NCBI GenBank assembly: GCA_025361625.1 | Contig: JANYKL010000017.1 | Location: 10,033-74,032 of the forward strand | Length of the DNA: 64,000 nt | DNA from: Acidobacteriaceae bacterium | Lineage (GTDB): Bacteria; Acidobacteriota; Terriglobia; Terriglobales; Acidobacteriaceae | Reading direction: 5' to 3' | Shown: positions 1 through 64,000 of the stretch, in pieces | Layout: each line of letters starts with the position of its first letter | Position numbering within the stretch: the first letter of the stretch is position 1 | Position numbers and translations under genes: made by a program | Notes under the pieces: generated by a model | The model's input: the letters and a program-made list of their open reading frames with translations, nothing else | Told to the model about the DNA's origin: nothing | The model's database searches: none

Positions 1-314
1 GGCGCCGTGGTAAGCACGAAGAAGACCATGATGGTTCCATGCATGGTCAGCAATTGCAGATAGAGTTCGGGCGTCATCACGCCGCCGGGCGCGCCGCTTT
101 GCGACAACAACTGGAGTCCGGGGATGGCTGCGTTTGTCCATGCAAGATGAATACGCATCAGCCAGGAAAGGAACATTCCAACGTATGCGGCCACCAGGGC
201 TAACGCGTAATACTGTTTGCCAATGACCTTATGATCCTGGCTGAATACGTGTTTCCGAAGAAAGGTCGTCGGAGGACCGTGATGTGCTGCCGCGTGGACT
301 GACGTGTCGTGCAT
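1..314 (-). CDS. ctaD: cytochrome c oxidase subunit I, N-terminal part (gene runs off the window start)
   Basis: My own minus-strand translation from the ATG at 314 gives MHDTSVHAAAHHGPPTTFLRKHVFSQDHKVIGKQYYALALVAAYVGMFLSWLMRIHLAW...LYLQLLTMHGTIMVFFVLTTA. It carries the subunit-I hallmarks DHKxIGxxY and HGxIMxFF. GAGGTGG Shine-Dalgarno about 5 nt upstream. Absent from the ORF track because no stop lies inside the window. It sits directly downstream of coxB. Confidence 0.85.
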   Translation of the reverse strand, partial: MHDTSVHAAAHHGPPTTFLRKHVFSQDHKVIGKQYYALALVAAYVGMFLSWLMRIHLAWTNAAIPGLQLLSQSGAPGGVMTPELYLQLLTMHGTIMVFFVLTTA

Positions 315-365
315 GGAACCCACCTCGGGAGATATTTCGAATCGCCGCTTTCGCGGACGAAAAAA

Positions 366-1166
366 TTATTGTCCGGCCTGCTGTTTGAGCCATGCGTCAA
401 AGTCCGCCTGGGGCATGACATTCAGATAGGCTTTCATGTTGTAGTGCCCTAAGCCACAAAGCTGGGTGCAGACGATTTCATACTTACCAACTTTAGTGGC
501 CGTGAAATGGAGCGTCACGTCAAGCCCCGGCACGAAGTCCTGCTGCAGGCGTAACTCTCGCACAAAAAATGAGTGACCCACATCCTTCGCATGCATCAGA
601 AGATGAATTTCTTTGTTGACGGGGACCGCCATTTCGGCCGCCACAATGTCGTCTCTCGCATCCACGTCATGCTCTGGATCAAGGCCGAAAATATTCTGCG
701 TTCCTTCATTCACCATCTCGGGATGAATGCCGCCGAATTTTTTATCCGGGCCGGGATAGCGGAAATAGAACGCGAATTGCCCTGCCTGCGCTTGTATCGG
801 CATGGCATCAGAGCTGGGAGGCGTGAAATAAACATTCGCCCAAGCCTTCGCGCCGAAGACGCCGAGGGCCAAGACCTCAATGCCCACGACCAGGAAAGCG
901 GCAATCACTAACCCCTTCGCGCCTCCGGGAAATTTTGTGATCTTCGCGTCAGCAGGACGATTGGAGAATTTCCAGATGAAGAATCCCAATACGAATTGCG
1001 CGGCCAGAAAGGAGATGCCAGCCTCGGCCATCGTTTCCGACATTTGCTTGTCGATCAAGGCTCCGTGGGTCGAGATATCCTCCGGCGCCACCCAGGTGTG
1101 CCGCAGAATGGGTATCGCGGAGAGAATCGCGATTACGAAGATGGTGACGGCAAACAACTTCGCCAT
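366..1166 (-). CDS. ctaC: cytochrome c oxidase subunit II (CuA cupredoxin domain, no fused cytochrome c)
   Basis: ORF 366..1202. Two N-terminal TM helices, then the CuA motif VCTQLCGLGHYNM (CxxxCxxxHxxM) plus an upstream H in DVGHSF. The probable start is the MAKLFAV Met at 1166; 1202 is the alternative. Confidence 0.9.
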   Translation of the reverse strand: MAKLFAVTIFVIAILSAIPILRHTWVAPEDISTHGALIDKQMSETMAEAGISFLAAQFVLGFFIWKFSNRPADAKITKFPGGAKGLVIAAFLVVGIEVLALGVFGAKAWANVYFTPPSSDAMPIQAQAGQFAFYFRYPGPDKKFGGIHPEMVNEGTQNIFGLDPEHDVDARDDIVAAEMAVPVNKEIHLLMHAKDVGHSFFVRELRLQQDFVPGLDVTLHFTATKVGKYEIVCTQLCGLGHYNMKAYLNVMPQADFDAWLKQQAGQ

Positions 1167-1244
1167 ACAGCCTCCAACAAAGGTTCTACAGGTTCTACAC
1201 AAAAAGAAGGCGGCGGAGAGACTTACATTCCGCCGCCAGATTGC

Positions 1245-1946
1245 TTAATAGGCTTTCGCCTTGAAGGTGAAGTTTACGTCCTTGGACTCGGCGCCGGTAA
1301 TGGTGACGTCGGCGGTCTGTGTGCCGTAATCCTCATGCCATGCGGTCAACGTGTACTTGCCGGGAGGAAGATCAGGCAGTTTGAATTCGCCACCGCTCTT
1401 GCTCACGTCATAGTGATTCGTTTTCAGCACCACGAAGTAGCCGTGCATCCAGGGATGGATGTTGCACTTTACGGGGATGAACTCTTCCTTTTCATACTTC
1501 TGCGTAATCGGCGGGGTTCCGGGTGGCTGCGACTTATTCCACTCCTGGTTCACTTTTGCCAGCGGGTGGATGTTATGGGAGGTCTGGTCGCTGTTGCTGA
1601 TCTTCAGTTCCTGATTGGTGTGCATGGGCAGCACGTGGGGAACATACTGGCATCCCTTTTGATCGTAGGTTACAGCCTGGCTGGGAACCTTACCATCGTC
1701 GTTTGCGCCTGCAGACACGTAGACTACGACGTTCTCAAGGGAGTTGTTTGCACCGGTAACAACGTTTTCACCGGTGATTGGAGTGGCGTGCTGTTTCGCA
1801 CAGCTCGGCTCCTTCGACATATCAATTGGCTTTTGCTTGGCTGGCGTGCCCGTGTAAGTCACCTTGCCGGTGACTGATCCGGCGAACATGAGTGACGAAC
1901 TCATAAGCAACGTTGAAAAGACAAACAATGTTTTCTTAGTGCGCAT
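1245..1946 (-). CDS. secreted type-1 copper cupredoxin fused to CarboxypepD_reg-like beta-sandwich domain(s)
   Basis: Signal peptide MRTKKTLFVFSTLLMSSSLMFA. Amicyanin-like ligand pattern: SHNIHP ... CNIHPWM (C-x2-H-x2-M). C-terminal LPPGKYTLTAWHEDYG...NFTFKAK is typical of carboxypeptidase-regulatory-like folds. Strong SD GAAGGAGGAAG. Confidence 0.7.
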   Translation of the reverse strand: MRTKKTLFVFSTLLMSSSLMFAGSVTGKVTYTGTPAKQKPIDMSKEPSCAKQHATPITGENVVTGANNSLENVVVYVSAGANDDGKVPSQAVTYDQKGCQYVPHVLPMHTNQELKISNSDQTSHNIHPLAKVNQEWNKSQPPGTPPITQKYEKEEFIPVKCNIHPWMHGYFVVLKTNHYDVSKSGGEFKLPDLPPGKYTLTAWHEDYGTQTADVTITGAESKDVNFTFKAKAY

Positions 1947-1982
1947 TAGGGTGCTTCCTCCTTCAAGTATTCGCTAATAATT

Positions 1983-2924
1983 TTACTCCTGCCCTCCCCC
2001 GGGCGCCTTGTTCTCAGCGGGGGCGGGGTTGGCAGGCGGCGGGTTCTTATCCACATACGGGGGAATGACTCCGTGCGCGGTTGAAAGAACTTCAGTCTCT
2101 TTTCCGTGGCGGTGGACCTGCAGAGTGCGCAGGAAATGAACGAGGTCCCATGCGTCATTCGGCTGGATTACGTCCGCAAACGACGGCATTGGAGTGCCGT
2201 CGACGCCGGTCATGAAGATGCGGTAAATGTCGCGATTGGTAACTCCGCACTTGAAACGCGAATCGTCTTTCGCGAGCGCGAAGTTATAGGGCCTGATGGG
2301 CTGATCTTTGCTGTCAGTTAGAGTCGCCGCCGACGGTCCATCGCCTTCGCCATGCGGACCGTGACACTTCCAGCATTCCAGTTTCGTGAAAAGCGCCTTG
2401 CCATGCGCGATGCTGTCCATTGTGACAGGGGGCTCGGCTGGAATCTGAATAGGCTGCCCGGGCTTCTCTTTGTCCCAACGCGGCGAGAAAATTTTGATAT
2501 AGGCAACCAGGTCAGCGCGTTGCTGTTTGGTAAATGTGTTCCAAGCCGGCATATTGGAATTCGTAATGCCGCGAACGAGAGTGTTATACAAATCCTCGTC
2601 GGTCGGCAGTGTGCCGGTTGGAGTGGAGCGACACTTGAAGGTCGCAATCGTGAAGTCGCGAGGCTTTGGCTCGATCCAAACTGCGTTTTCGCCATTTCCG
2701 TCGCCATAGGTGCCGTGGCAACCGGCGCAATAACGCTTGTAGTCAGACTTTGCGCTCTCGGAGTGTCCGACGGTATTGCCGATGTGGCTTTCGATAGGCC
2801 TCACCACAACGGACGGCTTGGGATCGATCGTTGGGACGTCTTGAGCAACGGCTTGAACGCCCAAGCCCCCTACTAATGCAGCTCCAAACGCGGTAAGCAG
2901 CAGATAACGCTTTGACCTGTTCAT
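1983..2924 (-). CDS. periplasmic dihaem c-type cytochrome (c4/FixP-like)
   Basis: Two CxxCH motifs (CAGCHGTYGDGNG and CWKCHGPHGEGDG). Each is followed by a Met-ligand region (NSNMPAW, GTPMPSF). Signal peptide. ATG at 2924, with an upstream GTG at 2933 also possible. Confidence 0.85.
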   Translation of the reverse strand: MNRSKRYLLLTAFGAALVGGLGVQAVAQDVPTIDPKPSVVVRPIESHIGNTVGHSESAKSDYKRYCAGCHGTYGDGNGENAVWIEPKPRDFTIATFKCRSTPTGTLPTDEDLYNTLVRGITNSNMPAWNTFTKQQRADLVAYIKIFSPRWDKEKPGQPIQIPAEPPVTMDSIAHGKALFTKLECWKCHGPHGEGDGPSAATLTDSKDQPIRPYNFALAKDDSRFKCGVTNRDIYRIFMTGVDGTPMPSFADVIQPNDAWDLVHFLRTLQVHRHGKETEVLSTAHGVIPPYVDKNPPPANPAPAENKAPGGGQE

Positions 2925-2981
2925 ACTCAACACCCTTGCACCGAAATTAGCGCGAACGGATATCCGCCCGCGGAAAATGTT

Positions 2982-4409
2982 TTAGAAGTCGAAGTCAAAT
3001 CCAGTCAGTACTTCGCTGGAATTGATGTTCGAGCCGGTTAACGGAGCAGTGCCGGTCTGATGGAATAGGTTGAATTCATTGTGCCACGCAAACCCGGCGC
3101 GGCTTGTCATAAACGGGTTATAACGATAGCCAACCGTGTATGTCGTGATGTTCCCCAAGTCGGAACGAGTTCCCGGCGTCGACTGCTGCGACATGCGAAT
3201 GGTTTCGTAACGCGCCAGGAAGATTAACTGCGGGCTGTACACATAATGCGGCTCGACCAAGATGCCATTCCAAGTTGGACTGCGAGAGCCTGCCGCCAAG
3301 GTTGTTCCCGGCGTGTTGTTGTTCACCGCCACGCCGTCGATCAAGTCGCCGTAGCCTTGCCCAAACCAGGCACTGTCCTGACCATGCTGGGTTACGAGTT
3401 GCACGTCGAAGTGCTGCCCGAAGTAGAACTGACCGACGAAACCTTCTCGGCTGAAATTCTTGTTTTGCGTGCCCGATCCGGCGATAGCCGCGTTTGGTCC
3501 GCCGCTGGTGAGCCACGATGTAGGAGCCTGCCCCGCCATCGCATAAAATCCGAGGCGCTGCAGTCCCAGTTTGCCGGCGTCGAAAGCTTGACTACCGGTA
3601 ATGAATGTCGAGTAGGATTGCGCTCCATAGGGCAACCCAACCTGTCCATCACTCGTGCTGAGGAGAGATACCGAGTACCGAGTTCGATCGTTGTAGGAGT
3701 GACCCATGATTTCGAGCCCGAGTTGATTGTCACCCATCTGACCGAAGATGTTACCGTCCCCTACCGGAACGAAGTGATAGAGCTGATAAATCCCTCCGTT
3801 ACCCGTCAAAGTCAAAATGCGCTTTTCAGAAAGTAAGTTGTCGAGTTCGAACTTTCCTAACTTGACGTTGAGCCAGGGACTATTGAAGACGTTGTCCAAG
3901 CGCGCCATGACGGTCTCGAAGTGAAAAGACGCCGTCGCGTCAGACGAAGGAAGAACGTAGAACGAGAAGTTCTTCTCGAGCGTACCGCCAGTGTGAAAGT
4001 CAAGACCGCTAAGATCGAAGCCTGACGAAGTGATGCGCTGCTCGTTCTGGCCTACACTGCTGCCACCGGCTGCGGTGTCCACGACCTGCTTGCCGGAGCT
4101 CAGGCGATGCCATAGGGGGACGATACGGAACGTGACCGGCCAATATCCTGGATTCTGCCAGATGGGACTGTCGTGCTCGTTCATCAGCTGATATCCGTTG
4201 TCTTTAAACTTCTGTCCGAAGTTATTCAACATCGGCCAGCTTTCGTGACAAGCCGAACATCGAAGGCCGTATTTCCTGGCGAACGCTGGGAGCGCGTTTG
4301 CCGACGGACTTGCACTGAGAATCAAGAAAAGTAAAACAAAGGCGGCGGCAAGAAACGAACCGTTTTGCCGCGGCTTGGGATATCCGTGAGATGGCGCCCA
4401 CACACGCAT
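2982..4409 (-). CDS. outer-membrane beta-barrel with a single N-terminal haem c site (Cyc2-like fused cytochrome-porin candidate)
   Basis: Signal peptide ending ...PSANA. It is immediately followed by LPAFARKYGLRCSACHESWPMLNNFGQKFKDNGY (one CxxCH). About 420 aa of alternating Gly/Tyr/Ser-rich beta-strand-like sequence follow, ending FDFDF (C-terminal Phe, an OMP signature). GAGGAG SD before the ATG at 4409. Confidence 0.65.
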   Translation of the reverse strand: MRVWAPSHGYPKPRQNGSFLAAAFVLLFLILSASPSANALPAFARKYGLRCSACHESWPMLNNFGQKFKDNGYQLMNEHDSPIWQNPGYWPVTFRIVPLWHRLSSGKQVVDTAAGGSSVGQNEQRITSSGFDLSGLDFHTGGTLEKNFSFYVLPSSDATASFHFETVMARLDNVFNSPWLNVKLGKFELDNLLSEKRILTLTGNGGIYQLYHFVPVGDGNIFGQMGDNQLGLEIMGHSYNDRTRYSVSLLSTSDGQVGLPYGAQSYSTFITGSQAFDAGKLGLQRLGFYAMAGQAPTSWLTSGGPNAAIAGSGTQNKNFSREGFVGQFYFGQHFDVQLVTQHGQDSAWFGQGYGDLIDGVAVNNNTPGTTLAAGSRSPTWNGILVEPHYVYSPQLIFLARYETIRMSQQSTPGTRSDLGNITTYTVGYRYNPFMTSRAGFAWHNEFNLFHQTGTAPLTGSNINSSEVLTGFDFDF

Positions 4410-4753
4410 GCTGCACTCCTCAGAGATTTTCATAATGATCAAAACAAATGAAGCCCACGCGCGCCGCGAAACTTTCAAAATTGCGTTTGCGTAAGACTCC
4501 TGAAGTCAGGTGCTTGCAGAACATTTTTATTCTCGGTAAAGTGGTCCAACCACCCACCAGCGGCTGGATATTACTACCCCAAGTTACGAAGTGCAAGAGG
4601 GAACGCCGTATTTTTTTACAAATATTTTACAATTTATGATTTTTCAGAGGCTGCCCCAAAGCACAAATCTTTACATAGGAGGCGCGGGGATCCGGTTGAC
4701 ATCAAACGCCGCGAAGTATAAGACTCAGCTTCAAAGTGCGGGGGAGTTAGGTT

Positions 4754-5695
4754 GTGAACGCTGGCAAAATCGTTAGGACGATCGAGCGTCGCGCGGGGCT
4801 GATGATTGCAGCGTTTTTGCTCACAGCCATCCCTGTAACGCCCGCGCTGGGCCGAGAGAAGAACGTCTTACAATACGGGGCCGGCCTAATCGTCAACATA
4901 CCGTCTCCGACGGACGAAGTTGCTCAAGCAGTCGAAGAAGTCGCGCAAAACACGATCATCCGGGGAACCAAGGAATACAACAAAGACGAATATGTGAAGG
5001 GTGCTGAGCAAGCGCAATCGACACCCGTCTTCCCAAAGTGGACGGATGGCGGCAAGGTTTTCTACAAGGTCCGCCTGCATGCGCTGAACCCGTTGAATTT
5101 CAAAAACAGCAACGATGCCGGAACTCTCGCCGTCCGCTACGTGGTTCAACCCCAAGGGGAGAAAAACACTGTGCTGCGCATCGACGCGGTTTTTGTCGAG
5201 GAATTTCGACGAACTGTTCACCAGTCGAATGGCTCGGTCGAGAGCAGCGAGTACAAGGACATACAGGATCGCGTTCAGGCAGCGGAGCTCCTGAAAAAAG
5301 AGACGGCAGAGGCTTTGGAAGCGAAGCAGGAGCACGACACCAAGCAAAAATTTGAGATGGAGAGCAACGCAAACGTTGCCAGCACACCTTCCCCTGACGC
5401 GGAAGCAAAGAGCGCAGCGGCGGAGGCGAGCACTTACGAAAATTCCGTATTGCGCGAAACGGGCGTGTCGCTCGAACAGCATGTTGCCGATCTGCGGCGT
5501 GAAGTGCAGCGCCTGGTGAGGCAACCAGGGGCACCTCTCAAGTCGGCACCCTTCCGCACGGCCAGCACGCTCAGTTCGCTCGATCCGGGAGCGGAGGTCT
5601 TGATTGTCATTTCAACCCGCTACTGGTACGGGGTCGAGACGCACGACGGCCAGCATGGCTGGCTTCGCCGTGATCAGTTGGAAGAAGTGCGATGA
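4754..5695 (+). CDS. hypothetical exported protein, central coiled-coil, C-terminal SH3b-like segment
   Basis: GTG start preceded by GGGGGAG. Hydrophobic N-terminus (RRAGLMIAAFLLTAIPVTPALG). Charged coiled-coil region. C-terminal VLIVISTRYWYGVETHDGQHGWLRRDQL resembles bacterial SH3. ATGA overlap with the next gene. Confidence 0.5.
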   Translation: MNAGKIVRTIERRAGLMIAAFLLTAIPVTPALGREKNVLQYGAGLIVNIPSPTDEVAQAVEEVAQNTIIRGTKEYNKDEYVKGAEQAQSTPVFPKWTDGGKVFYKVRLHALNPLNFKNSNDAGTLAVRYVVQPQGEKNTVLRIDAVFVEEFRRTVHQSNGSVESSEYKDIQDRVQAAELLKKETAEALEAKQEHDTKQKFEMESNANVASTPSPDAEAKSAAAEASTYENSVLRETGVSLEQHVADLRREVQRLVRQPGAPLKSAPFRTASTLSSLDPGAEVLIVISTRYWYGVETHDGQHGWLRRDQLEEVR

Positions 5696-7161
5696 ATCGC
5701 TTCCGTGTGATCTTTGGTGTCATCTGGGGTGTGATCTCGCGGCGCAGCTTTTTATCTTCGGGACTGGCTCTTGGATTGTGGCTGCAGGGGCCAATTGTTG
5801 CCGCACAGAATGCGAGACAATCGGTGGCCACCGCGGCGCAGGTATCGGCCGTCGAACGCACTTTTGCGCTGCCAAAAATCAAAGTTGAAAAGGCTTTGAA
5901 AGAGTTGCAGGCGTCCTTGAGCGGCAGGCTCCCTGCCCTTGATGGATTTGCGGTCGAAGGACAACACCCGTTGTCTCGATATCAGCGCGGATATTATCAA
6001 TCCTCCGTGCAGATCGTTCCGGCTGCCGGTGGAGGATCGACTGTTCGGGTGACGACGAAAGTGACGGCATGGTACGCAGATAAGACTGCCGGGCGATCGG
6101 GCTACCAGTTACTGACTTCAAACGGACGGCTGGAGGCTGACCTTCTAGACCAAATTTCTGACGTTTTAGGCAACACTGTAAGCGCGACTTCCGCTGACGG
6201 CGCATCAGGCTCCGCAGCGAGCGGCTCCGCAGCGAGCGGCACCGCGCGCGAGCCAGCGCCAAGCTCTACAACCAGTCAGACGGCAGCAACGAAAAACGAG
6301 AATCATGGGAGCGATTGGTCAGCAATTTCCGCACCGGGGCCTCGCTCGGGTAAGTCGGCGCCATTCGCTTCTCCGCAGCAATCTCCGTCGCACTCTCCGT
6401 CGCAATCTGTGGGGCTCTCCAGGGACCAACTGGCGGAAACAAAGGGCGCGCAACGGCTGCCTGGCAGCAGCTCCGGAAACACCCTGCAGGCGCAAGCAGC
6501 GGCGCTCGAAGAAGTTCTGAAGAATCAAGCGCATCCCAAAAATCTTGTGGCCATCAAAAAGTCTGGAACGCCGGTTGTGGCGACACCTAGTTTAAGCGGC
6601 AAAACGCTTTTTATGGCGAGCGCTGAAGATGAATTCGAGATGCTCGATTTTAATGCCGACTGGGTGCACGTTCGTATCTCGGGCTTATCGCGCGGCTGGA
6701 TCTGGCGCACGAGCTTAGAGATGCCGGAAGGAATCTCGGATGTTCCGAAGGTCGCCGCTACGGGGGCGGGTGTGATCGCGGATCTATTTCAGGTATCACG
6801 AGAAGAAACGGCGCCTTTCCCGGGTGATTGGGCTCCGCTGCGGGGGAAGAACGTAAAAATCATCTCGGTGCAAAAAATCCAGGAGAACAGCACGAATTCA
6901 GGACCACAGGCCAAGTTGGAATACACGAAGTCGTTGCTCGAGAAAAGTTATGCGGAGCTGTCGTCCAAGGGTCAGGAATTAGCCGGCATTGTCTTGATCT
7001 TCGATTCCATCGACGGCGGAATGATTGCTGCTACGCTGCCAACGGTAAGAGCCTGGAAGGCGGGCACATTGTCGGACGCCGCACTATGGCATCAGTGCTA
7101 TTTTGATCCTCCAGAGACATTCACCGTTTCTTCTTCTCCTTCTCCTGGGGCCGGGCAATGA
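5692..7161 (+). CDS. hypothetical protein with twin-arginine (Tat) signal, Ser/Ala/Pro-rich linker and SH3b-like segment
   Basis: N-terminus has SRRSFLSSGLALGLWL, matching the S/T-R-R-x-F-L Tat consensus. Low-complexity GASGSAASGSAASG...SPQQSPSHSPSQS. DWVHVRISGLSRGWIWRTSL is SH3-like. Start overlaps the upstream stop (ATGA at 5692). Confidence 0.55.
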   Translation: MNRFRVIFGVIWGVISRRSFLSSGLALGLWLQGPIVAAQNARQSVATAAQVSAVERTFALPKIKVEKALKELQASLSGRLPALDGFAVEGQHPLSRYQRGYYQSSVQIVPAAGGGSTVRVTTKVTAWYADKTAGRSGYQLLTSNGRLEADLLDQISDVLGNTVSATSADGASGSAASGSAASGTAREPAPSSTTSQTAATKNENHGSDWSAISAPGPRSGKSAPFASPQQSPSHSPSQSVGLSRDQLAETKGAQRLPGSSSGNTLQAQAAALEEVLKNQAHPKNLVAIKKSGTPVVATPSLSGKTLFMASAEDEFEMLDFNADWVHVRISGLSRGWIWRTSLEMPEGISDVPKVAATGAGVIADLFQVSREETAPFPGDWAPLRGKNVKIISVQKIQENSTNSGPQAKLEYTKSLLEKSYAELSSKGQELAGIVLIFDSIDGGMIAATLPTVRAWKAGTLSDAALWHQCYFDPPETFTVSSSPSPGAGQ

Positions 7162-7341
7162 CGGCGATTGCAGATAGTAGTTGCCAAAATGCTCAAACAG
7201 ATGCGAGCATCGTGTGTTCAAGCATCACGGCGAAACTGGGGCCGGGTGCGGCGCTTGTGTAAATGCTCCGGCGCCAGTTGCGCTTTTTGCAACTAAGGAC
7301 ACACAATAATAAGCGGTAAATTATCGAGTAAGCGTGGGGTC

Positions 7342-8244
7342 ATGGTACAAAAATTCTCATCGTTACTGCGCGATTATGCCGAGCTTACTAAGGCGCGCAT
7401 TACAACTTTGATTGTTCTGACGGCGTGGTGCGGCTACTTCTTTGGCGCGCGCCGCATGGGCGTACCTTCACTGTCGCTAGGATTGTTGGAGGCGTTGTTT
7501 GGAATAGCTTTGGTTTCGAGCGGCACTGCTGCGTTGAACGAAGTTCTTGAAACCTCGGTCGACGCGAAGATGCGGCGAACTGCCCGACGCCCGCTGCCTT
7601 CCGGCCGCATGAGCAAGGCCCACGCAGTCACGATCGGGTTAGGACTGACTTTAGGGGGCTCAGCTTATCTGGCAATCTATGCCAACTTACTAACTGGGTT
7701 ACTCGTATTTCTGACCGCGCTGGTTTACCTCGCGGCATATACTCCGCTGAAAAAGATATCTCCTATCTGCACTTTTGTCGGAGCATTTCCAGGAGCGATG
7801 CCGGTCGTTTTAGGCTGGACCGCAGTCCGCAATCGCGTCGAAATCGAAACCGTCATTCTGTTTGCCATTATGTTTGTTTGGCAATTTCCCCACTTTTTAT
7901 CGATCGCGTGGCTGTACCGGGAAGATTACGCGCAAGGCGATATTCGAATGCTTCCGGTGGTCGAATCGGATGGAAAATCGACAATCTGGCGTATTTTGGC
8001 CTATTCCGCGATCCTGATTCCGGTGAGCTTGATGCCGGTTGCTTTGGGAATGGCCGGACGTTGGTACTTGATCGGCGCGGTGTTGATGGGTGCTGCGCTC
8101 TTCCGCGTGTCGATGGGAATGTATTACCCGCAACTGCCCGCTACGGCTTCGGCGTCGAAAGCACCAGCGCGCCGGTTGCTGCGAGCTACCATCTTTTATC
8201 TGCCTGCACTTTTTGCGCTGATGATGGTCAACTCCGGTAAGTAA
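7342..8244 (+). CDS. ctaB: protohaem IX farnesyltransferase (haem O synthase)
   Basis: UbiA-family polytopic membrane protein. LTKARITTLIVLTAWCGYF and NEVLETSVDAKMRRTARRPLPSG (N..D...D..M.RT..RP motif). WQFPHFLSIAWLYREDY is typical of CyoE/CtaB. Confidence 0.9.
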   Translation: MVQKFSSLLRDYAELTKARITTLIVLTAWCGYFFGARRMGVPSLSLGLLEALFGIALVSSGTAALNEVLETSVDAKMRRTARRPLPSGRMSKAHAVTIGLGLTLGGSAYLAIYANLLTGLLVFLTALVYLAAYTPLKKISPICTFVGAFPGAMPVVLGWTAVRNRVEIETVILFAIMFVWQFPHFLSIAWLYREDYAQGDIRMLPVVESDGKSTIWRILAYSAILIPVSLMPVALGMAGRWYLIGAVLMGAALFRVSMGMYYPQLPATASASKAPARRLLRATIFYLPALFALMMVNSGK

Positions 8245-8277
8245 TCTTAAATTGCGAAGATCCGATATCTGGGCAGG

Positions 8278-10050
8278 TTAGTTCTCGGCCAGTTCGAGTT
8301 CAATCTTCTTACTCGCAACATCCAGCTTCGTAATCTTAAATCTGGATACTTGTCCGGGTCGCAACGATTCTGGCTTTGTCTCTTCGGGGGGCGGGCCGGT
8401 CTTCCATCGCGCTTGCAGCATCGAACCTAAAGAAGATAAGTCAGCCTTCGCTGCCTGCGCGGTTTCGCTCGCAGGATTTTTTTCTTTCGATTGCTGCCTG
8501 AGGAGGCTTGAAGCAATCACTCCCTCGCCAAGCTCGACGCGCCCTCTGTCTCCGGAAATTTCAACGAATCGCCCGCTCACAACATCTCCTGCTTTATGTT
8601 CGGCGAGATACTCGTCGAGTCCCGTGGGCACAAGTTGTTTCATGCTCAGCCGAATCGTTCTCTTCTGGGTATCGATCGCGATGACTTGCGCTTTCACGAA
8701 CTGACCCACCCTGAGAACTTCCTGGGGATGATTAATGCGCTTCTCCGCGCTGATCTCGCTGACGTGGATCATGCCTTCGATACCCTCCGCCAGTTGCACA
8801 AACCCGCCAAACTTCGTAATGCTGGTCACTGGCCCTTCGATCACGGTACCCGGCGCGAACTTTTCCGGAGCAGCGGCCCAAGGGTCTCCCAGGGTTTGCT
8901 TGAGACCGAGCGACATGCGCCGTTCCGCGAAATTTACGTTTAAGATCACGGCTTCGACAATATCGCCCTGCTTCACGACGTCTTTCGGCGTGCGCACGCG
9001 CTTTGCCCAAGACATCTCCGAGATATGAATCAAACCCTCGATGCCGGGTTCAACTTCCACAAACGCGCCAAAATCGGTCAAGCGGCTAATGGTTCCTTTC
9101 ACTCGTTCGCCGGCTTTGTATTTGCCGGTCACAGCCTCCCAGGGATGCGGTTGAAGCTGTTTCATGCTAATGGCGATTCGGTGCTTTTCGGAGTCGATCT
9201 TGATAATCCTGGCCTCAATTTGCTGACCAACTTCGAGCACATCGGAGGGCTTCGCAATCCGGCGCCAGGAAATCTCGCCCACGTGGAGCAAGGCATCGGC
9301 GCCGCCGATCTCGACGAACGCACCGTAGTCAGCCAGGTTGCGCACTACTCCCTGCACCGTGTCGCCTTCTTTTAGCTCGCTGAAGCGACGCGACTTTCCG
9401 GCCTGTTCCTCCTCTTCAGAAACCGCCCTGCGATCGACCACGAAGTCTTCGTCGTCGACATCGAGTTTGATGATGCGACAACGAATTTCCTGCTCCACCA
9501 GTTTCGCAAGTTCCGCGGCGTCGCGAGTTCCGCTGCGAGATGCCGGCATGAAAGCGCGGACACCGACATCGACACTGAGACCTCCCTTGACGACGCCCGT
9601 GACCGTACCGACGATGGTGGCCTTCTCCTCGAACGCTTTCTGCAAAGAGGTCCAGTCGGTAGGCCGCTCCACTTTGCCGCGTGTCAGTTCGTAGTAGCCT
9701 TCCGGATCGCGTCCTTTGACCGTGACCTGCAGCACTTCTCCAGGCGCTGGCGGTTTGTCAGCCGGGAACGCGGTCAACGGCAAAATGCCTTCTGTCTTGA
9801 ATCCGATATCGAGAATCACGGAATCGGCGGTGACTGAAACCACGGTGGCGTCACGGCGTTGAGAGCCGCCTTCTGATTTCCTGGCGTGACTGTGTTCGTA
9901 TTCGGAAAGAATGTCCTTGAAGGATTCGGAGGACGACTCGGTTGCGGGCGAGGCCTCGGCGGATTCTTCTGGAGCCTTGGGACGTGAGTTGCTTGAATTA
10001 TCAGGTTCCGTAGGGAGGTCGATTTCGCCGGCAATCTTTAACTTTTGCAT
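8278..10050 (-). CDS. rpsA: 30S ribosomal protein S1
   Basis: Six recognisable S1 OB-fold repeats (e.g. GTVTGVVKGGLSVDVG, VQGVVRNLADYGAFVEIGG, VKGTISRLTDFGAFVEVEPG, IEGPVTSITKFGGFVQLAEG). The likely start is the MQKLKIAG Met at 10050; the ORF extends to 10194. Ser/Glu-rich N-terminal extension. Confidence 0.92.
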   Translation of the reverse strand: MQKLKIAGEIDLPTEPDNSSNSRPKAPEESAEASPATESSSESFKDILSEYEHSHARKSEGGSQRRDATVVSVTADSVILDIGFKTEGILPLTAFPADKPPAPGEVLQVTVKGRDPEGYYELTRGKVERPTDWTSLQKAFEEKATIVGTVTGVVKGGLSVDVGVRAFMPASRSGTRDAAELAKLVEQEIRCRIIKLDVDDEDFVVDRRAVSEEEEQAGKSRRFSELKEGDTVQGVVRNLADYGAFVEIGGADALLHVGEISWRRIAKPSDVLEVGQQIEARIIKIDSEKHRIAISMKQLQPHPWEAVTGKYKAGERVKGTISRLTDFGAFVEVEPGIEGLIHISEMSWAKRVRTPKDVVKQGDIVEAVILNVNFAERRMSLGLKQTLGDPWAAAPEKFAPGTVIEGPVTSITKFGGFVQLAEGIEGMIHVSEISAEKRINHPQEVLRVGQFVKAQVIAIDTQKRTIRLSMKQLVPTGLDEYLAEHKAGDVVSGRFVEISGDRGRVELGEGVIASSLLRQQSKEKNPASETAQAAKADLSSLGSMLQARWKTGPPPEETKPESLRPGQVSRFKITKLDVASKKIELELAEN

Positions 10051-10323
10051 TTTATAAGTCGACTTTATGGATGGACTCTGTCTTGCAGTCTGAAAGTTTT
10101 GCCGTGAAATCAATCTGGGCACTGCCGCCCCATAAAGGATAGCACTCACCGCAGCAGCGCCGGTGCGCGGCGCGCCTGGAAGAGGCAAGAGCATACAACA
10201 ATCGACATCGTGATCGGCTAGGGGTCAAAGATCGAAACGGGTTTCGGGAACGGAACCTCGGTGAATTGGACATCGACGGAAAGGTCCGCTAGATCTGACG
10301 GCTAGTAGTACAGCGCTTGAAGA

Positions 10324-11537
10324 TCAGCTTGCGGCTTGATCGCGGAGTGAACTCTTGAGTGGGGCGCTAGCGCGAATCGTGGTTCCTTCTTCATTGGTGG
10401 CTATGCTGAAGTCTCCGCCAATCTGCCTCATTCGTTCGTGCATGCCCATAATTCCGACGCCGGGCCTGAAGGCTTTTCCAGGTAACTCATCGGAAGATTG
10501 CTTGCCGGTGTCGGTGATCTCCACATGAACCTGATCTTGCGAGGACAGCAAGCGTATCAGCGCGGTCGTGCTCTTCGAATGGCGATGGATATTCGTCAAT
10601 GACTCTTGCACAACGCGAAAAAGTGCAATTTCAATCTCAGGAGGAAGACGGTGTATTTCCGGACTGACTTCTAACTCGACTTTGATACCGCTGCGAAGCG
10701 AAAATCCCTCGGTGTACCAGCTCAGTGCTGATTGCAATCCAGTCTCGTCAAGAAGTGGCGGGTGGAGCAGGTAAGACATGGTGCGAAGCTGGCGGCTCAT
10801 CTCTTCGGTGAGAACCAGACTGTCGGCCACCAAGCTTTTTGTCTCCTCGTCGACACCGTCGGTTTTTGAAGAGACGACATCGAGATTGATTTTCAGAGCC
10901 GCCAGCATCTGGCCAGTGCTGTCGTGCAGTTCGCGGGCCAACCGTCTTCTCTCATCATCTGCGATTTCAAGAGGCGACCGGTCAACTCGCGGATTTCTTC
11001 GGTCTTGGCGGCGAGTTCGGCGGTTCGCTCGCGGACGCGGCGCTCGAGTTCGTCGTGCGCTTTTTTCAACTCGAGTCTTGCCCGTTCCGTCTCGGCCGTC
11101 TGCAACCTGGCTTCTCGTTCGGCCTGCTTCATGCGAAGTAAAGCGCCGACCGTCGCGAGCAACTCATTGCCGGAGATGGGCTCGGCAAGGTAGGCGTCTG
11201 CACCGCCTTCGAGGCCGCGGACGCGGTGCTCGGCATCCACGAAGGTGGCCGAGATATGCAGGATCGGAATGTGAGCGGTCTGCGGATTGGATTTTAAACG
11301 CCGGCAAACTTCGAAGCCGTCGAAGTCGGGAAGATTGAGGTCGAGGGTAATGAGATCCGGAAGTTGATCGGCAAGGCGCAAAGCTTCGGTACCATTGCGA
11401 GCCTCAGTTACGGTATACCCGCCGCTTCGCAGAGTTCGGGTTAAGGTATAGCGCAGCGCGTCGTTATCATCGACGGTGAGGATGGTAGCGTTCATCGGAA
11501 TTGATGCGTTTTGATTCATTCGACGGGCATAACCCAT
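10324..11537 (-). pseudogene. REC - coiled-coil - HisKA_3 - HATPase_c hybrid response regulator/histidine kinase, split by a 1-nt frameshift (or a sequencing error)
   Basis: ORF 10893..11537 is a receiver domain (ILTVDDNDALRYTL...DLNLPDFDGFEV...) plus coiled coil, ending ...TGRLLKSQ then out-of-frame MMREDGWPANC. ORF 10324..10941 continues in another frame as (IA)DDERRRLARELHDSTGQMLAALK plus HATPase_c. Joined at about 10960 the product reads LLKSQ-DDERRRLARELHD, the canonical HisKA_3 H-box. Confidence 0.7.
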
Positions 11538-11546
11538 ATTCCAGTT

Positions 11547-13685
11547 CTAAGCACGCACTTCGTCTGCAACGTGAACTCCGAATGGCAGGCCCGCGCGCGA
11601 CAGGGCTTCAGCAATCCGGACTTCAGCCATTTCACGCGACCCCGTGCCCTTGAGCACGATGTCAGCGGCAGCCTTTAACTGTTCTCTTTCCTCTTCTCGC
11701 AAATCCTGAGAAGTATGAATGATGACGGGAATCTGCCTGGTTTGTGGATCTTTTTTGAGAATATCAAGGACCTCAAAGCCGCTCAAATCCGGCATAGAAA
11801 TGTCGAGCATAATCACGCTGGGCATCATTTCCTTTGCCATTCGAATGCCTTCTTTGCCACCGCTCGCCTCCAGGAGGCTGTACCTGCTGTTGGCGAGCGC
11901 TCCCTTCAGGAGATATCGTGATACCTCATCGTCATCGATGATGAGGACGTGTTCGCTGGTCGGCTTGAGGGTGCTTTGCAGCTGCTGCAATAGCCATCCG
12001 CGATCGATCGGCTTGGAGTGGAATGCGGAGGCGCCAAGTTGGAGCGCCTTTTGCTGATTCTCGACCACGGTGACGACCAGAACTGGAATATCTTTGGTAG
12101 CGGGATCGCTTTTCAAATCCTGCAACAGATCCCAAGAATGCTCCCCTTGCAGAAGAACGTCGAGGACGATCGCTACCGGCTTGAATTCGTGCAAGGCTCG
12201 CCGTGCTTCTTTCAGATCGCGCGCAGGAACAACTTGAAATTCTGTTTCCTTCAAATATTTTTCATAGATGAATAGGGCCTCGCGATTGTCTTCGACTACC
12301 AGCACTGGAAGCTTCGAAATGTCCAGTTCGCGATGCACGTCGGGAACATAAACAGCGTCGATTTCGCCATGGAAGCGCACGGGGACGGAAACAAAAAACG
12401 TTGAGCCGATTCCGACTTCGCTTTTCACATAGACGTCCCCGCCAAGCAACTGCGCCAATTTGCGGGAGAGCGGAAGGCCGAGGCCGGTTCCCTTCGCCAT
12501 TTTTTGGAGCTTGCCTTCGACCTGCGTCCATTCCTCGAAAATGCGCTCCTGATTTTCTTCGCTGATTCCAATTCCGGTGTCAGCCACGGCAAAGACTGCA
12601 GTGTTGTCGTGACTCATACGAACCGAGACGCGCACTTCGCCGCGCTCGGTAAACTTCAGTGCGTTAGAAATAAAATTACGAAGAATCTGGGATACTTTCG
12701 CTTCATCGCTGAACAACTCAGGAATTCCCTCCGGTTCGTCGAAGACCAGCGATACCGAAGAATTCTGCGACAAGAGAGGCCGCAACATGCCGCGCAGAGC
12801 CGCGAATAGAGATTCAACGCTAAACGGGGCGGGCCGGATCGTGACCTTGCCAGCTTCAACTTTTGCCAGGTCAAGGAGGTCGTTCACGAGATCGGTAAGG
12901 TCCTGGGCCGAGCGGCGAATAAAGTTGACTTGCTTTTCCTGTTCGGAAGTGAGATCGCCGTCCATGCGATCGAGCAAGATCTGGCTGAGGGCGAGCACGG
13001 AATTGAGTGGCGTTCTGAATTCGTGACTCATATTAGAAAGGAAGTGAGTCTTTAGTTCTGAAGCGCGCTGCAAGAAGTCAGCTTTGTCGTTGAGCTCCGC
13101 ATACAAAGCGACTACGCCACGATTGGTTTCATCGAGCTCCCGATTGAGCTGCGCGAGTTCGTTTTGACGGGCGCGTAGTTCTTCAAGCGTGCGCAGGAGC
13201 TCTTTATTCTGGTGTTCCAGTTCTTCATAAGGATTCTCCGAACGCCTGCGTTCGATTGTGCCCATGAATGCGTTCAGTTCCGCATCGTTTAACTTTGAGA
13301 ACCTTTGAGGTATTGCTTTTCCGAGGGTGACGACCGTGCCTTTGCCGGCCGCGCTCTGCACTTCAAATCTGTCCATCAGGCGCTTGGCGCCGATCATGCC
13401 CACGCCCATGCCGGTCTTCGAGACATACTTGCCGCCCAGAATTTCATCGACATTCGGGATGCCTCGTCCCTTGTCTCGAATGGTGACAAAAAATATTCTC
13501 TCGGCTCCGCTGTGGTAGGTAAACTCCACTAGCCCGCCGCCGGCGTACTCGAAACAGTTGCGGGCAATCTCGGAAACGGCGGTGGCGATTCGCGTCTGAT
13601 CCTGGATATCAAACTTGAGGAAAGCGGCAACAGAACGAGCACGCTGGCGAGCGAGCACGACGTCGTGCTCGAAGCGAATCTCCAT
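11547..13685 (-). CDS. hybrid sensor histidine kinase: N-terminal RsbW/RsbT-like ATPase domain, coiled coil, HisKA, HATPase_c, two receiver domains
   Basis: N-terminus RIATAVSEIARNCFEYAGGGLVEF...GMGVGMIGAKRLMDRFEV is anti-sigma-kinase-like. H-box FLSNMSHEFRTPLNSV. G-boxes DTGIGI and GTGLGLPLS. Two REC domains (VLVVEDNREAL..., VLIIDDDEVSRYLL...DISMPDLSGFEV). Start is ambiguous: ATGs at 13685, 13706 and 13715. Confidence 0.85.
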   Translation of the reverse strand: MEIRFEHDVVLARQRARSVAAFLKFDIQDQTRIATAVSEIARNCFEYAGGGLVEFTYHSGAERIFFVTIRDKGRGIPNVDEILGGKYVSKTGMGVGMIGAKRLMDRFEVQSAAGKGTVVTLGKAIPQRFSKLNDAELNAFMGTIERRRSENPYEELEHQNKELLRTLEELRARQNELAQLNRELDETNRGVVALYAELNDKADFLQRASELKTHFLSNMSHEFRTPLNSVLALSQILLDRMDGDLTSEQEKQVNFIRRSAQDLTDLVNDLLDLAKVEAGKVTIRPAPFSVESLFAALRGMLRPLLSQNSSVSLVFDEPEGIPELFSDEAKVSQILRNFISNALKFTERGEVRVSVRMSHDNTAVFAVADTGIGISEENQERIFEEWTQVEGKLQKMAKGTGLGLPLSRKLAQLLGGDVYVKSEVGIGSTFFVSVPVRFHGEIDAVYVPDVHRELDISKLPVLVVEDNREALFIYEKYLKETEFQVVPARDLKEARRALHEFKPVAIVLDVLLQGEHSWDLLQDLKSDPATKDIPVLVVTVVENQQKALQLGASAFHSKPIDRGWLLQQLQSTLKPTSEHVLIIDDDEVSRYLLKGALANSRYSLLEASGGKEGIRMAKEMMPSVIMLDISMPDLSGFEVLDILKKDPQTRQIPVIIHTSQDLREEEREQLKAAADIVLKGTGSREMAEVRIAEALSRAGLPFGVHVADEVRA

Positions 13686-13696
13686 GGTGATGAATT

Positions 13697-14731
13697 TCAG
13701 TTGCATGGACCGCACGCATCTTCGCGATTCTTAGCGACCAGTACTGTTACATCATCCCGTTCCCGCGAAAAATCGCGGAAAAGTAACCCTGCCATCAGCG
13801 CGGGATGCCTGCTCCAAATCCCTGGGTAAGGCTTGAGATCCCAACGTGTATTCACGCCGTCGGAGTGCATGATCAACATGCTTTCCTTTGCCCATGGAAA
13901 CGTAAATTCCTGAACTTTCTGAATTTGGTGGCCTACAATGCCGTTGTGCGAAGCCATTCCGCGCCTGGTAGCGGGAGCGATTATTGAGGCTGAAATATTT
14001 CCGACGCCGGCGAATTTCATGATGCCGCGCTCGAGGTTGAGGGAAGCGACGGCCATGGCGGCGCCCCGAGTTTTTTTGAGTGCGTCGTGCGCATCCTGCA
14101 AAATCATTGCGGGCGAGTCGGTTCGGGATGCGGTAAAAACTCGTTCGGCCTCACGAGCGGCTTCCGCCGCAAGAATGCCGTGTCCCAAGCCATCGACGAC
14201 CATAAGCAGGACAGACTCGGCCGTTTCTTTCGCACCCCATCCATCTCCGCAATCCTGCTCGCCCTTGATGGGAATGGATACCACGCCGACGTCGAGTCCA
14301 GAGGCGTGCCTGGAAATTTTGTTGCTCGACCAGACTTCAGCGAGCACGGCGGTACCGGCTCCGGGAACGGTATAGATATCAAACACGTCTGAAAGCCGCT
14401 TAATCGCGCCGAGGCCGTTTCCGGCAGTTCCTGCCGTGGAGTGGCCATCTTGAAGGGCGGCTGTGAGGTCTTTTATTCCAGCGCCTTTATCCAAGGCCAT
14501 CACTCGAACACCGCAGTCGTTAAGGCACCCGAACGATTCGAGGATCACCGTGCCGGAGCCGGCATGCTTGACAATGTTAGAAACAATTTCCGTGACAACA
14601 ATCGCCAGCGCTCCGCGAGGACGTTCCTCGAAGTTAAGTTTCTCCGAGTAAACTGCGGCGTGGCGCCGGGCCTCTCCGGCGTGACTGGCATCAGTGACTT
14701 GGATGATCATGCTCAGTGGTACTACTTCCAT
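13697..14731 (-). CDS. ATP-binding (RsbW-like kinase domain) SpoIIE/PP2C family protein phosphatase
   Basis: The N-terminal domain AIVVTEIVSNIVKHAGSGTVILE...GNGLGAIKRLSDVFDIYT is HATPase_c_2-like. The C-terminal half has CGDGWG...LLMVVDGLGHG...LIMHSDGV, matching PP2C/SpoIIE motifs. Alternative ATG at 14710. Confidence 0.85.
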   Translation of the reverse strand: MEVVPLSMIIQVTDASHAGEARRHAAVYSEKLNFEERPRGALAIVVTEIVSNIVKHAGSGTVILESFGCLNDCGVRVMALDKGAGIKDLTAALQDGHSTAGTAGNGLGAIKRLSDVFDIYTVPGAGTAVLAEVWSSNKISRHASGLDVGVVSIPIKGEQDCGDGWGAKETAESVLLMVVDGLGHGILAAEAAREAERVFTASRTDSPAMILQDAHDALKKTRGAAMAVASLNLERGIMKFAGVGNISASIIAPATRRGMASHNGIVGHQIQKVQEFTFPWAKESMLIMHSDGVNTRWDLKPYPGIWSRHPALMAGLLFRDFSRERDDVTVLVAKNREDACGPCN

Positions 14732-15123
14732 CTAGTAATTATGATTTTCGTCCCTTGGCCGACTTTGGACTCGATTGCAAACTCGTTGACCAAACGTTTG
14801 GTGCCGCCTAAGCCGAGTCCAAGACCGGAGCCCGTGGTAAAACCGTCCCGAAGTGCTAGTTGGATGTCAGGGATGCCCGGGCCGTTGTCACTGAACGTAA
14901 GACGGACTCCCAGGCGGGGACCGTTCAGGCTTTCCAGTTGCATGGCGCCCCCCCCACCATAGATCAGCGTGTTTCGGGCTAGTTCACTGGCGGCAGTGAC
15001 GACCTTGGTCTGATCGACGAGGCTCAAACCGATTTGCGCGGCGGTTTCGCGCACCCGTCGGCGCACGAAAACAATATCTGGCTCGGAAGTGACGGGAATG
15101 GTCTCGCTAGAAATTACTGCCAT
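14722..15123 (-). CDS. rsbT: stressosome switch kinase, RsbT-like anti-sigma regulatory factor (Ser/Thr kinase)
   Basis: 133 aa, the same size as RsbT. VVTAASELARNTLIYGGGG...DNGPGIPD...GSGLGLGLGGTKRLVNEF. Overlaps the RsbS stop by 17 nt. Confidence 0.85.
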   Translation of the reverse strand: MAVISSETIPVTSEPDIVFVRRRVRETAAQIGLSLVDQTKVVTAASELARNTLIYGGGGAMQLESLNGPRLGVRLTFSDNGPGIPDIQLALRDGFTTGSGLGLGLGGTKRLVNEFAIESKVGQGTKIIITRWK

Positions 15124-15496
15124 GGCGGATTCCCTCGTGGCCGTTCAGCGATTCCCGCAGCAATTCCATTCCGGCATCTACATTGAGTGCGGTACGCACT
15201 CCGGGCAGAGACATACCTAATTCGACCAAAGTGATGGCGACGGCAGGCCGCATTCCGACGACAACCGTTTGCGCATCAAGGACGCGCGACATGGCTGCGA
15301 TGTTGCCCAGCATGCGGCCAATAAACGAATCCACAATCTCAAGCGAGGAGATGTCGATCAGGACTCCCCGAGCACTCGTCTCGCTGATTTTTTGCGTCAG
15401 ATCGTCCTGCAGAGCCATTGCAAGCCGATCGTGCATGTCGACTTGAATGGTGACGAGCAGAAAGTCTCCCATTCGCAGAATCGGTATCTTTTCCAA
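15107..15496 (-). CDS. rsbS: stressosome STAS-domain antagonist, RsbS-like
   Basis: 129-aa single STAS domain. IPILRMGDFLLVTIQVDMHD...GVLIDISSLEIVDSFIGRML, with the conserved phosphorylatable Ser in the VDSF context. Confidence 0.85.
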   Translation of the reverse strand: MEKIPILRMGDFLLVTIQVDMHDRLAMALQDDLTQKISETSARGVLIDISSLEIVDSFIGRMLGNIAAMSRVLDAQTVVVGMRPAVAITLVELGMSLPGVRTALNVDAGMELLRESLNGHEGIRHGSNF

Positions 15497-15504
15497 AAGT
15501 TATC

Positions 15505-16392
15505 CTATGCGGTCTTTTGCGCTGTGTGATTCGACGTACGTCCTAATGACAATCCCGTTCGCTGCAATGCGAGGCGGAATGCATCGGAGAGCGTGGCCTT
15601 GGTCGTGACGTCCAAGAGGTTGATTCCGAGATGCACGATGGTCTGCGCAATTTGCGGGCGAACGCCACTGATGATGCAGTCCGCGCCCATCAAACGGGCC
15701 GCGGTCACGGTCTTCAGAAGGTGTTGAGCGACGACGGTATCGACCGTAGGCACGCCCGTTATATCGATGATCGCAACTTTCGAATTCGTCTTAACAATGC
15801 TTTCGAGCAGCGTCTCCATGACGACTTGCGTGCGTGCGCTGTCGAGGGTACCGATGATTGGAAGAGCAAGAATTCCGTCCCACAGCTTGACCACCGGGGT
15901 CGAGAGTTCGAGCATCTCCTCCTGCTGGCGGCGGATCACGGCGTCGCGGGTCTTGATATAGGTCTCAATCGTGTAGAGGCCGAGGGAATCGAGCAATGCG
16001 GTGGCGCTCCAAAGTTCGGTGGCGAGCGCATCCGCGTCTTTTTCGAAGCGTGTTCGAATCGCCTTAAAGAGAGGCTTCTTGAATGAAAGTACGAACGTGG
16101 CGGTCTCGGTTGGAGTGAATCCTTGTTGCGCCCGGCTTCTAGAAATTTCGGCCAGAAGTTCGCGCATCGGCTGCCAGGCCGCGCCGTCAATGTCGTATCC
16201 GCCTGAGTCGACACCCTGCCGCAACAACTTCAAAAACAGGGCGCTTTCGCTGCGGAGCTCAGATTCTTTAATCAAATCGCTGCGGCGAACGCTGCCGCTC
16301 ATTTCTTTCAGCCAGTCTGCAAGAAGGGAAGACTCATCCTTTGTGAGGATTTCGCTGAGACCCGCCTGTCGATTCTGAAGTCCTTTATCCAT
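15505..16392 (-). CDS. rsbR: stressosome sensor/scaffold protein, RsbR-like (N-terminal non-haem globin-type domain plus STAS)
   Basis: C-terminal STAS: STPVVKLWDGILALPIIGTLDSARTQVVMETLL...IIDITGVPTVDTVVAQHLL...GVRPQIAQTIVHLG. About 150-aa N-terminal helical sensor domain. Confidence 0.85.
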   Translation of the reverse strand: MDKGLQNRQAGLSEILTKDESSLLADWLKEMSGSVRRSDLIKESELRSESALFLKLLRQGVDSGGYDIDGAAWQPMRELLAEISRSRAQQGFTPTETATFVLSFKKPLFKAIRTRFEKDADALATELWSATALLDSLGLYTIETYIKTRDAVIRRQQEEMLELSTPVVKLWDGILALPIIGTLDSARTQVVMETLLESIVKTNSKVAIIDITGVPTVDTVVAQHLLKTVTAARLMGADCIISGVRPQIAQTIVHLGINLLDVTTKATLSDAFRLALQRTGLSLGRTSNHTAQKTA

Positions 16393-16551
16393 GTCTCACA
16401 TCCTAGAGCGCACCATGAGCGCGCTTTTGTCGGACCTATGCGGCCTACGAAAATACCCTATTCGCTGCTCGCCGAATTTAAGATTATAAAACTAACAGCG
16501 GTTGGGTCAAAAAGAACGTCCTATGCCGAACAATTCTGCAACTTGCCGGGA

Positions 16552-17481
16552 TTAGTTGACCGGCGCTTCCTCTGATCTGATTGACTGCCCCGTCCGTTCA
16601 AGCGCCAAGGCGAAAGCGTCTCTCAGGGTGGCCTTGGTGGTGATGTCGAGCAGATTTATTCCAAGATGAACAATGGTTTGAGCGATTTGAGGACGAATGC
16701 CGCTGATAATGCATTCCGCACCCATCAGGCGGGCGGCAGTAACCGTCTTCAACAGGTGCTGCGCCACCACGGTGTCTACGGTTGGCACCCCAGTAATGTC
16801 GAGGATAGCAACCCTGGAGTTCGTCTCGACAATCGCGCCGAGCAAAGATTCCATTACAACCTGTGTGCGGGCACTGTCGAGAGTTCCGATCAGCGGGAGG
16901 GCAAGAATATTGTGCCAGAGCTTGATCACTGGAGTGGACAGTTCAAGCATCTCTTCCTGCTGCCGTCGAATGATTGCTTCGCGCGTATCGAGCCACAGTT
17001 CCGTGGCATAGAGCCCGAAGCTGTCAAGAAGTTCGGTCGTTTCCCAGATTTGGGAGGCCAGCACCAGCGGATCTTTCTCCGCTTGTCTCAGACGGTGATA
17101 CAGCGGTTTTTTGAAAGAGAAGACAAAGGCAGCAATCTCGATGGCTGTAAAGCCCTGGAGAGCGCGACTCTTCGATACGTCAGCTAGAAGACCGCGGAGG
17201 TCGTCCCATTGCGGGTCGGAGGCTTTGCCCACCACTCCGGATTGCACTCCCTTCCGGAAGGAGGCCAAGAAGTTTGCGCACTGCAGCCGAAGCTCCGGTT
17301 CCGGGGCCATCGCGGTGTTGTGCTTTAACAAACGAGCGTCGTCCACCCACTCTTTGAGGAAGGAATCTTCGTCGGCGGCGAGAACCTCTGCGATAACACT
17401 ACCGGTGCTGAGGGCTTGAACCAAGAATCCTCCTTCCACGCGGTTGCAAAAGTCCGGCAACGTGGCCTGAAAAAGTAACAT
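16552..17481 (-). CDS. rsbR: second RsbR-like stressosome sensor paralog
   Basis: STAS domain nearly identical to the 15505..16392 product (STPVIKLWHNILALPLIGTLDSARTQVVMESLL...ILDITGVPTVDTVVAQHLL). The N-terminal domain is diverged. The true start may be internal. Confidence 0.8.
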   Translation of the reverse strand: MLLFQATLPDFCNRVEGGFLVQALSTGSVIAEVLAADEDSFLKEWVDDARLLKHNTAMAPEPELRLQCANFLASFRKGVQSGVVGKASDPQWDDLRGLLADVSKSRALQGFTAIEIAAFVFSFKKPLYHRLRQAEKDPLVLASQIWETTELLDSFGLYATELWLDTREAIIRRQQEEMLELSTPVIKLWHNILALPLIGTLDSARTQVVMESLLGAIVETNSRVAILDITGVPTVDTVVAQHLLKTVTAARLMGAECIISGIRPQIAQTIVHLGINLLDITTKATLRDAFALALERTGQSIRSEEAPVN

Positions 17482-17538
17482 AATTCAGGATGCGCAATCC
17501 AGCCCTAAGCGCAGCCGAAATCGGTAGCAACGGTCTGT

Positions 17539-18336
17539 TCATTCATCGGCGACGGTATTACGGAGAATACCGATCCCAGCGATGCTGACTTCTATCACAT
17601 CCCCTGCGACTGCGGCACCAACTCCCGAAGGGGTTCCGCTCAGAATAAGGTCGCCCGGCATCAATGTCATGAAGGCGGTGATGTACTGGAGAATGGCTTC
17701 GATCGAGAAGATGAAATCGTTGGTATTGCCATGCTGCTTGAGGGCGCCATTCAAATGCGTCTCAAGCGTTATTCCCGCCCACGGATCGATCTCATCGGTA
17801 ACGATCGGGCCCGCCGGACAGAAGCTGTCATGGCCTTTGCCGCGCGTCCACTGGCTGTCGATTCGCTGCAGATCGCGAGCGGTAAAGTCGTTGACGATTG
17901 TGTACCCGAGAATGTATGGGCGAACATCTTCGCTCGGCGCAAGTTTGTGGCATCGTTTGCCGATTACGATTCCAAGTTCGCCTTCGTAGTCTGTACGCTC
18001 AGAAATTTTCGGGCGCACAATCGTTCCACCAGAGCCAATCAGAGCAGATGGCGGCTTCAGAAAAAGAAGCGGTTCTTTGGGGACTTCATTTCCGAGCTCG
18101 GCCGCATGATCGCGGTAGTTGCGACCGACACAAACGATTTTCGATGGCTTCGCGGGAGCCAGAAGTTCGGCTTCATTGAGTGGGGTAGGAGTGATGGCGC
18201 GACTCGCTCGGCTTTCGCCGTTTGCACTAGACCCCGGGAGCACGGCAAGAAGTCTGGTGATTGACTGTTTGCCAGCGACGGTTTCGACCAGCCCAGCCTC
18301 GGGCTTGCCTTGATACTGAAAGTAACAAAATTTCAT
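17539..18336 (-). CDS. fumarylacetoacetate hydrolase (FAH) family protein
   Basis: KIVCVGRNYRDHAAELGNEVPKEPLLFLKP, YEGELGIVIGK and GDLILSGTPSGVG are typical FAH-fold motifs. Confidence 0.85.
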   Translation of the reverse strand: MKFCYFQYQGKPEAGLVETVAGKQSITRLLAVLPGSSANGESRASRAITPTPLNEAELLAPAKPSKIVCVGRNYRDHAAELGNEVPKEPLLFLKPPSALIGSGGTIVRPKISERTDYEGELGIVIGKRCHKLAPSEDVRPYILGYTIVNDFTARDLQRIDSQWTRGKGHDSFCPAGPIVTDEIDPWAGITLETHLNGALKQHGNTNDFIFSIEAILQYITAFMTLMPGDLILSGTPSGVGAAVAGDVIEVSIAGIGILRNTVADE

Positions 18337-18469
18337 GGGCCCCTATCATATCGCGGTAAAAAATACGGCAGAGTGAGCGGGGCGGCGGAACGTCCATTAA
18401 TGACGCTTCATGCGCCTTGATAACTGGCATGATTGCAACGTGAAGCAATCTACCACGGAGGGCCCTGCG

Positions 18470-19366
18470 TTAAGCAGCCCGGCGTTGCACTTGCGTGTCG
18501 GCCTGGTCCACCTCGCCCCTGTCGGCTGCCTCGATGATCCAATTCAATTCTGCTCCAATCAAGATGGCAAAGCCCGTAATGAAAAGCCACAGAAGCAAAA
18601 TTACGACGGCACCGAGCGATCCATAGGTGGCGCTGTAGGAATTAAAGAAGTGCAAGTAGGCCCGAAATCCCAAGGAGGCGGCGATCCAGATGATCACGCC
18701 GAGCGCGGCTCCTGGAGTCACCCAATGCCATGAGTCTTTAATATTTGGGGCAAAGAAATAAACGACCGAGAATGACAGGAACATGGCAATAAAGGGGAAC
18801 ACCCACTGAGCCACCCGCCATACGTTGGTAAATAAGTCACCGAGCCCCATCTGCGAAGCGATCAATTGCCCAATTTTGCCGCCGTACAACACAAGCGCGA
18901 GAGCAGCGATAATGAACGATGCCAGAGCGACCGTCAAAGCGACCGCGATAAGCTTCTGCTTCCACCATGGGCGCGTTTCTGTGACTTTATGGATAACGTT
19001 CAATGAGACTACGAGCGCGCTCAATCCCGAGGAGGCTGCCCACAGCGCGCCTAACATTCCGGCGCCAACCTTCACGCCACTGCTTGCCTTTGTCGTCTCA
19101 GTAAGTACGCTCTGAATCAAACTTGATGCCGACCCGGGCACCATTTGGCTAAGCGCGCTCAGAATGCCCTGCCGCATTTCAGAATTCGGCCCGGCGAAGA
19201 GCCCCATGAGGGATAAAAGAAAAAGAAACATTGGGAAAAGAGCGAGGATGAAGTAATACGAGAGGGCAGCGGAGCGAGTTACGAGCTCATCTTCGCCTAA
19301 TTTTTTGTATGTACGTTTTCCCAGTTCGACCGCGCCGAGGGCTCCAAACTTCCACAACGAGGGCAT
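18470..19366 (-). CDS. YihY/BrkB family inner-membrane protein
   Basis: SAALSYYFILALFPMFLFLLSL, six predicted TM segments, and the YGSLGAVVILLLWLFITGFAILIGAELN C-terminal signature. Confidence 0.85.
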   Translation of the reverse strand: MPSLWKFGALGAVELGKRTYKKLGEDELVTRSAALSYYFILALFPMFLFLLSLMGLFAGPNSEMRQGILSALSQMVPGSASSLIQSVLTETTKASSGVKVGAGMLGALWAASSGLSALVVSLNVIHKVTETRPWWKQKLIAVALTVALASFIIAALALVLYGGKIGQLIASQMGLGDLFTNVWRVAQWVFPFIAMFLSFSVVYFFAPNIKDSWHWVTPGAALGVIIWIAASLGFRAYLHFFNSYSATYGSLGAVVILLLWLFITGFAILIGAELNWIIEAADRGEVDQADTQVQRRAA

Positions 19367-19395
19367 ACGCGACTCCTTGAACCTAATTGGTTCGC

Positions 19396-19458
19396 TTGCT
19401 TATCGTCTTGCTTAGCTCTTATTGAGTTGCTTTCCCTTGGTTGCTGATCTGTTGCTTA
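19396..19458. repeat. five closely spaced TTGCT(T/G)(A/T) heptamers in the divergent yihY / bamA-like intergenic region
   Basis: TTGCTTA at 19396, 19408 and 19452. TTGCTTT at 19427. TTGCTGA at 19441. Spacings are 12, 19, 14 and 11 nt. Read directly from the sequence. Confidence 0.4.
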
Positions 19459-19640
19459 GCTAGCGATTGACGAAGTCGCGGAACCTGAACGGTAGATGGA
19501 GCGACAGCCGACGCCAATCCGTAGAATCCTGTAGCCAACGCACAAGTTTCCTGACTGCAAACAATAATGGCGGGAGTCGCGCCGCGGCCAAAACAGGCCA
19601 ACGCCGCCCAATCCTGTAGCATCAGAGTTGACTTACACCT

Positions 19641-22600
19641 TTGTGCGGGAGTCCTGACATTTCTTTAAAAATTAGATTTGTAGAGGGACTTTTTTCCGCG
19701 GCCAGGAGGCGTCGCACGATCGCGCGTCCGGCAATCCTTTTAGTGTTCGTCATCGCCGCTTCCGCTTCGGCACAGATGACCACCTTGCGCCCGCAGGCGG
19801 TGTATGACGGACAAAATGTCGACGCTATCGATCTAATTGGAAACCCCCATCGCGATCTCGCCCCGCTACGCGCCGTTCTGGTCCAAAAAGCTCATCAGCC
19901 TTATTCCCAATCGCAGGTGGAAGACTCGATTCGCGCGCTTCAGCGAGCCGGTAATTTCCCCAAGGTGGATGTGGAGGTGGTTCCGAATCCGTCGGGATTG
20001 CGGCTTGATTTTCTCCTCGAGCCGGCCTATTACCTGGGCGTTCTGGATTTTCCAGGAGCGGTCAAGCAATTTTCTTACACGCGCTTGATGGAGGTCGTCG
20101 ATCTGGCGGATGAAGACCCCTACGATCCCGGTCGCCTTCCCCTCTCAGAGAAGGCATTACAAGAATTTTTGAAGACGAACGGATACTTCCGCGCGACGGT
20201 TCAGGCGCACGCCGACATAGACGATGAGCATCAACTGGTCAACATCACCTTTAACGTCGCTCTGGGCAAGCAGGCGCGTATAGCGAACGTCAACATCGAA
20301 GGTCCAGACCAGCCGGAAACAGCCAGCCTGTTGCGCGCGGTTCGATCTCTTCGTGCGCGACTCACTGGAGCGTTGCTCAAACCCGGCAGACCGTACACTG
20401 CCGAGAGATTAAAGGCTGCGACGGCGTTAATTAAACTGCGCTTGTCTAAGCGACGCAGGCTCGCCAGTTCGGTGAAAATGAATCCTCCGCTGTTTCATCC
20501 GGAAAGTAATCGTGTGGACGTTTCTTTCAAAATAGAGCTTGGGCCTATCGTGGATGTTCGGACCGAGGGCGCAAAGCTCTCACCGATTCCCTTTCTGTCA
20601 GATCGCCAGATGAAGAGATTGATCCCCATTTATTCGGAGGGAACGATTGACCGCGATCTGGTGGAAGAAGGGCAACAAAACCTGATCGACTTCTTTCAGA
20701 AAAAGGGGTATTCGGACGCAAAGGTCGATATCGATTTCCAGAAACAAACTGACGAAATTCTTCTGGTTTACAAGATTGATCGTGGGAAAAAACACAAGGT
20801 CGAGGCCATAAGCTTCCACGGCAACCAACAGATTTCCGACGAAGACTTGCTCGCGGAGGTGACCATTAAGCGTTCACATCTTTGGTCGCATGGAACGGTC
20901 AGTCCGAAATTATTGAAGCAGAGCGTTGCGGGCCTGGAAGCAATTTATCGTGACAAGGGATACGAATCGGCGAAAGTAACGGCAAGAGTGGTTCCAGACG
21001 GACAGAAGTTACGGATCAACTTCGATATCGATGAGGGTCCTCCGACTCTGGTCGACAATGTTGAAATTAGCGGCAACATCAGCGTTCCCGCGAATGAACT
21101 TGCGGCGCCTGCCGGCTTTCAACTTCGGCCGGGCGGCCCATACTCACCGCGCCGCCTGTCTGACGATCGGAATCGCATCACCGCCACTTACTTGAATCGG
21201 GGATATTTGAACGCCGATGTGAAGGCGACCATTACGCGCCGCTCCGACGATCGCCACCGGGTCATCGTGTCTTACATCATTGATGAGCGACAACGTGTGA
21301 CCGTGAACAGCGTTCTTTTTCTCGGACAGAAACAGACACGTGTCGACCTGATTGCTAAAACCGCGAGGGTTCCGGTAGCGGCGCCGATGCGCAAGGGTGA
21401 GTTATTGCAAGCGGAGAGCCATCTTTACGACTTGAACATTTTCGATTGGTCGAGCGTTGGTCCGGAGAAACCTATCGCCGAGCAGACCGAAGAGCAAGTG
21501 CTGGCAAAAGTTCATGAAGCGAAGCGAAACGATCTGACCTATGGATTTGGCTTTGAGGTGGCACGGCGCGGGGGCAATGTTCCGTCGGGGACGGTTGCGG
21601 TGCCGGGGCTTCCGCCAGTCGAATTAGGCAAAAACAAGCTGGCGCAAAGCGAGGCTACTTTCGCCAGTCCTTTGGGCTCGATTGAATACACGCGCCGCAA
21701 TATGCGCGGACTGGGCGAGACCGCCAGCGGCACTGTAGTTCTCGCGCGCCTCGACCAACGATTAATTACGACCTACGCACAACCTCGGTTCCTCGGATCG
21801 CAGTGGAGTTCGCTTGCCAGTTTCTCGATCGAAAGAACGAGCGAGAACCCCCTGTTTACGGCCCGGTTGGGCGATCTATCGTTTCAGGTTGAGAAACTTA
21901 TCAGCAAAAAACGCAGCACGCGCTTGCAGTTGCGATACGATTTCAACAAAACGCAGTTATCGCATCTTTTGGTGCCGGAATTGGTTCTTCCACGAGACCG
22001 CAGCGTACGGTTATCGACGGTCTCGGGGACGTTGATTCAAGATACGCGGGACAAACCGCTGGACGCCCACCGCGGGACATTTTCAACTGTCAACCTTGGA
22101 ATCACCCCTACGGCATTCGGGTCGAGCGCAAATTTCACGAAGCTGTTTGCCCAGTATGCTTACTACAAGGAACTGCACGCGGTGGTTTTTGCCAACAGCA
22201 TCCGTCTGGGCCTGGCGTCGCCTTTTGCCGGAAGTTTTGTTCCTACGAGCCAGCGCTTTTACTCTGGCGGCGGAACCTCTCTGCGCGGATTCCCAATCAA
22301 CGAAGCTGGGCCGCAACGCCTGGTACCGTTCTGCGGCGTGCTTTCAAATCAGACTGGATGCGTCAACGTGACGGTTCCGGTCGGCGGCCGTCAGCTCTTT
22401 ATTCTGAACTCCGAGGCGCGCTTTCCGCTCAAGATTATGAAGCCCCTCGGTGGAGTTGTTTTCTATGACGGCGGAAATGTATACAGCGCCATTAACCTGA
22501 AGAACTTTGTGGACAATTACAGCAATACCGTGGGCGTGGGCTTGCGCTATTCCACCCCGATCGGGCCCATTCGCATTGACATTGGGAAAAATCTAAATCC

Positions 22601-22655
22601 TGTACCTGGAATCAAATCGACCCAGTTCTTCATTACCCTGGGCCAAGCCTTTTAG
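19641..22655 (+). CDS. BamA/TamA (Omp85) family outer-membrane protein with an extended POTRA array
   Basis: Repeated POTRA-like units (e.g. ARIANVNIEGP, HKVEAISFHGNQQISDEDL, TLVDNVEISGNISVPANEL, VTVNSVLFLGQKQT). C-terminal Omp85 barrel (RFYSGGGTSLRGF, GGVVFYDGGNVY, VGVGLRYSTPIGPIRIDIG, terminal F). TTG start uncertain. Confidence 0.85.
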   Translation: MCGSPDISLKIRFVEGLFSAARRRRTIARPAILLVFVIAASASAQMTTLRPQAVYDGQNVDAIDLIGNPHRDLAPLRAVLVQKAHQPYSQSQVEDSIRALQRAGNFPKVDVEVVPNPSGLRLDFLLEPAYYLGVLDFPGAVKQFSYTRLMEVVDLADEDPYDPGRLPLSEKALQEFLKTNGYFRATVQAHADIDDEHQLVNITFNVALGKQARIANVNIEGPDQPETASLLRAVRSLRARLTGALLKPGRPYTAERLKAATALIKLRLSKRRRLASSVKMNPPLFHPESNRVDVSFKIELGPIVDVRTEGAKLSPIPFLSDRQMKRLIPIYSEGTIDRDLVEEGQQNLIDFFQKKGYSDAKVDIDFQKQTDEILLVYKIDRGKKHKVEAISFHGNQQISDEDLLAEVTIKRSHLWSHGTVSPKLLKQSVAGLEAIYRDKGYESAKVTARVVPDGQKLRINFDIDEGPPTLVDNVEISGNISVPANELAAPAGFQLRPGGPYSPRRLSDDRNRITATYLNRGYLNADVKATITRRSDDRHRVIVSYIIDERQRVTVNSVLFLGQKQTRVDLIAKTARVPVAAPMRKGELLQAESHLYDLNIFDWSSVGPEKPIAEQTEEQVLAKVHEAKRNDLTYGFGFEVARRGGNVPSGTVAVPGLPPVELGKNKLAQSEATFASPLGSIEYTRRNMRGLGETASGTVVLARLDQRLITTYAQPRFLGSQWSSLASFSIERTSENPLFTARLGDLSFQVEKLISKKRSTRLQLRYDFNKTQLSHLLVPELVLPRDRSVRLSTVSGTLIQDTRDKPLDAHRGTFSTVNLGITPTAFGSSANFTKLFAQYAYYKELHAVVFANSIRLGLASPFAGSFVPTSQRFYSGGGTSLRGFPINEAGPQRLVPFCGVLSNQTGCVNVTVPVGGRQLFILNSEARFPLKIMKPLGGVVFYDGGNVYSAINLKNFVDNYSNTVGVGLRYSTPIGPIRIDIGKNLNPVPGIKSTQFFITLGQAF

Positions 22656-22665
22656 GAGTTTTGCG

Positions 22666-25600
22666 GTGGTCATGAAATGGCGAGAAATTGTTGGTTGGGC
22701 GGTCGCAGGATTGTTGGCGCTCGTCATTCTTGCGGTGCTGGGCGGATATGTTTTCTTGAAATCAAATCGCTTTCAGCAGATGGCAATCCGCCGCGTTACG
22801 CAGGCGACAGACGAGGCGACCGGCGGCAAAAGTGAAATTCGGGCGCTGAATCTCAACTTACGCCCACTACAGGTCCATCTGTTCGACGTGAAAATCCATG
22901 GGACTGAGCCCGTGGGGCAGCCGCCGCTTCTGCAGCTCGACAACCTTACTGTAGGGGTGACCGTTCAATCTCTCTTGCACCGAGAATTCAACTTCAACAA
23001 TGCCGTACTTGGCCATCCTGTCATATACGTGCGAACGAATCATGCAGGCGTAACAAATATTCCGCAATCCCGTGCGGCGAAACCTGCAAATCAACCGCGC
23101 ACCAACATTTTTCAATTAGCCGTGGGGCACTTCCAGATCGTGGACGGGGAATTGAATTACGACGACAAAAAGACTCCGCTCGACGCTGATCTTCGTCATC
23201 TTGACCTGAATGCGCATTTTGATTCGAGCACTCGGAGCTATGACGGAACAATCGCCTACGACGATGGCCATCTAAAATACGCGCAACTCGCTGTTCTTCC
23301 TCACAACCTGCGCGCCAATTTTAAGGCAACGTCAGTTGCCCTCAGGCTCGAACAGGCGAACTTGGCGCTCGGCGGGTCGACGGGAGCGCTGAATCTTAGC
23401 CTCACCAATTACAGCGAGCCGAGCATCGCAGGGGACTACAAGATTCGAGTTCACACCCAGGATTTCGCAGCGCTATCTGGAGGCACCAACCCTGCCGGGG
23501 ACGTCACACTCGTTGGCAAGCTCAGCATTCCGAATCTCAATGCGCCTGCGCTACTCAGCACCATCACCGCAGACGGATTGCTATTGACCGACGCGATTTC
23601 AGCGGTCGCAACAAAAGAGCGCATAGAAGTGCGAAGGTTACGCGGGAACTACCATCTGGCAAATGCATCGCTGCGGGCAACCGGAATCGGCCTTGAAGCT
23701 TTGGAAGGAACGATACAAGCGGACATTGGCGTTCAACACCTTGACGCTACTCCTTCGACGCAGGTGCGCGCAACATTCCGCAACATTTCGCTACATGCGG
23801 CGCAGCGGATTCTCGGGCGCCCCGAGCTCAAGCAGGTCTCGCTCTTAAGCAGGGTCGACGGCACAACCGACCTGTCATGGACGGACAGCATCAACAACCT
23901 TCGGGCAAGTTCCGATCTCAGCCTGCGTACATCAGCCGCGAACATCCAGGCGGGCGTGCAATCCGCCGCTAACGTGCCGGTCGATGGGGTTATACACCTC
24001 GCCTATGACGGGCCCAAAGGGACAATCGATCTGCACGACAGCGTCCTGAATATTCCCGCGACTCGAATTACGGCTCAGGGTGAGGTCAGCAAGCGTTCGA
24101 ATCTACGGGTTCATGCGACAACGAGCGATCTGCAAAAGCTTTCCGCTTTGATCAACGCCTTTCGGCCGGGAGCGATACCTTCGGCGATTTCAGGTTCGGC
24201 GAATCTGGCAGCGACTGTTCACGGGTCAGTGAAGAATCCAGACATAGATGGAGAGATTTCTGCCGAGAATTTTACTGTGCAAGGGAGCCAGTGGCGAAGT
24301 TTGCAAGGCAACTTCGAAGCAACTCCGGATGGAGTGACAATCACGGAAGGATCACTGGTCAATGCCAGGACGGGGCGGGCAACGTTCAACGCCACCCTGG
24401 GATTGCTCGAGTGGTCCTACTTGCCTTCGAACCCGATCAGGGCGACGATGTCGGTGCAGCAAGTCTCCATCACGGATCTGCAACAGCTTTTCAACTCGCA
24501 CTACCCTGTTTCCGGCGATATATCGGCGGGATTCTCGTTCAGCGGGTCGCAGCTTAATCCTCAGGGCTCCGGCACTTTAAAAATAGCGCGCGGGCGCGTC
24601 TACGACGAGCAACTGCAGAATTTCGCGATGAAATTCAGCGCCGACCACGAGACCATTCAAACTTCGTTGGATGTAGCCATTTCTGCCGGCGCGGCGACAG
24701 CCTATTTGTCGTTTTCTCCGGAAACGAAACGCTACAGCATGAACTTCGATATCTCGTCGCTGAGCCTGCAGAGACTGCGTTACGTGCATGATCGAAATTT
24801 GTTGGTTTATGGGTATCTGAGCGCATCCGCTAGCGGTTCAGGAACGATCGACAACCCCCAACTGAACGCCACCGTTCAGTTGCCTAAATTGACCTTGCGA
24901 GACAAATCGGTTTTTGGAGTCAAGGCGCAACTGAAGGTCGCGGACAAGCAGGCAGACTTCAATTTAGATTCTCTGGTGCTCGACGCATCGGTGCAAGCGC
25001 ACGGCAAAGTGAATCTCGAAGGCGGCTACTACACCGAGGCATCGCTCGATACGGCCTCGCTTCCGCTCGACGTTTTGCTCGCGCTCTATCTGCCAAATCT
25101 TCCGGAGGGAGTGAAGGGACAAACGGAATTTCATGCCCGTCTGGCGGGGCCGCTCAAAGATCCATCGCAAATCCGCGCTGACCTTACTATTCCGACTCTC
25201 AGTGCGAGCTACCAGAATTATCAACTTGGGTCGAATGGGCCGATTCGCGTGGAGTATGCAAAGTCGGTCATTACCGTCTTGCCGGCGGAAATTCAGGGAA
25301 CTGATACCTCACTTCGATTTCACGGGACCGTCCCCCTCGGAGGAAATGGGGCACCCTCATTCGAAGCACAAGGCTCGGTAAACATGCGGGCTCTGCAAAT
25401 GCTCTCGGGTGACATTCGAAGTTCGGGCAGCGTCACGGTCGATGTGAAGAGCTCCGGAGGCGCCGACCACCCAAATATAGCTGGCCAAATTCAACTGCAC
25501 GACGTCTCGGCGATTCAGGCGGGAGCGCCGCTTGGAGTAGAGAAACTGAATGGCAGCCTCAACATCGACAACGAGCGCATACAGCTCGAAGCATTAAGCG

Positions 25601-26592
25601 GGCAGGTCGGCGGAGGCCAACTGACTGCCGGCGGTTCCCTGACCTACAAGCCTTTGCAATTCAATGTGGCGATGCAGGCCCAATCGGTTCGGCTGCGCTA
25701 TCCAAATGGTCTTCGAACGGTTCTTGACGGCAATCTCGCCTTGACTGGGACGAAAGAGTCTTCAGTCTTGAGTGGACGCGTGCTGATTGACTCACTCTCG
25801 TTTACTCCTGATTTCGATTTAGCAACGTTCGCCGATCAATTCAGCGGTGACAATGCGCCGCCGGCGCAGCCGGGTTTTGCCGAGTCGATCAATCTCTCCA
25901 TCGCTTTACTCTCCAAAGAAGGCTTAAGCGCGACCAGTTCGCAGGTCAGCCTTGAAGGCAACGCAAATTTTCATGTTGGGGGGACGGCAGCTGTTCCAAT
26001 TATCACGGGCCGCACCGACCTTAATTCTGGAGAGCTCTTTTACCGCAACGTGCGTTACGAATTGCAGCGCGGCATCATTTCGTTTGATGATCCCTACCAG
26101 ACGCATCCGGTGTTGAATGTCTCCGTCGGCACGACTGTTTCGCAATACAATCTGGTGCTTAACTTACGTGGACCTTTCGAGAAGCTCACGACTTCGTATT
26201 CTTCCGATCCGCCATTGGCGACGGCCGACATCATCAACCTGCTTGCGACCGGCAAGACAACGCAGCAAGCGGCTGCCAGCCAGAGCACCGATTCGATGAT
26301 CGCCTCGCAGGCGGCCGGTCAAGTTAGCGGAAGCGTGCAAAGATTGGCGGGCCTTTCAAGCCTTCAAATCGATCCGCTCATTGGTGGCAACAATCAAAAT
26401 TCTTCGGCTCGCGTGGCGCTGCAGCAACGGGTCACGAGGAATTTTCTGTTTACCTTTTCAACCGACGTGTCGCAACCGGGAAGCGAAGTGGTGCAGGGTG
26501 ATTACAGGCTTAGCAAGCGCTGGTCAGTGAGTGCGGCTCGCAAAGAAACTGGCGGAATTTCAATGGAAGGCCGCTTTCACACAAGCTTTTGA
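22666..26592 (+). CDS. tamB: translocation and assembly module protein TamB (AsmA-like, DUF490 C-terminus)
   Basis: N-terminal TM anchor (VGWAVAGLLALVILAVLGGYVF). About 1200 aa of beta-rich repetitive sequence. C-terminal LQIDPLIGG...ALQQRVTRNFLFTFSTDV...GDYRLSKRWSVSA is typical of TamB/DUF490. It starts 10 nt after the Omp85 gene; AGGAG lies 6 nt before the GTG. Confidence 0.85.
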   Translation: MVMKWREIVGWAVAGLLALVILAVLGGYVFLKSNRFQQMAIRRVTQATDEATGGKSEIRALNLNLRPLQVHLFDVKIHGTEPVGQPPLLQLDNLTVGVTVQSLLHREFNFNNAVLGHPVIYVRTNHAGVTNIPQSRAAKPANQPRTNIFQLAVGHFQIVDGELNYDDKKTPLDADLRHLDLNAHFDSSTRSYDGTIAYDDGHLKYAQLAVLPHNLRANFKATSVALRLEQANLALGGSTGALNLSLTNYSEPSIAGDYKIRVHTQDFAALSGGTNPAGDVTLVGKLSIPNLNAPALLSTITADGLLLTDAISAVATKERIEVRRLRGNYHLANASLRATGIGLEALEGTIQADIGVQHLDATPSTQVRATFRNISLHAAQRILGRPELKQVSLLSRVDGTTDLSWTDSINNLRASSDLSLRTSAANIQAGVQSAANVPVDGVIHLAYDGPKGTIDLHDSVLNIPATRITAQGEVSKRSNLRVHATTSDLQKLSALINAFRPGAIPSAISGSANLAATVHGSVKNPDIDGEISAENFTVQGSQWRSLQGNFEATPDGVTITEGSLVNARTGRATFNATLGLLEWSYLPSNPIRATMSVQQVSITDLQQLFNSHYPVSGDISAGFSFSGSQLNPQGSGTLKIARGRVYDEQLQNFAMKFSADHETIQTSLDVAISAGAATAYLSFSPETKRYSMNFDISSLSLQRLRYVHDRNLLVYGYLSASASGSGTIDNPQLNATVQLPKLTLRDKSVFGVKAQLKVADKQADFNLDSLVLDASVQAHGKVNLEGGYYTEASLDTASLPLDVLLALYLPNLPEGVKGQTEFHARLAGPLKDPSQIRADLTIPTLSASYQNYQLGSNGPIRVEYAKSVITVLPAEIQGTDTSLRFHGTVPLGGNGAPSFEAQGSVNMRALQMLSGDIRSSGSVTVDVKSSGGADHPNIAGQIQLHDVSAIQAGAPLGVEKLNGSLNIDNERIQLEALSGQVGGGQLTAGGSLTYKPLQFNVAMQAQSVRLRYPNGLRTVLDGNLALTGTKESSVLSGRVLIDSLSFTPDFDLATFADQFSGDNAPPAQPGFAESINLSIALLSKEGLSATSSQVSLEGNANFHVGGTAAVPIITGRTDLNSGELFYRNVRYELQRGIISFDDPYQTHPVLNVSVGTTVSQYNLVLNLRGPFEKLTTSYSSDPPLATADIINLLATGKTTQQAAASQSTDSMIASQAAGQVSGSVQRLAGLSSLQIDPLIGGNNQNSSARVALQQRVTRNFLFTFSTDVSQPGSEVVQGDYRLSKRWSVSAARKETGGISMEGRFHTSF

Positions 26593-26677
26593 TCCATTTT
26601 TTGTTCTTGGCGTGGGGGCAAACTTCGAGCCGGGTTACAACCTTACCGAAGCCGTTAAGATCAAAGTTGCTGCGCCT

Positions 26678-27634
26678 ATGTTGAATTCCGTCTTCAGGTC
26701 TGGGAGTGTGCCTGCCAATCGCGTGGCTAAAGTCCGTCCCGAATCGACATGGCGCTTGGCGCGCCTGGGCTGGTGGCGCCTGGCGAAACAGGTGTGGGCG
26801 GAAACTCTCAACGACGATCTCGATAATCGGGCCTACGAACTGGCCTACAACTTTCTGATTGCGGCCTTCCCGCTGCTTCTGGTTTTGATGGCGCTGTTCG
26901 GGCTGTTCGCGGGCCGGAAGGTTGAGCTCCGAGCCGACTTGTTCAACTATCTAGCGCAAGTGATCCCCTCGCTCGCCTATGAACTGATCGGCACCACGCT
27001 AAACCAAGTCATGCAAAGTGGCGGAAGCGGCAAGATCACCACCGGACTATTACTGGCGCTGATTGCGGGTTCGAGCGGCACCACGCAGTTAATGTACACG
27101 TTGAATGTTGCTTATCAACTTCGCGAGACGCGCTCGTGGCTGAAAATTCACTCCATTTCGCTTGCCCTCACGCTAGCAATTATTTTTCTGATTACAGGCG
27201 CGTTGTTATTGGTTCTAGCCGGAGGCTACGTAGCCGAAGTTCTTGGCAATCGAATGGGGCTGAGTCGTCTGTTTGTGATTGGATGGAAGAGCGTGCAAGC
27301 GATGCTATCAATCGGATTCGCGATGACGAGCTTTGCGCTCGTCTACCACTTCGCTCCCAATCACAAAACACGCCGCTGGCAATGGATTTCGCCGGGCTCT
27401 ACAGTTGGAGTCGCTTTGTGGCTGGCGGCCTCGGGATTATTACGGTTATATCTTCACTTCAGCGCTTCTTATAGCGCCGTCTACGGGTCGCTTGGAGGAG
27501 TGATTATTTTGCTTTTGTGGTTTTATGTGACGGGATTTGCATTCTTGATCGGCGGGGAAGTTAACTCCGTCATTCAACACGCCAGTGAGCGCGACCTTGC
27601 GAAACCAGTGGGCGAGCAGACTCAGGCAGCCTGA
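26678..27634 (+). CDS. YihY/BrkB family inner-membrane protein (second paralog)
   Basis: ELAYNFLIAAFPLLLVLMALFGLF ... YGSLGGVIILLLWFYVTGFAFLIGGEVN. The start is set at the MLNSVF Met, because the ORF-track start at 26531 overlaps tamB. Confidence 0.8.
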   Translation: MLNSVFRSGSVPANRVAKVRPESTWRLARLGWWRLAKQVWAETLNDDLDNRAYELAYNFLIAAFPLLLVLMALFGLFAGRKVELRADLFNYLAQVIPSLAYELIGTTLNQVMQSGGSGKITTGLLLALIAGSSGTTQLMYTLNVAYQLRETRSWLKIHSISLALTLAIIFLITGALLLVLAGGYVAEVLGNRMGLSRLFVIGWKSVQAMLSIGFAMTSFALVYHFAPNHKTRRWQWISPGSTVGVALWLAASGLLRLYLHFSASYSAVYGSLGGVIILLLWFYVTGFAFLIGGEVNSVIQHASERDLAKPVGEQTQAA

Positions 27635-27689
27635 CTTTCCGGACGCGGACGCTCGCCTGCTGCCTTGGCGGCGTCTCGCTGGATAAGAA

Positions 27690-28823
27690 CTAGGCGCGCA
27701 GGAGTTGCCATCCCATGGCGAGTCCGCTCGACAGGTGCGAGCGTGCGGAGCCTTCGCCAACGTGCAGGGCGAGCATTCCAGCAAATGCGGCTGGATTTTG
27801 CTCGAACACTTGCATTGCTCGCCTCCGCAAGCGAGGGTGTTTGGCCATGAAGAGCATCATGTGCGACATCAAGGCGGGACGACGGCCGAGAGCTTGATGG
27901 CCGCTTTGATAGCGAGCCAAATCTCCAGTTGCCAAACACTCTCCGAGCAATGCTGCCTGGCGGAAAGTTAAGCAGAGGCCTTCGCCTGTGATCGCATCAA
28001 CGCCACCCGAAGCGTCTCCGATCAACGCCGTTCGGTCGCGATAGACACGGCTCAGGCGGCGCGTCACAGTGATCGCGCCTCGCTCAGTCGAGGTATATTC
28101 GGCTTTGTCAAGATGGGAGCAGAGTTTGGGAAATTCGTTCAGCGCTTTTTCAAGTCTCAACTTTGAATCGTAAGAGATAAGCGCAACACATACTTCTTGT
28201 TTGCTGACGGGCGTGACGTATACCTGACATTCCGCGCCCCAATGAAGTTCCATGCAGTCGGTCCAAGGAGCGACCTGGTAGTGGCGGCGGAAAGCGAAGC
28301 GCAACTTTTTATTTTTCCCGGCACGCAGTTCAGGGGGATCCAGGTTCGCCCATCCACGCACTCGCGAACTGGTTCCGTCAGCGCCCACTACCCAGCGAGC
28401 ACGTACTGGCTCTCCTGCGACCATCACACCTTCAGGATGCAGCCCGGTAACTGCAACCTGCCATAGCGTTTGTACCCCGCAGGCGACTGCGTGTTCAACC
28501 ATGGCGCTATGCAGATGGGTGCGCCGGATTCCGTAGGCCATGCCGCGAGGGAAAGCCGCTTCAGCCACTACACCATCGCTTAAAAAGCGGATGCCGCCGA
28601 ATGGGTAGAAGTCGTGCTCGGGAATAGAAATGTCCAACGCTTGCAGGGCTTTCACCCCGTCGGGCATAAGGCCTTCGCCGCACGCCTTATCAATAGGCAA
28701 GATGGCTCCGTCCGCAACCAGCACGCTCAAACCGTGAAGACGAGCTGCGATGGCGGTGGCTAGCCCGGCGGGCCCACCGCCGACGACAAAAACGTCCCAC
28801 GACTTTTTGTATATGCCGGGCAT
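27690..28823 (-). CDS. FAD-dependent oxidoreductase (geranylgeranyl-reductase / aromatic hydroxylase-like)
   Basis: Dinucleotide fold WDVFVVGGGPAGLATAIAARLHGLSVLVAD. GDASGGVDAITGEGL is the second FAD motif. It lies 52 nt downstream of the type III PKS on the same strand. Start is the ATG at 28823 or the GTG at 28841. Confidence 0.8.
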   Translation of the reverse strand: MPGIYKKSWDVFVVGGGPAGLATAIAARLHGLSVLVADGAILPIDKACGEGLMPDGVKALQALDISIPEHDFYPFGGIRFLSDGVVAEAAFPRGMAYGIRRTHLHSAMVEHAVACGVQTLWQVAVTGLHPEGVMVAGEPVRARWVVGADGTSSRVRGWANLDPPELRAGKNKKLRFAFRRHYQVAPWTDCMELHWGAECQVYVTPVSKQEVCVALISYDSKLRLEKALNEFPKLCSHLDKAEYTSTERGAITVTRRLSRVYRDRTALIGDASGGVDAITGEGLCLTFRQAALLGECLATGDLARYQSGHQALGRRPALMSHMMLFMAKHPRLRRRAMQVFEQNPAAFAGMLALHVGEGSARSHLSSGLAMGWQLLRA

Positions 28824-28892
28824 AAGTTGGAGGAGCAACACGCCGTAGCGTGCCGTTTCATATTCAAATCGGTTAACGCTGAGGCGCCGAAA

Positions 28893-29942
28893 TCACCATT
28901 CCAGCAAGACGAATTCGGCACAAAAGCCCGGTCCCATGGCTGCCAGCAATCCGAGCGTTCCTGGCTCTGGACGCCGATTCTTCATGACTTCTTCAAGCAC
29001 AACCAGCACAGATGCGGAAGAGAGGTTGCCGGTGCGGCGAAGACAGTCCCACGAGACGTCGAGTTGACCATTTTTCAACTCAAGCGCGTCGGCGGTGGCT
29101 TCGAGAATTTTCGGGCCGCCGGTGTGCAGGACCCAGCTTTTGATATCGGAACGGGTTAAGCCACGCTCGGCGAGAAAACCATCAAGGTCATGCGCAAGAT
29201 TTTTGCGAACTAAATCCGGCAGGTCGCGAGACAGGATGATGCGAAACCCCTTTTCGGTGATGTCCCACCCCATCATCTCTTCGGTGTTGGGATAAAACAC
29301 AGAGCGCGTCGCTAGAATTTTCGGGCCGGATTCTCCGCATTCATCCCCGGTAACAATTACCGCCGCGGCACCGTCGCCGAACAATCCTGCTGAAATGAGG
29401 TTCGCCATGGAAACGTCTTCGCGCTGTAATGTCAGAGAGCAAAGTTCGACAGAGAGAACCAACGCGACCTGATCGGGATAAGCGCGCACATAGTCGGCAG
29501 CCCGCGAAATAGCTGCCGCCCCCGCCACGCAACCGAGGCCGAAAATCGGGACGCGTCGGATGCCGCGGCATAAGCCCATCTGGTTGATGAGGAGAGCATC
29601 AATCGACGGACTGCTGATGCCGGTGACTGAAGCAAAAAAAAACGCGCCTAAATTACGTCCGTGTAAGCCAGCGGCTGCCAAAGCGCTGGTAACAGCCTTT
29701 TCGCCGAGTTCCTTGGCGATGCGAATCCAGTGGTGGTTGGCTTCACCCCAGGTTCGCATCTTCACATACTCTTCTTTGGGAAGTGCTAGAAAGCGGCCCT
29801 CAACCCCGACGTGGCGGTGCAAGCGGCGCAATACGTTGGGATTTGCGACCTTTTCGCCCCAGTATTCCTGCAACGCGGCCAGCAACATTTCTTGTGAATA
29901 ATAGTGCTGTGGGAAAGCGCTCGCGGCGCTGGCGATTCTCAT
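28893..29942 (-). CDS. type III polyketide synthase (chalcone/stilbene synthase family)
   Basis: Cys-His-Asn triad contexts are all present: FGLGCVAGAAAISRA, WVLHTGGPKILE, GNLSSASVLVVLEEV. 349 aa, which is the family size. Confidence 0.9.
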   Translation of the reverse strand: MRIASAASAFPQHYYSQEMLLAALQEYWGEKVANPNVLRRLHRHVGVEGRFLALPKEEYVKMRTWGEANHHWIRIAKELGEKAVTSALAAAGLHGRNLGAFFFASVTGISSPSIDALLINQMGLCRGIRRVPIFGLGCVAGAAAISRAADYVRAYPDQVALVLSVELCSLTLQREDVSMANLISAGLFGDGAAAVIVTGDECGESGPKILATRSVFYPNTEEMMGWDITEKGFRIILSRDLPDLVRKNLAHDLDGFLAERGLTRSDIKSWVLHTGGPKILEATADALELKNGQLDVSWDCLRRTGNLSSASVLVVLEEVMKNRRPEPGTLGLLAAMGPGFCAEFVLLEW

Positions 29943-30067
29943 AGGGTCGTCGGGATCTGCCTGATCAACAAGTCATTATGTAGGCAATTAAAAATTGGAT
30001 GCACATTAGCTGGCCAAGATCCGGTTTGGAGATGTTAAATTATTGACTCCAGAAAGGTAGAAAAATT

Positions 30068-30646
30068 GTGAAATTCGTAGGCGGGCTGATTCTTGGTTTG
30101 ATTCTTGTCCCACTTTTCGCTTTTACCTATTTCGTTTCGGGCAGCGCTCCCGTTGCTGTTACCGATTCTGACATGCCTTTCGAAAGCTACCTGGCGCATA
30201 AGGCGTTGAACGCGCGCATCAAGAAAGAAATGCCGAAAAACGTTCCGGTGCCGGCCACCGAGCCCAATTATGTTGCCGGAGCCGACCTCTACAAGCAACA
30301 TTGTGCCGTGTGTCACGGCGTTCCTCTCTCACCGAAAACCGCGATCGCTGCGGGAATGTATCCGCACCCGCCGCTGCTTTTTGAGGGCAAGGGCGTGACA
30401 GACGATGAGGCGGGCGAAACATATTGGAAGATCTTCAACGGCATCCGCCTGACTGGAATGCCGGGATTCAGCAAGTCGTTGACGGAAACGCAGATGTGGC
30501 AGATCGCGCTACTTCTGGCGAATGCCGACAAGTTGCCGCCTGCCGCTAAGACTGTATTAGTGATGCCAGCAGTAATTCCGGCGCCTGCGGGTTTACAAAC
30601 GACCCCAACTTCTCCTGTTCCCGCGCCGCCGACGCCGACTAAATAA
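30068..30646 (+). CDS. membrane-anchored monohaem c-type cytochrome
   Basis: N-terminal TM helix, one CxxCH (CAVCHG), and a downstream IRLTGMPGF Met-ligand region. Confidence 0.75.
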   Translation: MKFVGGLILGLILVPLFAFTYFVSGSAPVAVTDSDMPFESYLAHKALNARIKKEMPKNVPVPATEPNYVAGADLYKQHCAVCHGVPLSPKTAIAAGMYPHPPLLFEGKGVTDDEAGETYWKIFNGIRLTGMPGFSKSLTETQMWQIALLLANADKLPPAAKTVLVMPAVIPAPAGLQTTPTSPVPAPPTPTK

Positions 30647-30682
30647 TCGACCGGACCTGTAGTTCGGGGCTATGGTGTAGAC

Positions 30683-31222
30683 ATGGCATTCGGACGTCCC
30701 CGGAAGCTCTTCACCGAAGTGGAGCTTTATGACTACGCGATCAGCGCGCTCGGGCGCCGATCGCGTTCTGTAGCCGAACTGAAACGTCTGCTGCGCAATC
30801 GGGTTGAGGCTGACACTGAATTTGGCAAAACTCTTGTAGAACTTATTGTCGTCCGCCTCAAAGATCAGGGCTATCTGAATGACGCGAAATACGCGGCGGC
30901 TTTTACCTCCTACCGAAGAGACAACCAAAAATTCGGGAAAATTCGAGTCGTAAATGAACTCAGAGTGAAGGGCGTGCACGGCGATGTAATCGAAAAGGCC
31001 GTAGGCAACGGATATGAGGATGTAAAAGAAGAAACACTGGCGCGGGAATACCTGCGGCGCAAGCGAATCCCAAAGCCGAAGGATAGAAATAAGAAAGAGG
31101 CTGCCCGTGTTTTTCGGAATCTGACGCGCGCTGGATTCGGTTCGCGTACGATATTCGCCATCCTCAAAAAGTGGGACGTGGACGAGGAGATCATTTCCGA
31201 ATTCGAAAGCGAAGCTTCGTAA
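30683..31222 (+). CDS. recX: RecA regulator RecX
   Basis: LYDYAISALGRRSRSVAELKRLL ... GYLNDAKYAAAFTSYRR ... RVFRNLTRAGFGSRTI. This is the three-helical-repeat RecX pattern, about 180 aa. Confidence 0.75.
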   Translation: MAFGRPRKLFTEVELYDYAISALGRRSRSVAELKRLLRNRVEADTEFGKTLVELIVVRLKDQGYLNDAKYAAAFTSYRRDNQKFGKIRVVNELRVKGVHGDVIEKAVGNGYEDVKEETLAREYLRRKRIPKPKDRNKKEAARVFRNLTRAGFGSRTIFAILKKWDVDEEIISEFESEAS

Positions 31223-31326
31223 GGGTTACCGATAACTGAAATAGGATGGAGGCTTAACTTGCGCCACTAGAGTCTCTCTGTTAGAACTTTGCAGCGGTAC
31301 CAGTGTTTAAATCCTCCGGAGGCACC

Positions 31327-31665
31327 ATGAAAACGAAATTCAGCTTAATGATGACATCGGCATTACTATCCCTCTCCCTGCTATCTTTCGGCCAGGAAAC
31401 AGTGAAGAGCGACACCGAAGACGCGGGACACGCGACCAAAGTCGCAGCCAAGAAAACCGGACACGCCACGAAGAAAGCTGCCGTTAAGACGGGCGACGCC
31501 GTAGACACAGGCGCGCACAAAACCGGACATGCAACGAAGAAAGCGGCGGTGAAAACCGGCGATGCCGCTCATGACACAGGCCATGCCGTGAAGAAAGGCA
31601 CCAAGAAGACCGGCCACGCGATTAAAGACGGAGCTGAAACGACAAAAGACGAGGTGAAGCAGTAG
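31327..31665 (+). CDS. small secreted Lys/Thr/Gly/His-rich tandem-repeat protein
   Basis: Signal peptide MKTKFSLMMTSALLSLSLLSFGQ, then KTGHATKKAAVKTGDA-type repeats. Two 16-codon copies (31453..31500 and 31519..31566) differ at 8 synonymous and 0 non-synonymous positions. GGAGG SD before the ATG at 31327. Confidence 0.65.
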   Translation: MKTKFSLMMTSALLSLSLLSFGQETVKSDTEDAGHATKVAAKKTGHATKKAAVKTGDAVDTGAHKTGHATKKAAVKTGDAAHDTGHAVKKGTKKTGHAIKDGAETTKDEVKQ

Positions 31666-31732
31666 TTGAACGCATTCCGGACGGATGAATGATCCGCCCC
31701 TTCGTCGCCGTAGTTACAGTCGTACGAAAATG

Positions 31733-31758
31733 AGGACGGGCTTGCGCCCGTCCTTTTT
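31733..31758 (+). terminator. rho-independent terminator
   Basis: AGGACGGGC-TTGC-GCCCGTCCT forms a 9-bp GC-rich stem with a 4-nt loop, followed by TTTT. It lies 68 nt after the stop of the repeat-protein gene. Confidence 0.6.
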
Positions 31759-31846
31759 ACTTTGCAGCGTCTTCTCGCGATGGGTGCGGCAGCAGGGAGA
31801 ACCGCTCGACTCTCGCACTATCATTTAGAATCTGATTTCGCAGACA

Positions 31847-34645
31847 TTGGCTTATCACTTGGACAAAAAACTTACAGGCTCCGAAATTCGCTCGAAGTTT
31901 CTCGACTTTTTCTTGGAGAAAGGGCACCGCAAGGTTCACTCGTCTTCTCTCATCCCGGCGGACGATCCGACTCTGCTCTTTACCAATGCCGGGATGAACC
32001 AGTTTAAGGACGTCTTCCTCGGACTGGAAAAGCGCGCTTACGACAAAGCAACCACTTCTCAGAAATGTGTGCGCGCGGGAGGCAAGCACAACGATCTCGA
32101 AAACGTGGGCTTTACCAATCGCCACCACACTTTTTTCGAGATGCTGGGAAATTTTTCTTTCGGTGACTACTTCAAGAAAGATGCGATCGCCTACGCATGG
32201 GAGCTGATTACATCGCCGCAGTGGTTTGGCATCGACAAGTCAAAGCTGTACGTAACCATCTTTAAAGGTGAAAATGGCGTCCCGCGCGATGCCGAGGCTT
32301 ACGATCTGTGGATCGCCGGGGGAGTCGGGCGAGATCGCATCTTCGAGTTTGGCGCAAAAGATAATTTCTGGCAGATGGGCGACACCGGACCCTGCGGTCC
32401 GTGTAGCGAGATTCATTACGATGTGGGCGTGATCGCAAGCGATCAGGGCCATACCGATTGCACATTCGGCTGCGATTGCGGACGCTACGTCGAACTCTGG
32501 AATCTCGTCTTCATGCAGTTCGATCGCGATGCGAGTGGCACGTTGAATCCCCTGCCGAAGCCGTCAATCGACACAGGCATGGGATTGGAGCGCATTGCGG
32601 CGGTGCTGCAGGGCGTGATCTCAAACTACGATACGGATTTATTTACGCCGTTGATCGCGAAGGCGGCGAACATCACGAACTACAAGTCTGCCGGCGATTC
32701 CGTCGCGTCCGAGAATCCCGAAGCTTCGTTACGGATCATTGCCGACCATTCGCGCGCGTTAACTTTTCTGATCTCAGACGGTGTGCAACCTGCAAATGAG
32801 GGTCGCGGCTACGTGCTCCGTAAAATCATGCGACGCGCTATCACACACGGACGTTTGCTGGGGCAGACCAAGCCGTTCTTATGCGAGATGGTCTTTGCCG
32901 TGCGGGACTTGATGCGAGACGCTTACCCCGAACTCAACGAGACAATTGAGCATGTGAGCAGAACTGTTCGGGCGGAGGAGGAACGCTTTTCGCGCACGGT
33001 GGACGCTGGTTTGCACACGCTTGAACAGGAACTGAACGAACTGCGTGCCAAACAAGGCGATCCTAACTCTGCGGTGCTGCCCGGGGGTGTTGCTTTCAAG
33101 CTTTACGACACTTACGGACTGCCGCTTGATTTCATAGAGGATGTGCTACGAGATAACGGAGCGACCTTGGATCGGCAAGGCTTTCAGCAGGCGATGGCGG
33201 AACAGAAATCGCGCGCGCGCGCCTCATGGAAAGGGGCAGCCAAGCAGACGGCAAACCCGGCTTACCAGCAACTCCCGAGGTCAGAGTTTGAAGGCTATCG
33301 ACAGACGCGATCCGATCACTGCGAGGTGCTCGCCATCATCAAGGCAGGTCAAGGCACTCAGGAATTAAATGCGGGGGAGCAGGGTGAAATCATTTTGGAT
33401 CACACTCCCTTCTACGCCGAATCGGGCGGCCAGGTCGGCGATCGCGGGCGGCTCTTCTCCGAAGATCACAATACTGTTGTGGCTGAAGTGGCGGGGTGCT
33501 ATTACCCGGTTCAGGGAGTGCGTGCGCACCAGGTGATGACGAAACAACAAATTCGTGTCGGGCAAAAAGTGGATGCAGTGGTCGATACTGCGATTCGCGC
33601 GTCGACCATGCGTAATCACACTGCGACGCATCTCTTGCAGGCGGGGCTGCGCGAAGTACTGGGTAAACATGTGAAGCAGGCAGGATCGCTTGTCGCTCCC
33701 AATCATCTGCGCTTTGATTTTTCACACTTCACGGGAGTGGCTGAAGAGGAGCTGCAGGATATAGAAGACCTCATTAATAAAGAAGTTTTGGGCAACGAGC
33801 GGGTCGAGATCATCGAAAACGTTCCGATTGACGTTGCAGTCAACGAATATCACGCCATGGCTTTGTTCGGTGAAAAGTACGGCGACAAGGTGCGCGTGAT
33901 CAAGATCGGAGATTTTTCAACCGAGCTGTGCGGGGGCACGCACACAGGACAGACGGGCGAAATCGGCCTGATAAAAATTTTGAAAGAAGGTAGCGTCTCT
34001 TCGGGCGTGCGCCGGATTGAGGCAGTCACCGGAGAGGGATCGCTTCGACACTTCAGGAAAGATCACGAACTGGAGGGCGTTGTGGCGAGCCTGGTCGGGC
34101 CGACCCTTTTGCAGAAAACTCGAAAAGACGGGGCGCCGTCGCTCGATTCTGCCGCTTCGAGTTCGGCCCAGGAGATGGCTTCTCCGGCTGAAGCGTTGCG
34201 GGCTGAGCTTGAAAAGAGAGATGCCGAAATCAAGCGTTTGGGGCGCGAGCTCGACCAGGCACGAATGAAGTCGGCGTCGTCGAGCACGGCGAACATCGGC
34301 GAAAAAGTAAAAGACGTCCGCGGGGTCAAGGTGCTGGCGCATCGCGTCGATCATCTGGAGCGCGCGCAAATGCGCACGCTGGTCGACCAGCTTCGCGACA
34401 AAATTGGCTCGGGCATCGTGGTGCTGGGCTCGGCTTCGAACGGAAGCGTTTCGTTAATTGTCGGTGTAACCAAAGATCTTACAAACCGTCTTCAAGCCGG
34501 AAAGATCATCGCTCCGGTGGCGCAGAAAGTTGGCGGAAAAGGCGGAGGACGACCGGATCTGGCGGAGGCGGGGGGCAAAGATATAGGGGCGCTCGACGCC
34601 GCGCTGGATGGGGTGTACGGCGTAGTTGAATCACTCTTAATTTAG
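31847..34645 (+). CDS. alaS: alanine--tRNA ligase
   Basis: [34 protein letters not shown], class II motifs, editing-domain HTATHLL, CGGTH, and a C-terminal DHHA1-like region. TTG start at 31847 or 31859. Confidence 0.95.
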
Positions 34646-34696
34646 CGGATCGTATTAGGGAATCAGATTAGCGGATCGGGGTTGAAGCGAGTGGCC

Positions 34697-35059
34697 ATGG
34701 AACAGCGAATCAGATTTATCGATCACAAAAACAGGCGCGTCTTGCTGCTGGATTTTTCGCGGGCCACAACGCTTGTAATGATTCCCTTGCTCGATCAGGT
34801 CAAAGCTACCGTTGCAAAACATGAACCGAAATCGGTGCTCGTGCTAGCGGATTTCGAAGGCGCCGAAATCGATCACGCTGTGGCAATGAAAATTAAACAA
34901 GTGCTGGCCCTCGACCGTCCCTTCGTGAAAAAGGCGGCTTGGGTGGGTGCCGAACATATTCCCCATGCTCTGATGGAGAACTTCCACTTCTTTTCGCAAC
35001 GCGAAACGGTAACTTTCAAAACGCGGGAAGAGGCGCTGGATTGGCTGGTAGAGGACTGA
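34697..35059 (+). CDS. hypothetical small protein, SpoIIAA/STAS-like fold suspected
   Basis: 120-aa ORF with no signal peptide. The pattern IRFIDHKNRRVLLLDFS...VLVLADFEGAEID...FVKKAAWVG resembles the STAS-like DUF family. Weak, motif-level only. Confidence 0.45.
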   Translation: MEQRIRFIDHKNRRVLLLDFSRATTLVMIPLLDQVKATVAKHEPKSVLVLADFEGAEIDHAVAMKIKQVLALDRPFVKKAAWVGAEHIPHALMENFHFFSQRETVTFKTREEALDWLVED

Positions 35060-35135
35060 CTTGCTTGCAGCCTGAAGTCGGCACTTAACGTCTTTAACTC
35101 GCTTCTCGACTTAAGTTCTTAACTTAGTACTCGAC

Positions 35136-36251
35136 TTAACTTCTCCACTTCAACGTTACGGGTCCGGCCATAGGGTGGTGAAATTCGCCGCCTTTTCGCT
35201 TCATCTCGAGCATAGCGGCCTTCAATCCGAAGTACCACTTCGCGGGACGGTCGGCGTCGTCGATTAACATCAGGTGCGGGTTATGCCTCAGTCCTTCCGA
35301 CTGTTGCTCCATGGTCACTCGATCCTGCTCTACAAATTTGGCGAAGACGAATTTCAGAAGCTCTGGGCCGAGTGGGATCCAGCGAAATAAATTCCAGGCG
35401 GCGACGACGTCGATACGGCATTGATTTCTTGTGATCGGAGTCACCGTGGTAAGGCTCGAAAACCAATATTTTCCTGCGCGAATGATTTCCGAGCGCAGAT
35501 TCGGCAACACAAAATCAATGGTAGTGGTGATCGAGTCGGCGTCGGCATACATGCGCAACAGCTTGTAGGGCGCGCTGTTTGAACTTGGGGTGTGCGCACT
35601 CATGCGGAAGCCGTAGGGGATGGGCTCGAAATTCTTTTCCTTTTCATGGATCGACTTCTGCGAGCGCCACCACCACGCTTGATGCACGAACGGGCCGTGC
35701 GCCGGGTCCATCAGTCCGATGATGCCGTGGTCGACCGAGCATGGAAGATCGGCGGTCAGATACGCGAGCTTATATTTGTCGCTGAATTTTGGGATCTCTG
35801 GGGCAGCGCTGGCCGCGGGCATGCGCTTCGTGAATCCGGCGCCCGACGGCCCAAGGTCAGGGATGAATACCCAAATGAAATCATCGCGCTCTTCGCAGTC
35901 GTAGCTGCCGGCGTAGATGCGATCGACTTTCAAAGCTTGTTCCGCGACGAGTGACGGGATCAGTTGGCATTGCCCGGAGTGGGCGTCGAATTTCCAGCCG
36001 TGGTACGAGCACTCGATTTGGGCGCCGTCGAAATTTCCGCAGGAGAGTGGCATGCCGCGGTGGGGGCATGCATCGCGGAGGGCGAAAGCGTTTCCGCTAC
36101 GGTCACGACCGATGACCATGGGCTGCTCCAGCAGCATAGTTTTAGCAAGTCGACCGCGTGCGAGTTGATTCGAGGGTAGAGCGCGATACCAGAAGCCGAA
36201 GAGCATCAGCGAATCCGGAGTCTGCTCCTGGATGGATTTTTCTTCGGGCAT
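35136..36251 (-). CDS. Rieske [2Fe-2S] non-haem iron oxygenase (PAO/KshA-like alpha subunit)
   Basis: Rieske motif CPHRGMPLSCG...CSYHGWKF. Downstream mononuclear-iron region DHGIIGLMDPAHGPFVH. Confidence 0.85.
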   Translation of the reverse strand: MPEEKSIQEQTPDSLMLFGFWYRALPSNQLARGRLAKTMLLEQPMVIGRDRSGNAFALRDACPHRGMPLSCGNFDGAQIECSYHGWKFDAHSGQCQLIPSLVAEQALKVDRIYAGSYDCEERDDFIWVFIPDLGPSGAGFTKRMPAASAAPEIPKFSDKYKLAYLTADLPCSVDHGIIGLMDPAHGPFVHQAWWWRSQKSIHEKEKNFEPIPYGFRMSAHTPSSNSAPYKLLRMYADADSITTTIDFVLPNLRSEIIRAGKYWFSSLTTVTPITRNQCRIDVVAAWNLFRWIPLGPELLKFVFAKFVEQDRVTMEQQSEGLRHNPHLMLIDDADRPAKWYFGLKAAMLEMKRKGGEFHHPMAGPVTLKWRS

Positions 36252-36312
36252 TCGAAGGTGAGAATACCGCAGACTGAAAGAAATCTAAAACTTCAGTCCC
36301 GGCCCTGGTGAG

Positions 36313-37245
36313 TTACCTACTTTGCTGCCATTCGCGATAGGCTTCGCTTTTGCCGATGCCGCGCTCTTTGGCTACTTTTTTTAACGCGGCTTTCTCATCG
36401 ACTTTTTCTTCTGTCATGATCTCGCGGACGCGCTGGCTTAGGTTCACCGTCTCAGCCACAGCCTGAATGCCGCCTTCGTCCGCCTTCGCGATGAGCAAGG
36501 TAATCTCACCTTTTACACTGCCACGCGCGCTGAACTGTTCGAGGACGTCGCGAGCGCGGCCACGCAGGAACTCTTCGTGAATCTTGGTGACTTCGCGGGC
36601 GACGACCACATGGCGTTCAGCGCCTAATATGCTGACCACATCCGAAAGCGTTTCTAAGAGCCTGTGCGGAGCTTCATAGAAGACCTGTGTCCGCGGAGAA
36701 GTCTTGAAGCTTTCGAGTAATTTGCGGCGTTGGCCGGCTTTCGACGGAAGAAAGCCGCTGAAGCGGAAGGAATCGGTAGGCAAGCCGCTCGCAACCAGAG
36801 CCGCCAGGAAAGCCGATGCGCCCGGAATCGGGATGACAGGCACGTGATGCCGGATAGCGAGAGTGATCAAGCGGAATCCAGGGTCAGAAATACCCGGCAT
36901 GCCCGCGTCGGTGACGAGGGCGATCTTGGCTCCGCCTTCGAGGTTGACGACAAGTTCGGCCGCCTTCGTCATCTCGTTGTGCTCGTGATAACTGACGAGT
37001 CTCGTCTGGATTCCGTAATGGCTGAGCAATTTGAGAGTCTGCCGCGTGTCTTCGCAGGCGATAAGATCCACTTCTTTAAGCACGCGGAGGGCTCGGAGGG
37101 TGATGTCCTCAAGATTGCCGATTGGGGTGGCGACGAGATAGAGCGATGGGCCGGCGGTAATTCCCCCGCGCTCCTTCTCGACCTCGTCGTTTTCGATCTC
37201 GTCTTTTTCGACCTCGGCCGCCTTACTGTTTTTCTTTTTACGCAT
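36313..37245 (-). CDS. rsmI: 16S rRNA (cytidine1402-2'-O)-methyltransferase
   Basis: LYLVATPIGNLEDITLRALRVLKEVDLIACEDTR and ALVTDAGMPGISDPG. A Lys/Glu-rich extension of about 30 aa precedes the conserved core. Confidence 0.88.
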   Translation of the reverse strand: MRKKKNSKAAEVEKDEIENDEVEKERGGITAGPSLYLVATPIGNLEDITLRALRVLKEVDLIACEDTRQTLKLLSHYGIQTRLVSYHEHNEMTKAAELVVNLEGGAKIALVTDAGMPGISDPGFRLITLAIRHHVPVIPIPGASAFLAALVASGLPTDSFRFSGFLPSKAGQRRKLLESFKTSPRTQVFYEAPHRLLETLSDVVSILGAERHVVVAREVTKIHEEFLRGRARDVLEQFSARGSVKGEITLLIAKADEGGIQAVAETVNLSQRVREIMTEEKVDEKAALKKVAKERGIGKSEAYREWQQSR

Positions 37246-37324
37246 GTGGGCAGTCTAGCAAGTAAAATTATTCTAAGGCGGCTGAGGGAAGAGGCAACGC
37301 GGAACCATTTAGGTAAATATCCTA

Positions 37325-37339
37325 GTTCGCCTTTTATTC
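37325..37339 (+). promoter_or_regulatory. candidate LexA (SOS) box of the GTTC-N7-GTTC direct-repeat type, one mismatch
   Basis: GTTCgccttttATTC lies about 120 nt upstream of the recA ATG. As I recall, the direct-repeat GTTCN7GTTC is the alphaproteobacterial-type LexA box also reported for Acidobacterium capsulatum. Confidence 0.3.
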
Positions 37340-37457
37340 GCTTCGTGCTAAACTGACCCAACCTTGTGTGACAGCCGGCACTTTCCGCTCCAGTCCGCGG
37401 GTGTAGGCTACGGAGATCCAACTCCGAACCGAGTTTTTATAACAGGAGCAGCCATTC

Positions 37458-38588
37458 ATGGCCGACGAGCGCAGCAACCGAGCAGATGAGCGTGTAAAGG
37501 CAATCGATCTTGCCCTTGCACAAATCGAAAAACAATTTGGCAAAGGGTCGATCATGCGGCTCGGATCAAAGGAAGCGATCGTCCCGATTGCGGTGATCTC
37601 GACCGGGGCGATTTCGTTTGACGCGGCGCTTGGAGTAGGCGGCGTTCCGCGCGGCCGGGTGGTTGAGATCTTTGGGCCGGAATCATCCGGCAAAACGACG
37701 ATTGCGCTGCAGGTGATCGCGGAGGCGCAAAAAGGTGGGGGCATGGCGGCTTTCGTCGATGCTGAGCATGCGCTTGACCCCGGATACGCTAAAAAATTGG
37801 GCGTTGATGTGGACAATCTGCTGGTTTCGCAGCCCGACTATGGAGAGCAGGCGCTCGAAATTACGGAAGCGTTGGTTCGGTCGAACGCCATCGATGTATT
37901 AGTGGTCGATTCTGTGGCAGCTCTGGTTCCGAAGGCGGAATTGGACGGTGAGATGGGCGACAGCCACATGGGATTGCAGGCGCGCTTGATGTCGCAGGCG
38001 CTGCGTAAGCTTACCGGCACCGTGGCGAAATCGCGCACGTGCCTCATTTTTATCAACCAGATTCGCGAAAAGATTGGCGTCATGTTTGGTAACCCGGAAA
38101 CGACTACCGGCGGGCGCGCGCTGAAGTTTTATTCGTCGATGCGGATCGATATCCGCCGCATTGCAGCCATAAAGGATGGAGACGTAGTCACTGGCTCCCG
38201 CACCCGCGTCAAAATCGTGAAGAACAAAGTCGCCGCGCCATTCCGCGAGGCTGAATTTGACATTCTTTATGGCGAGGGCATCTCCCGCGAAGGCGATTTG
38301 CTGGATTTGGCGGTGAACGGCAATATTCTTGAGAAGTCCGGGTCGTGGTTCAGCTATAAGGGCGAGCGCATCGGGCAGGGGCGGGAAAATGCCAGGGCCT
38401 TTCTTAAAGAAAATAAAGACACCATGGCCAAACTTGATCTCGAGGTGCGAAGGTCTCTCGGCCTGATTCCATTGCCGGCTACGCCGGTACCGACAATCGT
38501 TCCGGCGCAAGCGACTGGAACTCAAGGCAGGGTGACGACGATGCCGTCCGCGGGTGAAGCCGCAAAAGTACCCGCCGCCAGGCGGTAG
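37458..38588 (+). CDS. recA: recombinase RecA
   Basis: [18 protein letters not shown], Walker [10 protein letters not shown], and FIDAEHALD-like [11 protein letters not shown]1/L2 regions are conserved. Confidence 0.97.
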
Positions 38589-38807
38589 CCGCCGGGCAAG
38601 GCTATTTTGAGGTTCGGGCGCGAAGGACTTATGCGATCTGCCGTTGGCGAGCAAGTGGCATAGGTCCTTGGCATCGCTCGCGATCCGACCAAGAGGAATC
38701 GCCTCCAAACCCAACGCCGGTTTCATCTTGCGATTGCCATCTCCGCCAGCGCCCGCATACAATCCTCTTTCCTTTGGACTTCTGAACTTCCGCATCCTCG
38801 AGGCCTC

Positions 38808-39374
38808 TTGAAGCGTATCAAAGCCATTTATCCAGGTTCGTTCGATCCTCCAACCAACGGGCACTTTGATCTCATTGAGCGTGGAAGCAAAATATTTGAC
38901 GAGCTTGTGGTTGCGATCCTGCGCAATCCGGATAAAGACCCGCTCTTCAGCGTGGCTGAGCGGCGCAAAATGCTCGAGGAGATTACTTCACATTTCGATA
39001 ACGTATCGGTCGACACTTTCGAGGGGCTCACCGTCGAATATGCGCTTCAGGTTCATGCGACTGCCATCCTGCGCGGCATCCGTGCCATCAGCGACTATGA
39101 ATATGAGTTGCAGATGGCTCTGATGAACCGCAAACTTCAGCCCGGCCTCGAAACTGTATTCATGATGCCGGCGGCCAGGTATTCCTACCTAAGTTCGCGT
39201 CTGGTGCGCGAGGTCGCGAAGCTAGGCGGCTCAATCGAGTGCCTCGTTCCCGAAGTCGTGATGCAGAGACTTCGTGAGAAAATAGATGTCGCTCACAAAT
39301 TTGCCGACGGCGAGGATTCTGACGCGAGCAGAAATCTGGCTCCGAAGAGCCGGTTGAGAAAAAGAAAGAAATAA
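38808..39374 (+). CDS. coaD: pantetheine-phosphate adenylyltransferase
   Basis: KAIYPGSFDPPTNGHFDLIERG (T/HxGH motif), RGIRAISDYEYE, and YSYLSSRLVREV. TTG start. Basic C-terminal tail of about 25 aa. Confidence 0.9.
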   Translation: MKRIKAIYPGSFDPPTNGHFDLIERGSKIFDELVVAILRNPDKDPLFSVAERRKMLEEITSHFDNVSVDTFEGLTVEYALQVHATAILRGIRAISDYEYELQMALMNRKLQPGLETVFMMPAARYSYLSSRLVREVAKLGGSIECLVPEVVMQRLREKIDVAHKFADGEDSDASRNLAPKSRLRKRKK

Positions 39375-39381
39375 AACGACT

Positions 39382-40587
39382 ATGAGCTCCGTAGTAACTT
39401 CCGTGACCCACCCCGTCCAGTTGGCGGCGCGCATCAACCGCATCGAGCCCTCCGCCACGATGGCGGCTGTTGCCGAAGCCGACAAGTTGCGGCAGCAAGG
39501 CATCGACGTCGTCGACATGACCGCGGGCGAGCCGCATTTCGCCACGCCGCAACACGTGAAGGATGCAGCCATTGCTGCCATCGTCGGCAATTTTTCGAAA
39601 TACACGGCGGTCGGCGGAACGATCGAACTGAAAGACGCGATCCGCGCGCGCCACGCCGCGGATTTCAAATCCGCCTACTCGCGCGAGGAGACATGTGCGT
39701 CGACCGGCGGCAAGCACGCGCTTTTCAATGCGATTTCGGTGCTTGTCGATCACGGCGACGAGGTGAGTCTGCCGGTTCCGTACTGGGTGTCGTTCAAAGA
39801 TATGGTGCGCTATGCCGGCGGCGACTGCGTTCTGCTCGAGGCCGACGAGTCGCAGGGCTTTCGCGTGACCTCGCAGATGGTCGAGCGGCTGATCACTCCG
39901 AAAACGAAGCTTATCATTCTGAACTCACCATCGAACCCGTCGGGGGCTGTAATCAGTCCGCAGGACATGGCGTCAATCATCCGATTAGCGCATGAGCGCG
40001 GCATCTGGGTGATTTCTGACGAGTGCTATGTCTACCTTAATTACACGGGTAAGAATTTTTCTGTCGTATCGCTTGGTGAGTATCGTGATCGCTTTCTGGT
40101 GGTCGGGTCGTTGTCGAAGACATACGCCATGACAGGATGGCGCATGGGATTCACGCTAGGGCCCGCTAAAGTGATCAGCGCGGTCCAGAAATTGCAGAGC
40201 CAATCGACTTCGAATCCGACATCGATCGTGCAAAAGGCGGCCGTTGCCGCACTTGCCGGATCACAGGAGTGCGTCGCGGAGATGCGCGCTGAGTACATTA
40301 CGCTCCGCGATCAGATCGTGAACGGATTGCGAGCAATACCTGGAATCAAATGCACCATGCCGGAAGGCGCGTTTTATGTTTATCCGAATGTTTCCGCTTT
40401 TTTTGGAAAGGGCGGGGCGAACTCTGCTGCCGATATTGCGCATGGCCTTCTGCATGAAGCTCACGTCGCAACCGTTTCGGGCGAAGGCTTTGGAACGACC
40501 GACCACGTTCGAATTTCGTACGCGACGACGCGCCAGAATATTGATAAGGCGGTCCAGCGAATGGCTGAGTATTTCGGGCATTTGTAA
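39382..40587 (+). CDS. pyridoxal-phosphate-dependent aminotransferase (aspartate aminotransferase class I)
   Basis: NSPSNPSGAV, the SLSKTYAMTGWRMG PLP-lysine motif, and RISYAT near the C-terminus. Confidence 0.9.
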   Translation: MSSVVTSVTHPVQLAARINRIEPSATMAAVAEADKLRQQGIDVVDMTAGEPHFATPQHVKDAAIAAIVGNFSKYTAVGGTIELKDAIRARHAADFKSAYSREETCASTGGKHALFNAISVLVDHGDEVSLPVPYWVSFKDMVRYAGGDCVLLEADESQGFRVTSQMVERLITPKTKLIILNSPSNPSGAVISPQDMASIIRLAHERGIWVISDECYVYLNYTGKNFSVVSLGEYRDRFLVVGSLSKTYAMTGWRMGFTLGPAKVISAVQKLQSQSTSNPTSIVQKAAVAALAGSQECVAEMRAEYITLRDQIVNGLRAIPGIKCTMPEGAFYVYPNVSAFFGKGGANSAADIAHGLLHEAHVATVSGEGFGTTDHVRISYATTRQNIDKAVQRMAEYFGHL

Positions 40588-40714
40588 ACGTAACGGCGGT
40601 GCCTTCCTGAGAGTTGCTTTTGAGGTACGAGCAGATGGTTCTGAACGGAGCGAAGGATCTGCTCTGGTGAACTCCACGGCTCCAGTCACATCGCCAAATT
40701 AGTTTTCAGCCTCA

Positions 40715-41728
40715 ATGACTCAACTCTATCCGTTCCTCATGGCTCCCGCCTTTGACCCGCGCCCGTGGGGCACGCTTGATCTGTCCGCCATCTATCCGAA
40801 TGCAAAATTCAACGAGCGTATCGGCGAGGCGTGGCTGACCGGCGATGACTGCGCTGTCACGAATGGTCCATTAGCCCGAAAATCACTATCGCAACTCAGC
40901 CAGGAATTTGGCGCCGAACTCGTTGGCACGGCGGCGCGCGATCCTCGGCGCTTTCCGTTGCTGCTTAAATTTTTATTTCCGGAAGAGAAGCTCTCTGTCC
41001 AGGTTCATCCAGACGACGCGATGGCGCAGCGAATGGCTGAGCCCTGGGGCAAGACTGAGTGCTGGTATGTAGCTCACGCGAAACCGGGCGCGCAAATCGC
41101 GCTTGGACTAAAGCCTGGAGTGACGATTTCGCAATTTGAGCAATCGATTCATGAAAATCGCGCGGAAGAGTTGCTGAACTGGATCAACGTTTATCAGGGA
41201 GAAATGATCTACGTCGCTGGTGGCACGGTGCATACGCTTGGGCCAGGCGCGGTGATTGTTGAGACGCAACAGCAGTCGGACACTACATTCCGTCTTTACG
41301 ATTACGGGCGCGCGCGCCCGTTGCATCTTGAACGCGGACTCATGTCAGTCAAGGAAAAAACAGCTTCTGGCAAAACAATTCGCCCCGCGCCCGCCACGAT
41401 TCATGGTGGAAAGAGCCGTCATTCTTCGATGATTGCCGCACCTTATTTCGCCGTGGATCTTTTCGAGTTGAAAGAACCCCACGTGTTCACGACGCAGGCG
41501 GCAGGAAAGGAGCACGGCGGCAAAACATCCGTGCAAATTCTGGTTGCCGTCGAAGGTTGCGGAGTGGTGGAAGTGCAGGGACGCGATCCGGTGACGTTGA
41601 CAAAAGGCGATGCCGTAGTGGTTCCATCGGCAGTGGAGAGTTTCACGGTGCGTCCGCAATGGGCGGTCGAGTTCTTAAAGGCAAGTATTCCTGCGGGACG
41701 TGTTCCAGAGCCCGCGACTCGCATGTAA
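40715..41728 (+). CDS. manA: class I mannose-6-phosphate isomerase
   Basis: LSVQVHPDD, KTECWYV and GTVHTLGPG are cupin/PMI type I motifs. Confidence 0.8.
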   Translation: MTQLYPFLMAPAFDPRPWGTLDLSAIYPNAKFNERIGEAWLTGDDCAVTNGPLARKSLSQLSQEFGAELVGTAARDPRRFPLLLKFLFPEEKLSVQVHPDDAMAQRMAEPWGKTECWYVAHAKPGAQIALGLKPGVTISQFEQSIHENRAEELLNWINVYQGEMIYVAGGTVHTLGPGAVIVETQQQSDTTFRLYDYGRARPLHLERGLMSVKEKTASGKTIRPAPATIHGGKSRHSSMIAAPYFAVDLFELKEPHVFTTQAAGKEHGGKTSVQILVAVEGCGVVEVQGRDPVTLTKGDAVVVPSAVESFTVRPQWAVEFLKASIPAGRVPEPATRM

Positions 41729-41814
41729 GCAGCGCCACGTTTGGTTTTCTTGCGCGCCTCTAGCCCTACCGCGATCACCCTATTACCGCCGTCCCTTTGA
41801 CTCCAGCGGCGGCA

Positions 41815-42966
41815 ATGGTAGGCTTTTCGTACATCGTGAAGATAAAACCGAATTTTTATCCTGTGATTCTTGCTGGCGGCCGGGGAACGCGCTTCTGGCC
41901 GCTAAGCCGGAAACGCCGCGCCAAGCAGTTGCTGGCGCTCGATGGCAAGCAGACGATGATTCAGCAGACTGTCGCTCGGCTTACTCCAATGGCCGCGCAG
42001 GGCCGGTTCTGGATCATCACAAATGATGACCTTCGAACTGCGATTCAGCGCCAGCTTCCGAAGGTTTCTTCGAAACAGATTATCGCCGAGCCCGCTGCGC
42101 GCAATACCGCTCCGGCGATTGGGCTGGCGGCATTTCTTTTGCTTCGCCACGATCCTGAAGCTGTCCTGGGACTGTTCCCCTCTGACCACGTCATCGCGAA
42201 CCCGGATGCTTATCGCGCCACGCTCGCTCGCGGGATTGAGATTGCGGCGTCCGGTGACAACATTGTCGTGCTGGGCATCACGCCGACGCGGCCCGAGACC
42301 GGCTACGGCTACATCGAAGCGGGTGCCGCATCGGGTCCCTCGTCATCGTCATCGTCGTTCTCGTCCTTTAGCGTTCGCCGCTTCACCGAGAAGCCCGATC
42401 TCATTCGAGCCCGGCAATTTGTGGAGGCACGGAATTTTTACTGGAACAGCGGCATGTTTCTTTGGCGTGCGGATACTCTAGCCAACGCTCTGCGTGAACA
42501 TTTGCCTAAGACTGCGCCGCTCCTTGAACAAATCGCCGCGGCTTACGGGACGAAGAAATTCAAAGCGACCTTTCGCAAGCTTTATCCGAAATGCGAAAAC
42601 ATCAGCATCGATTACGCTGTGCTCGAACCCCGCTCTGCGAAGGGAGAGACGCGGTCGAAAATATTCTGTCTGCCCTCTGATTTTGGGTGGAACGACCTCG
42701 GCTCATGGACGGCGCTGCATGAGCACCGCGTTGCGAAAACGAATCCTGCTGATTCTACGCCGATATCGTCTGCCGGAAGTTTTAGCCACAACGCGACAAA
42801 TAACTACGTTCACGCTCCGAAGAAGTTCGTAGCGCTGGTCGGAGTGAGCAATCTAGTCATCGTCGAAACCGATGACGCTTTGCTTATTACTGCCCTTGAT
42901 CAGTCGCAGGATGTTGGAAAAGTAATAAAGTATCTGGACGAGAAAAAACTTCATAGGCTGGTCTGA
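41815..42966 (+). CDS. mannose-1-phosphate guanylyltransferase
   Basis: PVILAGGRGTRFWPLSR, EPAARNTAPAIGLAA, and GYGYIE. Start is uncertain (41797, 41815 or 41836). Contains a poly-Ser insertion SGPSSSSSSFSSFS. Confidence 0.85.
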   Translation: MVGFSYIVKIKPNFYPVILAGGRGTRFWPLSRKRRAKQLLALDGKQTMIQQTVARLTPMAAQGRFWIITNDDLRTAIQRQLPKVSSKQIIAEPAARNTAPAIGLAAFLLLRHDPEAVLGLFPSDHVIANPDAYRATLARGIEIAASGDNIVVLGITPTRPETGYGYIEAGAASGPSSSSSSFSSFSVRRFTEKPDLIRARQFVEARNFYWNSGMFLWRADTLANALREHLPKTAPLLEQIAAAYGTKKFKATFRKLYPKCENISIDYAVLEPRSAKGETRSKIFCLPSDFGWNDLGSWTALHEHRVAKTNPADSTPISSAGSFSHNATNNYVHAPKKFVALVGVSNLVIVETDDALLITALDQSQDVGKVIKYLDEKKLHRLV

Positions 42967-43042
42967 GATATCCGCTTTCGATGGATTTCAACACAGTTAT
43001 GAAAAATGGTTGCAAACATCGATATACACATCGCTATAAAGC

Positions 43043-44461
43043 ATGACGCAAATTAAATTTGGCACCGATGGCTGGCGCGGATTAATCGCCGACGACTTTA
43101 CTTTCGAGAACGTGCGCCGCGTGGCGTCCGCGATCGCGGGCTACGTATTAAAGAACGAAGACCCGAAACGAGGCATCATCGTTGGCTACGACACCCGCTT
43201 TTTATCCGACCGCGCAGCGCGGGTGGTGGCCGAGGTTATTGCGGCCGCCGGCATTCCGGTGAAGCTTGCCTCCGATTACGTTCCCACTCCAGCGGTGTCT
43301 TACAACGTGAAAAAGCTTGGCGCTGCAGGTGGAGTGATGGTCACTTCCAGCCATAATCCCTGGAATTGGAACGGCGTAAAATTCAAGGGCAAGTTTGGAG
43401 GCTCAGCCACGCCTGCAATCATGAAGGCCATCGAGCAGGAAATGGCCTCTCCGCAAACGCCGAGGAACGGCGCTCCGGCGGAAATCGAAGAGATCGATCT
43501 TAAAGCCGCCTACGTTGAAGCGATCACACAGTTTGCCGATCTTGAAATGATTCGCAACGCGAAGTTCAAGTTTGCGATCGATGCCATGTATGGCTCAGGC
43601 CGCGGCATTCTGCCTAGGATATTTGATGCCAACGGAATCAGCTATGTGGCAATCCGCCAGGAAGTGAACCCGCTGTTCCCGGGAATTAATCCGGAACCAA
43701 TCTTGCCGCACATCTCGATGCTGCAAGAGACGGTGGTAAAAGAACAATGCCACGCAGGCCTCGCGATCGATGGCGACGCCGACCGCATTGGAGCGGTCGC
43801 CGAAGATGGCAGCTTTGTCGATTCGCATAAGTGCATGTCGGTTTTACTGAACTGGCTTCTGGTGCGTAAACAATGGCCGGGTGACGTGGTGCGCGCCTTC
43901 AACACCACAGGCATGCTTGACCGCATCGCAGCCAAACATGGACGCAAGCTCCACGAAACTTCGATCGGTTTCAAATATATTGCCGATCTTATGATGGAGC
44001 ACGAAATCCTGATTGGCGGCGAAGAATCCGGCGGCATCGGTTATAGCCGATTTATCCCAGAGCGCGACGGCATTTTGAACGCGCTGCTGCTCGCGAATGT
44101 GATGGCGGAAGAGAAGAAACCGCTGGGCAAACTCGTGTCTGACCTGCAGCAGGAGTACGGCCCGCATTACTACGGACGGCGTGACCTGCATATTTCCGAC
44201 GAAATCAAGAACGACGCAATTCGCCGCGTCTCAGGCGCGGAAACCAAAAAGATTGGCGCCTATAACATTCTGCGCAAAGAAAACCGCGACGGTTTAAAGA
44301 GTTATCTCGACGCGCCCAAAAACGGCAGTGGCGCAGACGCGTGGGTTTTGCTCCGCGCCTCGGGTACAGAGCCTCTTCTGCGTTGCTATGCGGAAGCCGC
44401 GACTGCCGCGCTGGTCGAGGAGATTCTTGAAAGCGGCGAGCGCTTTGTCCGCCAAACATAG
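43043..44461 (+). CDS. phosphomannomutase/phosphoglucomutase
   Basis: FGTDGWRG, the active-site loop TSSHNPWNWNG, the metal loop DGDADR, and GEESGG. Confidence 0.88.
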   Translation: MTQIKFGTDGWRGLIADDFTFENVRRVASAIAGYVLKNEDPKRGIIVGYDTRFLSDRAARVVAEVIAAAGIPVKLASDYVPTPAVSYNVKKLGAAGGVMVTSSHNPWNWNGVKFKGKFGGSATPAIMKAIEQEMASPQTPRNGAPAEIEEIDLKAAYVEAITQFADLEMIRNAKFKFAIDAMYGSGRGILPRIFDANGISYVAIRQEVNPLFPGINPEPILPHISMLQETVVKEQCHAGLAIDGDADRIGAVAEDGSFVDSHKCMSVLLNWLLVRKQWPGDVVRAFNTTGMLDRIAAKHGRKLHETSIGFKYIADLMMEHEILIGGEESGGIGYSRFIPERDGILNALLLANVMAEEKKPLGKLVSDLQQEYGPHYYGRRDLHISDEIKNDAIRRVSGAETKKIGAYNILRKENRDGLKSYLDAPKNGSGADAWVLLRASGTEPLLRCYAEAATAALVEEILESGERFVRQT

Positions 44462-44662
44462 CCACTCGCGCGGGCCTTTCTGCCTTCGGGCACCGACTCG
44501 GGGTTTTGCCAATGTGCCGGCTATGTCGTGTTAATTTCCTCGCTAAGTCGTAGCGACGATTTGCTGGCAATGTTCTGGCGCTCGGGGATGCGGGGGTAAG
44601 ATAATAGAGCGCTACCGAGGATTCCTATTCGGCTTCAATCTTTACTCGTAAGTTCTATTTTG

Positions 44663-45841
44663 ATGAACGCCTCTTCCGTCCATACCGCAGTGTTGAAAGA
44701 TTCCGGAGCCAGCTCCGATTCCCCAGAGTCGCGCCAATATAACCGCACCAAGCGATGGCTGGGAGTCGCCGACGTCACCGTAGGATTTGGCGTTCTCGCT
44801 GTCTTACTGGCCACAGGCTGGTCGGGTACCATGCGCGATCTGGCAGAGAGGGGAGCATCGCAAAATTATCCTGTCGCGGTTTTTCTTTACGTTGCGATGC
44901 TGATGTTGATCAGCAAAGCGATCGGCCTTCCGCTTGAGTTTTACGAATCTCGGCTCGAACACCGTTATGACCTCTCCAACCAAAACCTGGGCTCATGGCT
45001 GTGGGACGAACTCAAGGGATTTCTGATCGGCCTGATTGCGGCAACAGTCGTGGCCGAGCTGCTTTACACACTCATGCGTCATGCGCAGGAACATTGGTGG
45101 ATTTACGCCTGGGCGGTCTTTCTCGGCCTTATGATTTTGCTCGCGCAAGTCGCGCCGGTCGTGCTCTTCCCTATTTTCTACAAGTTCGAACCGCTCGAAA
45201 ACGAAGAACTGAAGCGCCGCCTCATCGTGTTGAGTGAACGCGCGGGAACGCGTGTGCGGGGTGTCTACAAGTGGCATCTCTCCGAAAAAAGCAAGAAGGC
45301 AAACGCCGCGCTGACCGGTCTCGGAGCCACGCGCCGCATTATTCTGGCCGATACGCTGCTCGACAATTACTCCGACGATGAGATCGAAGCGGTGCTGGCC
45401 CACGAACTCGGTCACCATGTGCACCGTCACATCCTGAAGAGCATTATGATGCAGGCCGCAATCACTCTTCTAGGATTCTTCCTCGCCAACGAAGTGCTGC
45501 GCTATGCGGTCGAGCGCCGAAACATGTTCGAGACGATATCCGACTTTGCCAACTTGCCGCTCCTGATTCTGGTTTCCACGGTTCTTTCTCTGGTGCTGAT
45601 GCCATTGCTCAACGCATACTCGCGTTTCAACGAGCGGCAAGCGGACCGCTATTGCTTCCAATCCGTCGCAACCGTGGAACCGTTCATAACGTCGATGAAC
45701 AAGTTGGCGCAGCAAAATCTTTCGGAGAAAAGTCCATCCCCTTGGGTGGAGTGGCTGCTTCATTCCCACCCCGCCGTCACCAAGCGAGTCTCAGCCGCGG
45801 AGCAGTGGGCCAAATCCGAACGTGAATTTGCCGGGCGTTAG
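44663..45841 (+). CDS. M48 family (Ste24/HtpX-like) membrane zinc metalloprotease
   Basis: HELGHH (HExxH) in the context AVLAHELGHHVHRH. Multiple TM helices. C-terminal HPAVTKR. Confidence 0.85.
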   Translation: MNASSVHTAVLKDSGASSDSPESRQYNRTKRWLGVADVTVGFGVLAVLLATGWSGTMRDLAERGASQNYPVAVFLYVAMLMLISKAIGLPLEFYESRLEHRYDLSNQNLGSWLWDELKGFLIGLIAATVVAELLYTLMRHAQEHWWIYAWAVFLGLMILLAQVAPVVLFPIFYKFEPLENEELKRRLIVLSERAGTRVRGVYKWHLSEKSKKANAALTGLGATRRIILADTLLDNYSDDEIEAVLAHELGHHVHRHILKSIMMQAAITLLGFFLANEVLRYAVERRNMFETISDFANLPLLILVSTVLSLVLMPLLNAYSRFNERQADRYCFQSVATVEPFITSMNKLAQQNLSEKSPSPWVEWLLHSHPAVTKRVSAAEQWAKSEREFAGR

Positions 45842-45847
45842 TTCGAA

Positions 45848-46582
45848 TTACGAATTTTGATTCAAAATTTCTTCCACTCGCTGCACATCTTCCTCCGTAT
45901 CGACGCCCACCGTATCGAACGGTGTCTCGCCGACGTGGATGGCCACTCCATGATCCAGAAACCGCAACTGCTCGAGGCGCTCTGTCCGCTCGAGCGCGGA
46001 CTCAGGCCATGCCACGAATTTATCCAAGGCGTCTTTGCGATACCCATAAAATCCCAGATGCTTGAAGTATTGCGCCCCGATGCCATCGCGATCATGGGGA
46101 ATCGTCGCTCGCGAAAAATAAAGCGCCCGTCCCGACATGTCGGTCACTACTTTCACGGCGCTCGCGTTTCTAACATCTAACTCCGCCGCCGGAGTCATCA
46201 GCGTCCCCACTTCAACCGAGGCGCCTTGCATCACCGCGATCAGCGAATGAATGTGTTCAGGGCGGGTGAGCGGTTCATCGCCTTGCACGTTCAAATAAAT
46301 ATCCGCGAGAACTGACTCCGAAATTTCGTGGACTCGTTCCGTGCCCGATTTATGCGCCGACGAGGTCATGCGGACAGTGAAGCCCTGCTCGTGGCAAAAT
46401 CGCGTGATCTCATCGGAGTCGGTCGCGACGATGACCTGATCGAGCGCGGAGCATTGCTGCACTCCCTTGTAAACCCGAGCCAGCAGCGGCACTCCGGCAA
46501 TCTCACGCAGCATCTTCCGCGGCAAGCGTGTCGAGGCGAGCCGCGCTGGAATCACTGCAATCACTTTCATCCGCTCACTCAT
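45848..46582 (-). CDS. kdsB: 3-deoxy-manno-octulosonate cytidylyltransferase
   Basis: VIAVIPARLASTRLPRKML, VIVATD and NVQGDEP. Convergent with the M48 gene, with a 6-nt gap. Confidence 0.92.
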   Translation of the reverse strand: MSERMKVIAVIPARLASTRLPRKMLREIAGVPLLARVYKGVQQCSALDQVIVATDSDEITRFCHEQGFTVRMTSSAHKSGTERVHEISESVLADIYLNVQGDEPLTRPEHIHSLIAVMQGASVEVGTLMTPAAELDVRNASAVKVVTDMSGRALYFSRATIPHDRDGIGAQYFKHLGFYGYRKDALDKFVAWPESALERTERLEQLRFLDHGVAIHVGETPFDTVGVDTEEDVQRVEEILNQNS

Positions 46583-46744
46583 GCGAATTCATCGGTAAAG
46601 TGTCGCACCGGACAGCCCTTGATGCAAAGCAAGGCAGTTTGACACTCAGTTCCAGCCACTCATAAAATGCTGTAGGGACTTGCTTACCCGCGTCGGCGGG
46701 CCCAATCCAGAGTGTCCCTGATTTCCCTCGAGTATTTCAAAGTT

Positions 46745-46821
46745 GGCGGCGTAGCTCAGGTGGCTAGAGCGACGGTCTCATAATCCGTAGGTCGTAGGTT
46801 CGAGTCCTACCGCCGCCACCA
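46745..46821 (+). tRNA. tRNA-Met (anticodon CAT), elongator type; tRNA-Ile2 (lysidine) not excluded
   Basis: Hand-folded cloverleaf: GGCGGCG/TA/GCTC-AGGTGGCTA-GAGC/G/ACGGT-CTCATAA-TCCGT/AGGTC/GTAGG-TTCGAGT-CCTAC/CGCCGCC/A/CCA. 77 nt with encoded CCA. The G1-C72 pair argues against an initiator. Confidence 0.9.
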
Positions 46822-46883
46822 GTAAAATAATTAATCAGATGGGATATCTGAAAACCGTTTCCGAAACCCTCTGACATAAACAT

Positions 46884-47834
46884 ATGACCGAACTGAAGGA
46901 CAAGATTCAGACTGGGCTTGATGAGAGCCGGATGCTGGTCCTCGGGGCGCAAATTCTCATTGGGTTTGCGTTTAGCGCCACTTTCCAAGCTGCCTTTCCT
47001 TCACTTTCGCGATGGTGCCAAAATCTTAATTTATTGGCTCTGACGCTGATGCTCGCGACCATTTGCTTACTTATCTCCTCCACGGTATTTCACCAGCTAA
47101 CCGAAAACGGAAATGACAGCGTTCGTCTGCAGAGATATACCACGCATATTATGGAAAGTGCCCTGGCCCTGTTCTCCCTGGGTATTGGAGCGGATTTCTA
47201 CGTCTCAGCGGAGGCAACCGTTGGGAACGTTAGTGCGGCAGTTCTGGCACTTGCGATGACAGCGGCGGCACTCACGTTTTGGTACGGCCCGTTCCTGTTA
47301 GTCAGGGCACAAAAGTCTAGAGCGAAGCGAACAGTGAACACTATGACCGAAGAACCGGCACCAACGACTCCCCTTCATGACAAGATTCGCCACGTTCTGA
47401 CCGAAGCCCGGGTGATCCTGCCAGGGAATCAAGCTCTTCTGGGTTTCCAGTTCGCCGTTACACTCCAGGAAGGATTTCGGCAGTTGCCGTACGCCTTGAA
47501 GCTCATACATCTCGTGAGTCTTTCACTCATTGCAATCAGCACAATCCTTCTTCTTACCCCTGCCCCTTACCACCGCATCGTCGAACGAGGTGAAGAGACA
47601 GAACGCTTCTACCGGGTAGCAAGCAAGTTAGTTCTTATCGCTTTGCCACCGATGGCATTGGGCATTTCAGGGGATTTTTTCGTCGTCATGTACAAAATGT
47701 CTAACCAGTATCAATTCTCGGGGGTCGCTTCCTTGCTTATGCTTTGTCTGTTTTCTGGAACCTGGTTCGGGTACACCTTTTTTCGCAAGTATCACCCGTC
47801 ACCTGTGAAGGCGGCGTCAGGCGCGACGCGATGA
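46884..47834 (+). CDS. polytopic membrane protein made of two tandem DUF6328-like halves
   Basis: Internal duplication: DKIQTGLDESRMLVLGAQILIGFAFSATFQAAF... versus DKIRHVLTEARVILPGNQALLGFQFAVTLQEGF.... Each half is followed by 2-3 TM helices and GI(G/S)(A/G)DF(Y/F)V. The family name is from memory. Confidence 0.55.
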   Translation: MTELKDKIQTGLDESRMLVLGAQILIGFAFSATFQAAFPSLSRWCQNLNLLALTLMLATICLLISSTVFHQLTENGNDSVRLQRYTTHIMESALALFSLGIGADFYVSAEATVGNVSAAVLALAMTAAALTFWYGPFLLVRAQKSRAKRTVNTMTEEPAPTTPLHDKIRHVLTEARVILPGNQALLGFQFAVTLQEGFRQLPYALKLIHLVSLSLIAISTILLLTPAPYHRIVERGEETERFYRVASKLVLIALPPMALGISGDFFVVMYKMSNQYQFSGVASLLMLCLFSGTWFGYTFFRKYHPSPVKAASGATR

Positions 47835-48898
47835 GTATTCAATCAGCAACGAAGAGCTACGAAGGCTGGATGCGAAGATGCATACCCGTGGTCGAAGCGG
47901 ATCTTAGGGCCAAGCACCGGGCAATGAAAAAAGATCCCTATTATTTTTTGCGTGGCACTTTTTATTGGTGGATCCAAGTTTGGCCTGAAATCTGTCCAGA
48001 ACTCTCACGGGCACCAAAAGTTCTCGCATCAGGCGATCTGCATGTTGGGAGCTTTGGCACGTGGAGAGATTCGGAAGGTCGTTTGTGCTGGGGAGTGGAC
48101 GATTTCGACGAGGCATCCCCGCTGCCGTATACGAATGATCTGGTTCGTCTGGCGACTAGCGTGAAAATCGTGAGAGATGCGGGAAAGCTGACGGTTAAAT
48201 TGAAAGACGCTTGCGAAGCCATCCTAGAAGGTTACGCAGAATGCCTAAAGGGAGGCGGGCATCCACTGGTTCTGGCAGAGCACGAGCAGAATTTACAGCG
48301 CCTCGGAATCGAAGCATTCAAACCACCTCAAGATTTTTGGGAAAAGCTACACGAGTTGCGAAGCGCCGGAAAACTGCCACCCGGTCTAAGAGAAGTGATC
48401 GAGAAATCGTTGCCACCCAAAGCACAATATAACGTGGTACGGAGAACCGCGGGAATGGGGAGTCGCGGACAACAGCGATTCGTGGCTATCGCCGATTGGC
48501 AGGGCGGCTGCATTGCTCGAGAAACAAAAGCTATGGTTCCATCGTCTTGTCAGTGGCTAACCGGGGCCACCGGGAAGGGGCAAAGTTATTACGAGCAGAT
48601 CATCTCGGGTGCTGTGCGGTCACGCGATCCATTTCAGAAAATAGTAGGGACATGGTTGATCCGAAGGCTCTCGCCTGACTCCAACCCCATTGACATTGAC
48701 GAACTGCCTAAGAAAAGGGATGAGGAGCTTCTCATAAAAGCGATGGGTTGTGAGGCCGCAAACGTGCATTTGGGGAGTAAGAACCAAATAAGGAACGTTT
48801 TGAAAGATTTGAGCCGAAGAAAGTCTGGCTGGCTTCGCTCCGCTGCAAGAGAAATGGCCACGGCGGTGGAACGAGAATGGAAGAACTATAGCAGTTGA
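47831..48898 (+). CDS. DUF2252 family protein (kinase-like fold)
   Basis: DPYYFLRGTFYWW, SGDLHVGSFGTW and WGVDDFDEASPLPYTNDLVRLATS match my memory of the DUF2252 signatures (GDxHxxNFG, DxNDFDE). ATGA start/stop overlap at 47831. Confidence 0.65.
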   Translation: MSIQSATKSYEGWMRRCIPVVEADLRAKHRAMKKDPYYFLRGTFYWWIQVWPEICPELSRAPKVLASGDLHVGSFGTWRDSEGRLCWGVDDFDEASPLPYTNDLVRLATSVKIVRDAGKLTVKLKDACEAILEGYAECLKGGGHPLVLAEHEQNLQRLGIEAFKPPQDFWEKLHELRSAGKLPPGLREVIEKSLPPKAQYNVVRRTAGMGSRGQQRFVAIADWQGGCIARETKAMVPSSCQWLTGATGKGQSYYEQIISGAVRSRDPFQKIVGTWLIRRLSPDSNPIDIDELPKKRDEELLIKAMGCEAANVHLGSKNQIRNVLKDLSRRKSGWLRSAAREMATAVEREWKNYSS

Positions 48899-49242
48899 CC
48901 TCCGGACCTCGCCCTTTCCGACTCCGCTTCCAATCCCGCGCCCTGCTACGACTGCTTCACCAAGTGTAACTCCATCCCGTGTACTGCTTGTAGCTTCTCG
49001 TGAAAATGCTCCCTCTTCGCCATAGCGCTCCGGCCGGCGACGATGTTCTGGCCGCTTATGCCTGGAATGTTCGCCGCGTGGAAAGCGGATATATCACTTG
49101 CTATCTCAGTCGGACATATATGTCACGGACAGCACCGAAACTTATCCTTGACAGACTTTGCAGTTAGCAGGAGACTATGTCGGCTTGTAAGTAGTTAGTC
49201 GACTGTTGCTCTTCGTCGCTTCGTCACTGTCGAGGTTTCTCT

Positions 49243-52200
49243 ATGTTCTCTGGCCGCCTGCAATTCATTGCCCTAGTACTGTTCACTGCCGCCTTTACCC
49301 AAGCCCAGGACCCCTCACCCTTAAACCAAGATTCGCATGTCCCAGGCCCGAGAGCTCAAGGAAGGGGCAGCTTGCACGAGGAGCAATATGGAGAGTTGCC
49401 ACTGACTTTCGAGCCAAACGAAGGGCAAGCGCCTGCCGATGCGCGCTTTGTGGCCCGGGCGCGAGGAGCCAGTGTGCTCTTGCAGGATCACGGGGCGACC
49501 CTGGTTACAACCGGACGGAGAGAAGATGGGAGCGAGCAGCAAACGATGCTGCGGATGAGCCTGGCAGGAGGCAAGTGGGCGCAGTCGCCGGTGGCTCGCG
49601 AACAGCAAGAGGGAACCACCAACTATCTGGTCGGCAATGATCCTACGAATTGGCATGCTGGCATCGCGAATTTCGGCCAAGTGCTGTATGAGGGAGTTTA
49701 CCCCGGCATCGATCTTGTTTTTTATGGGAACCACCGTCGCCTGGAGCATGATTTTCGGGTGGCGATGGGCGCGGACTACCGGCAGATACGAGTCAGGGTG
49801 GACGGAGCCAAAAGCCTGGTCACTACTGCTGAGGGAGCCCTTGAGGTGCGGACCGAGGGCGCTACGCTAAGGTTCGAGCCTCCTGCGGTCTATCAGACAA
49901 AAGGGAGGGAAAGAGTTACCGTCGAGGGCCGATATCTCGTCCTTGGCCAGAATGAGTTCGGGTTTGAGCTTGGGACATACGACAAAGAAATACCGATCGT
50001 AATCGATCCCGTGTTGAGCTACTCAACTTATTTGGCAGGCTCTAACAGTGATTTGGGAGCGGCGATCGCAGTCGATCAGAACGGGTCCGCTTATATCACG
50101 GGCTATACCAATTCGACCGACTTTCCGGCGAAGGGAACAGCGCCTGGAACCTGTGGAGGCAACTGCAACATCAGCAACGTGTTCGTTACGAAACTCAATG
50201 CAAAGGGCACGGCACTCGTTTACTCCACGATTGTGGGCGGATCGGGAAGTGACCAGGCGACGGCGATCGCAATCGACGCGTACGGCAATGCGGTGGTGAC
50301 TGGGACGACGAGTTCTGTTGACTTCCCGCAGAAAAACGGGACAACGGTCGTGATGTCTACCTACAATTCGCACGGCTTCGTTTTTTCACTTACCCCATCG
50401 GGCACGGGCTTTCACTACGCGACATATCTTGGGGGCGACGGGCAGGATACGGGCACTGGTGTCGCGCTGGACAGCGCAGGCAATGCCTATGTCTCGGGAA
50501 TTACGAGCTCGACGAATTTTCCGGTGACTGCCGGGCACCAGATTGGCACGCCCCCTGCCAATTACTACGGCAACGATATCTTCGTGGTGAAACTTGCGAA
50601 GCTTGGGCATCTGCAATATGCCACGTTGATCGGCGGAAACGGATCCGGCAATCCATATCTAAACTACTACCCGTCCTACTCTGTCATCTCGGTAGGCGTT
50701 GACTTAAATGGAGAGGCAACTGTTGGCGGAGCTGCGTACTCCGGCTTGATCACGACAGTGGGCGCATATCAGTCAAGTTACCCGAATAAAATTTCAGCAC
50801 CGAGCGGATTTCTACAGAAGCTGGACGCTACAGGAGCTACGCTTCTCTATGGCACTTATTTCGGAGGCACGGAGGGGCAAGACTACATTTCACAGATACT
50901 CGTCGATTCGCTCGGGTATACCTATGCAACGGGAACGGCGGGAAGCGTTGACTTTCCCACTACGCCGGGAGCCTACCAAACCGCAAATGCAGGGACACAG
51001 TCCATCGCATTTGTGACGAAAATGGATCCTTCGCTCTCCACCCTGGAGTTTTCAACTCTGCTCGGTGGAAGCAAGAGCATGGCGTGGCAGGGCTCTTCAA
51101 ACGGGATGGCGCTCGCATTGGACAGCAACAATGACGTGATGGTCGCTGGCAGCACCACTCAGACGGACTTTCCGCTGGTAAGTCCGCTAGTGACAGAGCT
51201 GCCGTTTTCGCAGTTTTTCCCGACGGCGACGGCTTTTGTGTCTGTGCTGAATCCTAGCGGCAGCGGTCTCACATATTCCACGCTTTTTGGTGGATCTACC
51301 GGGGCTGTAGCGAGCGGAGTGGCGGCGGACTTGAATGGCGACGCTTACATTGCGGGCACCACCCAGGATACGGATCTGCCCACTACCCCTGGTGCCTTTC
51401 AGTCGAAGCTGTCGACTACAGGTTATCAGCAGCACGCTTTCGCGACGAAATTTTCATTGTCGCAAGCGAATACGTCAGCCTGTTTCTCGACCAATTCTTT
51501 GTACTTTACATCAATCGATGGGGCGGTTTCTTATCCACAGACGCTGGCTATCACCAACTGTGGGACCCTCCCATTGACGATCAGCGGCGTTGTGAACAGT
51601 AATCCGGCCTTCACGGGGGACCTGACCACCTGCAAGACGATCGCGCCGACCAAGACTTGCAACATGACAATGCGCTACGCGCCGCTGGCGGGAAGTAGTT
51701 ACGACTCCGGGACATTGACCTTTCAGGATAACGCGCCTTTATCGACTCAAATCGTGGAATTGTCGGCCAATGTATTCCGACCCGACATCGACATCTACTC
51801 GTATTACGCGCTAAATTTTGGCGACGTGCCCGTTGGTGTGACGGGCCTCCCTGTGACGTACCAGATCTACACTACCCAAGGATGGCCACTGCACATCACC
51901 GGGGTGCAGACTACCGGGCCCTTCGCCGCATCGACGAATTGCCCGAAGGCATTGTCCGTCAATCAATACTGCACGCTTTCCCTCACTTTTACACCGACGG
52001 CGTCGGGCGCGGCTTCGGGAACCGTCCTTGTCTATGACGACGCGCCCAACAGTCCGCAGAGCATGACGCTATCGGGAAATGGGCTCGCGAGCTACCCAAC
52101 CCCAGTGCTTCAATATATTTATCCCGGAGCGGTCACGGTTGGATCAGCAGGGATGAAGATGCAAGTACAGGGATCGGGACTTTATCCGGCGACGACTCTG

Positions 52201-53571
52201 TTGATTAACGGCAAACCATACACGGGCACCGTTCATGCATATAACTATGGACTGCAGTTCACGTTGGGGTCGGGCAGTTTTTCGAAAATAGGGGCGATTT
52301 CGATTCAAGCCGTAAATCCTGCGCCGGGTGGAACTTCCGCCCCCGTTAACTCGACGGTCTACAAGAGCACGACGCTTGGGGCGGCCGACGTCATCTATGA
52401 GCCCTTCACGCAGCAGTTCTATGCGACGATGCCCGCCGCCGGCGCCAACGATCCCAATACGCTTGTTACCATCGATCCGAACACGGGAATAATGGGGACG
52501 CCTATCGCGATCGGGAACGATCCAGCAGCGCTGGGCGTCTCGGATGACGGGACTCAGTTGTATGTGGGATTAAACGGAGACCATGCAATAGTACCCTTTG
52601 ATGTGGCAAGCCAGACTGCCGGGAATGAGATCGTGCTCCCGACTGACCCGCAAAGCGGACCGCAGGATGCGCTGGACATTCAGACTCAGCCAGGTGTTCC
52701 CGGCAATGCCGTGGTCACCATCGGAATCCCGTCCCCTTATTACAATGCCTACGGCGGCCTCACGCTTCTGTCTGGCGGGCGGTTTACATCGACGTTCTTC
52801 GATCAGCAGCCTAATAACACATCTGTGGGGGGTACTCGTTTCTTCGGTAAGACTAATGTGTACGGATGGAGCAACTCCTATCTGGGCACTGGGATGCTTC
52901 ACTTCGAGGTCAGCAATAACCAACTGCTGGAAACGGCGGGATTCGGGGGCCCCTATAACCTGGGACCTTACGCCACGGACGGAACCAACCTGTTCGACAC
53001 CAACGGGCAAGTCTTCAGTCCCACGGGAAATATTATGGCGACCTTGAACCTTAACAGCAACGTACAAGGCGCGATGTATGACGCCAGTTCGAGACGCATC
53101 TTGTATTCCGGCTACGGAATTTCTGCGGTTGATCCAAAGAGTTTCACATCGTTGGGTTTTACCCAAGCGCCCCAGGCCAGCAATTCACGCCTTATGAAAT
53201 GGGGACCGGATGGACTGGCGTACCTGGCTCAAAACCAGAATGGCGGTTATGACCTCGTCCAGGTGCGGAGCAACTTCTTCTATTCGTCGTCCGGACCCAA
53301 CGCCGCCCCCACGCTGTCATCGATCAGTCCGTCGACCGTCAGCGCGAAAGGAAAAAACTTCGTTCTCAAGGTGTCCGGCAGTGGTTTTGTATCGGGAGCG
53401 GTGGCGCAGTGGAATGGACACAACCGCACCACCGTCGTAGTGAACTCGGGCACGCTGACGGTTGACATACCCTTCAGCGACATTGCGTCGGCTGGTACGG
53501 CGACGGTGACGGTGACGAACCCCGCGCCTGGTGGCGGCAGATCCAATGGACGCAGCGTCGTGATCCAATAG
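49243..53571 (+). CDS. giant secreted SBBP-repeat beta-propeller / Ig-like (IPT/TIG) domain protein
   Basis: Signal peptide. At least 8 repeats of the type YSTYLGG.G.D.G.(A/G)IA(V/L)D..GNAY(I/V)TG.T.S.DFP. Mid-region Ig-like modules follow. Two IPT-like modules end NPAPGG(T/G)(S/R). 1442 aa. Confidence 0.8.
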   Translation: MFSGRLQFIALVLFTAAFTQAQDPSPLNQDSHVPGPRAQGRGSLHEEQYGELPLTFEPNEGQAPADARFVARARGASVLLQDHGATLVTTGRREDGSEQQTMLRMSLAGGKWAQSPVAREQQEGTTNYLVGNDPTNWHAGIANFGQVLYEGVYPGIDLVFYGNHRRLEHDFRVAMGADYRQIRVRVDGAKSLVTTAEGALEVRTEGATLRFEPPAVYQTKGRERVTVEGRYLVLGQNEFGFELGTYDKEIPIVIDPVLSYSTYLAGSNSDLGAAIAVDQNGSAYITGYTNSTDFPAKGTAPGTCGGNCNISNVFVTKLNAKGTALVYSTIVGGSGSDQATAIAIDAYGNAVVTGTTSSVDFPQKNGTTVVMSTYNSHGFVFSLTPSGTGFHYATYLGGDGQDTGTGVALDSAGNAYVSGITSSTNFPVTAGHQIGTPPANYYGNDIFVVKLAKLGHLQYATLIGGNGSGNPYLNYYPSYSVISVGVDLNGEATVGGAAYSGLITTVGAYQSSYPNKISAPSGFLQKLDATGATLLYGTYFGGTEGQDYISQILVDSLGYTYATGTAGSVDFPTTPGAYQTANAGTQSIAFVTKMDPSLSTLEFSTLLGGSKSMAWQGSSNGMALALDSNNDVMVAGSTTQTDFPLVSPLVTELPFSQFFPTATAFVSVLNPSGSGLTYSTLFGGSTGAVASGVAADLNGDAYIAGTTQDTDLPTTPGAFQSKLSTTGYQQHAFATKFSLSQANTSACFSTNSLYFTSIDGAVSYPQTLAITNCGTLPLTISGVVNSNPAFTGDLTTCKTIAPTKTCNMTMRYAPLAGSSYDSGTLTFQDNAPLSTQIVELSANVFRPDIDIYSYYALNFGDVPVGVTGLPVTYQIYTTQGWPLHITGVQTTGPFAASTNCPKALSVNQYCTLSLTFTPTASGAASGTVLVYDDAPNSPQSMTLSGNGLASYPTPVLQYIYPGAVTVGSAGMKMQVQGSGLYPATTLLINGKPYTGTVHAYNYGLQFTLGSGSFSKIGAISIQAVNPAPGGTSAPVNSTVYKSTTLGAADVIYEPFTQQFYATMPAAGANDPNTLVTIDPNTGIMGTPIAIGNDPAALGVSDDGTQLYVGLNGDHAIVPFDVASQTAGNEIVLPTDPQSGPQDALDIQTQPGVPGNAVVTIGIPSPYYNAYGGLTLLSGGRFTSTFFDQQPNNTSVGGTRFFGKTNVYGWSNSYLGTGMLHFEVSNNQLLETAGFGGPYNLGPYATDGTNLFDTNGQVFSPTGNIMATLNLNSNVQGAMYDASSRRILYSGYGISAVDPKSFTSLGFTQAPQASNSRLMKWGPDGLAYLAQNQNGGYDLVQVRSNFFYSSSGPNAAPTLSSISPSTVSAKGKNFVLKVSGSGFVSGAVAQWNGHNRTTVVVNSGTLTVDIPFSDIASAGTATVTVTNPAPGGGRSNGRSVVIQ

Positions 53572-53686
53572 CCACCCTCTTATCGCAGTATTAGTGGAGC
53601 GAGAAAACGCGGTGCCCCAGCTTAGGTCGTCATCTCAAGAGCTTCAATCTTGTGGTGATGCGAGAGCGTTGATGCGAGAGAAGAAC

Positions 53687-54130
53687 TCACTTCTTTGGCT
53701 TGAACGAAGGCTTGAAATCGAGCGACGCTGAGTTCATGCAGTAGCGCAGGCCTGCCGGTCCTGGACCATCCGGGAAAACGTGGCCTAAGTGGGCGTCACA
53801 GCGGGCGCAGCGGGCTTCTACTCGCTTCATGCCGTGTGTCGTGTCGGTGTGCTCGACAATGTTCTTACGATCTGCCGCGGCCGAGAAACTGGGCCATCCC
53901 GTGCCCGAATCGAATTTCGTCTCCGAACCAAATAGAAGGGCGCCACAGCACACGCAGTGGTACGTGCCATCGTCGTGCTGATTCCAGTATTTGCCGGTAA
54001 AGGCGCGCTCGGTGCCGCTTCCGCGCGCTACCTGATATTGCTCAGGGGTGAGTTGATGACGCCATTCGGCGTCGGTCTTGCTGACTTTTTCTGTGTTTTC
54101 GGCAGTGTTTTCTGAAAGCTTTTCGGTCAT
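53687..54130 (-). CDS. msrB: peptide-methionine (R)-S-oxide reductase
   Basis: [25 protein letters not shown] and [17 protein letters not shown], giving two CxxC zinc pairs plus a catalytic region. Confidence 0.93.
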
Positions 54131-54208
54131 CTTGATTGTCTCCGCTCAGACAATAAGATGACTTGGCAGCCCGAAAGTTGCATGCTTGCGCGAAGGTGGA
54201 TGGTGGGA

Positions 54209-54859
54209 TCAGTGGGTTAGCGTCTGGTGGCTGCTCATCAGAAGGCCCATGCCGGCGCGCTTCTTCAACTCGAGGAGCAGAGCGTTAGCGGCGTTCAGGT
54301 AAGTCTTGTTGCTGTCGGAAGTATCGGACCAAACTGCATCATAAACAATCTGCGCGGCTTCCTTCGGATCCATATAGAACGCAGCTTCCATCCGGTCAAC
54401 CTGCTGCTTCGCGTCGCTGTAGCAACTATGGCACACGGCTGCAGGCTCGATGGAATCATCGTGCTGATGATCGAGAACGCAGCGAAAGGTAGCAACCGGA
54501 TCCATCTGGGTATGCGATGCAAACGCCTGATTCTTGAGTTCCTTCAAAAAGCGTTCGCGCTCCTCATCGAGCTGTGGGTTATCGACGGTCGCAAGCGCTT
54601 CCTCGACCGGCCCCATGCTGTGCATAACGGGCGCGGTCGGCGACACACGCTCGGAGGTTTTGCAGATCGGGCAAGAATTCATATCGGCTGGATAATAAGC
54701 GTGGCAGCGCAAGCAGGGTAGGCCATAGCCGGACGACCTTCTTTCTACGGTTGATTCGATTCTCGCAACCGGCAACTGAGAAGCACGGTGCTCTGATGCT
54801 GGTGCCGCAACCGAGTCCGCGGTCTTTTCAAAACCTTGCTTGGTACCGGTGCTCCCCAT
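54209..54859 (-). CDS. hypothetical protein with N-terminal zinc-ribbon (CxxC...CxxC)
   Basis: LPCLRCHAYYPADMNSCPICK. Further Cys/His cluster RCVLDHQHDD...VCHSCY. No recognisable family. Confidence 0.5.
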   Translation of the reverse strand: MGSTGTKQGFEKTADSVAAPASEHRASQLPVARIESTVERRSSGYGLPCLRCHAYYPADMNSCPICKTSERVSPTAPVMHSMGPVEEALATVDNPQLDEERERFLKELKNQAFASHTQMDPVATFRCVLDHQHDDSIEPAAVCHSCYSDAKQQVDRMEAAFYMDPKEAAQIVYDAVWSDTSDSNKTYLNAANALLLELKKRAGMGLLMSSHQTLTH

Positions 54860-54999
54860 GTTTCGTCCCCCCGGACGTTCTTCGGATCGGCCTTAAAGGA
54901 AGTTACCGCGCCGTTGATCGTGATACTAAATTGGTTCGTTCTTGGTTACGACGTACGTCAGTTCACTCAGCAGCACTGTCCAAAAGTGTTATCGAACTG

Positions 55000-56574
55000 T
55001 TACCTATTGCTTCCGATCAGGCGAACAACCTCTTCCATGCGTGCCCGGTAGAGGTTCTCCTTTGGATCCATGCGAGAGGCGATTTCGAACTCGCCGAGCG
55101 CATCTTCGAAGCGGTTCAGGGCCACCAGACAAGCGGCCAGAGAGTAGTGATTCTGAGCGCTCGGTTCGAGACGAAGCGCCTCGCGGAATTCCGTCTCAGC
55201 CTCCGCCAGTTGTTGCGTGTTGACGAATGCGGTGCCTAGGTAGTGGTGGCCCAAACCTGAATCAGGATTCAGCGAAACGGCATGTCGAAGCGCGTCCAGC
55301 GCCTCTTGATCTTTACCTTGCAACAGCAACGCCTGCCCTAGAACACGGTATTCAGCGGCTCCTGTAGGATTGGCGACGATCGCTGCCTTCAACTCCTTAA
55401 CGGCAGACGGATAGTCGCGTTTCCCCATGTAGGCGCGGGCAAGGCAGTTGTGGCCGCCATCCCAGTCGGGGTTCTGGTGAAAAAGATCCTTAAATTCTGC
55501 AATCGCGCCGTCGAAGTCTTCCTTATCGCAAAGCGTGTTGCCGAGGTTGTTGCGTACGCTGGCTTCACCCGGGTTCAAGCGCTTGGCGGTACGATATTCG
55601 GCGATTGCTTCATCGAGCTTGCCTTGATCGTGTAACACGACGCCCAGATTGCTATGTGCTTCCCAGAAGTCGGGGCGCAGGGCTAGAGCGTGATGATAGG
55701 CGATTCCGGCACGGCGCAGGTCGCCGTGATCGCGCTGCGCCAATCCGATATCAAAGTAGACCTCGGCATTGGCGAGGGACCCTTCTGGCTCTCTGGCCAG
55801 GGCCTCGTTGAATGCGTGAATTGCGGCATCATAATGTCCATCGGCATAAAAGGCGAGGCCCAGGGCGCGGTAGGCTGCGGCATTGGCCGGGTCCATGCTC
55901 AACGCAGTTCGAGCCTCGGCCAACGCGGCGTCAGAGTCATCGGTCTTGTAGAAGACGTAAGAAAGCTCGTCGTGGGTTTCCGGCGAACCTGGCGCCAGAC
56001 GCGACGACTCGGTCAATTCATCGAGAGCTTCGTTGAATCTCTCCTGCCGGCGGAGGAGAGTTCCCAAGGCAAAATGGATGATCGCGAGGTCTTGGTCTGA
56101 AGTCGCCGAGACGGTTGCTTTGGCCTTCAACACGGCGTGCAGTTTCTCTTCCGCAACGTCGAATTTTTTCTGATGAATAAGGATAGCTACTTGAGCGGCC
56201 ACGGTGGGCCCGGCACAACTGGCGTCAACTGTGGTCTTGGCAGGCGATTTCGAGCTCAAATGAGACAGGGCGTCGATCAAGGCGGGGTCGGCTCCGGCTT
56301 TTTGCAATGCTCGACCACACGCCGACGAAGCCCGACAGCTGATTTGTTGAGTAGAAACGAGCCGCTGGATGCGTGCGCTCGAGACTCCTGCAGCCAGCCA
56401 CCAAAAAATGGAATCGCACGTGGTCACGGGCGAAACCGGCTCAGCAACTAAGGAAGCTGCGGTAAGGAGTATGAACAGCGAGCCCAAAACCCAATTCTTC
56501 AAGAAGCCTCCGGCGGGTCGCGACAGCCTTGTCGGTCGATTGCCTTGCATCCAAAATAGCTCGCCGGAAGTCAC
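55000..56574 (-). CDS. membrane-anchored tetratricopeptide (TPR) repeat protein
   Basis: One N-terminal TM segment, then at least 9 TPR units (e.g. AAAYRALGLAFYADGHYDAAIHAFNEALAREP, EAHSNLGVVLHDQGKLDEAIAEYRTAKRLNP). Confidence 0.8.
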   Translation of the reverse strand: MTSGELFWMQGNRPTRLSRPAGGFLKNWVLGSLFILLTAASLVAEPVSPVTTCDSIFWWLAAGVSSARIQRLVSTQQISCRASSACGRALQKAGADPALIDALSHLSSKSPAKTTVDASCAGPTVAAQVAILIHQKKFDVAEEKLHAVLKAKATVSATSDQDLAIIHFALGTLLRRQERFNEALDELTESSRLAPGSPETHDELSYVFYKTDDSDAALAEARTALSMDPANAAAYRALGLAFYADGHYDAAIHAFNEALAREPEGSLANAEVYFDIGLAQRDHGDLRRAGIAYHHALALRPDFWEAHSNLGVVLHDQGKLDEAIAEYRTAKRLNPGEASVRNNLGNTLCDKEDFDGAIAEFKDLFHQNPDWDGGHNCLARAYMGKRDYPSAVKELKAAIVANPTGAAEYRVLGQALLLQGKDQEALDALRHAVSLNPDSGLGHHYLGTAFVNTQQLAEAETEFREALRLEPSAQNHYSLAACLVALNRFEDALGEFEIASRMDPKENLYRARMEEVVRLIGSNR

Positions 56575-56733
56575 ACCAAAAGGTCACGGAAGTAATTTAA
56601 TAGGACAGGAGTAAGGGCTGTTCCGTGCCGTTTTCGCTCGGTGGGCCATGTACGTAAGTAAGCCGTAGGGAATCACTTGCGGTAGACTGTAGGCAGCCGA
56701 GATGGCCTAGCGTGTCGAATATCCGGAGGGATT

Positions 56734-56985
56734 ATGTTTGAAGGACTTTTTCAACCCATGCATCTGCTGATCATCTTTTTCATAGCGTTGCTGGTTTTCG
56801 GGCCGAAAAAGCTTCCCGAGCTGGGCAAGGGCCTCGGGGACGGCATACGGGCGCTCAAAGAAGGAATGAAGTCGGACGAAACCAAGATTGCTGAAGCCAA
56901 GAGCGAAGTAAAGTCGCAACCGACACCGCCGCCAGAGGCCAGGCCGGTTATTACGCCGGAGAATAATCCCGAAAACAAGGCTTAG
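56734..56985 (+). CDS. tatA: twin-arginine translocase subunit TatA/E
   Basis: HLLIIFFIALLVFGPKKLPELGKGLGDGIRALKEG is the canonical TatA TM plus amphipathic helix. Confidence 0.9.
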   Translation: MFEGLFQPMHLLIIFFIALLVFGPKKLPELGKGLGDGIRALKEGMKSDETKIAEAKSEVKSQPTPPPEARPVITPENNPENKA

Positions 56986-57134
56986 GCCTCGACTTACAAC
57001 TGTTCGCATCAAGGTCTACACGAATTTAATCGCATGCCCCGGTTGAACGCGATCTCTGGGTAACTTTCCGTCTGCGAGAGCGTTTACAACTTTCCGGCAG
57101 AAATTTCACGCCATGCCATCACTCAGGAGGATTT

Positions 57135-58217
57135 GTGCGCATCAGGTTCGGAGCAATACTGCTTTTGCTGGCAGCGATTCCGGGGTTTGCCGATCAGGTT
57201 GTTCTAAAGAACGGCGATCGGCTTACCGGTTCCATCAAGAAATCAGATGGCAAAGAAGTCGTGATCAAGACGGACTATGCCGGAGAGGTCACGCTGAAGT
57301 TCGAAGCCATCCAGTCCATCACCTCGACCACAAATATTACGGTCGGTCTCGGCGGAAAAACTGTAGCCGGCGAGAAGGTTAACGTCGAAGGCGACCGGGT
57401 AACGGTTGAGACGAAGAGTGGGGCGGTGGAAGCGCCGCGCTCTACGGTAACGATGGTGCGAAGCTCCGATGCACAGCAGGCTTATGAGAAGAGCCTGCGA
57501 CCGGGCCTGTTGGAAGGCTGGAATGGCGGCTTGAACCTCGGCTTCGCGCTGACTCGCGGAAACAGCCAGACCAAGAATTTGAATATCGCGTTCAACGCGG
57601 TTCGCACCGGGTTCCACGACAAACTGCTGCTCTACGAAACCTCGATTTATGCAGCTAACGATCAGCCCACAGCAACGCCGCACACGACTGCAAACGCAGT
57701 GGGCGGCGGAGTGCGCTACGACCACGACTTGACCGGACGTCTTTTCGCCTTCGTGAACGGAGACTTTTATCACGATGGTCTTCAGTTTCTGGATCTGAGA
57801 GCCATCTTCGGTGGCGGTTTGGGCGTGCATGTGATCAAGAACGATGCAACGGTTCTCGATCTGCTGGCTGGGGCGAACTATACGCATGAAAGTTACTCAG
57901 CGTTTGTTCTCCCGACCACTCCTCCTACGGAGGTGGCGGCGAGCACGCGCAGCTTGGCCGGTCTCACCCTGGGAGATTCGTTCGTCCACAAATTCGGCAA
58001 GGGCACGGTGCTCACGCAGGGCCTCTTGTTCTATCCCGATCTAACTCATACCGGTGAGTATCGCGGGACCTTCAACTTAGGTACCGTGACCAAGATCAAC
58101 AAATGGTTTGGCTGGCAGAATTCGTTCGCGGACATCTATGTCAGCGATCCTCCCGGAGGAACCAAGAAAAATGATCTGCAATTGGCTACCGGGCTAAGTG
58201 TTTCATTTACTCACTGA
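57135..58217 (+). CDS. DUF481 (YdiY-like) outer-membrane beta-barrel protein
   Basis: Signal peptide, N-terminal DQVVLKNGDRLTGSIKK repeats, then GWNGGLNLGFALTRGNSQTKNLN and a beta-barrel pattern ending F-T-H. GTG start. Confidence 0.75.
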   Translation: MRIRFGAILLLLAAIPGFADQVVLKNGDRLTGSIKKSDGKEVVIKTDYAGEVTLKFEAIQSITSTTNITVGLGGKTVAGEKVNVEGDRVTVETKSGAVEAPRSTVTMVRSSDAQQAYEKSLRPGLLEGWNGGLNLGFALTRGNSQTKNLNIAFNAVRTGFHDKLLLYETSIYAANDQPTATPHTTANAVGGGVRYDHDLTGRLFAFVNGDFYHDGLQFLDLRAIFGGGLGVHVIKNDATVLDLLAGANYTHESYSAFVLPTTPPTEVAASTRSLAGLTLGDSFVHKFGKGTVLTQGLLFYPDLTHTGEYRGTFNLGTVTKINKWFGWQNSFADIYVSDPPGGTKKNDLQLATGLSVSFTH

Positions 58218-58240
58218 AGCTACCCAGACTTCTAGCGATC

Positions 58241-59206
58241 GTGCCGCAGACTTTCCTAATCGATACCGATACTGCTTCCGATGACGCGGTGGCGCTCATT
58301 ATGGCTCTGCGATCGCCAGCTGTGCGCGTCATCGCCATTACAACTGTCGCCGGTAACGTGCCGGTAGAGCAATCCACGCGCAACGCGCTCTACACAGTCG
58401 AACTCTGCGGCGCTGATGTTCCAGTTTATATGGGCGCCGACAAACCTCTGTTGCGGGCTAACGAAAACGCAACATGGTTTCACGGCCGCGACGGTCTTGG
58501 GGATCACAACTACCCCGCTTCGAAACGGCCCGCCGAAAGTCAGCATGCGGTTGAGGCCATTATCGATGCGATCGAGGCGAATCCCGGAATCGTACTCGTC
58601 ACGCTTGCCCCACTGACCAATGTCGCGCTAGCGTTGGCCAAGAAGCCTGAAATCGCCAGCAAAGTTTCGCGCTGCGTGGTGATGGGCGGCGCGCCGTGTT
58701 GCGAGGGCAATGTAACCCCGGCGGCGGAGTACAACTTCTGGGTCGACCCTGAAGCGGCGCGCATCGTGGTGAACAGCGGCCTGCCGGTTGAGCTCATAGG
58801 CTGGCAGCTTTCTCGCGGAGAGGCAGTGCTCAACGAAAGGGACATTGCACATATTCTGGGCTTCGACAATCCGATCGCGAAGTTTGTGATTGAGTGCAAC
58901 AGCCGTGCCCGTGATGCTTACAAGACTCAAACCGGAGAAGACGGCATCTCGCTGCCGGACCCGGTCGCGATGGCCGTGGCGCTGGATCCGTCTCTAGGAA
59001 CTGAGTGGAGCGAACATTATCTCGAGGTCGAAACCCAAAGCGAGCTCACTCGCGGCATGAGCGTAGTTGATCGCTTAAACGTGGCCGATGATGAGCGGAA
59101 CAGATCTGTCTGGGGCGGGGTCATCCAGAAGAAAAACAAGGCTAAAGTCTGCTGGGCTTTGAATAATAGCGGGTGGAAAGAATCTTTAATCCGCTCTTTG
59201 CGGTAG
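58241..59206 (+). CDS. nucleoside hydrolase (inosine/uridine-preferring family)
   Basis: The N-terminal aspartate cluster FLIDTDTASDDAVALIMAL (DxDxxxDD) and LAPLTNVALAL. Confidence 0.88.
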   Translation: MPQTFLIDTDTASDDAVALIMALRSPAVRVIAITTVAGNVPVEQSTRNALYTVELCGADVPVYMGADKPLLRANENATWFHGRDGLGDHNYPASKRPAESQHAVEAIIDAIEANPGIVLVTLAPLTNVALALAKKPEIASKVSRCVVMGGAPCCEGNVTPAAEYNFWVDPEAARIVVNSGLPVELIGWQLSRGEAVLNERDIAHILGFDNPIAKFVIECNSRARDAYKTQTGEDGISLPDPVAMAVALDPSLGTEWSEHYLEVETQSELTRGMSVVDRLNVADDERNRSVWGGVIQKKNKAKVCWALNNSGWKESLIRSLR

Positions 59207-59316
59207 AGAGGGGAGTCGCCTGTCTCCGATGTCTCCGGCGACGGCGCGCGATGAACGAACGGCCCGCACCGACTCTACAGAAAGTGTCTGCTATATTTAG
59301 CGTCTCCCGGAGGTTC

Positions 59317-60210
59317 ATGATGTCGCGAAATGTGCGCTGCGGTCTGATTCAGGCAAGTTGCGGCCTAGGAGGCGGACGCCCGCTAGCCGAAATCAAGAAG
59401 GCAATGATCGACAAGCACCTGAAGATGATTGAGCAGGCGGCAAAGAAAAAGGTCAAAATTCTCTGTTTGCAGGAACTCTTCTACGGCCCTTACTTCTGCG
59501 CTGAGCAAGACATCCGCTGGTACGACCTCACCGAGCGCATCCCCGATGGCCCGACGACGAAGCTGATGCAGAAGCTCGCTGCCAAGTACAGCATGGTCAT
59601 CGTCGCCCCCATCTATGAGGAGCAAATGCCGGGGCTGTACTTCAACACCGCGGCCGTAATCGATGCCGACGGTAAATATCTTGGCAAATATCGCAAGCAT
59701 CACATCCCGCATGTGCATCCTGGTTTTTGGGAGAAATTTTATTTCACGCCGGGAGATATGGGCTATCCGGTTTTCGAAACGAAGTACGCTCGCGTCGGAG
59801 TTTATATCTGCTACGACCGTCACTTCCCCGAAGGCGCGCGTGTACTTGGTTTAAATGGCGCGGAAATAGTTTTTAATCCTTCAGCCACGGTGGCAGGCCT
59901 TTCCGAGTATTTGTGGGAACTGGAGCAACCCGCCCACGCCGCCGCCAATGGCTACTTTGTCGGAGCGATCAATCGCGTCGGACGTGAGAAGCCATGGAAC
60001 ATCGGCGAGTTTTACGGCAAGAGTTATTTCTGCAATCCGCGGGGAAAGATCGTCGCGCAAGCCAGCCGCACAAAAGATGAGTTGCTGGTCGCGGATCTCG
60101 ATCTCGACATGATTCAGGAAGTCCGCAGAGTCTGGCAGTTCTATCGCGACCGCCGTCCGGAGACGTACGCTGCGTTGACGACCCAAACGGGGCAAGCGGC
60201 AGCAGACTGA
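59317..60210 (+). CDS. carbon-nitrogen hydrolase, beta-ureidopropionase / N-carbamoyl-amino-acid amidohydrolase type
   Basis: Glu-Lys-Cys triad contexts: ILCLQELFYGPYF, KYRKHHIP and VGVYICYDRHFPE. GGAGG before the ATG pair at 59317/59320. Confidence 0.85.
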   Translation: MMSRNVRCGLIQASCGLGGGRPLAEIKKAMIDKHLKMIEQAAKKKVKILCLQELFYGPYFCAEQDIRWYDLTERIPDGPTTKLMQKLAAKYSMVIVAPIYEEQMPGLYFNTAAVIDADGKYLGKYRKHHIPHVHPGFWEKFYFTPGDMGYPVFETKYARVGVYICYDRHFPEGARVLGLNGAEIVFNPSATVAGLSEYLWELEQPAHAAANGYFVGAINRVGREKPWNIGEFYGKSYFCNPRGKIVAQASRTKDELLVADLDLDMIQEVRRVWQFYRDRRPETYAALTTQTGQAAAD

Positions 60211-60312
60211 TTGTTGAAGCCTCTTTTTAGCGCCTTGCTGGAGCGTCTTGCTGAGGGGAGTGCCGATCCGGTGAACAGCCTGCGCGGTGCCTTCGGCTGA
60301 CTTAATTCTAAA

Positions 60313-61737
60313 ATGAACGCTTTCATGCCAACGTCTCGCATCGAATCAAGCCCGCTTTATAACGAAGATCTCGCCCCCGCAACTCCCGAACGTCGCACTT
60401 GGGGAACCTACAACTTTGCTGCCCTGTGGGTGTCGATGTCGGTCAACATTCTTACTTACATGCTGGCGGCCAGTCTGATTCAGGGAGGGATGAATTGGAA
60501 GCAGGCAGTAGCGACGGTATTCCTGGGAAACACAATTGTTCTTATCCCGATGCTGCTCAACTCGCATCCAGGGGCACGCTACGGCATTCCCTTCCCGGTT
60601 CTCGCCCGTGCTTCTTTCGGAGTGCTTGGCGCAAATTTCGCGGCAGTTTTGCGCGCATTGGTCGCCTGCGGATGGTTCGGCATTCAAACATGGATCGGCG
60701 GCGAAGCGATTAACTCATTGATCTCAACACTTGCGCCTTCCTGGAGACAAGTAGCTCACGGACCCGCGATTTGCTTCATGGCCTTCTGGCTGATTAATCT
60801 GCTGGTTATTCTAAAAGGCATCGAGTACATCAGATTTTTGCAAGGAGTCAGCGCTCCAGTTTTGCTAGCGGTCGGACTTCTTCTGCTCGGTTGGGCGTAT
60901 AAATCGGCGGGAGGATTCGGGCCCATGCTATCGGCTCCGTCACGCTTTTTAACCTTCTCCGACTTCCTGAAATTTTTGATCCCTGCACTAAATGGCACAG
61001 TCGGTTTCTGGGCCACAGTCTCGCTGAACATTCCGGACTTTACCCGCTTCGCTCGCAGCCAGCGGCAGCAAGTGATTGGGCAGGCGCTGGCACTGCCCAC
61101 CACGATGACACTCTATTCGTTGATAGGAATTTTGGTCACGTCGGCTACAGTCGTGATCTATGGAAGAGCGATCTGGGACCCGGTACAGTTGCTCAGCCGC
61201 TTTCATTCGCCGACTGCTGTCGTGATATCTCTGCTCGCCATTTTGTTAGCAACTTTAAATGTGAATATAGGAGCCAACGTCGTTTCTCCGGCTAATGATT
61301 TTTCGAACCTGTGGCCACGGAAAATCAATTTTCGGACGGGCGGTATTATCACCTGCTTCATGGGGATTGCTTTGATGCCGTGGAAGCTGCTCTCCGATTA
61401 CGGCACATTTATTTTCGGATGGCTTGGCGGTTACGCCGCTTTTCTTGGCCCGGTGGCGGGCATCATGATCTGCGACTATTTCGTGATACGCCGACGAGTG
61501 CTGCTCCTGGATGACCTTTATTTGCGCGGAGGGATTTATGAATATTCTCGAGGGTTCAACTGGCTCGCGATACTTGCACTCGGATTGGGCGCCGGGACCG
61601 CGCTTGTAGGCCTGGTTTTGTCGCCGCTGCGGGTGCTGTACGACTACTCATGGTTTGTGGGATTTGCGGTGGCGTTCGTTGCCTACGCTGTGCTGATGGG
61701 CTTGCTGCGCAAGAACGTGCATCCCGAACACGGTTGA
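60313..61737 (+). CDS. NCS1 family nucleobase/hydantoin:cation symporter
   Basis: YNEDLAPATPERRTWGTYNFAALWVSMSVNI, 12 predicted TM helices, and GGEAI, typical of Mhp1/PucI/CodB relatives. Confidence 0.88.
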   Translation: MNAFMPTSRIESSPLYNEDLAPATPERRTWGTYNFAALWVSMSVNILTYMLAASLIQGGMNWKQAVATVFLGNTIVLIPMLLNSHPGARYGIPFPVLARASFGVLGANFAAVLRALVACGWFGIQTWIGGEAINSLISTLAPSWRQVAHGPAICFMAFWLINLLVILKGIEYIRFLQGVSAPVLLAVGLLLLGWAYKSAGGFGPMLSAPSRFLTFSDFLKFLIPALNGTVGFWATVSLNIPDFTRFARSQRQQVIGQALALPTTMTLYSLIGILVTSATVVIYGRAIWDPVQLLSRFHSPTAVVISLLAILLATLNVNIGANVVSPANDFSNLWPRKINFRTGGIITCFMGIALMPWKLLSDYGTFIFGWLGGYAAFLGPVAGIMICDYFVIRRRVLLLDDLYLRGGIYEYSRGFNWLAILALGLGAGTALVGLVLSPLRVLYDYSWFVGFAVAFVAYAVLMGLLRKNVHPEHG

Positions 61738-61888
61738 TTCCGCGCTCACACGACGGTCACGCCGAACGATTAACTGATGCACCTTGCGCCAGCAACCCGC
61801 ATAACCGCGAAAAATCTACTGAGCTGGGATTTGGCGTTGTATTTCGCCAGTGTCGCCAAAAGAACTGGGCGTTTGATCCTCTGACTTT

Positions 61889-62884
61889 TTAGGACTTGAA
61901 TTTAGGCAGCACTTCTTTTTTATATTTTTCGAGCGTGTCTTCCTCATCCCCGCACATTAAATAAATGTTGAACTGGGTCACGCCAGCTTGCGCGAGACGT
62001 TGAATCTTTTCAATGTGCGCCTGCGCATTGCCGAGCACGCAGAAGCGATCTGTGACCTCATCGGTGACGAAATTTCGATTACTGCTGTCGACTTCGCAGT
62101 GATGCAGGTAATCGTATGCCCCGCGATCGCGGATATATGAAGTCAGCGACGCCGGAAGTTCCTCGGGTTTATATCGCGATACGAGATCGACGACGTGATT
62201 CGATACCAGGGCCGGGAACCAGCGGACGTGCTCTCGTCCAAGCTCGACGTTGTCGGAAAGCCAAACAGGAGCGGCCGCCATAATCTCAATTTTTTTCGGA
62301 TCACGCCCGGCGGCTTCTGCACCCTTCTTCACGAAGCTCACACACCATTCGATGAGGTCGGGATCGGCGAATTGCAAGATCACTCCGTCGGCGATACGGC
62401 CGGCAAGGTCAAGCACCTTGGGCCCATATCCCGCAACCCATACCGGTGGCACTCCGCCGCTAGCCCAGGTCAGGCGCGCCTTTTGGCCCTCATATTCCGC
62501 TTCCTTGCCTCCGGTGAGATCGCGGAAGGCTTGCACTGCATGTTCAAGTTGCGCCGAAGTTACCGGCTTTTTCCCGAGTACGCGCCGCGAACTGTCTCCA
62601 CGGCCGATTCCGAGTTGCATGCGCCCGCCTGAGATCAAATTCAAAGTTGCAAACAGGCTTGAAGTCACAGTGATATCGCGGGTGGCGGGATTGGTGACGC
62701 ATGTGCCAAGGCGCATTTTCTTTGTGTTCTTGGCCATCAAGGTGAGCATGGGGTAGGGCTCAAGCCAGAGCACGTGAGAATCAAAGATCCATCCATATTC
62801 AAAGCCGCATGCTTCTGCCTGGCGCGTCAGCGCGACGATTCGCTCTACCGACATATCGGGCTTGATGGTGATGCCAAAGTTCAT
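61889..62884 (-). CDS. luciferase-like monooxygenase (LLM) class flavin/F420-dependent oxidoreductase
   Basis: MNFGITIKP...GFEYGWIFDSHVLW...LGTCVTNPATRD...GRMQLGIGRGDS is a TIM-barrel LLM pattern resembling the Mer/F420 subgroup. Confidence 0.85.
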   Translation of the reverse strand: MNFGITIKPDMSVERIVALTRQAEACGFEYGWIFDSHVLWLEPYPMLTLMAKNTKKMRLGTCVTNPATRDITVTSSLFATLNLISGGRMQLGIGRGDSSRRVLGKKPVTSAQLEHAVQAFRDLTGGKEAEYEGQKARLTWASGGVPPVWVAGYGPKVLDLAGRIADGVILQFADPDLIEWCVSFVKKGAEAAGRDPKKIEIMAAAPVWLSDNVELGREHVRWFPALVSNHVVDLVSRYKPEELPASLTSYIRDRGAYDYLHHCEVDSSNRNFVTDEVTDRFCVLGNAQAHIEKIQRLAQAGVTQFNIYLMCGDEEDTLEKYKKEVLPKFKS

Positions 62885-63008
62885 GTTGTCTCCCAGTTCT
62901 CTCGGTCGCGAATGACAGTCCGGCTCTCGGCAATGTAGCGATCAACAATCGAACGATGATAATTTTCTAAAGGTATAGCATAACTCCTGTAGTTCGCCGC
63001 GCGCAGAA

Positions 63009-64000
63009 GAGGAAGGTTCATGGGATTCGACACCATCATCGCCAACGGTCGCGTCGCGACTGCCGCCGATACCTACACGAGCGACGTCGCGATCAGCGAT
63101 GGAAAAATTTCAGCGCTCGGCGAGAATTTGCCGCGGGAGAATGCAACCAAGGTCATCGATGCAGCCGGCAGGTACGTTCTCCCGGGCGGAATCGACGTGC
63201 ACACGCACCTCGATATGCCTTTTGGAGGAACGACCAGCGCCGACGACTTTGAGACCGGCACTCGGGCGGCTGCCTTTGGCGGGACAACGACTCTGATTGA
63301 CTTCGCAATTCAATATAAAGGCCAGACTCTTCGTACGGCGTTCGATGCCTGGATGCAGAAAGCCGCGGGCAAGGCTGTATGCGATTATGCATTCCATTGC
63401 ATCATCACCGACCTCGCGGACGCTCAACTGGACGAGATGAATGCGCTGGTGCGCGATGGGGTTACAAGTTTCAAGTTATTCATGGCATATCCGGGCGTAT
63501 TTATGCTCGATGACGCGAGCATCTTTAGAGCTCTTCGCACCACTTCGAAAAACGGCGGGCTGGTTTGCATGCATGCGGAAAATGGGGGCGCGATCGATGT
63601 GATCGTGCAGCAGGCACTGGCTGAAGGAAAGAAGGCGCCAAAGTATCACGCACTCACTCGCCCGACTACGGCGGAAGCTGAGGCGGTTTCGCGGGCAATT
63701 GCGCTCGCTGAAATGGCAGGAGCGCCTCTTTATATCGTTCATCTCAGTTGCAATGAGGCACTCGAGAAGGTGCGCGAGGCCAGGGATCGCGGCCTGCCGG
63801 TGTATGCCGAGACGTGTCCGCAATATTTATATTTGTCGCTGGACAATTTCGACGCGCCCGGTTTCGAAGGGGCGAAGTACGTTTTCACTCCTCCACTGCG
63901 CGAAAAATGGCATCAGGAGAAACTGTGGAACGGGTTAAAGACAGACCATCTGCAGGTGGTGTCGACCGATCATTGTCCTTTCTGCTTTAAAGAGCAAAAA
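63009..64000 (+). CDS. dihydropyrimidinase / D-hydantoinase, N-terminal about 330 aa (gene runs off the window end)
   Basis: My own translation from the ATG at 63009 gives MGFDTIIANGRVATAADTYTSDVAISDGKISALG...LPGGIDVHTHLDMPFGGT...FKLFMAYPG...MHAENG...LYIVHLS...ETCPQYL...STDHCPF. These are the cyclic amidohydrolase metal-ligand motifs. No stop occurs before the window end. Confidence 0.88.

Follow-up and report, generated by a model that had tools for sequence, protein, structure and literature searches.

A Cyc2-type haem-porin in a conserved gene module beside a terminal oxidase in a soil acidobacterium: a candidate route of electron uptake

Could a soil acidobacterium take up electrons from outside the cell and pass them to a terminal oxidase? 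The question is raised by one end of a 64-kb stretch of DNA (hereafter the window), an ordinary piece of core chromosome, in which five co-directional minus-strand genes follow one another in the order haem-porin, dihaem cytochrome c, cupredoxin-like protein, CoxB and CoxA. A first-pass annotation of the same DNA had described this row as tightly spaced, and all five open reading frames are present, separated from the barrel to CoxA by gaps of 57, 36, 78 and 51 bp. Each start in the row is preceded by a purine-rich ribosome-binding site, and no convincing terminator was found in the gaps between the genes. Intergenic distances of 36-78 bp and the absence of a terminator are consistent with transcription of the five genes as a single message. 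The features considered are as follows.

2982..4409, minus strand: predicted Cyc2-type fused monohaem cytochrome-porin, 475 aa (ORF, motif, model, profile homology)
4227..4295, minus strand: Cyc2 signature ALPAFARKYGLRCSACHESWPML, residues 39-61 of the barrel protein, holding the C51-x2-C54-H55 haem-binding motif
1983..2924, minus strand: predicted periplasmic dihaem cytochrome c, 313 aa (two CxxCH; two Pfam cytochrome c domains)
1245..1946, minus strand: predicted secreted cupredoxin-like protein, 233 aa (copper-ligand set and CarboxypepD_reg domain)
1446..1577, minus strand: putative copper-site region of the 233-aa protein, H124-N125, C161, H164 and M167 (ligand conservation)
1263..1430, minus strand: CarboxypepD_reg, residues 173-228, C-terminal in the 233-aa protein (Pfam E=6e-11)
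366..1166, minus strand: CoxB, subunit II of an A-family cytochrome c oxidase (Pfam COX2; NCBIfam; CuA motif)
1..314, minus strand: N-terminal 104 codons of CoxA, subunit I (translation); the gene continues past the window end
4754..7161, plus strand: divergently transcribed pair of genes, for proteins of 313 aa and 489 aa; SH3_3 weakly matches the latter
7342..8244, plus strand: ctaB, haem O synthase (TIGR01473, 253.7 bits, cut-off 210.3)

CoxB, whose longest open reading frame starts at a TTG at 1202, has as its best NCBIfam match TIGR02866 CoxB with 107 bits, under the cut-off of 147.7, and contains an intact CuA motif, H..CxQxCx3Hx2M (DNA 435..593). As it carries CuA without a fused cytochrome c, it would need a periplasmic electron donor. 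The remainder of the oxidase operon can be read from contig L001, which encodes an identical barrel protein and a complete 593-aa CoxA (Pfam COX1, E=2e-123), followed by COX3, COX3 and COX4_pro. The nearby haem O synthase gene, already pointed out in the first-pass annotation and borne out by its score, is transcribed separately from the row, and its product makes the haem A precursor that the oxidase needs; a UbiA-family gene occupies the same relative position in locus L004. For the divergently transcribed pair no family match other than the weak one to SH3_3 was found. A pair of equal sizes lies at the same position in L004, L132 and L133 and is kept beside the cluster in Terriglobales.

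A fused cytochrome-porin of the Cyc2 family

The barrel protein is 100% identical to the called gene product P0001, and although its longest open reading frame reaches a TTG at 4478, homologues and gene calls begin at the ATG at 4409. Its signal peptide ends in ANA ahead of LP, and the protein carries a single CxxCH and a C-terminal Phe. Cyc2 proteins have been defined by a motif together with a length of >365 aa (Keffer et al. 2021, PMC8406198), and a regular expression built from that definition, AxPxFAR[Q/K][T/Y]-x3-CxxCH-x3-PxL, matched the barrel once, in full, over 23 residues; the signature occurs once in the whole 64-kb window. The first-pass annotation had matched this N-terminus to the conserved start of Cyc2, and the sequence that it quoted is correct. 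Within the barrel family P41, F43, C51, C54, H55 and P59 do not vary even at 27% identity, and the haem site is invariant in 65 sequences, to about 30% identity. This degree of conservation of the haem site and its flanks argues against a porin with a chance motif.

An AF2 model of the barrel (pLDDT 77.5, pTM 0.77) contains 16 strand elements, and the top Foldseek TM-scores were to OprP (2o4v) and OprO (4rjx/4rjw), which have also been reported as templates for Cyc2 (Keffer et al. 2021, PMC8406198). PorB (4aui and 3wi4), to which Cyt572 has been reported to match, was also among the Foldseek matches. Of the barrel plugged by a small haem domain that had been anticipated, the 16-strand, OprP/OprO-like barrel is thus modelled, whereas the would-be plug, residues 32-61 in the haem region, has a pLDDT below 50. 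Homology was further assessed with hhalign against 91 Cyc2-type proteins drawn from named genomes, among them those of Gallionellaceae, Zetaproteobacteria and Acidithiobacillus. Against this reference set, which consists of MAG homologues from iron-oxidiser lineages and does not include the three biochemically tested proteins, the barrel family gave 99.9% over its full length (E=9e-34, 404 columns) and 97.7% with the cytochrome region removed (E=2.5e-12, 339 columns), versus 0.1% for a reversed control. The barrel-only profile did not reach significance against the Gallionellaceae and Zetaproteobacteria group alone (E=0.012). Pairwise similarity to the Gallionellaceae, Zetaproteobacteria and Acidithiobacillus homologues falls mostly within residues of about 20-80 (about 60 residues), and phmmer with the barrel alone found no match among those references.

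By every published sequence criterion the barrel is a Cyc2-family fused cytochrome-porin, and the earlier description of a porin-sized Cyc2-type barrel holds on motif, length, haem-site conservation, model and profile homology. No Pfam or NCBIfam family matched the barrel, and its homologues are all annotated as hypothetical. Near-identical homologues are found in MAGs named 'Terriglobales bacterium' and 'Acidobacteriia bacterium', which supports placing the window in Acidobacteriota. Homologue searches returned no cultured carrier, and soil and peat metagenomes contain the family in great abundance.

A conserved module beside unrelated oxidases

The dihaem cytochrome c, 313 aa from its ATG at 2924 and with a GTG at 2933 as an alternative start, matched chain B of PDB entry 6h5l with E=5e-56 over residues 58-271. 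Assignment as a c4/Cyc1 orthologue was considered and rejected, as only the haem motif is common to it and an Acidithiobacillus c4 cytochrome; against the Cyt579 model it scored 49 bits (cut-off 280). The 233-aa protein had been annotated as a secreted type-1-copper cupredoxin, a description that stands in part. Its ligand set, HN...CxxHxxM, is invariant among homologues across 28% identity, and the two best PDB matches of a profile of the copper subregion were blue copper proteins, 5fc9 (E=0.014) and plastocyanin 1iuz (E=0.3), in which HN and C..H align with ligands. The Pfam cupredoxin model did not match the protein, however, and the additional CarboxypepD_reg is its sole Pfam domain. We therefore refer to it as cupredoxin-like, with marginal support for the fold from these profile matches.

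Comparison of 11 independent loci, with barrels of 30-100% identity, revealed that the dihaem cytochrome c is adjacent to the barrel in every one (11/11) and that the cupredoxin-like protein is present in nine of them. A terminal oxidase lies directly beside these genes in 8/11: an aa3 oxidase in four Terriglobales loci, and a cbb3 oxidase in four loci from Thermoanaerobaculia, Gammaproteobacteria and other MAGs, where FixS, DsbD_2 and a P-type ATPase share the row. No oxidase is adjacent in L129-L131, and in L131 the barrel and dihaem cytochrome are flanked by a Rieske/cytochrome b complex on one side and multicopper oxidases on the other, with genes for copper handling close by. The barrel and dihaem cytochrome c, with or without the cupredoxin-like protein, are a conserved module, which is a new result. 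The constancy of the module while unrelated oxidases are swapped beside it argues for electron delivery to the oxidase, and this synteny strengthens the idea of a conduit put forward in the first-pass annotation.

Direction of electron flow and nature of the donor

On balance we favour an electron-uptake conduit that would lead extracellular electrons through the Cyc2-type porin to the terminal oxidase, with Fe2+ as the likeliest donor. The haem-porin, with haem attached at its CxxCH, would accept electrons one at a time from a dissolved donor small enough to enter the pore, most likely Fe2+, and pass them to the dihaem cytochrome c as the proposed first acceptor. From there the electron may also travel through the cupredoxin-like protein, the two periplasmic carriers probably acting in that order, and would enter the CuA site of the aa3-type oxidase, where O2 is reduced and protons are pumped. 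We infer that flow is inward and that the cell would probably gain energy rather than mainly remove Fe(II) and O2. If true, this suggests that these Terriglobales, supposed feeders on organic matter, may in addition obtain electrons from iron in solution or from a comparable donor outside the cell.

The same conduit might instead serve another donor, which we regard as a possible though clearly less probable reading. Examples are Mn(II), Cu(I), humic or quinone compounds in their reduced state, and a surface, solid or cathodic, reached through a soluble mediator. Reduced humic and quinone compounds are abundant in acidic organic soils, and humics are plentiful in the soil and peat where the family abounds. 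Cyc2 homologues occur in nitrifiers and in organisms not known for iron oxidation, and have been proposed to oxidise Mn(II) in Ca. Manganitrophaceae; the copper-related surroundings of the module in L131 point the same way. The authors of the Cyc2 study consider the function of divergent, Cluster 3-type homologues uncertain, yet the three biochemically tested family members all oxidise Fe(II), and the small pore with its internal haem is thought to limit substrates to dissolved ions (PMC8406198). Moreover, the cluster itself indicates no specific alternative donor.

An inward conduit could also be protective: it would remove Fe(II) as it reaches the cell surface, or consume O2, and so limit Fenton chemistry in a heterotroph, with a negligible contribution to growth. 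This is in keeping with the known organoheterotrophy of Terriglobales hosts and with the annotated parts of the 64-kb window, in which no genes for carbon fixation or reverse electron flow were seen, and the cluster appears to use a standard proton-pumping aa3 operon (COX1-4). We nevertheless judge it unlikely: any electron that enters an aa3 or cbb3 oxidase, each a proton pump, conserves energy regardless, the strict retention of all three proteins of the module in different phyla suggests that efficient transfer is selected for, and autotrophy genes may lie beyond the annotated parts of the window.

Still less probable, in our estimation, is a role of these genes in oxidase biogenesis, with the cupredoxin-like protein as a periplasmic copper chaperone and a haem-porin that imports or handles copper or haem for oxidase assembly. 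Genes beside cox and cco operons often encode assembly factors, the genes that share the row in the cbb3-linked loci serve maturation and copper delivery, ctaB is near, and the cupredoxin fold is marginally supported. Against this, HN...CxxHxxM is the pattern of electron-transfer type-1 copper sites and aligns with the ligands of plastocyanin and blue copper proteins, the ever-present dihaem cytochrome is homologous to a known redox partner (6h5l_B), the tested members of the barrel's family are oxidoreductases, and the module occurs without an adjacent oxidase in three loci.

Outward flow, in which the haem-porin would export electrons to extracellular Fe(III) or humics at low O2 and the oxidase link would reflect a shared periplasmic cytochrome pool, seems to us improbable. 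Some Acidobacteria do reduce Fe(III), and iron reducers such as Geothermobacter (L124) have proteins with Cyc2-type motifs, but anaerobic export would call for the reverse of the predicted co-transcription with an O2 reductase, the module is linked to low-affinity aa3 and to high-affinity cbb3 oxidases alike, and no multihaem or quinol-dehydrogenase partner lies within the cluster. An ordinary porin with an incidental CxxCH and a chance position beside oxidase genes, for which the lack of a Pfam or NCBIfam family, the 'hypothetical' homologues and the fold matches to general porins might speak, is effectively refuted by the full 23-residue signature, the invariant haem site and a neighbourhood kept across phyla.

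Relation to known iron-oxidation systems

The Cyc2 family includes Cyc2 of Acidithiobacillus ferrooxidans, Cyc2PV-1 of Mariprofundus ferrooxydans and Cyt572 of Leptospirillum (Keffer et al. 2021, PMC8406198). The window barrel resembles these in its signal peptide, lone N-terminal CxxCH, motifs at the published spacing, size of about 475 aa and 16-strand OprP/OprO-like barrel, and the haem motif reported for Cyt572 is likewise at C51/C54/H55. It differs as a member of a 'FARKY' subfamily with about 30% or less identity to recognised iron-oxidiser proteins, and probably belongs to the divergent Cluster 3, next to Cyt572. The closest counterpart of its dihaem neighbour, Kuenenia stuttgartiensis 6h5l chain B ('Conserved hypothetical cytochrome protein'), is homologous across both haem domains; its partner is presumably a multihaem hydroxylamine-oxidoreductase-like enzyme of an anammox bacterium, whereas the window homologue accompanies a haem-porin and an oxidase.

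The rus operon of A. ferrooxidans reads cyc2-cyc1-cup/acoP-coxB-coxA-coxC-coxD-rus (10.1101/2020.03.01.968255). The claim that the window row has the same order is upheld for functional classes, as haem-porin, dihaem c, copper protein, COX2, COX1, COX3 and COX4 follow in one direction, but not for the genes in the middle. The window dihaem cytochrome is of the 6h5l_B type rather than c4/Cyc1, and its copper protein combines a cupredoxin-like region with CarboxypepD_reg and has no detectable similarity to rusticyanin or AcoP. The operon on L001 has no rus gene at its end, the window row lacks an internal ctaA/ctaB, COX3 is duplicated, and the host is a soil acidobacterium rather than a known acidophilic autotroph. 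As the middle genes are not orthologous, no match to rusticyanin or AcoP was found and a terminal rus gene is lacking, the likeness reflects a common logic and not a common operon; it is one of function rather than of orthology.

Such a layout has been described for soil bacteria, in which variants of the Fe(II)-oxidation COX cluster carry two copies of COX3 and, instead of Cyc1, other cytochromes c (10.1101/2020.03.01.968255), as in the operon described here. That preprint gives one brief remark, naming neither Acidobacteria nor a three-gene module nor a cbb3 link, and a term search did not find the remark in the published version. FeGenie surveys already list Cyc2 in Acidobacteriota MAGs, and a published network has a dense acidobacterial cluster beside Leptospirillum Cyt572. 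Both Cyc2 in Acidobacteriota MAGs and, in soil bacteria, COX clusters resembling rus are thus already on record, and these surveys, the Cyt572-adjacent cluster and the preprint weaken the earlier view that a conduit would be unexpected in this lineage. The Leptospirillum pathway, in which Cyt572, Cyt579 and cbb3 act in turn, differs in that its genes are unclustered and in that the window oxidase is aa3. Both systems would nonetheless start from a divergent Cyc2-type outer-membrane cytochrome and reach a haem-copper oxidase by way of a periplasmic class I cytochrome c, and the cbb3-linked relatives of the window module mirror this wiring.

Gene row and its chromosomal setting

The first-pass annotation had read five co-directional genes on the minus strand at positions 1..4409 of the window, and our ORF calls agree with that reading. 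From the upstream end the row consists of:

2982..4409, minus strand: the barrel, a Cyc2-type haem-porin of 475 aa
1983..2924 (alternative GTG start at 2933), minus strand: dihaem cytochrome c, 313 aa
1245..1946, minus strand: secreted protein, 233 aa
366..1166 (longest ORF from a TTG at 1202), minus strand: CoxB, oxidase subunit II
start at 314, minus strand: CoxA, the gene being cut by the window edge

The genes are separated by gaps of 57, 36, 78, and 51 bp, a purine-rich ribosome-binding site lies upstream of every start, and a scan of the row for terminators returned sites no more numerous than in shuffled sequence. The remainder of the row was read on L001, a contig carrying an identical barrel protein, where it comprises COX1 (593 aa), two COX3 genes, COX4_pro, and a 93-aa ORF. 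On the window and L001 together, Pfam matches to COX2, COX1 (E = 2e-123), COX3 (twice), and COX4_pro correspond to an A-family (aa3-type) oxidase, with the best NCBIfam matches being CoxB and CtaD_CoxA, each under its equivalog cut-off. CoxB carries the CuA motif and no fused cytochrome, and so needs a periplasmic donor. The haem O synthase gene, ctaB, was found 3 kb from the row as annotated, on the opposite strand.

Near-identical homologues of the barrel belong to metagenome-assembled genomes (MAGs) named Terriglobales or Acidobacteriia. We also considered whether the row lies on a mobile island and saw no sign of one: GC varies little along the window (0.53-0.57) and the annotated neighbours, at 22.6-38.6 kb, are core genes such as those for TamB, AlaRS, and RecA, which, for the neighbours annotated, places the row on the chromosome with no obvious island.

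Several other loci of the window were noted. A divergent pair of genes on the plus strand (4754..5695 and 5692..7161) encodes secreted or anchored proteins; the first, of 313 aa, matches no family, and the second, of 489 aa, has a linker rich in Ser and Ala and matches SH3_3 weakly. As a pair of the same sizes occupies the same place beside the row in three relatives' loci (L004, L132, and L133), it may belong to the system. At 10324..13715 on the minus strand, 6 kb from the oxidase row, a two-component cluster was read from translations only, comprising part of a histidine kinase, a response regulator, and a hybrid kinase of 722 aa that carries two receiver domains. An orphan monohaem cytochrome c (30047..30643, plus strand; Pfam Cytochrome_CBB3 / Cytochrom_C) lies beside a type III polyketide synthase and an FAD-dependent oxidoreductase, with no respiratory complex adjacent to it.

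Assignment of the barrel to the Cyc2 family

Cyc2 has been defined by a signal peptide, a single CXXCH motif, a length of at least 365 residues, and a 16-strand porin resembling OprO/OprP, with AXPXFAR[Q/K][T/Y] just upstream of the CXXCH and PXL four residues downstream (Keffer et al. 2021). Near its N-terminus the barrel has the hydrophobic stretch FLAAAFVLLFLILSASPSANA and then an AxA cleavage site immediately before LPAFAR, which by inspection reads as a signal peptide, and it ends in Phe. Its 475 residues include three Cys and one CxxCH (CSACH, C51-H55), and the full Cyc2 pattern, A.P.FAR[QK][TY].{3}C..CH.{3}P.L, matches once, at ALPAFARKYGLRCSACHESWPML. The first-pass annotation had raised the possibility of a generic porin in which the CxxCH is not conserved. 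This was ruled out, as the CxxCH is invariant in alignments of 26 and of 65 homologues, and alignments that extend down to 27% identity show no variation at P41, F43, C51, C54, H55, P59, G65, D70, and G72. The family is large: it comprises over 5,600 clusters when grouped at 90% identity, and grouping at 50% leaves 2,397 representatives that match with E ≤ 1e-3. Sequence searches of Pfam, NCBIfam, and the PDB returned no family for the barrel.

A first structural model, built from 40 close homologues (77-86% identity), had a pLDDT of 43.8 and was discarded as unusable. A second AF2 model, generated from a 65-sequence alignment spanning 30-86% identity and including the tier at 30-37%, reached a pLDDT of 77.5 and a pTM of 0.77, and has a short helical N-terminal region and 16 DSSP strand elements, in line with the barrel of roughly 16 strands anticipated in the annotation. 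Foldseek comparison of this model with the PDB gave the highest TM scores for OprP (2o4v, 0.53) and OprO (4rjx, 0.52; 4rjw, 0.51), all with E of about 1e-10, and the list also holds the PorB entries 4aui and 3wi4. OprP and OprO are the templates reported for Cyc2 (Keffer et al. 2021), and PorB those reported for Cyt572. The haem region of the model is of low confidence, so that a haem seated in the pore is a possibility only.

To compare the barrel with Cyc2-type proteins of iron-oxidizer lineages, a collection of genomes was scanned for DNA that encodes P-x-FARQ[T/Y]-x3-CxxCH, and a reference set was drawn from the matches. The scan returned at least 120 loci, including, among the matches listed, Acidithiobacillus, Sideroxydans, Gallionella and other Gallionellaceae, Zetaproteobacteria, and Chlorobiota, from which 91 complete proteins were taken; the references are thus motif-selected MAG homologues, not the three biochemically tested proteins. 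BLASTP of the barrel against the Gallionellaceae/Sideroxydans, Zetaproteobacteria, and Acidithiobacillus MAG proteins gave E values of 1e-7 to 1e-12, and BLASTP and phmmer together ranged from 1e-7 to 1e-16, mostly over residues 20-80 and flattered by the 91-sequence database. The BLASTP values fall below the E ≤ 1e-5 used in the pipeline of the Cyc2 authors, here in a 91-sequence database with MAG references. With residues 81-475 as the query, phmmer found no match among the 91 proteins. Weak pairwise similarity over the barrel is normal for the family, since identity between bona fide Cyc2 proteins is 15-25% from one cluster to another and 11.4% between Cyt572 and AfCyc2. Profile comparison with hhalign gave a 404-column alignment of the window family to the pooled 91 proteins (99.9%, E = 9e-34), and after removal of the cytochrome region from both profiles the barrels still aligned over 339 columns (97.7%, E = 2.5e-12), while the reversed control gave 0.1%. 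For scale, Gallionellaceae plus Zetaproteobacteria barrels matched Acidithiobacillus barrels with E = 2.6e-4. The barrel-only match was significant with the pooled 91-sequence profile alone, and not with the small group profiles (Gallionellaceae, Zetaproteobacteria, or Acidithiobacillus). Taken together, the published motifs, the length, the modelled fold, and the profile homology uphold the original assignment, and on these sequence and model grounds the barrel is a member of the Cyc2 family.

Periplasmic partners and neighbouring oxidases across loci

The one strong PDB match of the dihaem cytochrome, and a clear homologue, is chain B of 6h5l (E = 5e-56), and no c4 or Cyc1 chain was present among PDB matches at E ≤ 0.01. 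BLASTP against a c4-type dihaem cytochrome encoded beside a Cyc2-type gene in Acidithiobacillus gave an alignment confined to 13 haem-motif residues (E = 0.023), and the model for Leptospirillum Cyt579 (NCBIfam NF033864) scored 49.1 bits against a cut-off of 280. The 233-aa protein had been annotated as a type-1-copper cupredoxin. The ligand set of that assignment stood: five orthologues, at 28-46% identity, all retain H124-N125, C161, H164, and M167, and the pattern HN...C-x2-H-x2-M has the spacing of type-1 copper sites, as in amicyanin. At family level the protein is a putative cupredoxin, with Pfam seeing a C-terminal CarboxypepD_reg domain only and giving no cupredoxin match. The two best PDB matches of a subregion profile, the blue copper protein 5fc9 (E = 0.014) and plastocyanin 1iuz (E = 0.3), align the ligands at marginal E values, and searches with the single sequence and with profiles found no rusticyanin or AcoP chain at E ≤ 10. 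We also observed that the N-terminal segment GSVTGKVTYTG... of this protein (1245..1946, minus strand; residues 23-90) resembles the first strands of a CarboxypepD_reg (transthyretin-like) domain, the rest of which lies at residues 173-228, so the cupredoxin-like region may be inserted within that domain rather than fused to it in simple tandem.

The annotation had called for a test of synteny in related genomes, and conserved synteny was observed in 11 independent loci of the barrel's subfamily, which were picked partly for long contigs. The dihaem cytochrome c is present in all 11, the cupredoxin-like protein in nine, and an adjacent terminal oxidase in eight.

Gene content of the 11 loci, with barrel identity in parentheses
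Window/L001, L004, L133, L132; Terriglobales (100% down to ~45%): barrel, dihaem c, CarboxypepD_reg protein, COX2, COX1, one or two COX3 genes, COX4_pro; the window, L004, L132, and L133 share the divergent gene pair upstream
L005, L006, L007, L128; Thermoanaerobaculia, Gammaproteobacteria, and other MAGs (~30-37%): CarboxypepD_reg protein, barrel, and dihaem c, with a cbb3 oxidase immediately after (CcoN, fused CcoO/P, FixS, DsbD_2, P-type ATPase; ccoN and ccoO confirmed)
L129 (distant): the three-gene module by itself
L130 (distant): barrel and dihaem c only
L131 (distant): barrel and dihaem c, with a Rieske/cytochrome b complex on one side and multicopper oxidases on the other

The module thus keeps its parts across two unrelated oxidase families, which is best explained if it serves as the electron-input device of the oxidase.

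Further features of these loci were observed. The cbb3-linked rows continue with FixS and DsbD_2 (L005:15226-18035, L006:15170-15886, L007:9988-12791, L128:8983-9464), and with a P-type ATPase in L005 and L007; as these are genes of cbb3 maturation and copper delivery, the module is embedded in a complete cco/fixGHIS-like operon. In L131 (5677-11570) the barrel and dihaem c directly follow cytochrome c, Rieske, and cytochrome b genes and precede a three-domain multicopper oxidase. Nearby are genes for another multicopper oxidase, for an outer-membrane efflux protein (OEP), and for heavy-metal binding, which suggests a metal-oxidation or copper-handling island. In contrast to the 11 loci, a cupredoxin-like partner was found in only six, and a similar dihaem cytochrome in eight, of the 120 FARQ[T/Y]-type loci listed, several of them Acidobacteriota. 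A second, longer Cyc2-like lineage of the FARQY type occurs in Acidobacteriota MAGs (L062, Acidobacteriia; L096, Solibacteraceae; L057), being 579-589 aa in L062 and L096, with a cupredoxin/CarboxypepD_reg partner nearby; L062 has CoxB- and CoxA-like genes within 8 kb, and L062 and L096 are among the best matches of the window protein outside its own subfamily.

Proposed electron route and comparison with known systems

We propose that a dissolved one-electron donor, most likely Fe2+, would reduce a haem attached to the porin-cytochrome, with Fe2+ favoured because every tested family member oxidizes Fe2+ and the pore is small; another donor is the rival reading that survives best. From the porin haem the electron would pass inward to the dihaem cytochrome c, possibly via the copper protein, and then to the CuA of the aa3 oxidase and to O2, presumably to the benefit of the cell. 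The data show the gene row, the membership of the family, the conservation of the cofactor sites, and the linkage to oxidases, from which the haem attachment, the inward direction, the order of the carriers, the donor, and the benefit are inferred. Much less probably, the module could have a protective role, take part in oxidase biogenesis, or carry electrons outward. Chance association is the weakest reading, given the complete Cyc2 signature, the invariant haem site, and the conserved neighbourhood.

More speculatively, the barrel, the dihaem cytochrome c, and the cupredoxin-like protein may form a portable 'extracellular electron uptake cassette', attached to aa3 in the Terriglobales, to cbb3 in Thermoanaerobaculia and in Proteobacteria, and to a Rieske/cytochrome b complex elsewhere, so that some of the most abundant soil 'organoheterotrophs' would be facultative lithoheterotrophs respiring Fe(II) or another reduced soil donor with O2; we regard this wider reading as possible and somewhat doubtful. 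Terriglobales rank with the dominant bacteria in acidic soil and peat, and models treat them as organic-carbon consumers. Were the reading true, such soils and peat would contain a large sink for Fe(II) and O2 that has so far gone unrecognised. If the main aa3 operon of Terriglobales holds a Cyc2-type inlet, soil iron (humic/metal) oxidation may rest largely on organisms never counted as iron oxidizers, and estimates of carbon-use efficiency for Terriglobales would in that case need revising. The module is a defined, testable set of three proteins, with periplasmic partners unlike Cyc1, rusticyanin, and Cyt579 and with attachment to aa3 or cbb3, and it bears on the electron route from Cyc2 to the oxidase beyond a few model iron oxidizers. 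A Cyc2-type gene together with its partners and an oxidase also provides a context marker more specific than a Cyc2 HMM match alone. Homology searches with the window protein returned no cultured carrier among its homologues, which limits immediate testability.

FeGenie-based surveys already report Cyc2 in Acidobacteriota MAGs, and in a sequence-network study a dense acidobacterial cluster adjoins Cyt572. A remark on rus-like COX clusters in soil bacteria in the preprint 10.1101/2020.03.01.968255 was not found by term search in the published version, and overlap with a 2026 paper on Antarctic chemolithotrophs was excluded on checking. In the literature we found no description of the three-gene module, its non-Cyc1/non-rusticyanin partners, its attachment to cbb3, or how widespread it is among Terriglobales.

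The canonical rus operon was not among the loci listed by the scan. In L116, an Acidithiobacillus sp. MAG locus (2982-7663), a Cyc2-type gene heads a row with two c4-type dihaem cytochromes, then a short-chain dehydrogenase and a Rieske protein, which is a pet/bc1-type row and not rus; here the Cyc2-type inlet is tied to the 'uphill' branch. The row on the window and L001 does follow the rus operon of Acidithiobacillus, as first proposed, with the same order of outer-membrane cytochrome, dihaem cytochrome, cupredoxin, coxB, coxA, coxC, and coxD at the level of functional class only. The equation of its middle genes with cyc1 and acoP did not survive. The rus operon has AcoP/rusticyanin-type cupredoxins and a terminal rus, whereas the window row lacks a rus gene, as beyond COX4_pro on L001 only the 93-aa ORF, with no family match, precedes the change of strand. 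Likewise, Cyc1 of the rus operon is a c4-type dihaem cytochrome, while that of the window is instead of the 6h5l_B type.

Follow-up and report, generated by a model that had tools for sequence, protein, structure and literature searches.

A stressosome cassette with RsbT-like domains on its phosphatase and hybrid histidine kinase in an Acidobacteriaceae genome

Organization of the locus and its STAS scaffold

The window, that is, the whole 64-kb stretch of DNA analysed here, contains a cluster of seven minus-strand products whose domains, as assigned by Pfam, are those given in a preliminary description of the locus; all coordinates below refer to the minus strand. The core cassette is composed of RsbR, RsbS and RsbT, an RsbT-like domain fused to RsbX, an RsbT-like domain fused to a hybrid histidine kinase (HHK), and a REC-headed second kinase. 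The earlier view of a stressosome-type RsbR/RsbS/RsbT module tied to two-component proteins, without sigma partner-switch genes, is supported: no sigma factor, RsbV or RsbW gene lies in the cluster. Neither Pfam searches of the products nor screens of the window and the locus detected an RsbU_N, Hpt, sigma, RsbV or RsbW element. Elsewhere within the 64-kb window, no further STAS, GHKL, PP2C, histidine kinase or REC match and no cognate DNA-binding regulator was found. The 8-nt gap between rsbR and rsbS, the 17-nt overlap of rsbS with rsbT and the 159-nt gap between the RsbR paralogue and rsbR are as first described, whereas the 10-nt overlap of the RsbT and PP2C genes becomes an 11-nt gap with the public start at 14710. 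Start codons are ambiguous, and public gene calls often differ from the longest ORF.

The RsbR paralogue (16552..17481) consists of an RsbRD_N non-haem globin-type sensor and a STAS domain. Its longest ORF encodes 309 aa, and public calls begin at 17424 (290 aa; the gene call in L001/L002). Identity between the paralogue and the second RsbR is 44% in the N-terminal domain and 85% in the STAS domain. A tandem second RsbR occurs in only 18 of 76 relatives; the paralogue is optional in the cassette and probably has its own transcription unit. Within the 159-nt gap upstream of rsbR, a sigma-70-type sequence at 16483..16510 (TTGACC-16 nt-TATAAT, 11/12 match) is a candidate promoter for the operon of six core genes, a call based on match quality and position only, the regional total of promoter-like sites being not above that of shuffles.

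RsbR (15505..16392, 295 aa) likewise combines RsbRD_N and STAS domains. Its motifs GTLDSAR, with Ser at the position equivalent to B. subtilis T171, and GVPTVDT, with the T205 equivalent, are kept in 91–92 of 94 RsbR STAS domains. RsbS (15107..15496, 129 aa, TTG start) is a single STAS domain with a phospho-acceptor Ser in VDSF, a motif kept in 76/76 relatives. The residues of VDSF and VDTV previously proposed as phospho-acceptors are both invariant in the relatives. Both proteins are close in sequence to stressosome chains from Vibrio, Listeria, Bacillus and Moorella in the PDB: RsbR matches Vibrio vulnificus RsbR 7O0I (3e-36) and, over its full length, Listeria RsbR 9O3O/7B0U (1e-31), and RsbS matches Listeria RsbS 6QCM (7e-34), B. 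subtilis 6JHK and Moorella MtS 2VY9. By sequence, RsbR and RsbS are thus orthologues of structurally solved scaffold proteins and retain the phosphorylatable Ser/Thr residues. Conservation within the cassette is highest in the STAS scaffold (median identity 89% and 85%, versus 53–64% for the two kinase heads described below), which fits a predicted surface common to many partners.

RsbT and the RsbT-like heads of the phosphatase and hybrid kinase

RsbT (14722..15123, 133 aa), the switch Ser/Thr kinase of the GHKL family, matches SpoIIAB in the PDB and conserves the N-box, G1 and G2, indicating an intact kinase. Two further GHKL domains (HATPase_c_2) are found at the N-termini of the proteins encoded downstream. 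The phosphatase head (14327..14710, approximately residues 1–128 of the 337-aa product) shares 37.5% identity with RsbT over 88 aa, superposes on the SpoIIAB fold with a TM score of 0.69, and conserves its N-box (EIVSN), G1 (DKGAGI) and G2 (GNGLG) over 79 orthologues. The HHK head (13314..13706, residues 1–131 from ATG 13706; HATPase_c_2, 2e-15), with conserved N, G1 and G2 boxes, shares 36% identity with RsbT over 117 aa (88 bits), the closest of the three pairs.

These heads had been described as RsbW-like, a label that our profile comparison does not sustain. Scored against provisional B. subtilis RsbT and RsbW reference sequences (the RsbT numbering agreed with R19/R23/N24 cited in PMC12143880), the HMM of RsbT orthologues gives 126 bits to RsbT, that of the phosphatase head 99 bits to RsbT versus 20 bits to SpoIIAB, and that of the HHK head 107 bits to RsbT versus 16 bits to RsbW. 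All three thus score 99–126 bits to RsbT and at most 35 to SpoIIAB or RsbW. These bit scores (≤35 versus 99–107 for RsbT) speak against an RsbW/SpoIIAB-type identity of the heads, and together with the pairwise identities they mark the two extra heads as RsbT paralogues. Both heads keep the Arg equivalent to SpoIIAB R20 and RsbT R19, and both are predicted to be active kinases.

The phosphatase gene (HATPase_c_2 and SpoIIE/PP2C domains over 13697..14731) has its longest ORF from 14731, and public calls start at 14710 (337 aa). For its PP2C domain (13697..14296), the sole PDB sequence matches are MtX 3ZT9 (9e-14) and RsbX 3W40 (2e-12), which are also the top Foldseek matches (TM 0.88 and 0.76, respectively); Rv1364c is among the fold matches. 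The metal-site motifs VDGLGHG, HSDG and RDD are kept in 77–79 of 80 relatives. Sequence and fold model thus identify an RsbX/MtX-type phosphatase with an added N-terminal RsbT paralogue. Because of this match and its RsbX position in the rsbRSTX module, the PP2C is most likely a feedback phosphatase acting on the scaffold and not an output, which makes it unlikely that the stressosome feeds the phosphatase, as had been suggested.

The HHK (HATPase_c_2, HisKA, HATPase_c and two REC domains over 11547..13715) is called publicly from ATG 13706 (719 aa, 10-nt overlap), with GTG 13715 and ATG 13685 as alternative starts. In an AlphaFold2 model (m054f7ec30438, pLDDT 82), residues 159–245 form a single signalling helix (12972..13232) that runs from the head to the DHp and into the H-box MSHEFRTP, which is kept in 74/75 relatives. 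The HisKA–HATPase_c core and the two C-terminal receivers (together 11547..13052) contain no Hpt domain; REC1 (~11961..12323) and REC2 (~11616..11954) each have a conserved receiver Asp. In NCBIfam, the closest families are hybrid kinases of the TorS/ArcB/BarA type, none of which reaches the cut-off. On sequence and model, the sole sensor domain of the HHK is the RsbT paralogue, predicted to be joined to the phospho-accepting helix by a long continuous helix.

The second kinase and the conservation of the cassette

The region 10324..11537 (1214 nt), taken before as a single REC-HisKA_3 gene, comprises two ORFs in different frames. The 5' fragment (10893..11537; public calls begin at 11495, 200 aa) encodes a REC domain and a coiled coil and ends in a frameshift tail, LLKSQ followed by MMREDGWPANCTTALARCWRL and a stop; its receiver carries Glu in place of the canonical Lys (YLAEP). 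The 3' fragment (10324..10941, 205 aa if TTG 10941 is the start) encodes HATPase_c and a HisKA_3 that begins 4 residues ahead of the His. Compared with the intact 391-aa orthologue in the relative L003, a 1-nt deletion is placed at 10957..10960, where the ancestral CAG GAT GAT GAG has become CAGATGATGAG through loss of one G between 10959 and 10958; the His codon (10924..10926) lies 11 codons further downstream. With one G inserted, the two fragments read as a continuous 404-aa REC-HisKA_3-HATPase ORF. The best NCBIfam matches of the 3' fragment are MctS/UhpB/NarX-type kinases, below cut-off. The MAG GCA_043724225.1 shares this allele, and it recurs in several independent sequencing runs (Logan assemblies of SRR22198308, SRR23617163, SRR23617164 and SRR23617167); the deletion is genuine in the population. 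The orthologue is a single ORF in 66 of 71 relatives, the five exceptions being long-read MAGs, which are indel-prone. The output chain drawn earlier is therefore not intact in this genome, and its last tier has probably lost or changed its activity in this population.

The cassette is near-perfectly syntenic in 71–76 of ~75 related genomes, with the same gene order in 71/74 related loci downstream and 76/77 upstream, an arrangement far beyond chance. It also occurs in Phormidium (a cyanobacterium), Gemmatirosa (Gemmatimonadota) and a Burkholderiales-type MAG, and is found again at ~40% identity; the gene set moves together across phyla. The sampled flanks of related loci contain no sigma factor and no extra STAS gene, and a tblastn sigma screen of the loci, of low sensitivity with its single, provisional query sequences, was also negative. 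An adjoining REC-PAS-HisKA_3 kinase occurs in 21 of 80 relatives, and a LuxR-type regulator was checked for and found beside it in two loci (L025, L064).

Proposed mechanism and comparison with known systems

To our knowledge, all characterised kinases of this family (SpoIIAB, RsbW, RsbT, SypE, HsbR) bind and phosphorylate a STAS protein, and the sole STAS proteins in the cassette are RsbR and RsbS; for this reason the heads are proposed to dock there. We infer that the kinase and the phosphatase are recruited to the scaffold through their own RsbT-like heads, which would compete with free RsbT. RsbT, possibly with help from the heads, would phosphorylate the scaffold and the tethered RsbX domain would undo this, the resulting state deciding between retention of the hybrid kinase on the stressosome and its release. 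Docking would act by way of the signalling helix as a switch for His autophosphorylation, and the phosphoryl group would pass to the HHK's own receivers and/or to that of the second kinase, which is atypical in lacking the Lys; the second kinase in turn would control an unlinked NarL/LuxR-type regulator. Ordinary phosphotransfer to the latter receiver is uncertain because the canonical Lys is absent. Since an Hpt domain is lacking, a kinase-to-kinase chain, from the HHK to the REC-headed kinase, describes this output better than the looser term phosphorelay used before. SypE offers a precedent, with a kinase and a PP2C on one chain both acting on one STAS protein (PMC12826045). On balance we favour the reading that the locus represents, in Terriglobales (Acidobacteriota), a self-contained cassette of wide occurrence that operates in this way, its output being a two-tier histidine-kinase chain and no sigma factor.

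On the model suggested by the preliminary description, stress would instead free RsbT, which would bind and activate the phosphatase and the HHK through their heads, as receptors replacing the RsbU N-terminal domain. This appears unlikely to us. In its favour, the free RsbT kept beside both heads in 76/77 loci would be needless if the heads had merely replaced it, and equally fits RsbT acting on them; Pfam detects no RsbU_N domain to receive it, and heterodimers are conceivable, as GHKL anti-sigma kinases such as SpoIIAB are dimers. In Vibrio, a stable RsbT–kinase interaction was not found (Heinz et al., PMC9237108), which leaves room for such a receptor. However, we know of no precedent for RsbT binding another GHKL domain, full ATP-binding motifs and a STAS-contacting Arg would be needless in a mere docking module, and an RsbX-type phosphatase acts on the scaffold, where activation by released RsbT is not expected.

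A role of the heads as anti-sigma-like or general Ser/Thr kinases that act on targets beyond the cassette (an unlinked sigma factor, RsbV-like STAS protein or receivers), with only a loose link between the stressosome and the two-component genes, is quite improbable. The heads are predicted active kinases, and 64 kb of genome leaves room for unlinked RsbV, RsbW or sigma genes; but the order of the six genes hardly varies, they overlap or lie close together and recur as a set across phyla, the heads score as RsbT-type, and the flank and sigma screens were negative. There is a small chance, somewhat greater than for outside targets, that the split terminal gene still works here, either as two polypeptides (receiver with coiled coil, and shortened HisKA_3 kinase) or through ribosomal frameshifting, leaving the pathway intact. 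Both fragments otherwise lack stops or further damage, the allele is established over several sequencing runs, and free-standing receivers lie beside the cassette in L003. Against this, the kinase fragment could be initiated only 4 residues ahead of the phospho-accepting His, at the cost of most of DHp helix 1; the deletion site has no slippery heptamer, and the orthologue is a single ORF in most relatives.

Docking of the heads on the scaffold thus remains our preferred mechanism, and the cassette is best read as an undescribed variant of an already known type, the rsbRSTX module with two-component output. In this version, widespread and unstudied and carried here by a soil acidobacterium, the stressosome switch kinase has a copy of its own on each of two proteins, the phosphatase that resets the system and the histidine kinase downstream. 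The suggestion that the output chain is biochemically uncharacterised agrees with our literature searches, which found no characterisation of such a system and did not cover a comparative paper of 2005. That paper, by Pane-Farre et al., reportedly classifies rsbRSTX minimal stressosome modules, and the architecture may already be catalogued there.

Modules with HisKA/REC outputs are known, the route from RsbT to RsbU_N-less kinases being undecided (PMC9237108). Our comparison reveals that the cassette and VvRsbRSTX-D1-D2 of Vibrio vulnificus (Heinz et al. 2022, PMC9237108) both encode rsbR-rsbS-rsbT, then an RsbX-type PP2C, then histidine kinase/receiver proteins, both without sigB, rsbV, rsbW and rsbU, and that the scaffold is close in sequence to VvRsbR and VvRsbS. 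By comparison, RsbX in such modules is a single-domain PP2C and the downstream kinases carry PAS, RsbU_N or no head (PMC9237108), whereas here each bears an N-terminal RsbT paralogue. The Vibrio RsbR has a haem globin sensor, unlike the non-haem RsbRD_N found here. The B. subtilis/Listeria stressosome-RsbU-RsbV/RsbW-sigma B pathway shares the RsbR (with paralogues), RsbS, RsbT and RsbX families and the sites equivalent to RsbS Ser59 and RsbR T171/T205; here, however, no RsbU_N phosphatase, RsbV/RsbW or sigma factor lies in the cassette or window, and the output is His-Asp. In the Moorella thermoacetica MtR-MtS-MtT-MtX-MtG stressosome, reportedly described by Quin et al. in 2012, a non-sigma output gene likewise lies directly downstream. 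Its MtX (PDB 3ZT9; MtS is 2VY9) is the closest solved relative of our PP2C half but is single-domain, and the Moorella system acts through a diguanylate cyclase whose RsbU_N domain receives MtT.

A GHKL Ser kinase and a PP2C also share one polypeptide in SypE (Vibrio fischeri), HsbR (P. aeruginosa) and Rv1364c (M. tuberculosis, PDB 3KE6). SypE is an RsbW-like kinase-REC-PP2C acting on SypA, and in known fusions both halves target the same STAS substrate (PMC12826045). The fusion described here differs in domain order and PP2C subfamily (RsbX-type), has no receiver or PAS between its halves, and has the stressosome scaffold, not a single free STAS protein, as its presumed substrate. Finally, a stressosome-linked histidine kinase reported in 2025 (PMC12143880) shares with the HHK an N-terminal module and a helical linker, here predicted, into the catalytic dimer. 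Its module is an RsbT receptor (RsbU_N), whereas the HHK bears a copy of RsbT in that place, pointing to another kind of contact, made with STAS or RsbT.

Gene order, spacing and neighbourhood

The seven consecutive minus-strand signalling genes, with the domains named in the preliminary description, were recovered by ORF listing and by Pfam/NCBIfam searches. Two RsbRD_N+STAS proteins, an RsbR paralogue (16552..17481) and RsbR (15505..16392), are followed by the single-STAS protein RsbS (15107..15496), the small GHKL kinase RsbT (14722..15123), a HATPase_c_2+SpoIIE/PP2C phosphatase protein (13697..14731), a hybrid histidine kinase (HHK) carrying HATPase_c_2, HisKA, HATPase_c and two REC domains (11547..13715 at most), and a REC / HisKA_3+HATPase_c unit (10324..11537). 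Of the spacing described earlier, the 159-nt gap after the paralogue, the 8-nt gap between rsbR and rsbS and the 17-nt overlap of rsbS with rsbT stand, whereas the remaining junctions hinge on the choice of start codon. Public gene calls place the phosphatase start at 14710 (337 aa, with an 11-nt gap), the HHK start at an ATG at 13706 (a 10-nt overlap), the paralogue start at 17424 and the receiver start at 11495. The 337-aa form of the phosphatase has an exact database match, and the 344-aa longest ORF has none because the public gene calls begin at Met8.

A near-consensus sigma-70 promoter (TTGACC-16-TATAAT, matching at 11/12 positions) lies at 16483..16510, in the gap upstream of the second rsbR. 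It is the single noteworthy site in a promoter/terminator scan of the region, where the number of sites did not exceed that in shuffles, and the terminator scan found no convincing terminator after the cassette. Since the tandem RsbR paralogue is present in only 18 of 76 relatives and a promoter occupies the rsbR gap, it is probable that rsbR (16392) is the first gene of the core operon and that the paralogue forms an accessory unit.

Relatives of the cassette were found in at least 255 species genomes, also at about 40% identity, and extend to a Burkholderiales-type MAG and Gemmatirosa; among soil Acidobacteria the cassette represents a dominant type of stressosome. Domain-level tblastn of 80 loci recovered the RsbR-S-T-phosphatase order in 76 of 77 and the full downstream order in 71 of 74, and in every context sampled the gene after that of the RsbT-headed phosphatase encodes the RsbT-headed kinase. 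In Phormidium tenue, of which strain FACHB-1052 offers a cultured cyanobacterial carrier for experiments, the last gene of the cassette encodes a REC-PAS-HisKA-HATPase-REC protein. The cassette is self-contained, because its flanks vary among loci; in the window they are housekeeping genes (rpsA, ctaB-like, FAA hydrolase, BrkB/YihY, Omp85/TamB, alaS and recX). Judged by the names of its homologues and by a genome scan, the window belongs to Terriglobales/Acidobacteriaceae.

Several other features of this neighbourhood were recorded. Within 18470..19366 and 19641..27634, genes for an Omp85/POTRA protein of 1004 aa and a TamB-like protein of 1308 aa make up a TAM-type pair, bracketed by two BrkB/YihY-family membrane protein genes (18470..19366, minus strand; 26531..27634, plus strand). 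On the minus strand at 27690..29942, a type III polyketide synthase gene (chalcone/stilbene synthase-like, 349 aa) adjoins an FAD-binding monooxygenase-like gene (383 aa), and the two could form a small alkylresorcinol or pyrone-type biosynthetic pair. The product of the plus-strand gene at 49243..53571 (1442 aa) combines DUF7948 and SBBP beta-propeller repeats with several Ig-like (ASH/HYDIN/DUF1573) domains and is probably a large protein that is secreted or sits on the surface. Three ORFs at 5692..7161 (489 aa), 2982..4478 (498 aa) and 4754..5695 (313 aa) gave no Pfam match at the thresholds used; they adjoin cytochrome oxidase subunit II-like and haem O synthase-like genes, and Ser/Ala/Pro low-complexity sequence is abundant in the 489-aa product.

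Scaffold proteins, RsbT-type heads and phosphatase

Stressosomes are pseudo-icosahedral RsbR/RsbS particles of about 1.5-1.8 MDa that sequester RsbT. RsbR and RsbS of the cassette are close relatives of chains in solved stressosomes from Vibrio (7O0I), Listeria (6QCM/7B0U/9O3O), B. subtilis (6JHK) and Moorella (2VY9), a likeness to assembled particles that is one of sequence orthology to the solved chains only. RsbR proteins have a variable N-terminal sensor and a C-terminal STAS domain; that of the cassette shows both (RsbRD_N and STAS in Pfam), and in a PDB sequence search it matches Listeria RsbR over its full length (1e-31) and Vibrio RsbR (3e-36). Its phospho-site motifs GTLDSAR and GVPTVDT hardly vary among some 75 orthologous loci. 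The single-STAS RsbS matches Listeria RsbS (7e-34) with the IDSF/VDSF serine aligned, and this VDSF serine, the equivalent of B. subtilis S59, is kept in 76 of 76 relatives. RsbT, a small GHKL Ser/Thr kinase encoded directly after rsbS through the 17-nt overlap, has intact ATP-binding boxes. Median identity is highest for the STAS scaffold (89% and 85%), followed by the kinase core (82%), RsbT (77%) and the two N-terminal GHKL heads (64% and 53%), which the phosphatase protein and the HHK carry.

In each of the three GHKL modules (RsbT itself and the heads of phosphatase and kinase) the N, G1 and G2 boxes are retained, as is an arginine equivalent to SpoIIAB R20 / RsbT R19. HMMs of the three modules, compared with Bacillus reference sequences whose RsbT numbering agrees with R19/R23/N24 in PMC12143880, gave 99-126 bits for B. 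subtilis RsbT and no more than 35 bits for SpoIIAB and RsbW. Because these scores favour RsbT, both heads are, as judged from sequence profiles, RsbT paralogues and not the RsbW-like domains that they had been called; the HHK head is the nearest to RsbT (36% identity, 88 bits). In the predicted structure of the first 297 HHK residues (pLDDT 82), one helix (159-245) follows the head and continues without a break into the H-box, as is usual where a sensor domain drives a DHp domain. The HHK contains the HisKA H-box histidine, a HATPase_c domain and receivers with their aspartates; the MSHEFRTP motif occurs in 74 of 75 relatives, and the receiver aspartate is conserved in both REC1 and REC2. No Hpt domain was matched by Pfam in any cassette product, nor was one present among the annotated neighbours of relatives. 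In the related loci L003/L009 (contig_8978, 4.7 Mb; about 11005..13162), the hybrid-kinase gene is split inside the RsbT-like head into 87-aa and 648-aa calls, probably by a long-read assembly indel error.

The PP2C half of the phosphatase has Moorella MtX (3ZT9) and B. subtilis RsbX (3W40) as its sole PDB sequence matches. Consistent with this, these two entries give the best superpositions of the AlphaFold2 model of the protein (pLDDT 77.5; TM 0.88 for 3ZT9 and 0.76 for 3W40), in which the N-terminal half matches SpoIIAB. The domain is closest to RsbX/MtX, not to RsbU/RsbP/SpoIIE, and its metal-site motifs DGLGHG, HSDG and RDD are conserved. Canonical RsbX is a single-domain protein of about 200 aa that dephosphorylates RsbS-P and RsbR-P. 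By comparison, the cassette protein has 337 aa and an extra N-terminal RsbT-like GHKL domain, and both sequence and predicted fold indicate an RsbX-type phosphatase gene in the canonical rsbRSTX position to which a kinase head has been added. The protein is annotated everywhere as 'ATP-binding SpoIIE family protein phosphatase'. Database relatives of the kinase-RsbX fusion number in the thousands. At 50% identity and E<=1e-30 there are 1,270 clusters, of which the best 150 are all full-length two-domain proteins. The RsbT receptor domain RsbU_N had no match in any of eight products at E<=0.01 (Pfam).

The terminal kinase and candidate outputs

The last gene (10324..11537) is not the single REC-HisKA_3 frame proposed in the preliminary description. 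Over its 1214 nt, the REC ORF ends out of frame and the H-box lies in another frame, so that the H-box and HATPase_c domain are present but split from the receiver by a 1-nt deletion. Relative to the intact 391-aa orthologue of locus L003, a single G is lost at 10958/10959 (CAG GAT GAT GAG to CAGATGATGAG), 11 codons before the His codon, and restoring one G yields a single 404-aa ORF. The terminal kinase is intact in 66 of 71 relatives; the five split copies are probably errors rather than real breaks, all being in long-read (MFD) MAGs. An assembly error is an unlikely cause of the frameshift in the window, since MAG GCA_043724225.1 and the assemblies of at least four independent runs (SRR22198308, SRR23617163, SRR23617164 and SRR23617167) contain the identical product; the frameshift is thus a real population allele. 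With no slippery heptamer at the break, programmed frameshifting was rejected as an explanation. As the 3' fragment can start only 4 residues ahead of the His and the break has no frameshift-prone sequence, the last tier is probably disabled in this population, which makes the allele a small natural experiment on the dispensability of the final tier. A lysine is near-universal among receiver domains. The second-kinase receiver (10893..11537, GADAYLAEP) keeps its aspartate, with the canonical lysine replaced by Glu, His or Gln in every cassette version examined, including those of the related loci L083, L085, L089 and L091.

The absence of a sigma factor and of RsbV or RsbW genes holds: RsbV, RsbW and a group-3 sigma factor, the components of a sigma B-type partner switch, are missing from the cassette, and the scanned ORFs of the 64-kb window hold no other STAS, GHKL, PP2C, HK or REC sequence and no sigma domain. 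A further sigma screen of the window and the related loci gave no match to single E. coli RpoE or B. subtilis SigB queries, a weak negative because ECF sigmas are divergent. A cognate REC-GerE regulator is likewise absent from the window, and such a gene lies beside the cassette in loci L025, L064 and L087. Next to the cassette, on either side and either strand, 21 of 80 loci carry a paralogous REC-PAS-HisKA_3 kinase (L025, 7725..10071; L064, 6053..8220), which in both loci checked (L025 and L064) is followed by a LuxR-type REC-GerE regulator. This kinase and regulator, absent from the window, plausibly represent the final transcriptional output tier. At L087 5938..7253 (GCA_035627155.1), a divergent REC+GerE regulator and a gene for a stand-alone receiver lie ahead of a Burkholderiales-type cassette.

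Proposed scaffold reading by RsbT paralogues and comparison with known systems

Stressosomes occur in many phyla, but how they signal is clear only for those that feed RsbU and sigma B; the scaffold-kinase link in rsbRSTX modules with two-component neighbours is an acknowledged gap. Established for the present cassette are the parts list, the intact catalytic and acceptor residues, the RsbX-type phosphatase, the RsbT-type heads, the predicted head-helix-DHp geometry and tight co-inheritance. An RsbT paralogue fused to both the reset phosphatase and the output kinase offers a concrete, readily testable hypothesis for the missing link.

Characterised kinases of the RsbT/SpoIIAB-type family act on STAS partners. 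The known kinase/PP2C fusions SypE, HsbR and Rv1364c also act on one STAS substrate (PMC12826045). Because of this shared preference, and because RsbR and RsbS are the sole STAS proteins here, we propose that the heads dock on the RsbR/RsbS scaffold. The tethered RsbX would reset the scaffold, whose phosphorylation and occupancy would switch the HHK through the signalling helix; from the HHK the signal would pass to the receiver-headed second kinase, and from there to an unlinked LuxR-type regulator. In the possible alternative put forward earlier, RsbT released from the scaffold binds the heads. That scheme gains from the fact that free RsbT is kept, but it has no known precedent and leaves the full kinase motifs of the heads unexplained. 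The cassette may define a distinct stressosome class, a tentative reading to which we give somewhat less than an even chance, in which three RsbT-family modules (free RsbT, RsbT-headed RsbX and RsbT-headed HK) compete to read the scaffold directly, and STAS occupancy and phosphorylation gate His-Asp signalling without an RsbU_N-type adaptor. If this is true, the fusion is a natural 'Rosetta stone', and sigma B-less stressosomes reach downstream kinases through RsbT-type/STAS interfaces.

Pane-Farre et al. 2005 is reportedly the paper most likely to have catalogued the RsbT-headed architecture. The literature covered, exclusive of that paper, holds no account of RsbT paralogues fused to RsbX or to an output kinase and no mechanistic treatment, in agreement with the earlier view that the system is uncharacterised; a photoglobin paper and a Vogesella TciR paper, considered as prior descriptions, concern other architectures. 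The sigma-less stressosome is not a new concept, and the RsbT-headed fusion variant is annotated computationally with its mechanism unaddressed. Modules of rsbRSTX with two-component, c-di-GMP or PP2C outputs are known across phyla (Heinz et al. 2022, PMC9237108, citing Pane-Farre 2005), kinases with RsbU_N domains beside rsbT have already been described (PMC12143880), and an RsbT-kinase interaction was undetected in Vibrio (Heinz et al. 2022, PMC9237108). In those modules and RsbU_N kinase systems (PMC9237108, PMC12143880), RsbX is a single-domain PP2C, unlike the headed phosphatase found here. As in SypE and HsbR, kinase and PP2C halves share one chain in the cassette phosphatase, but a receiver domain is lacking, and the resemblance is one of function, not of membership.
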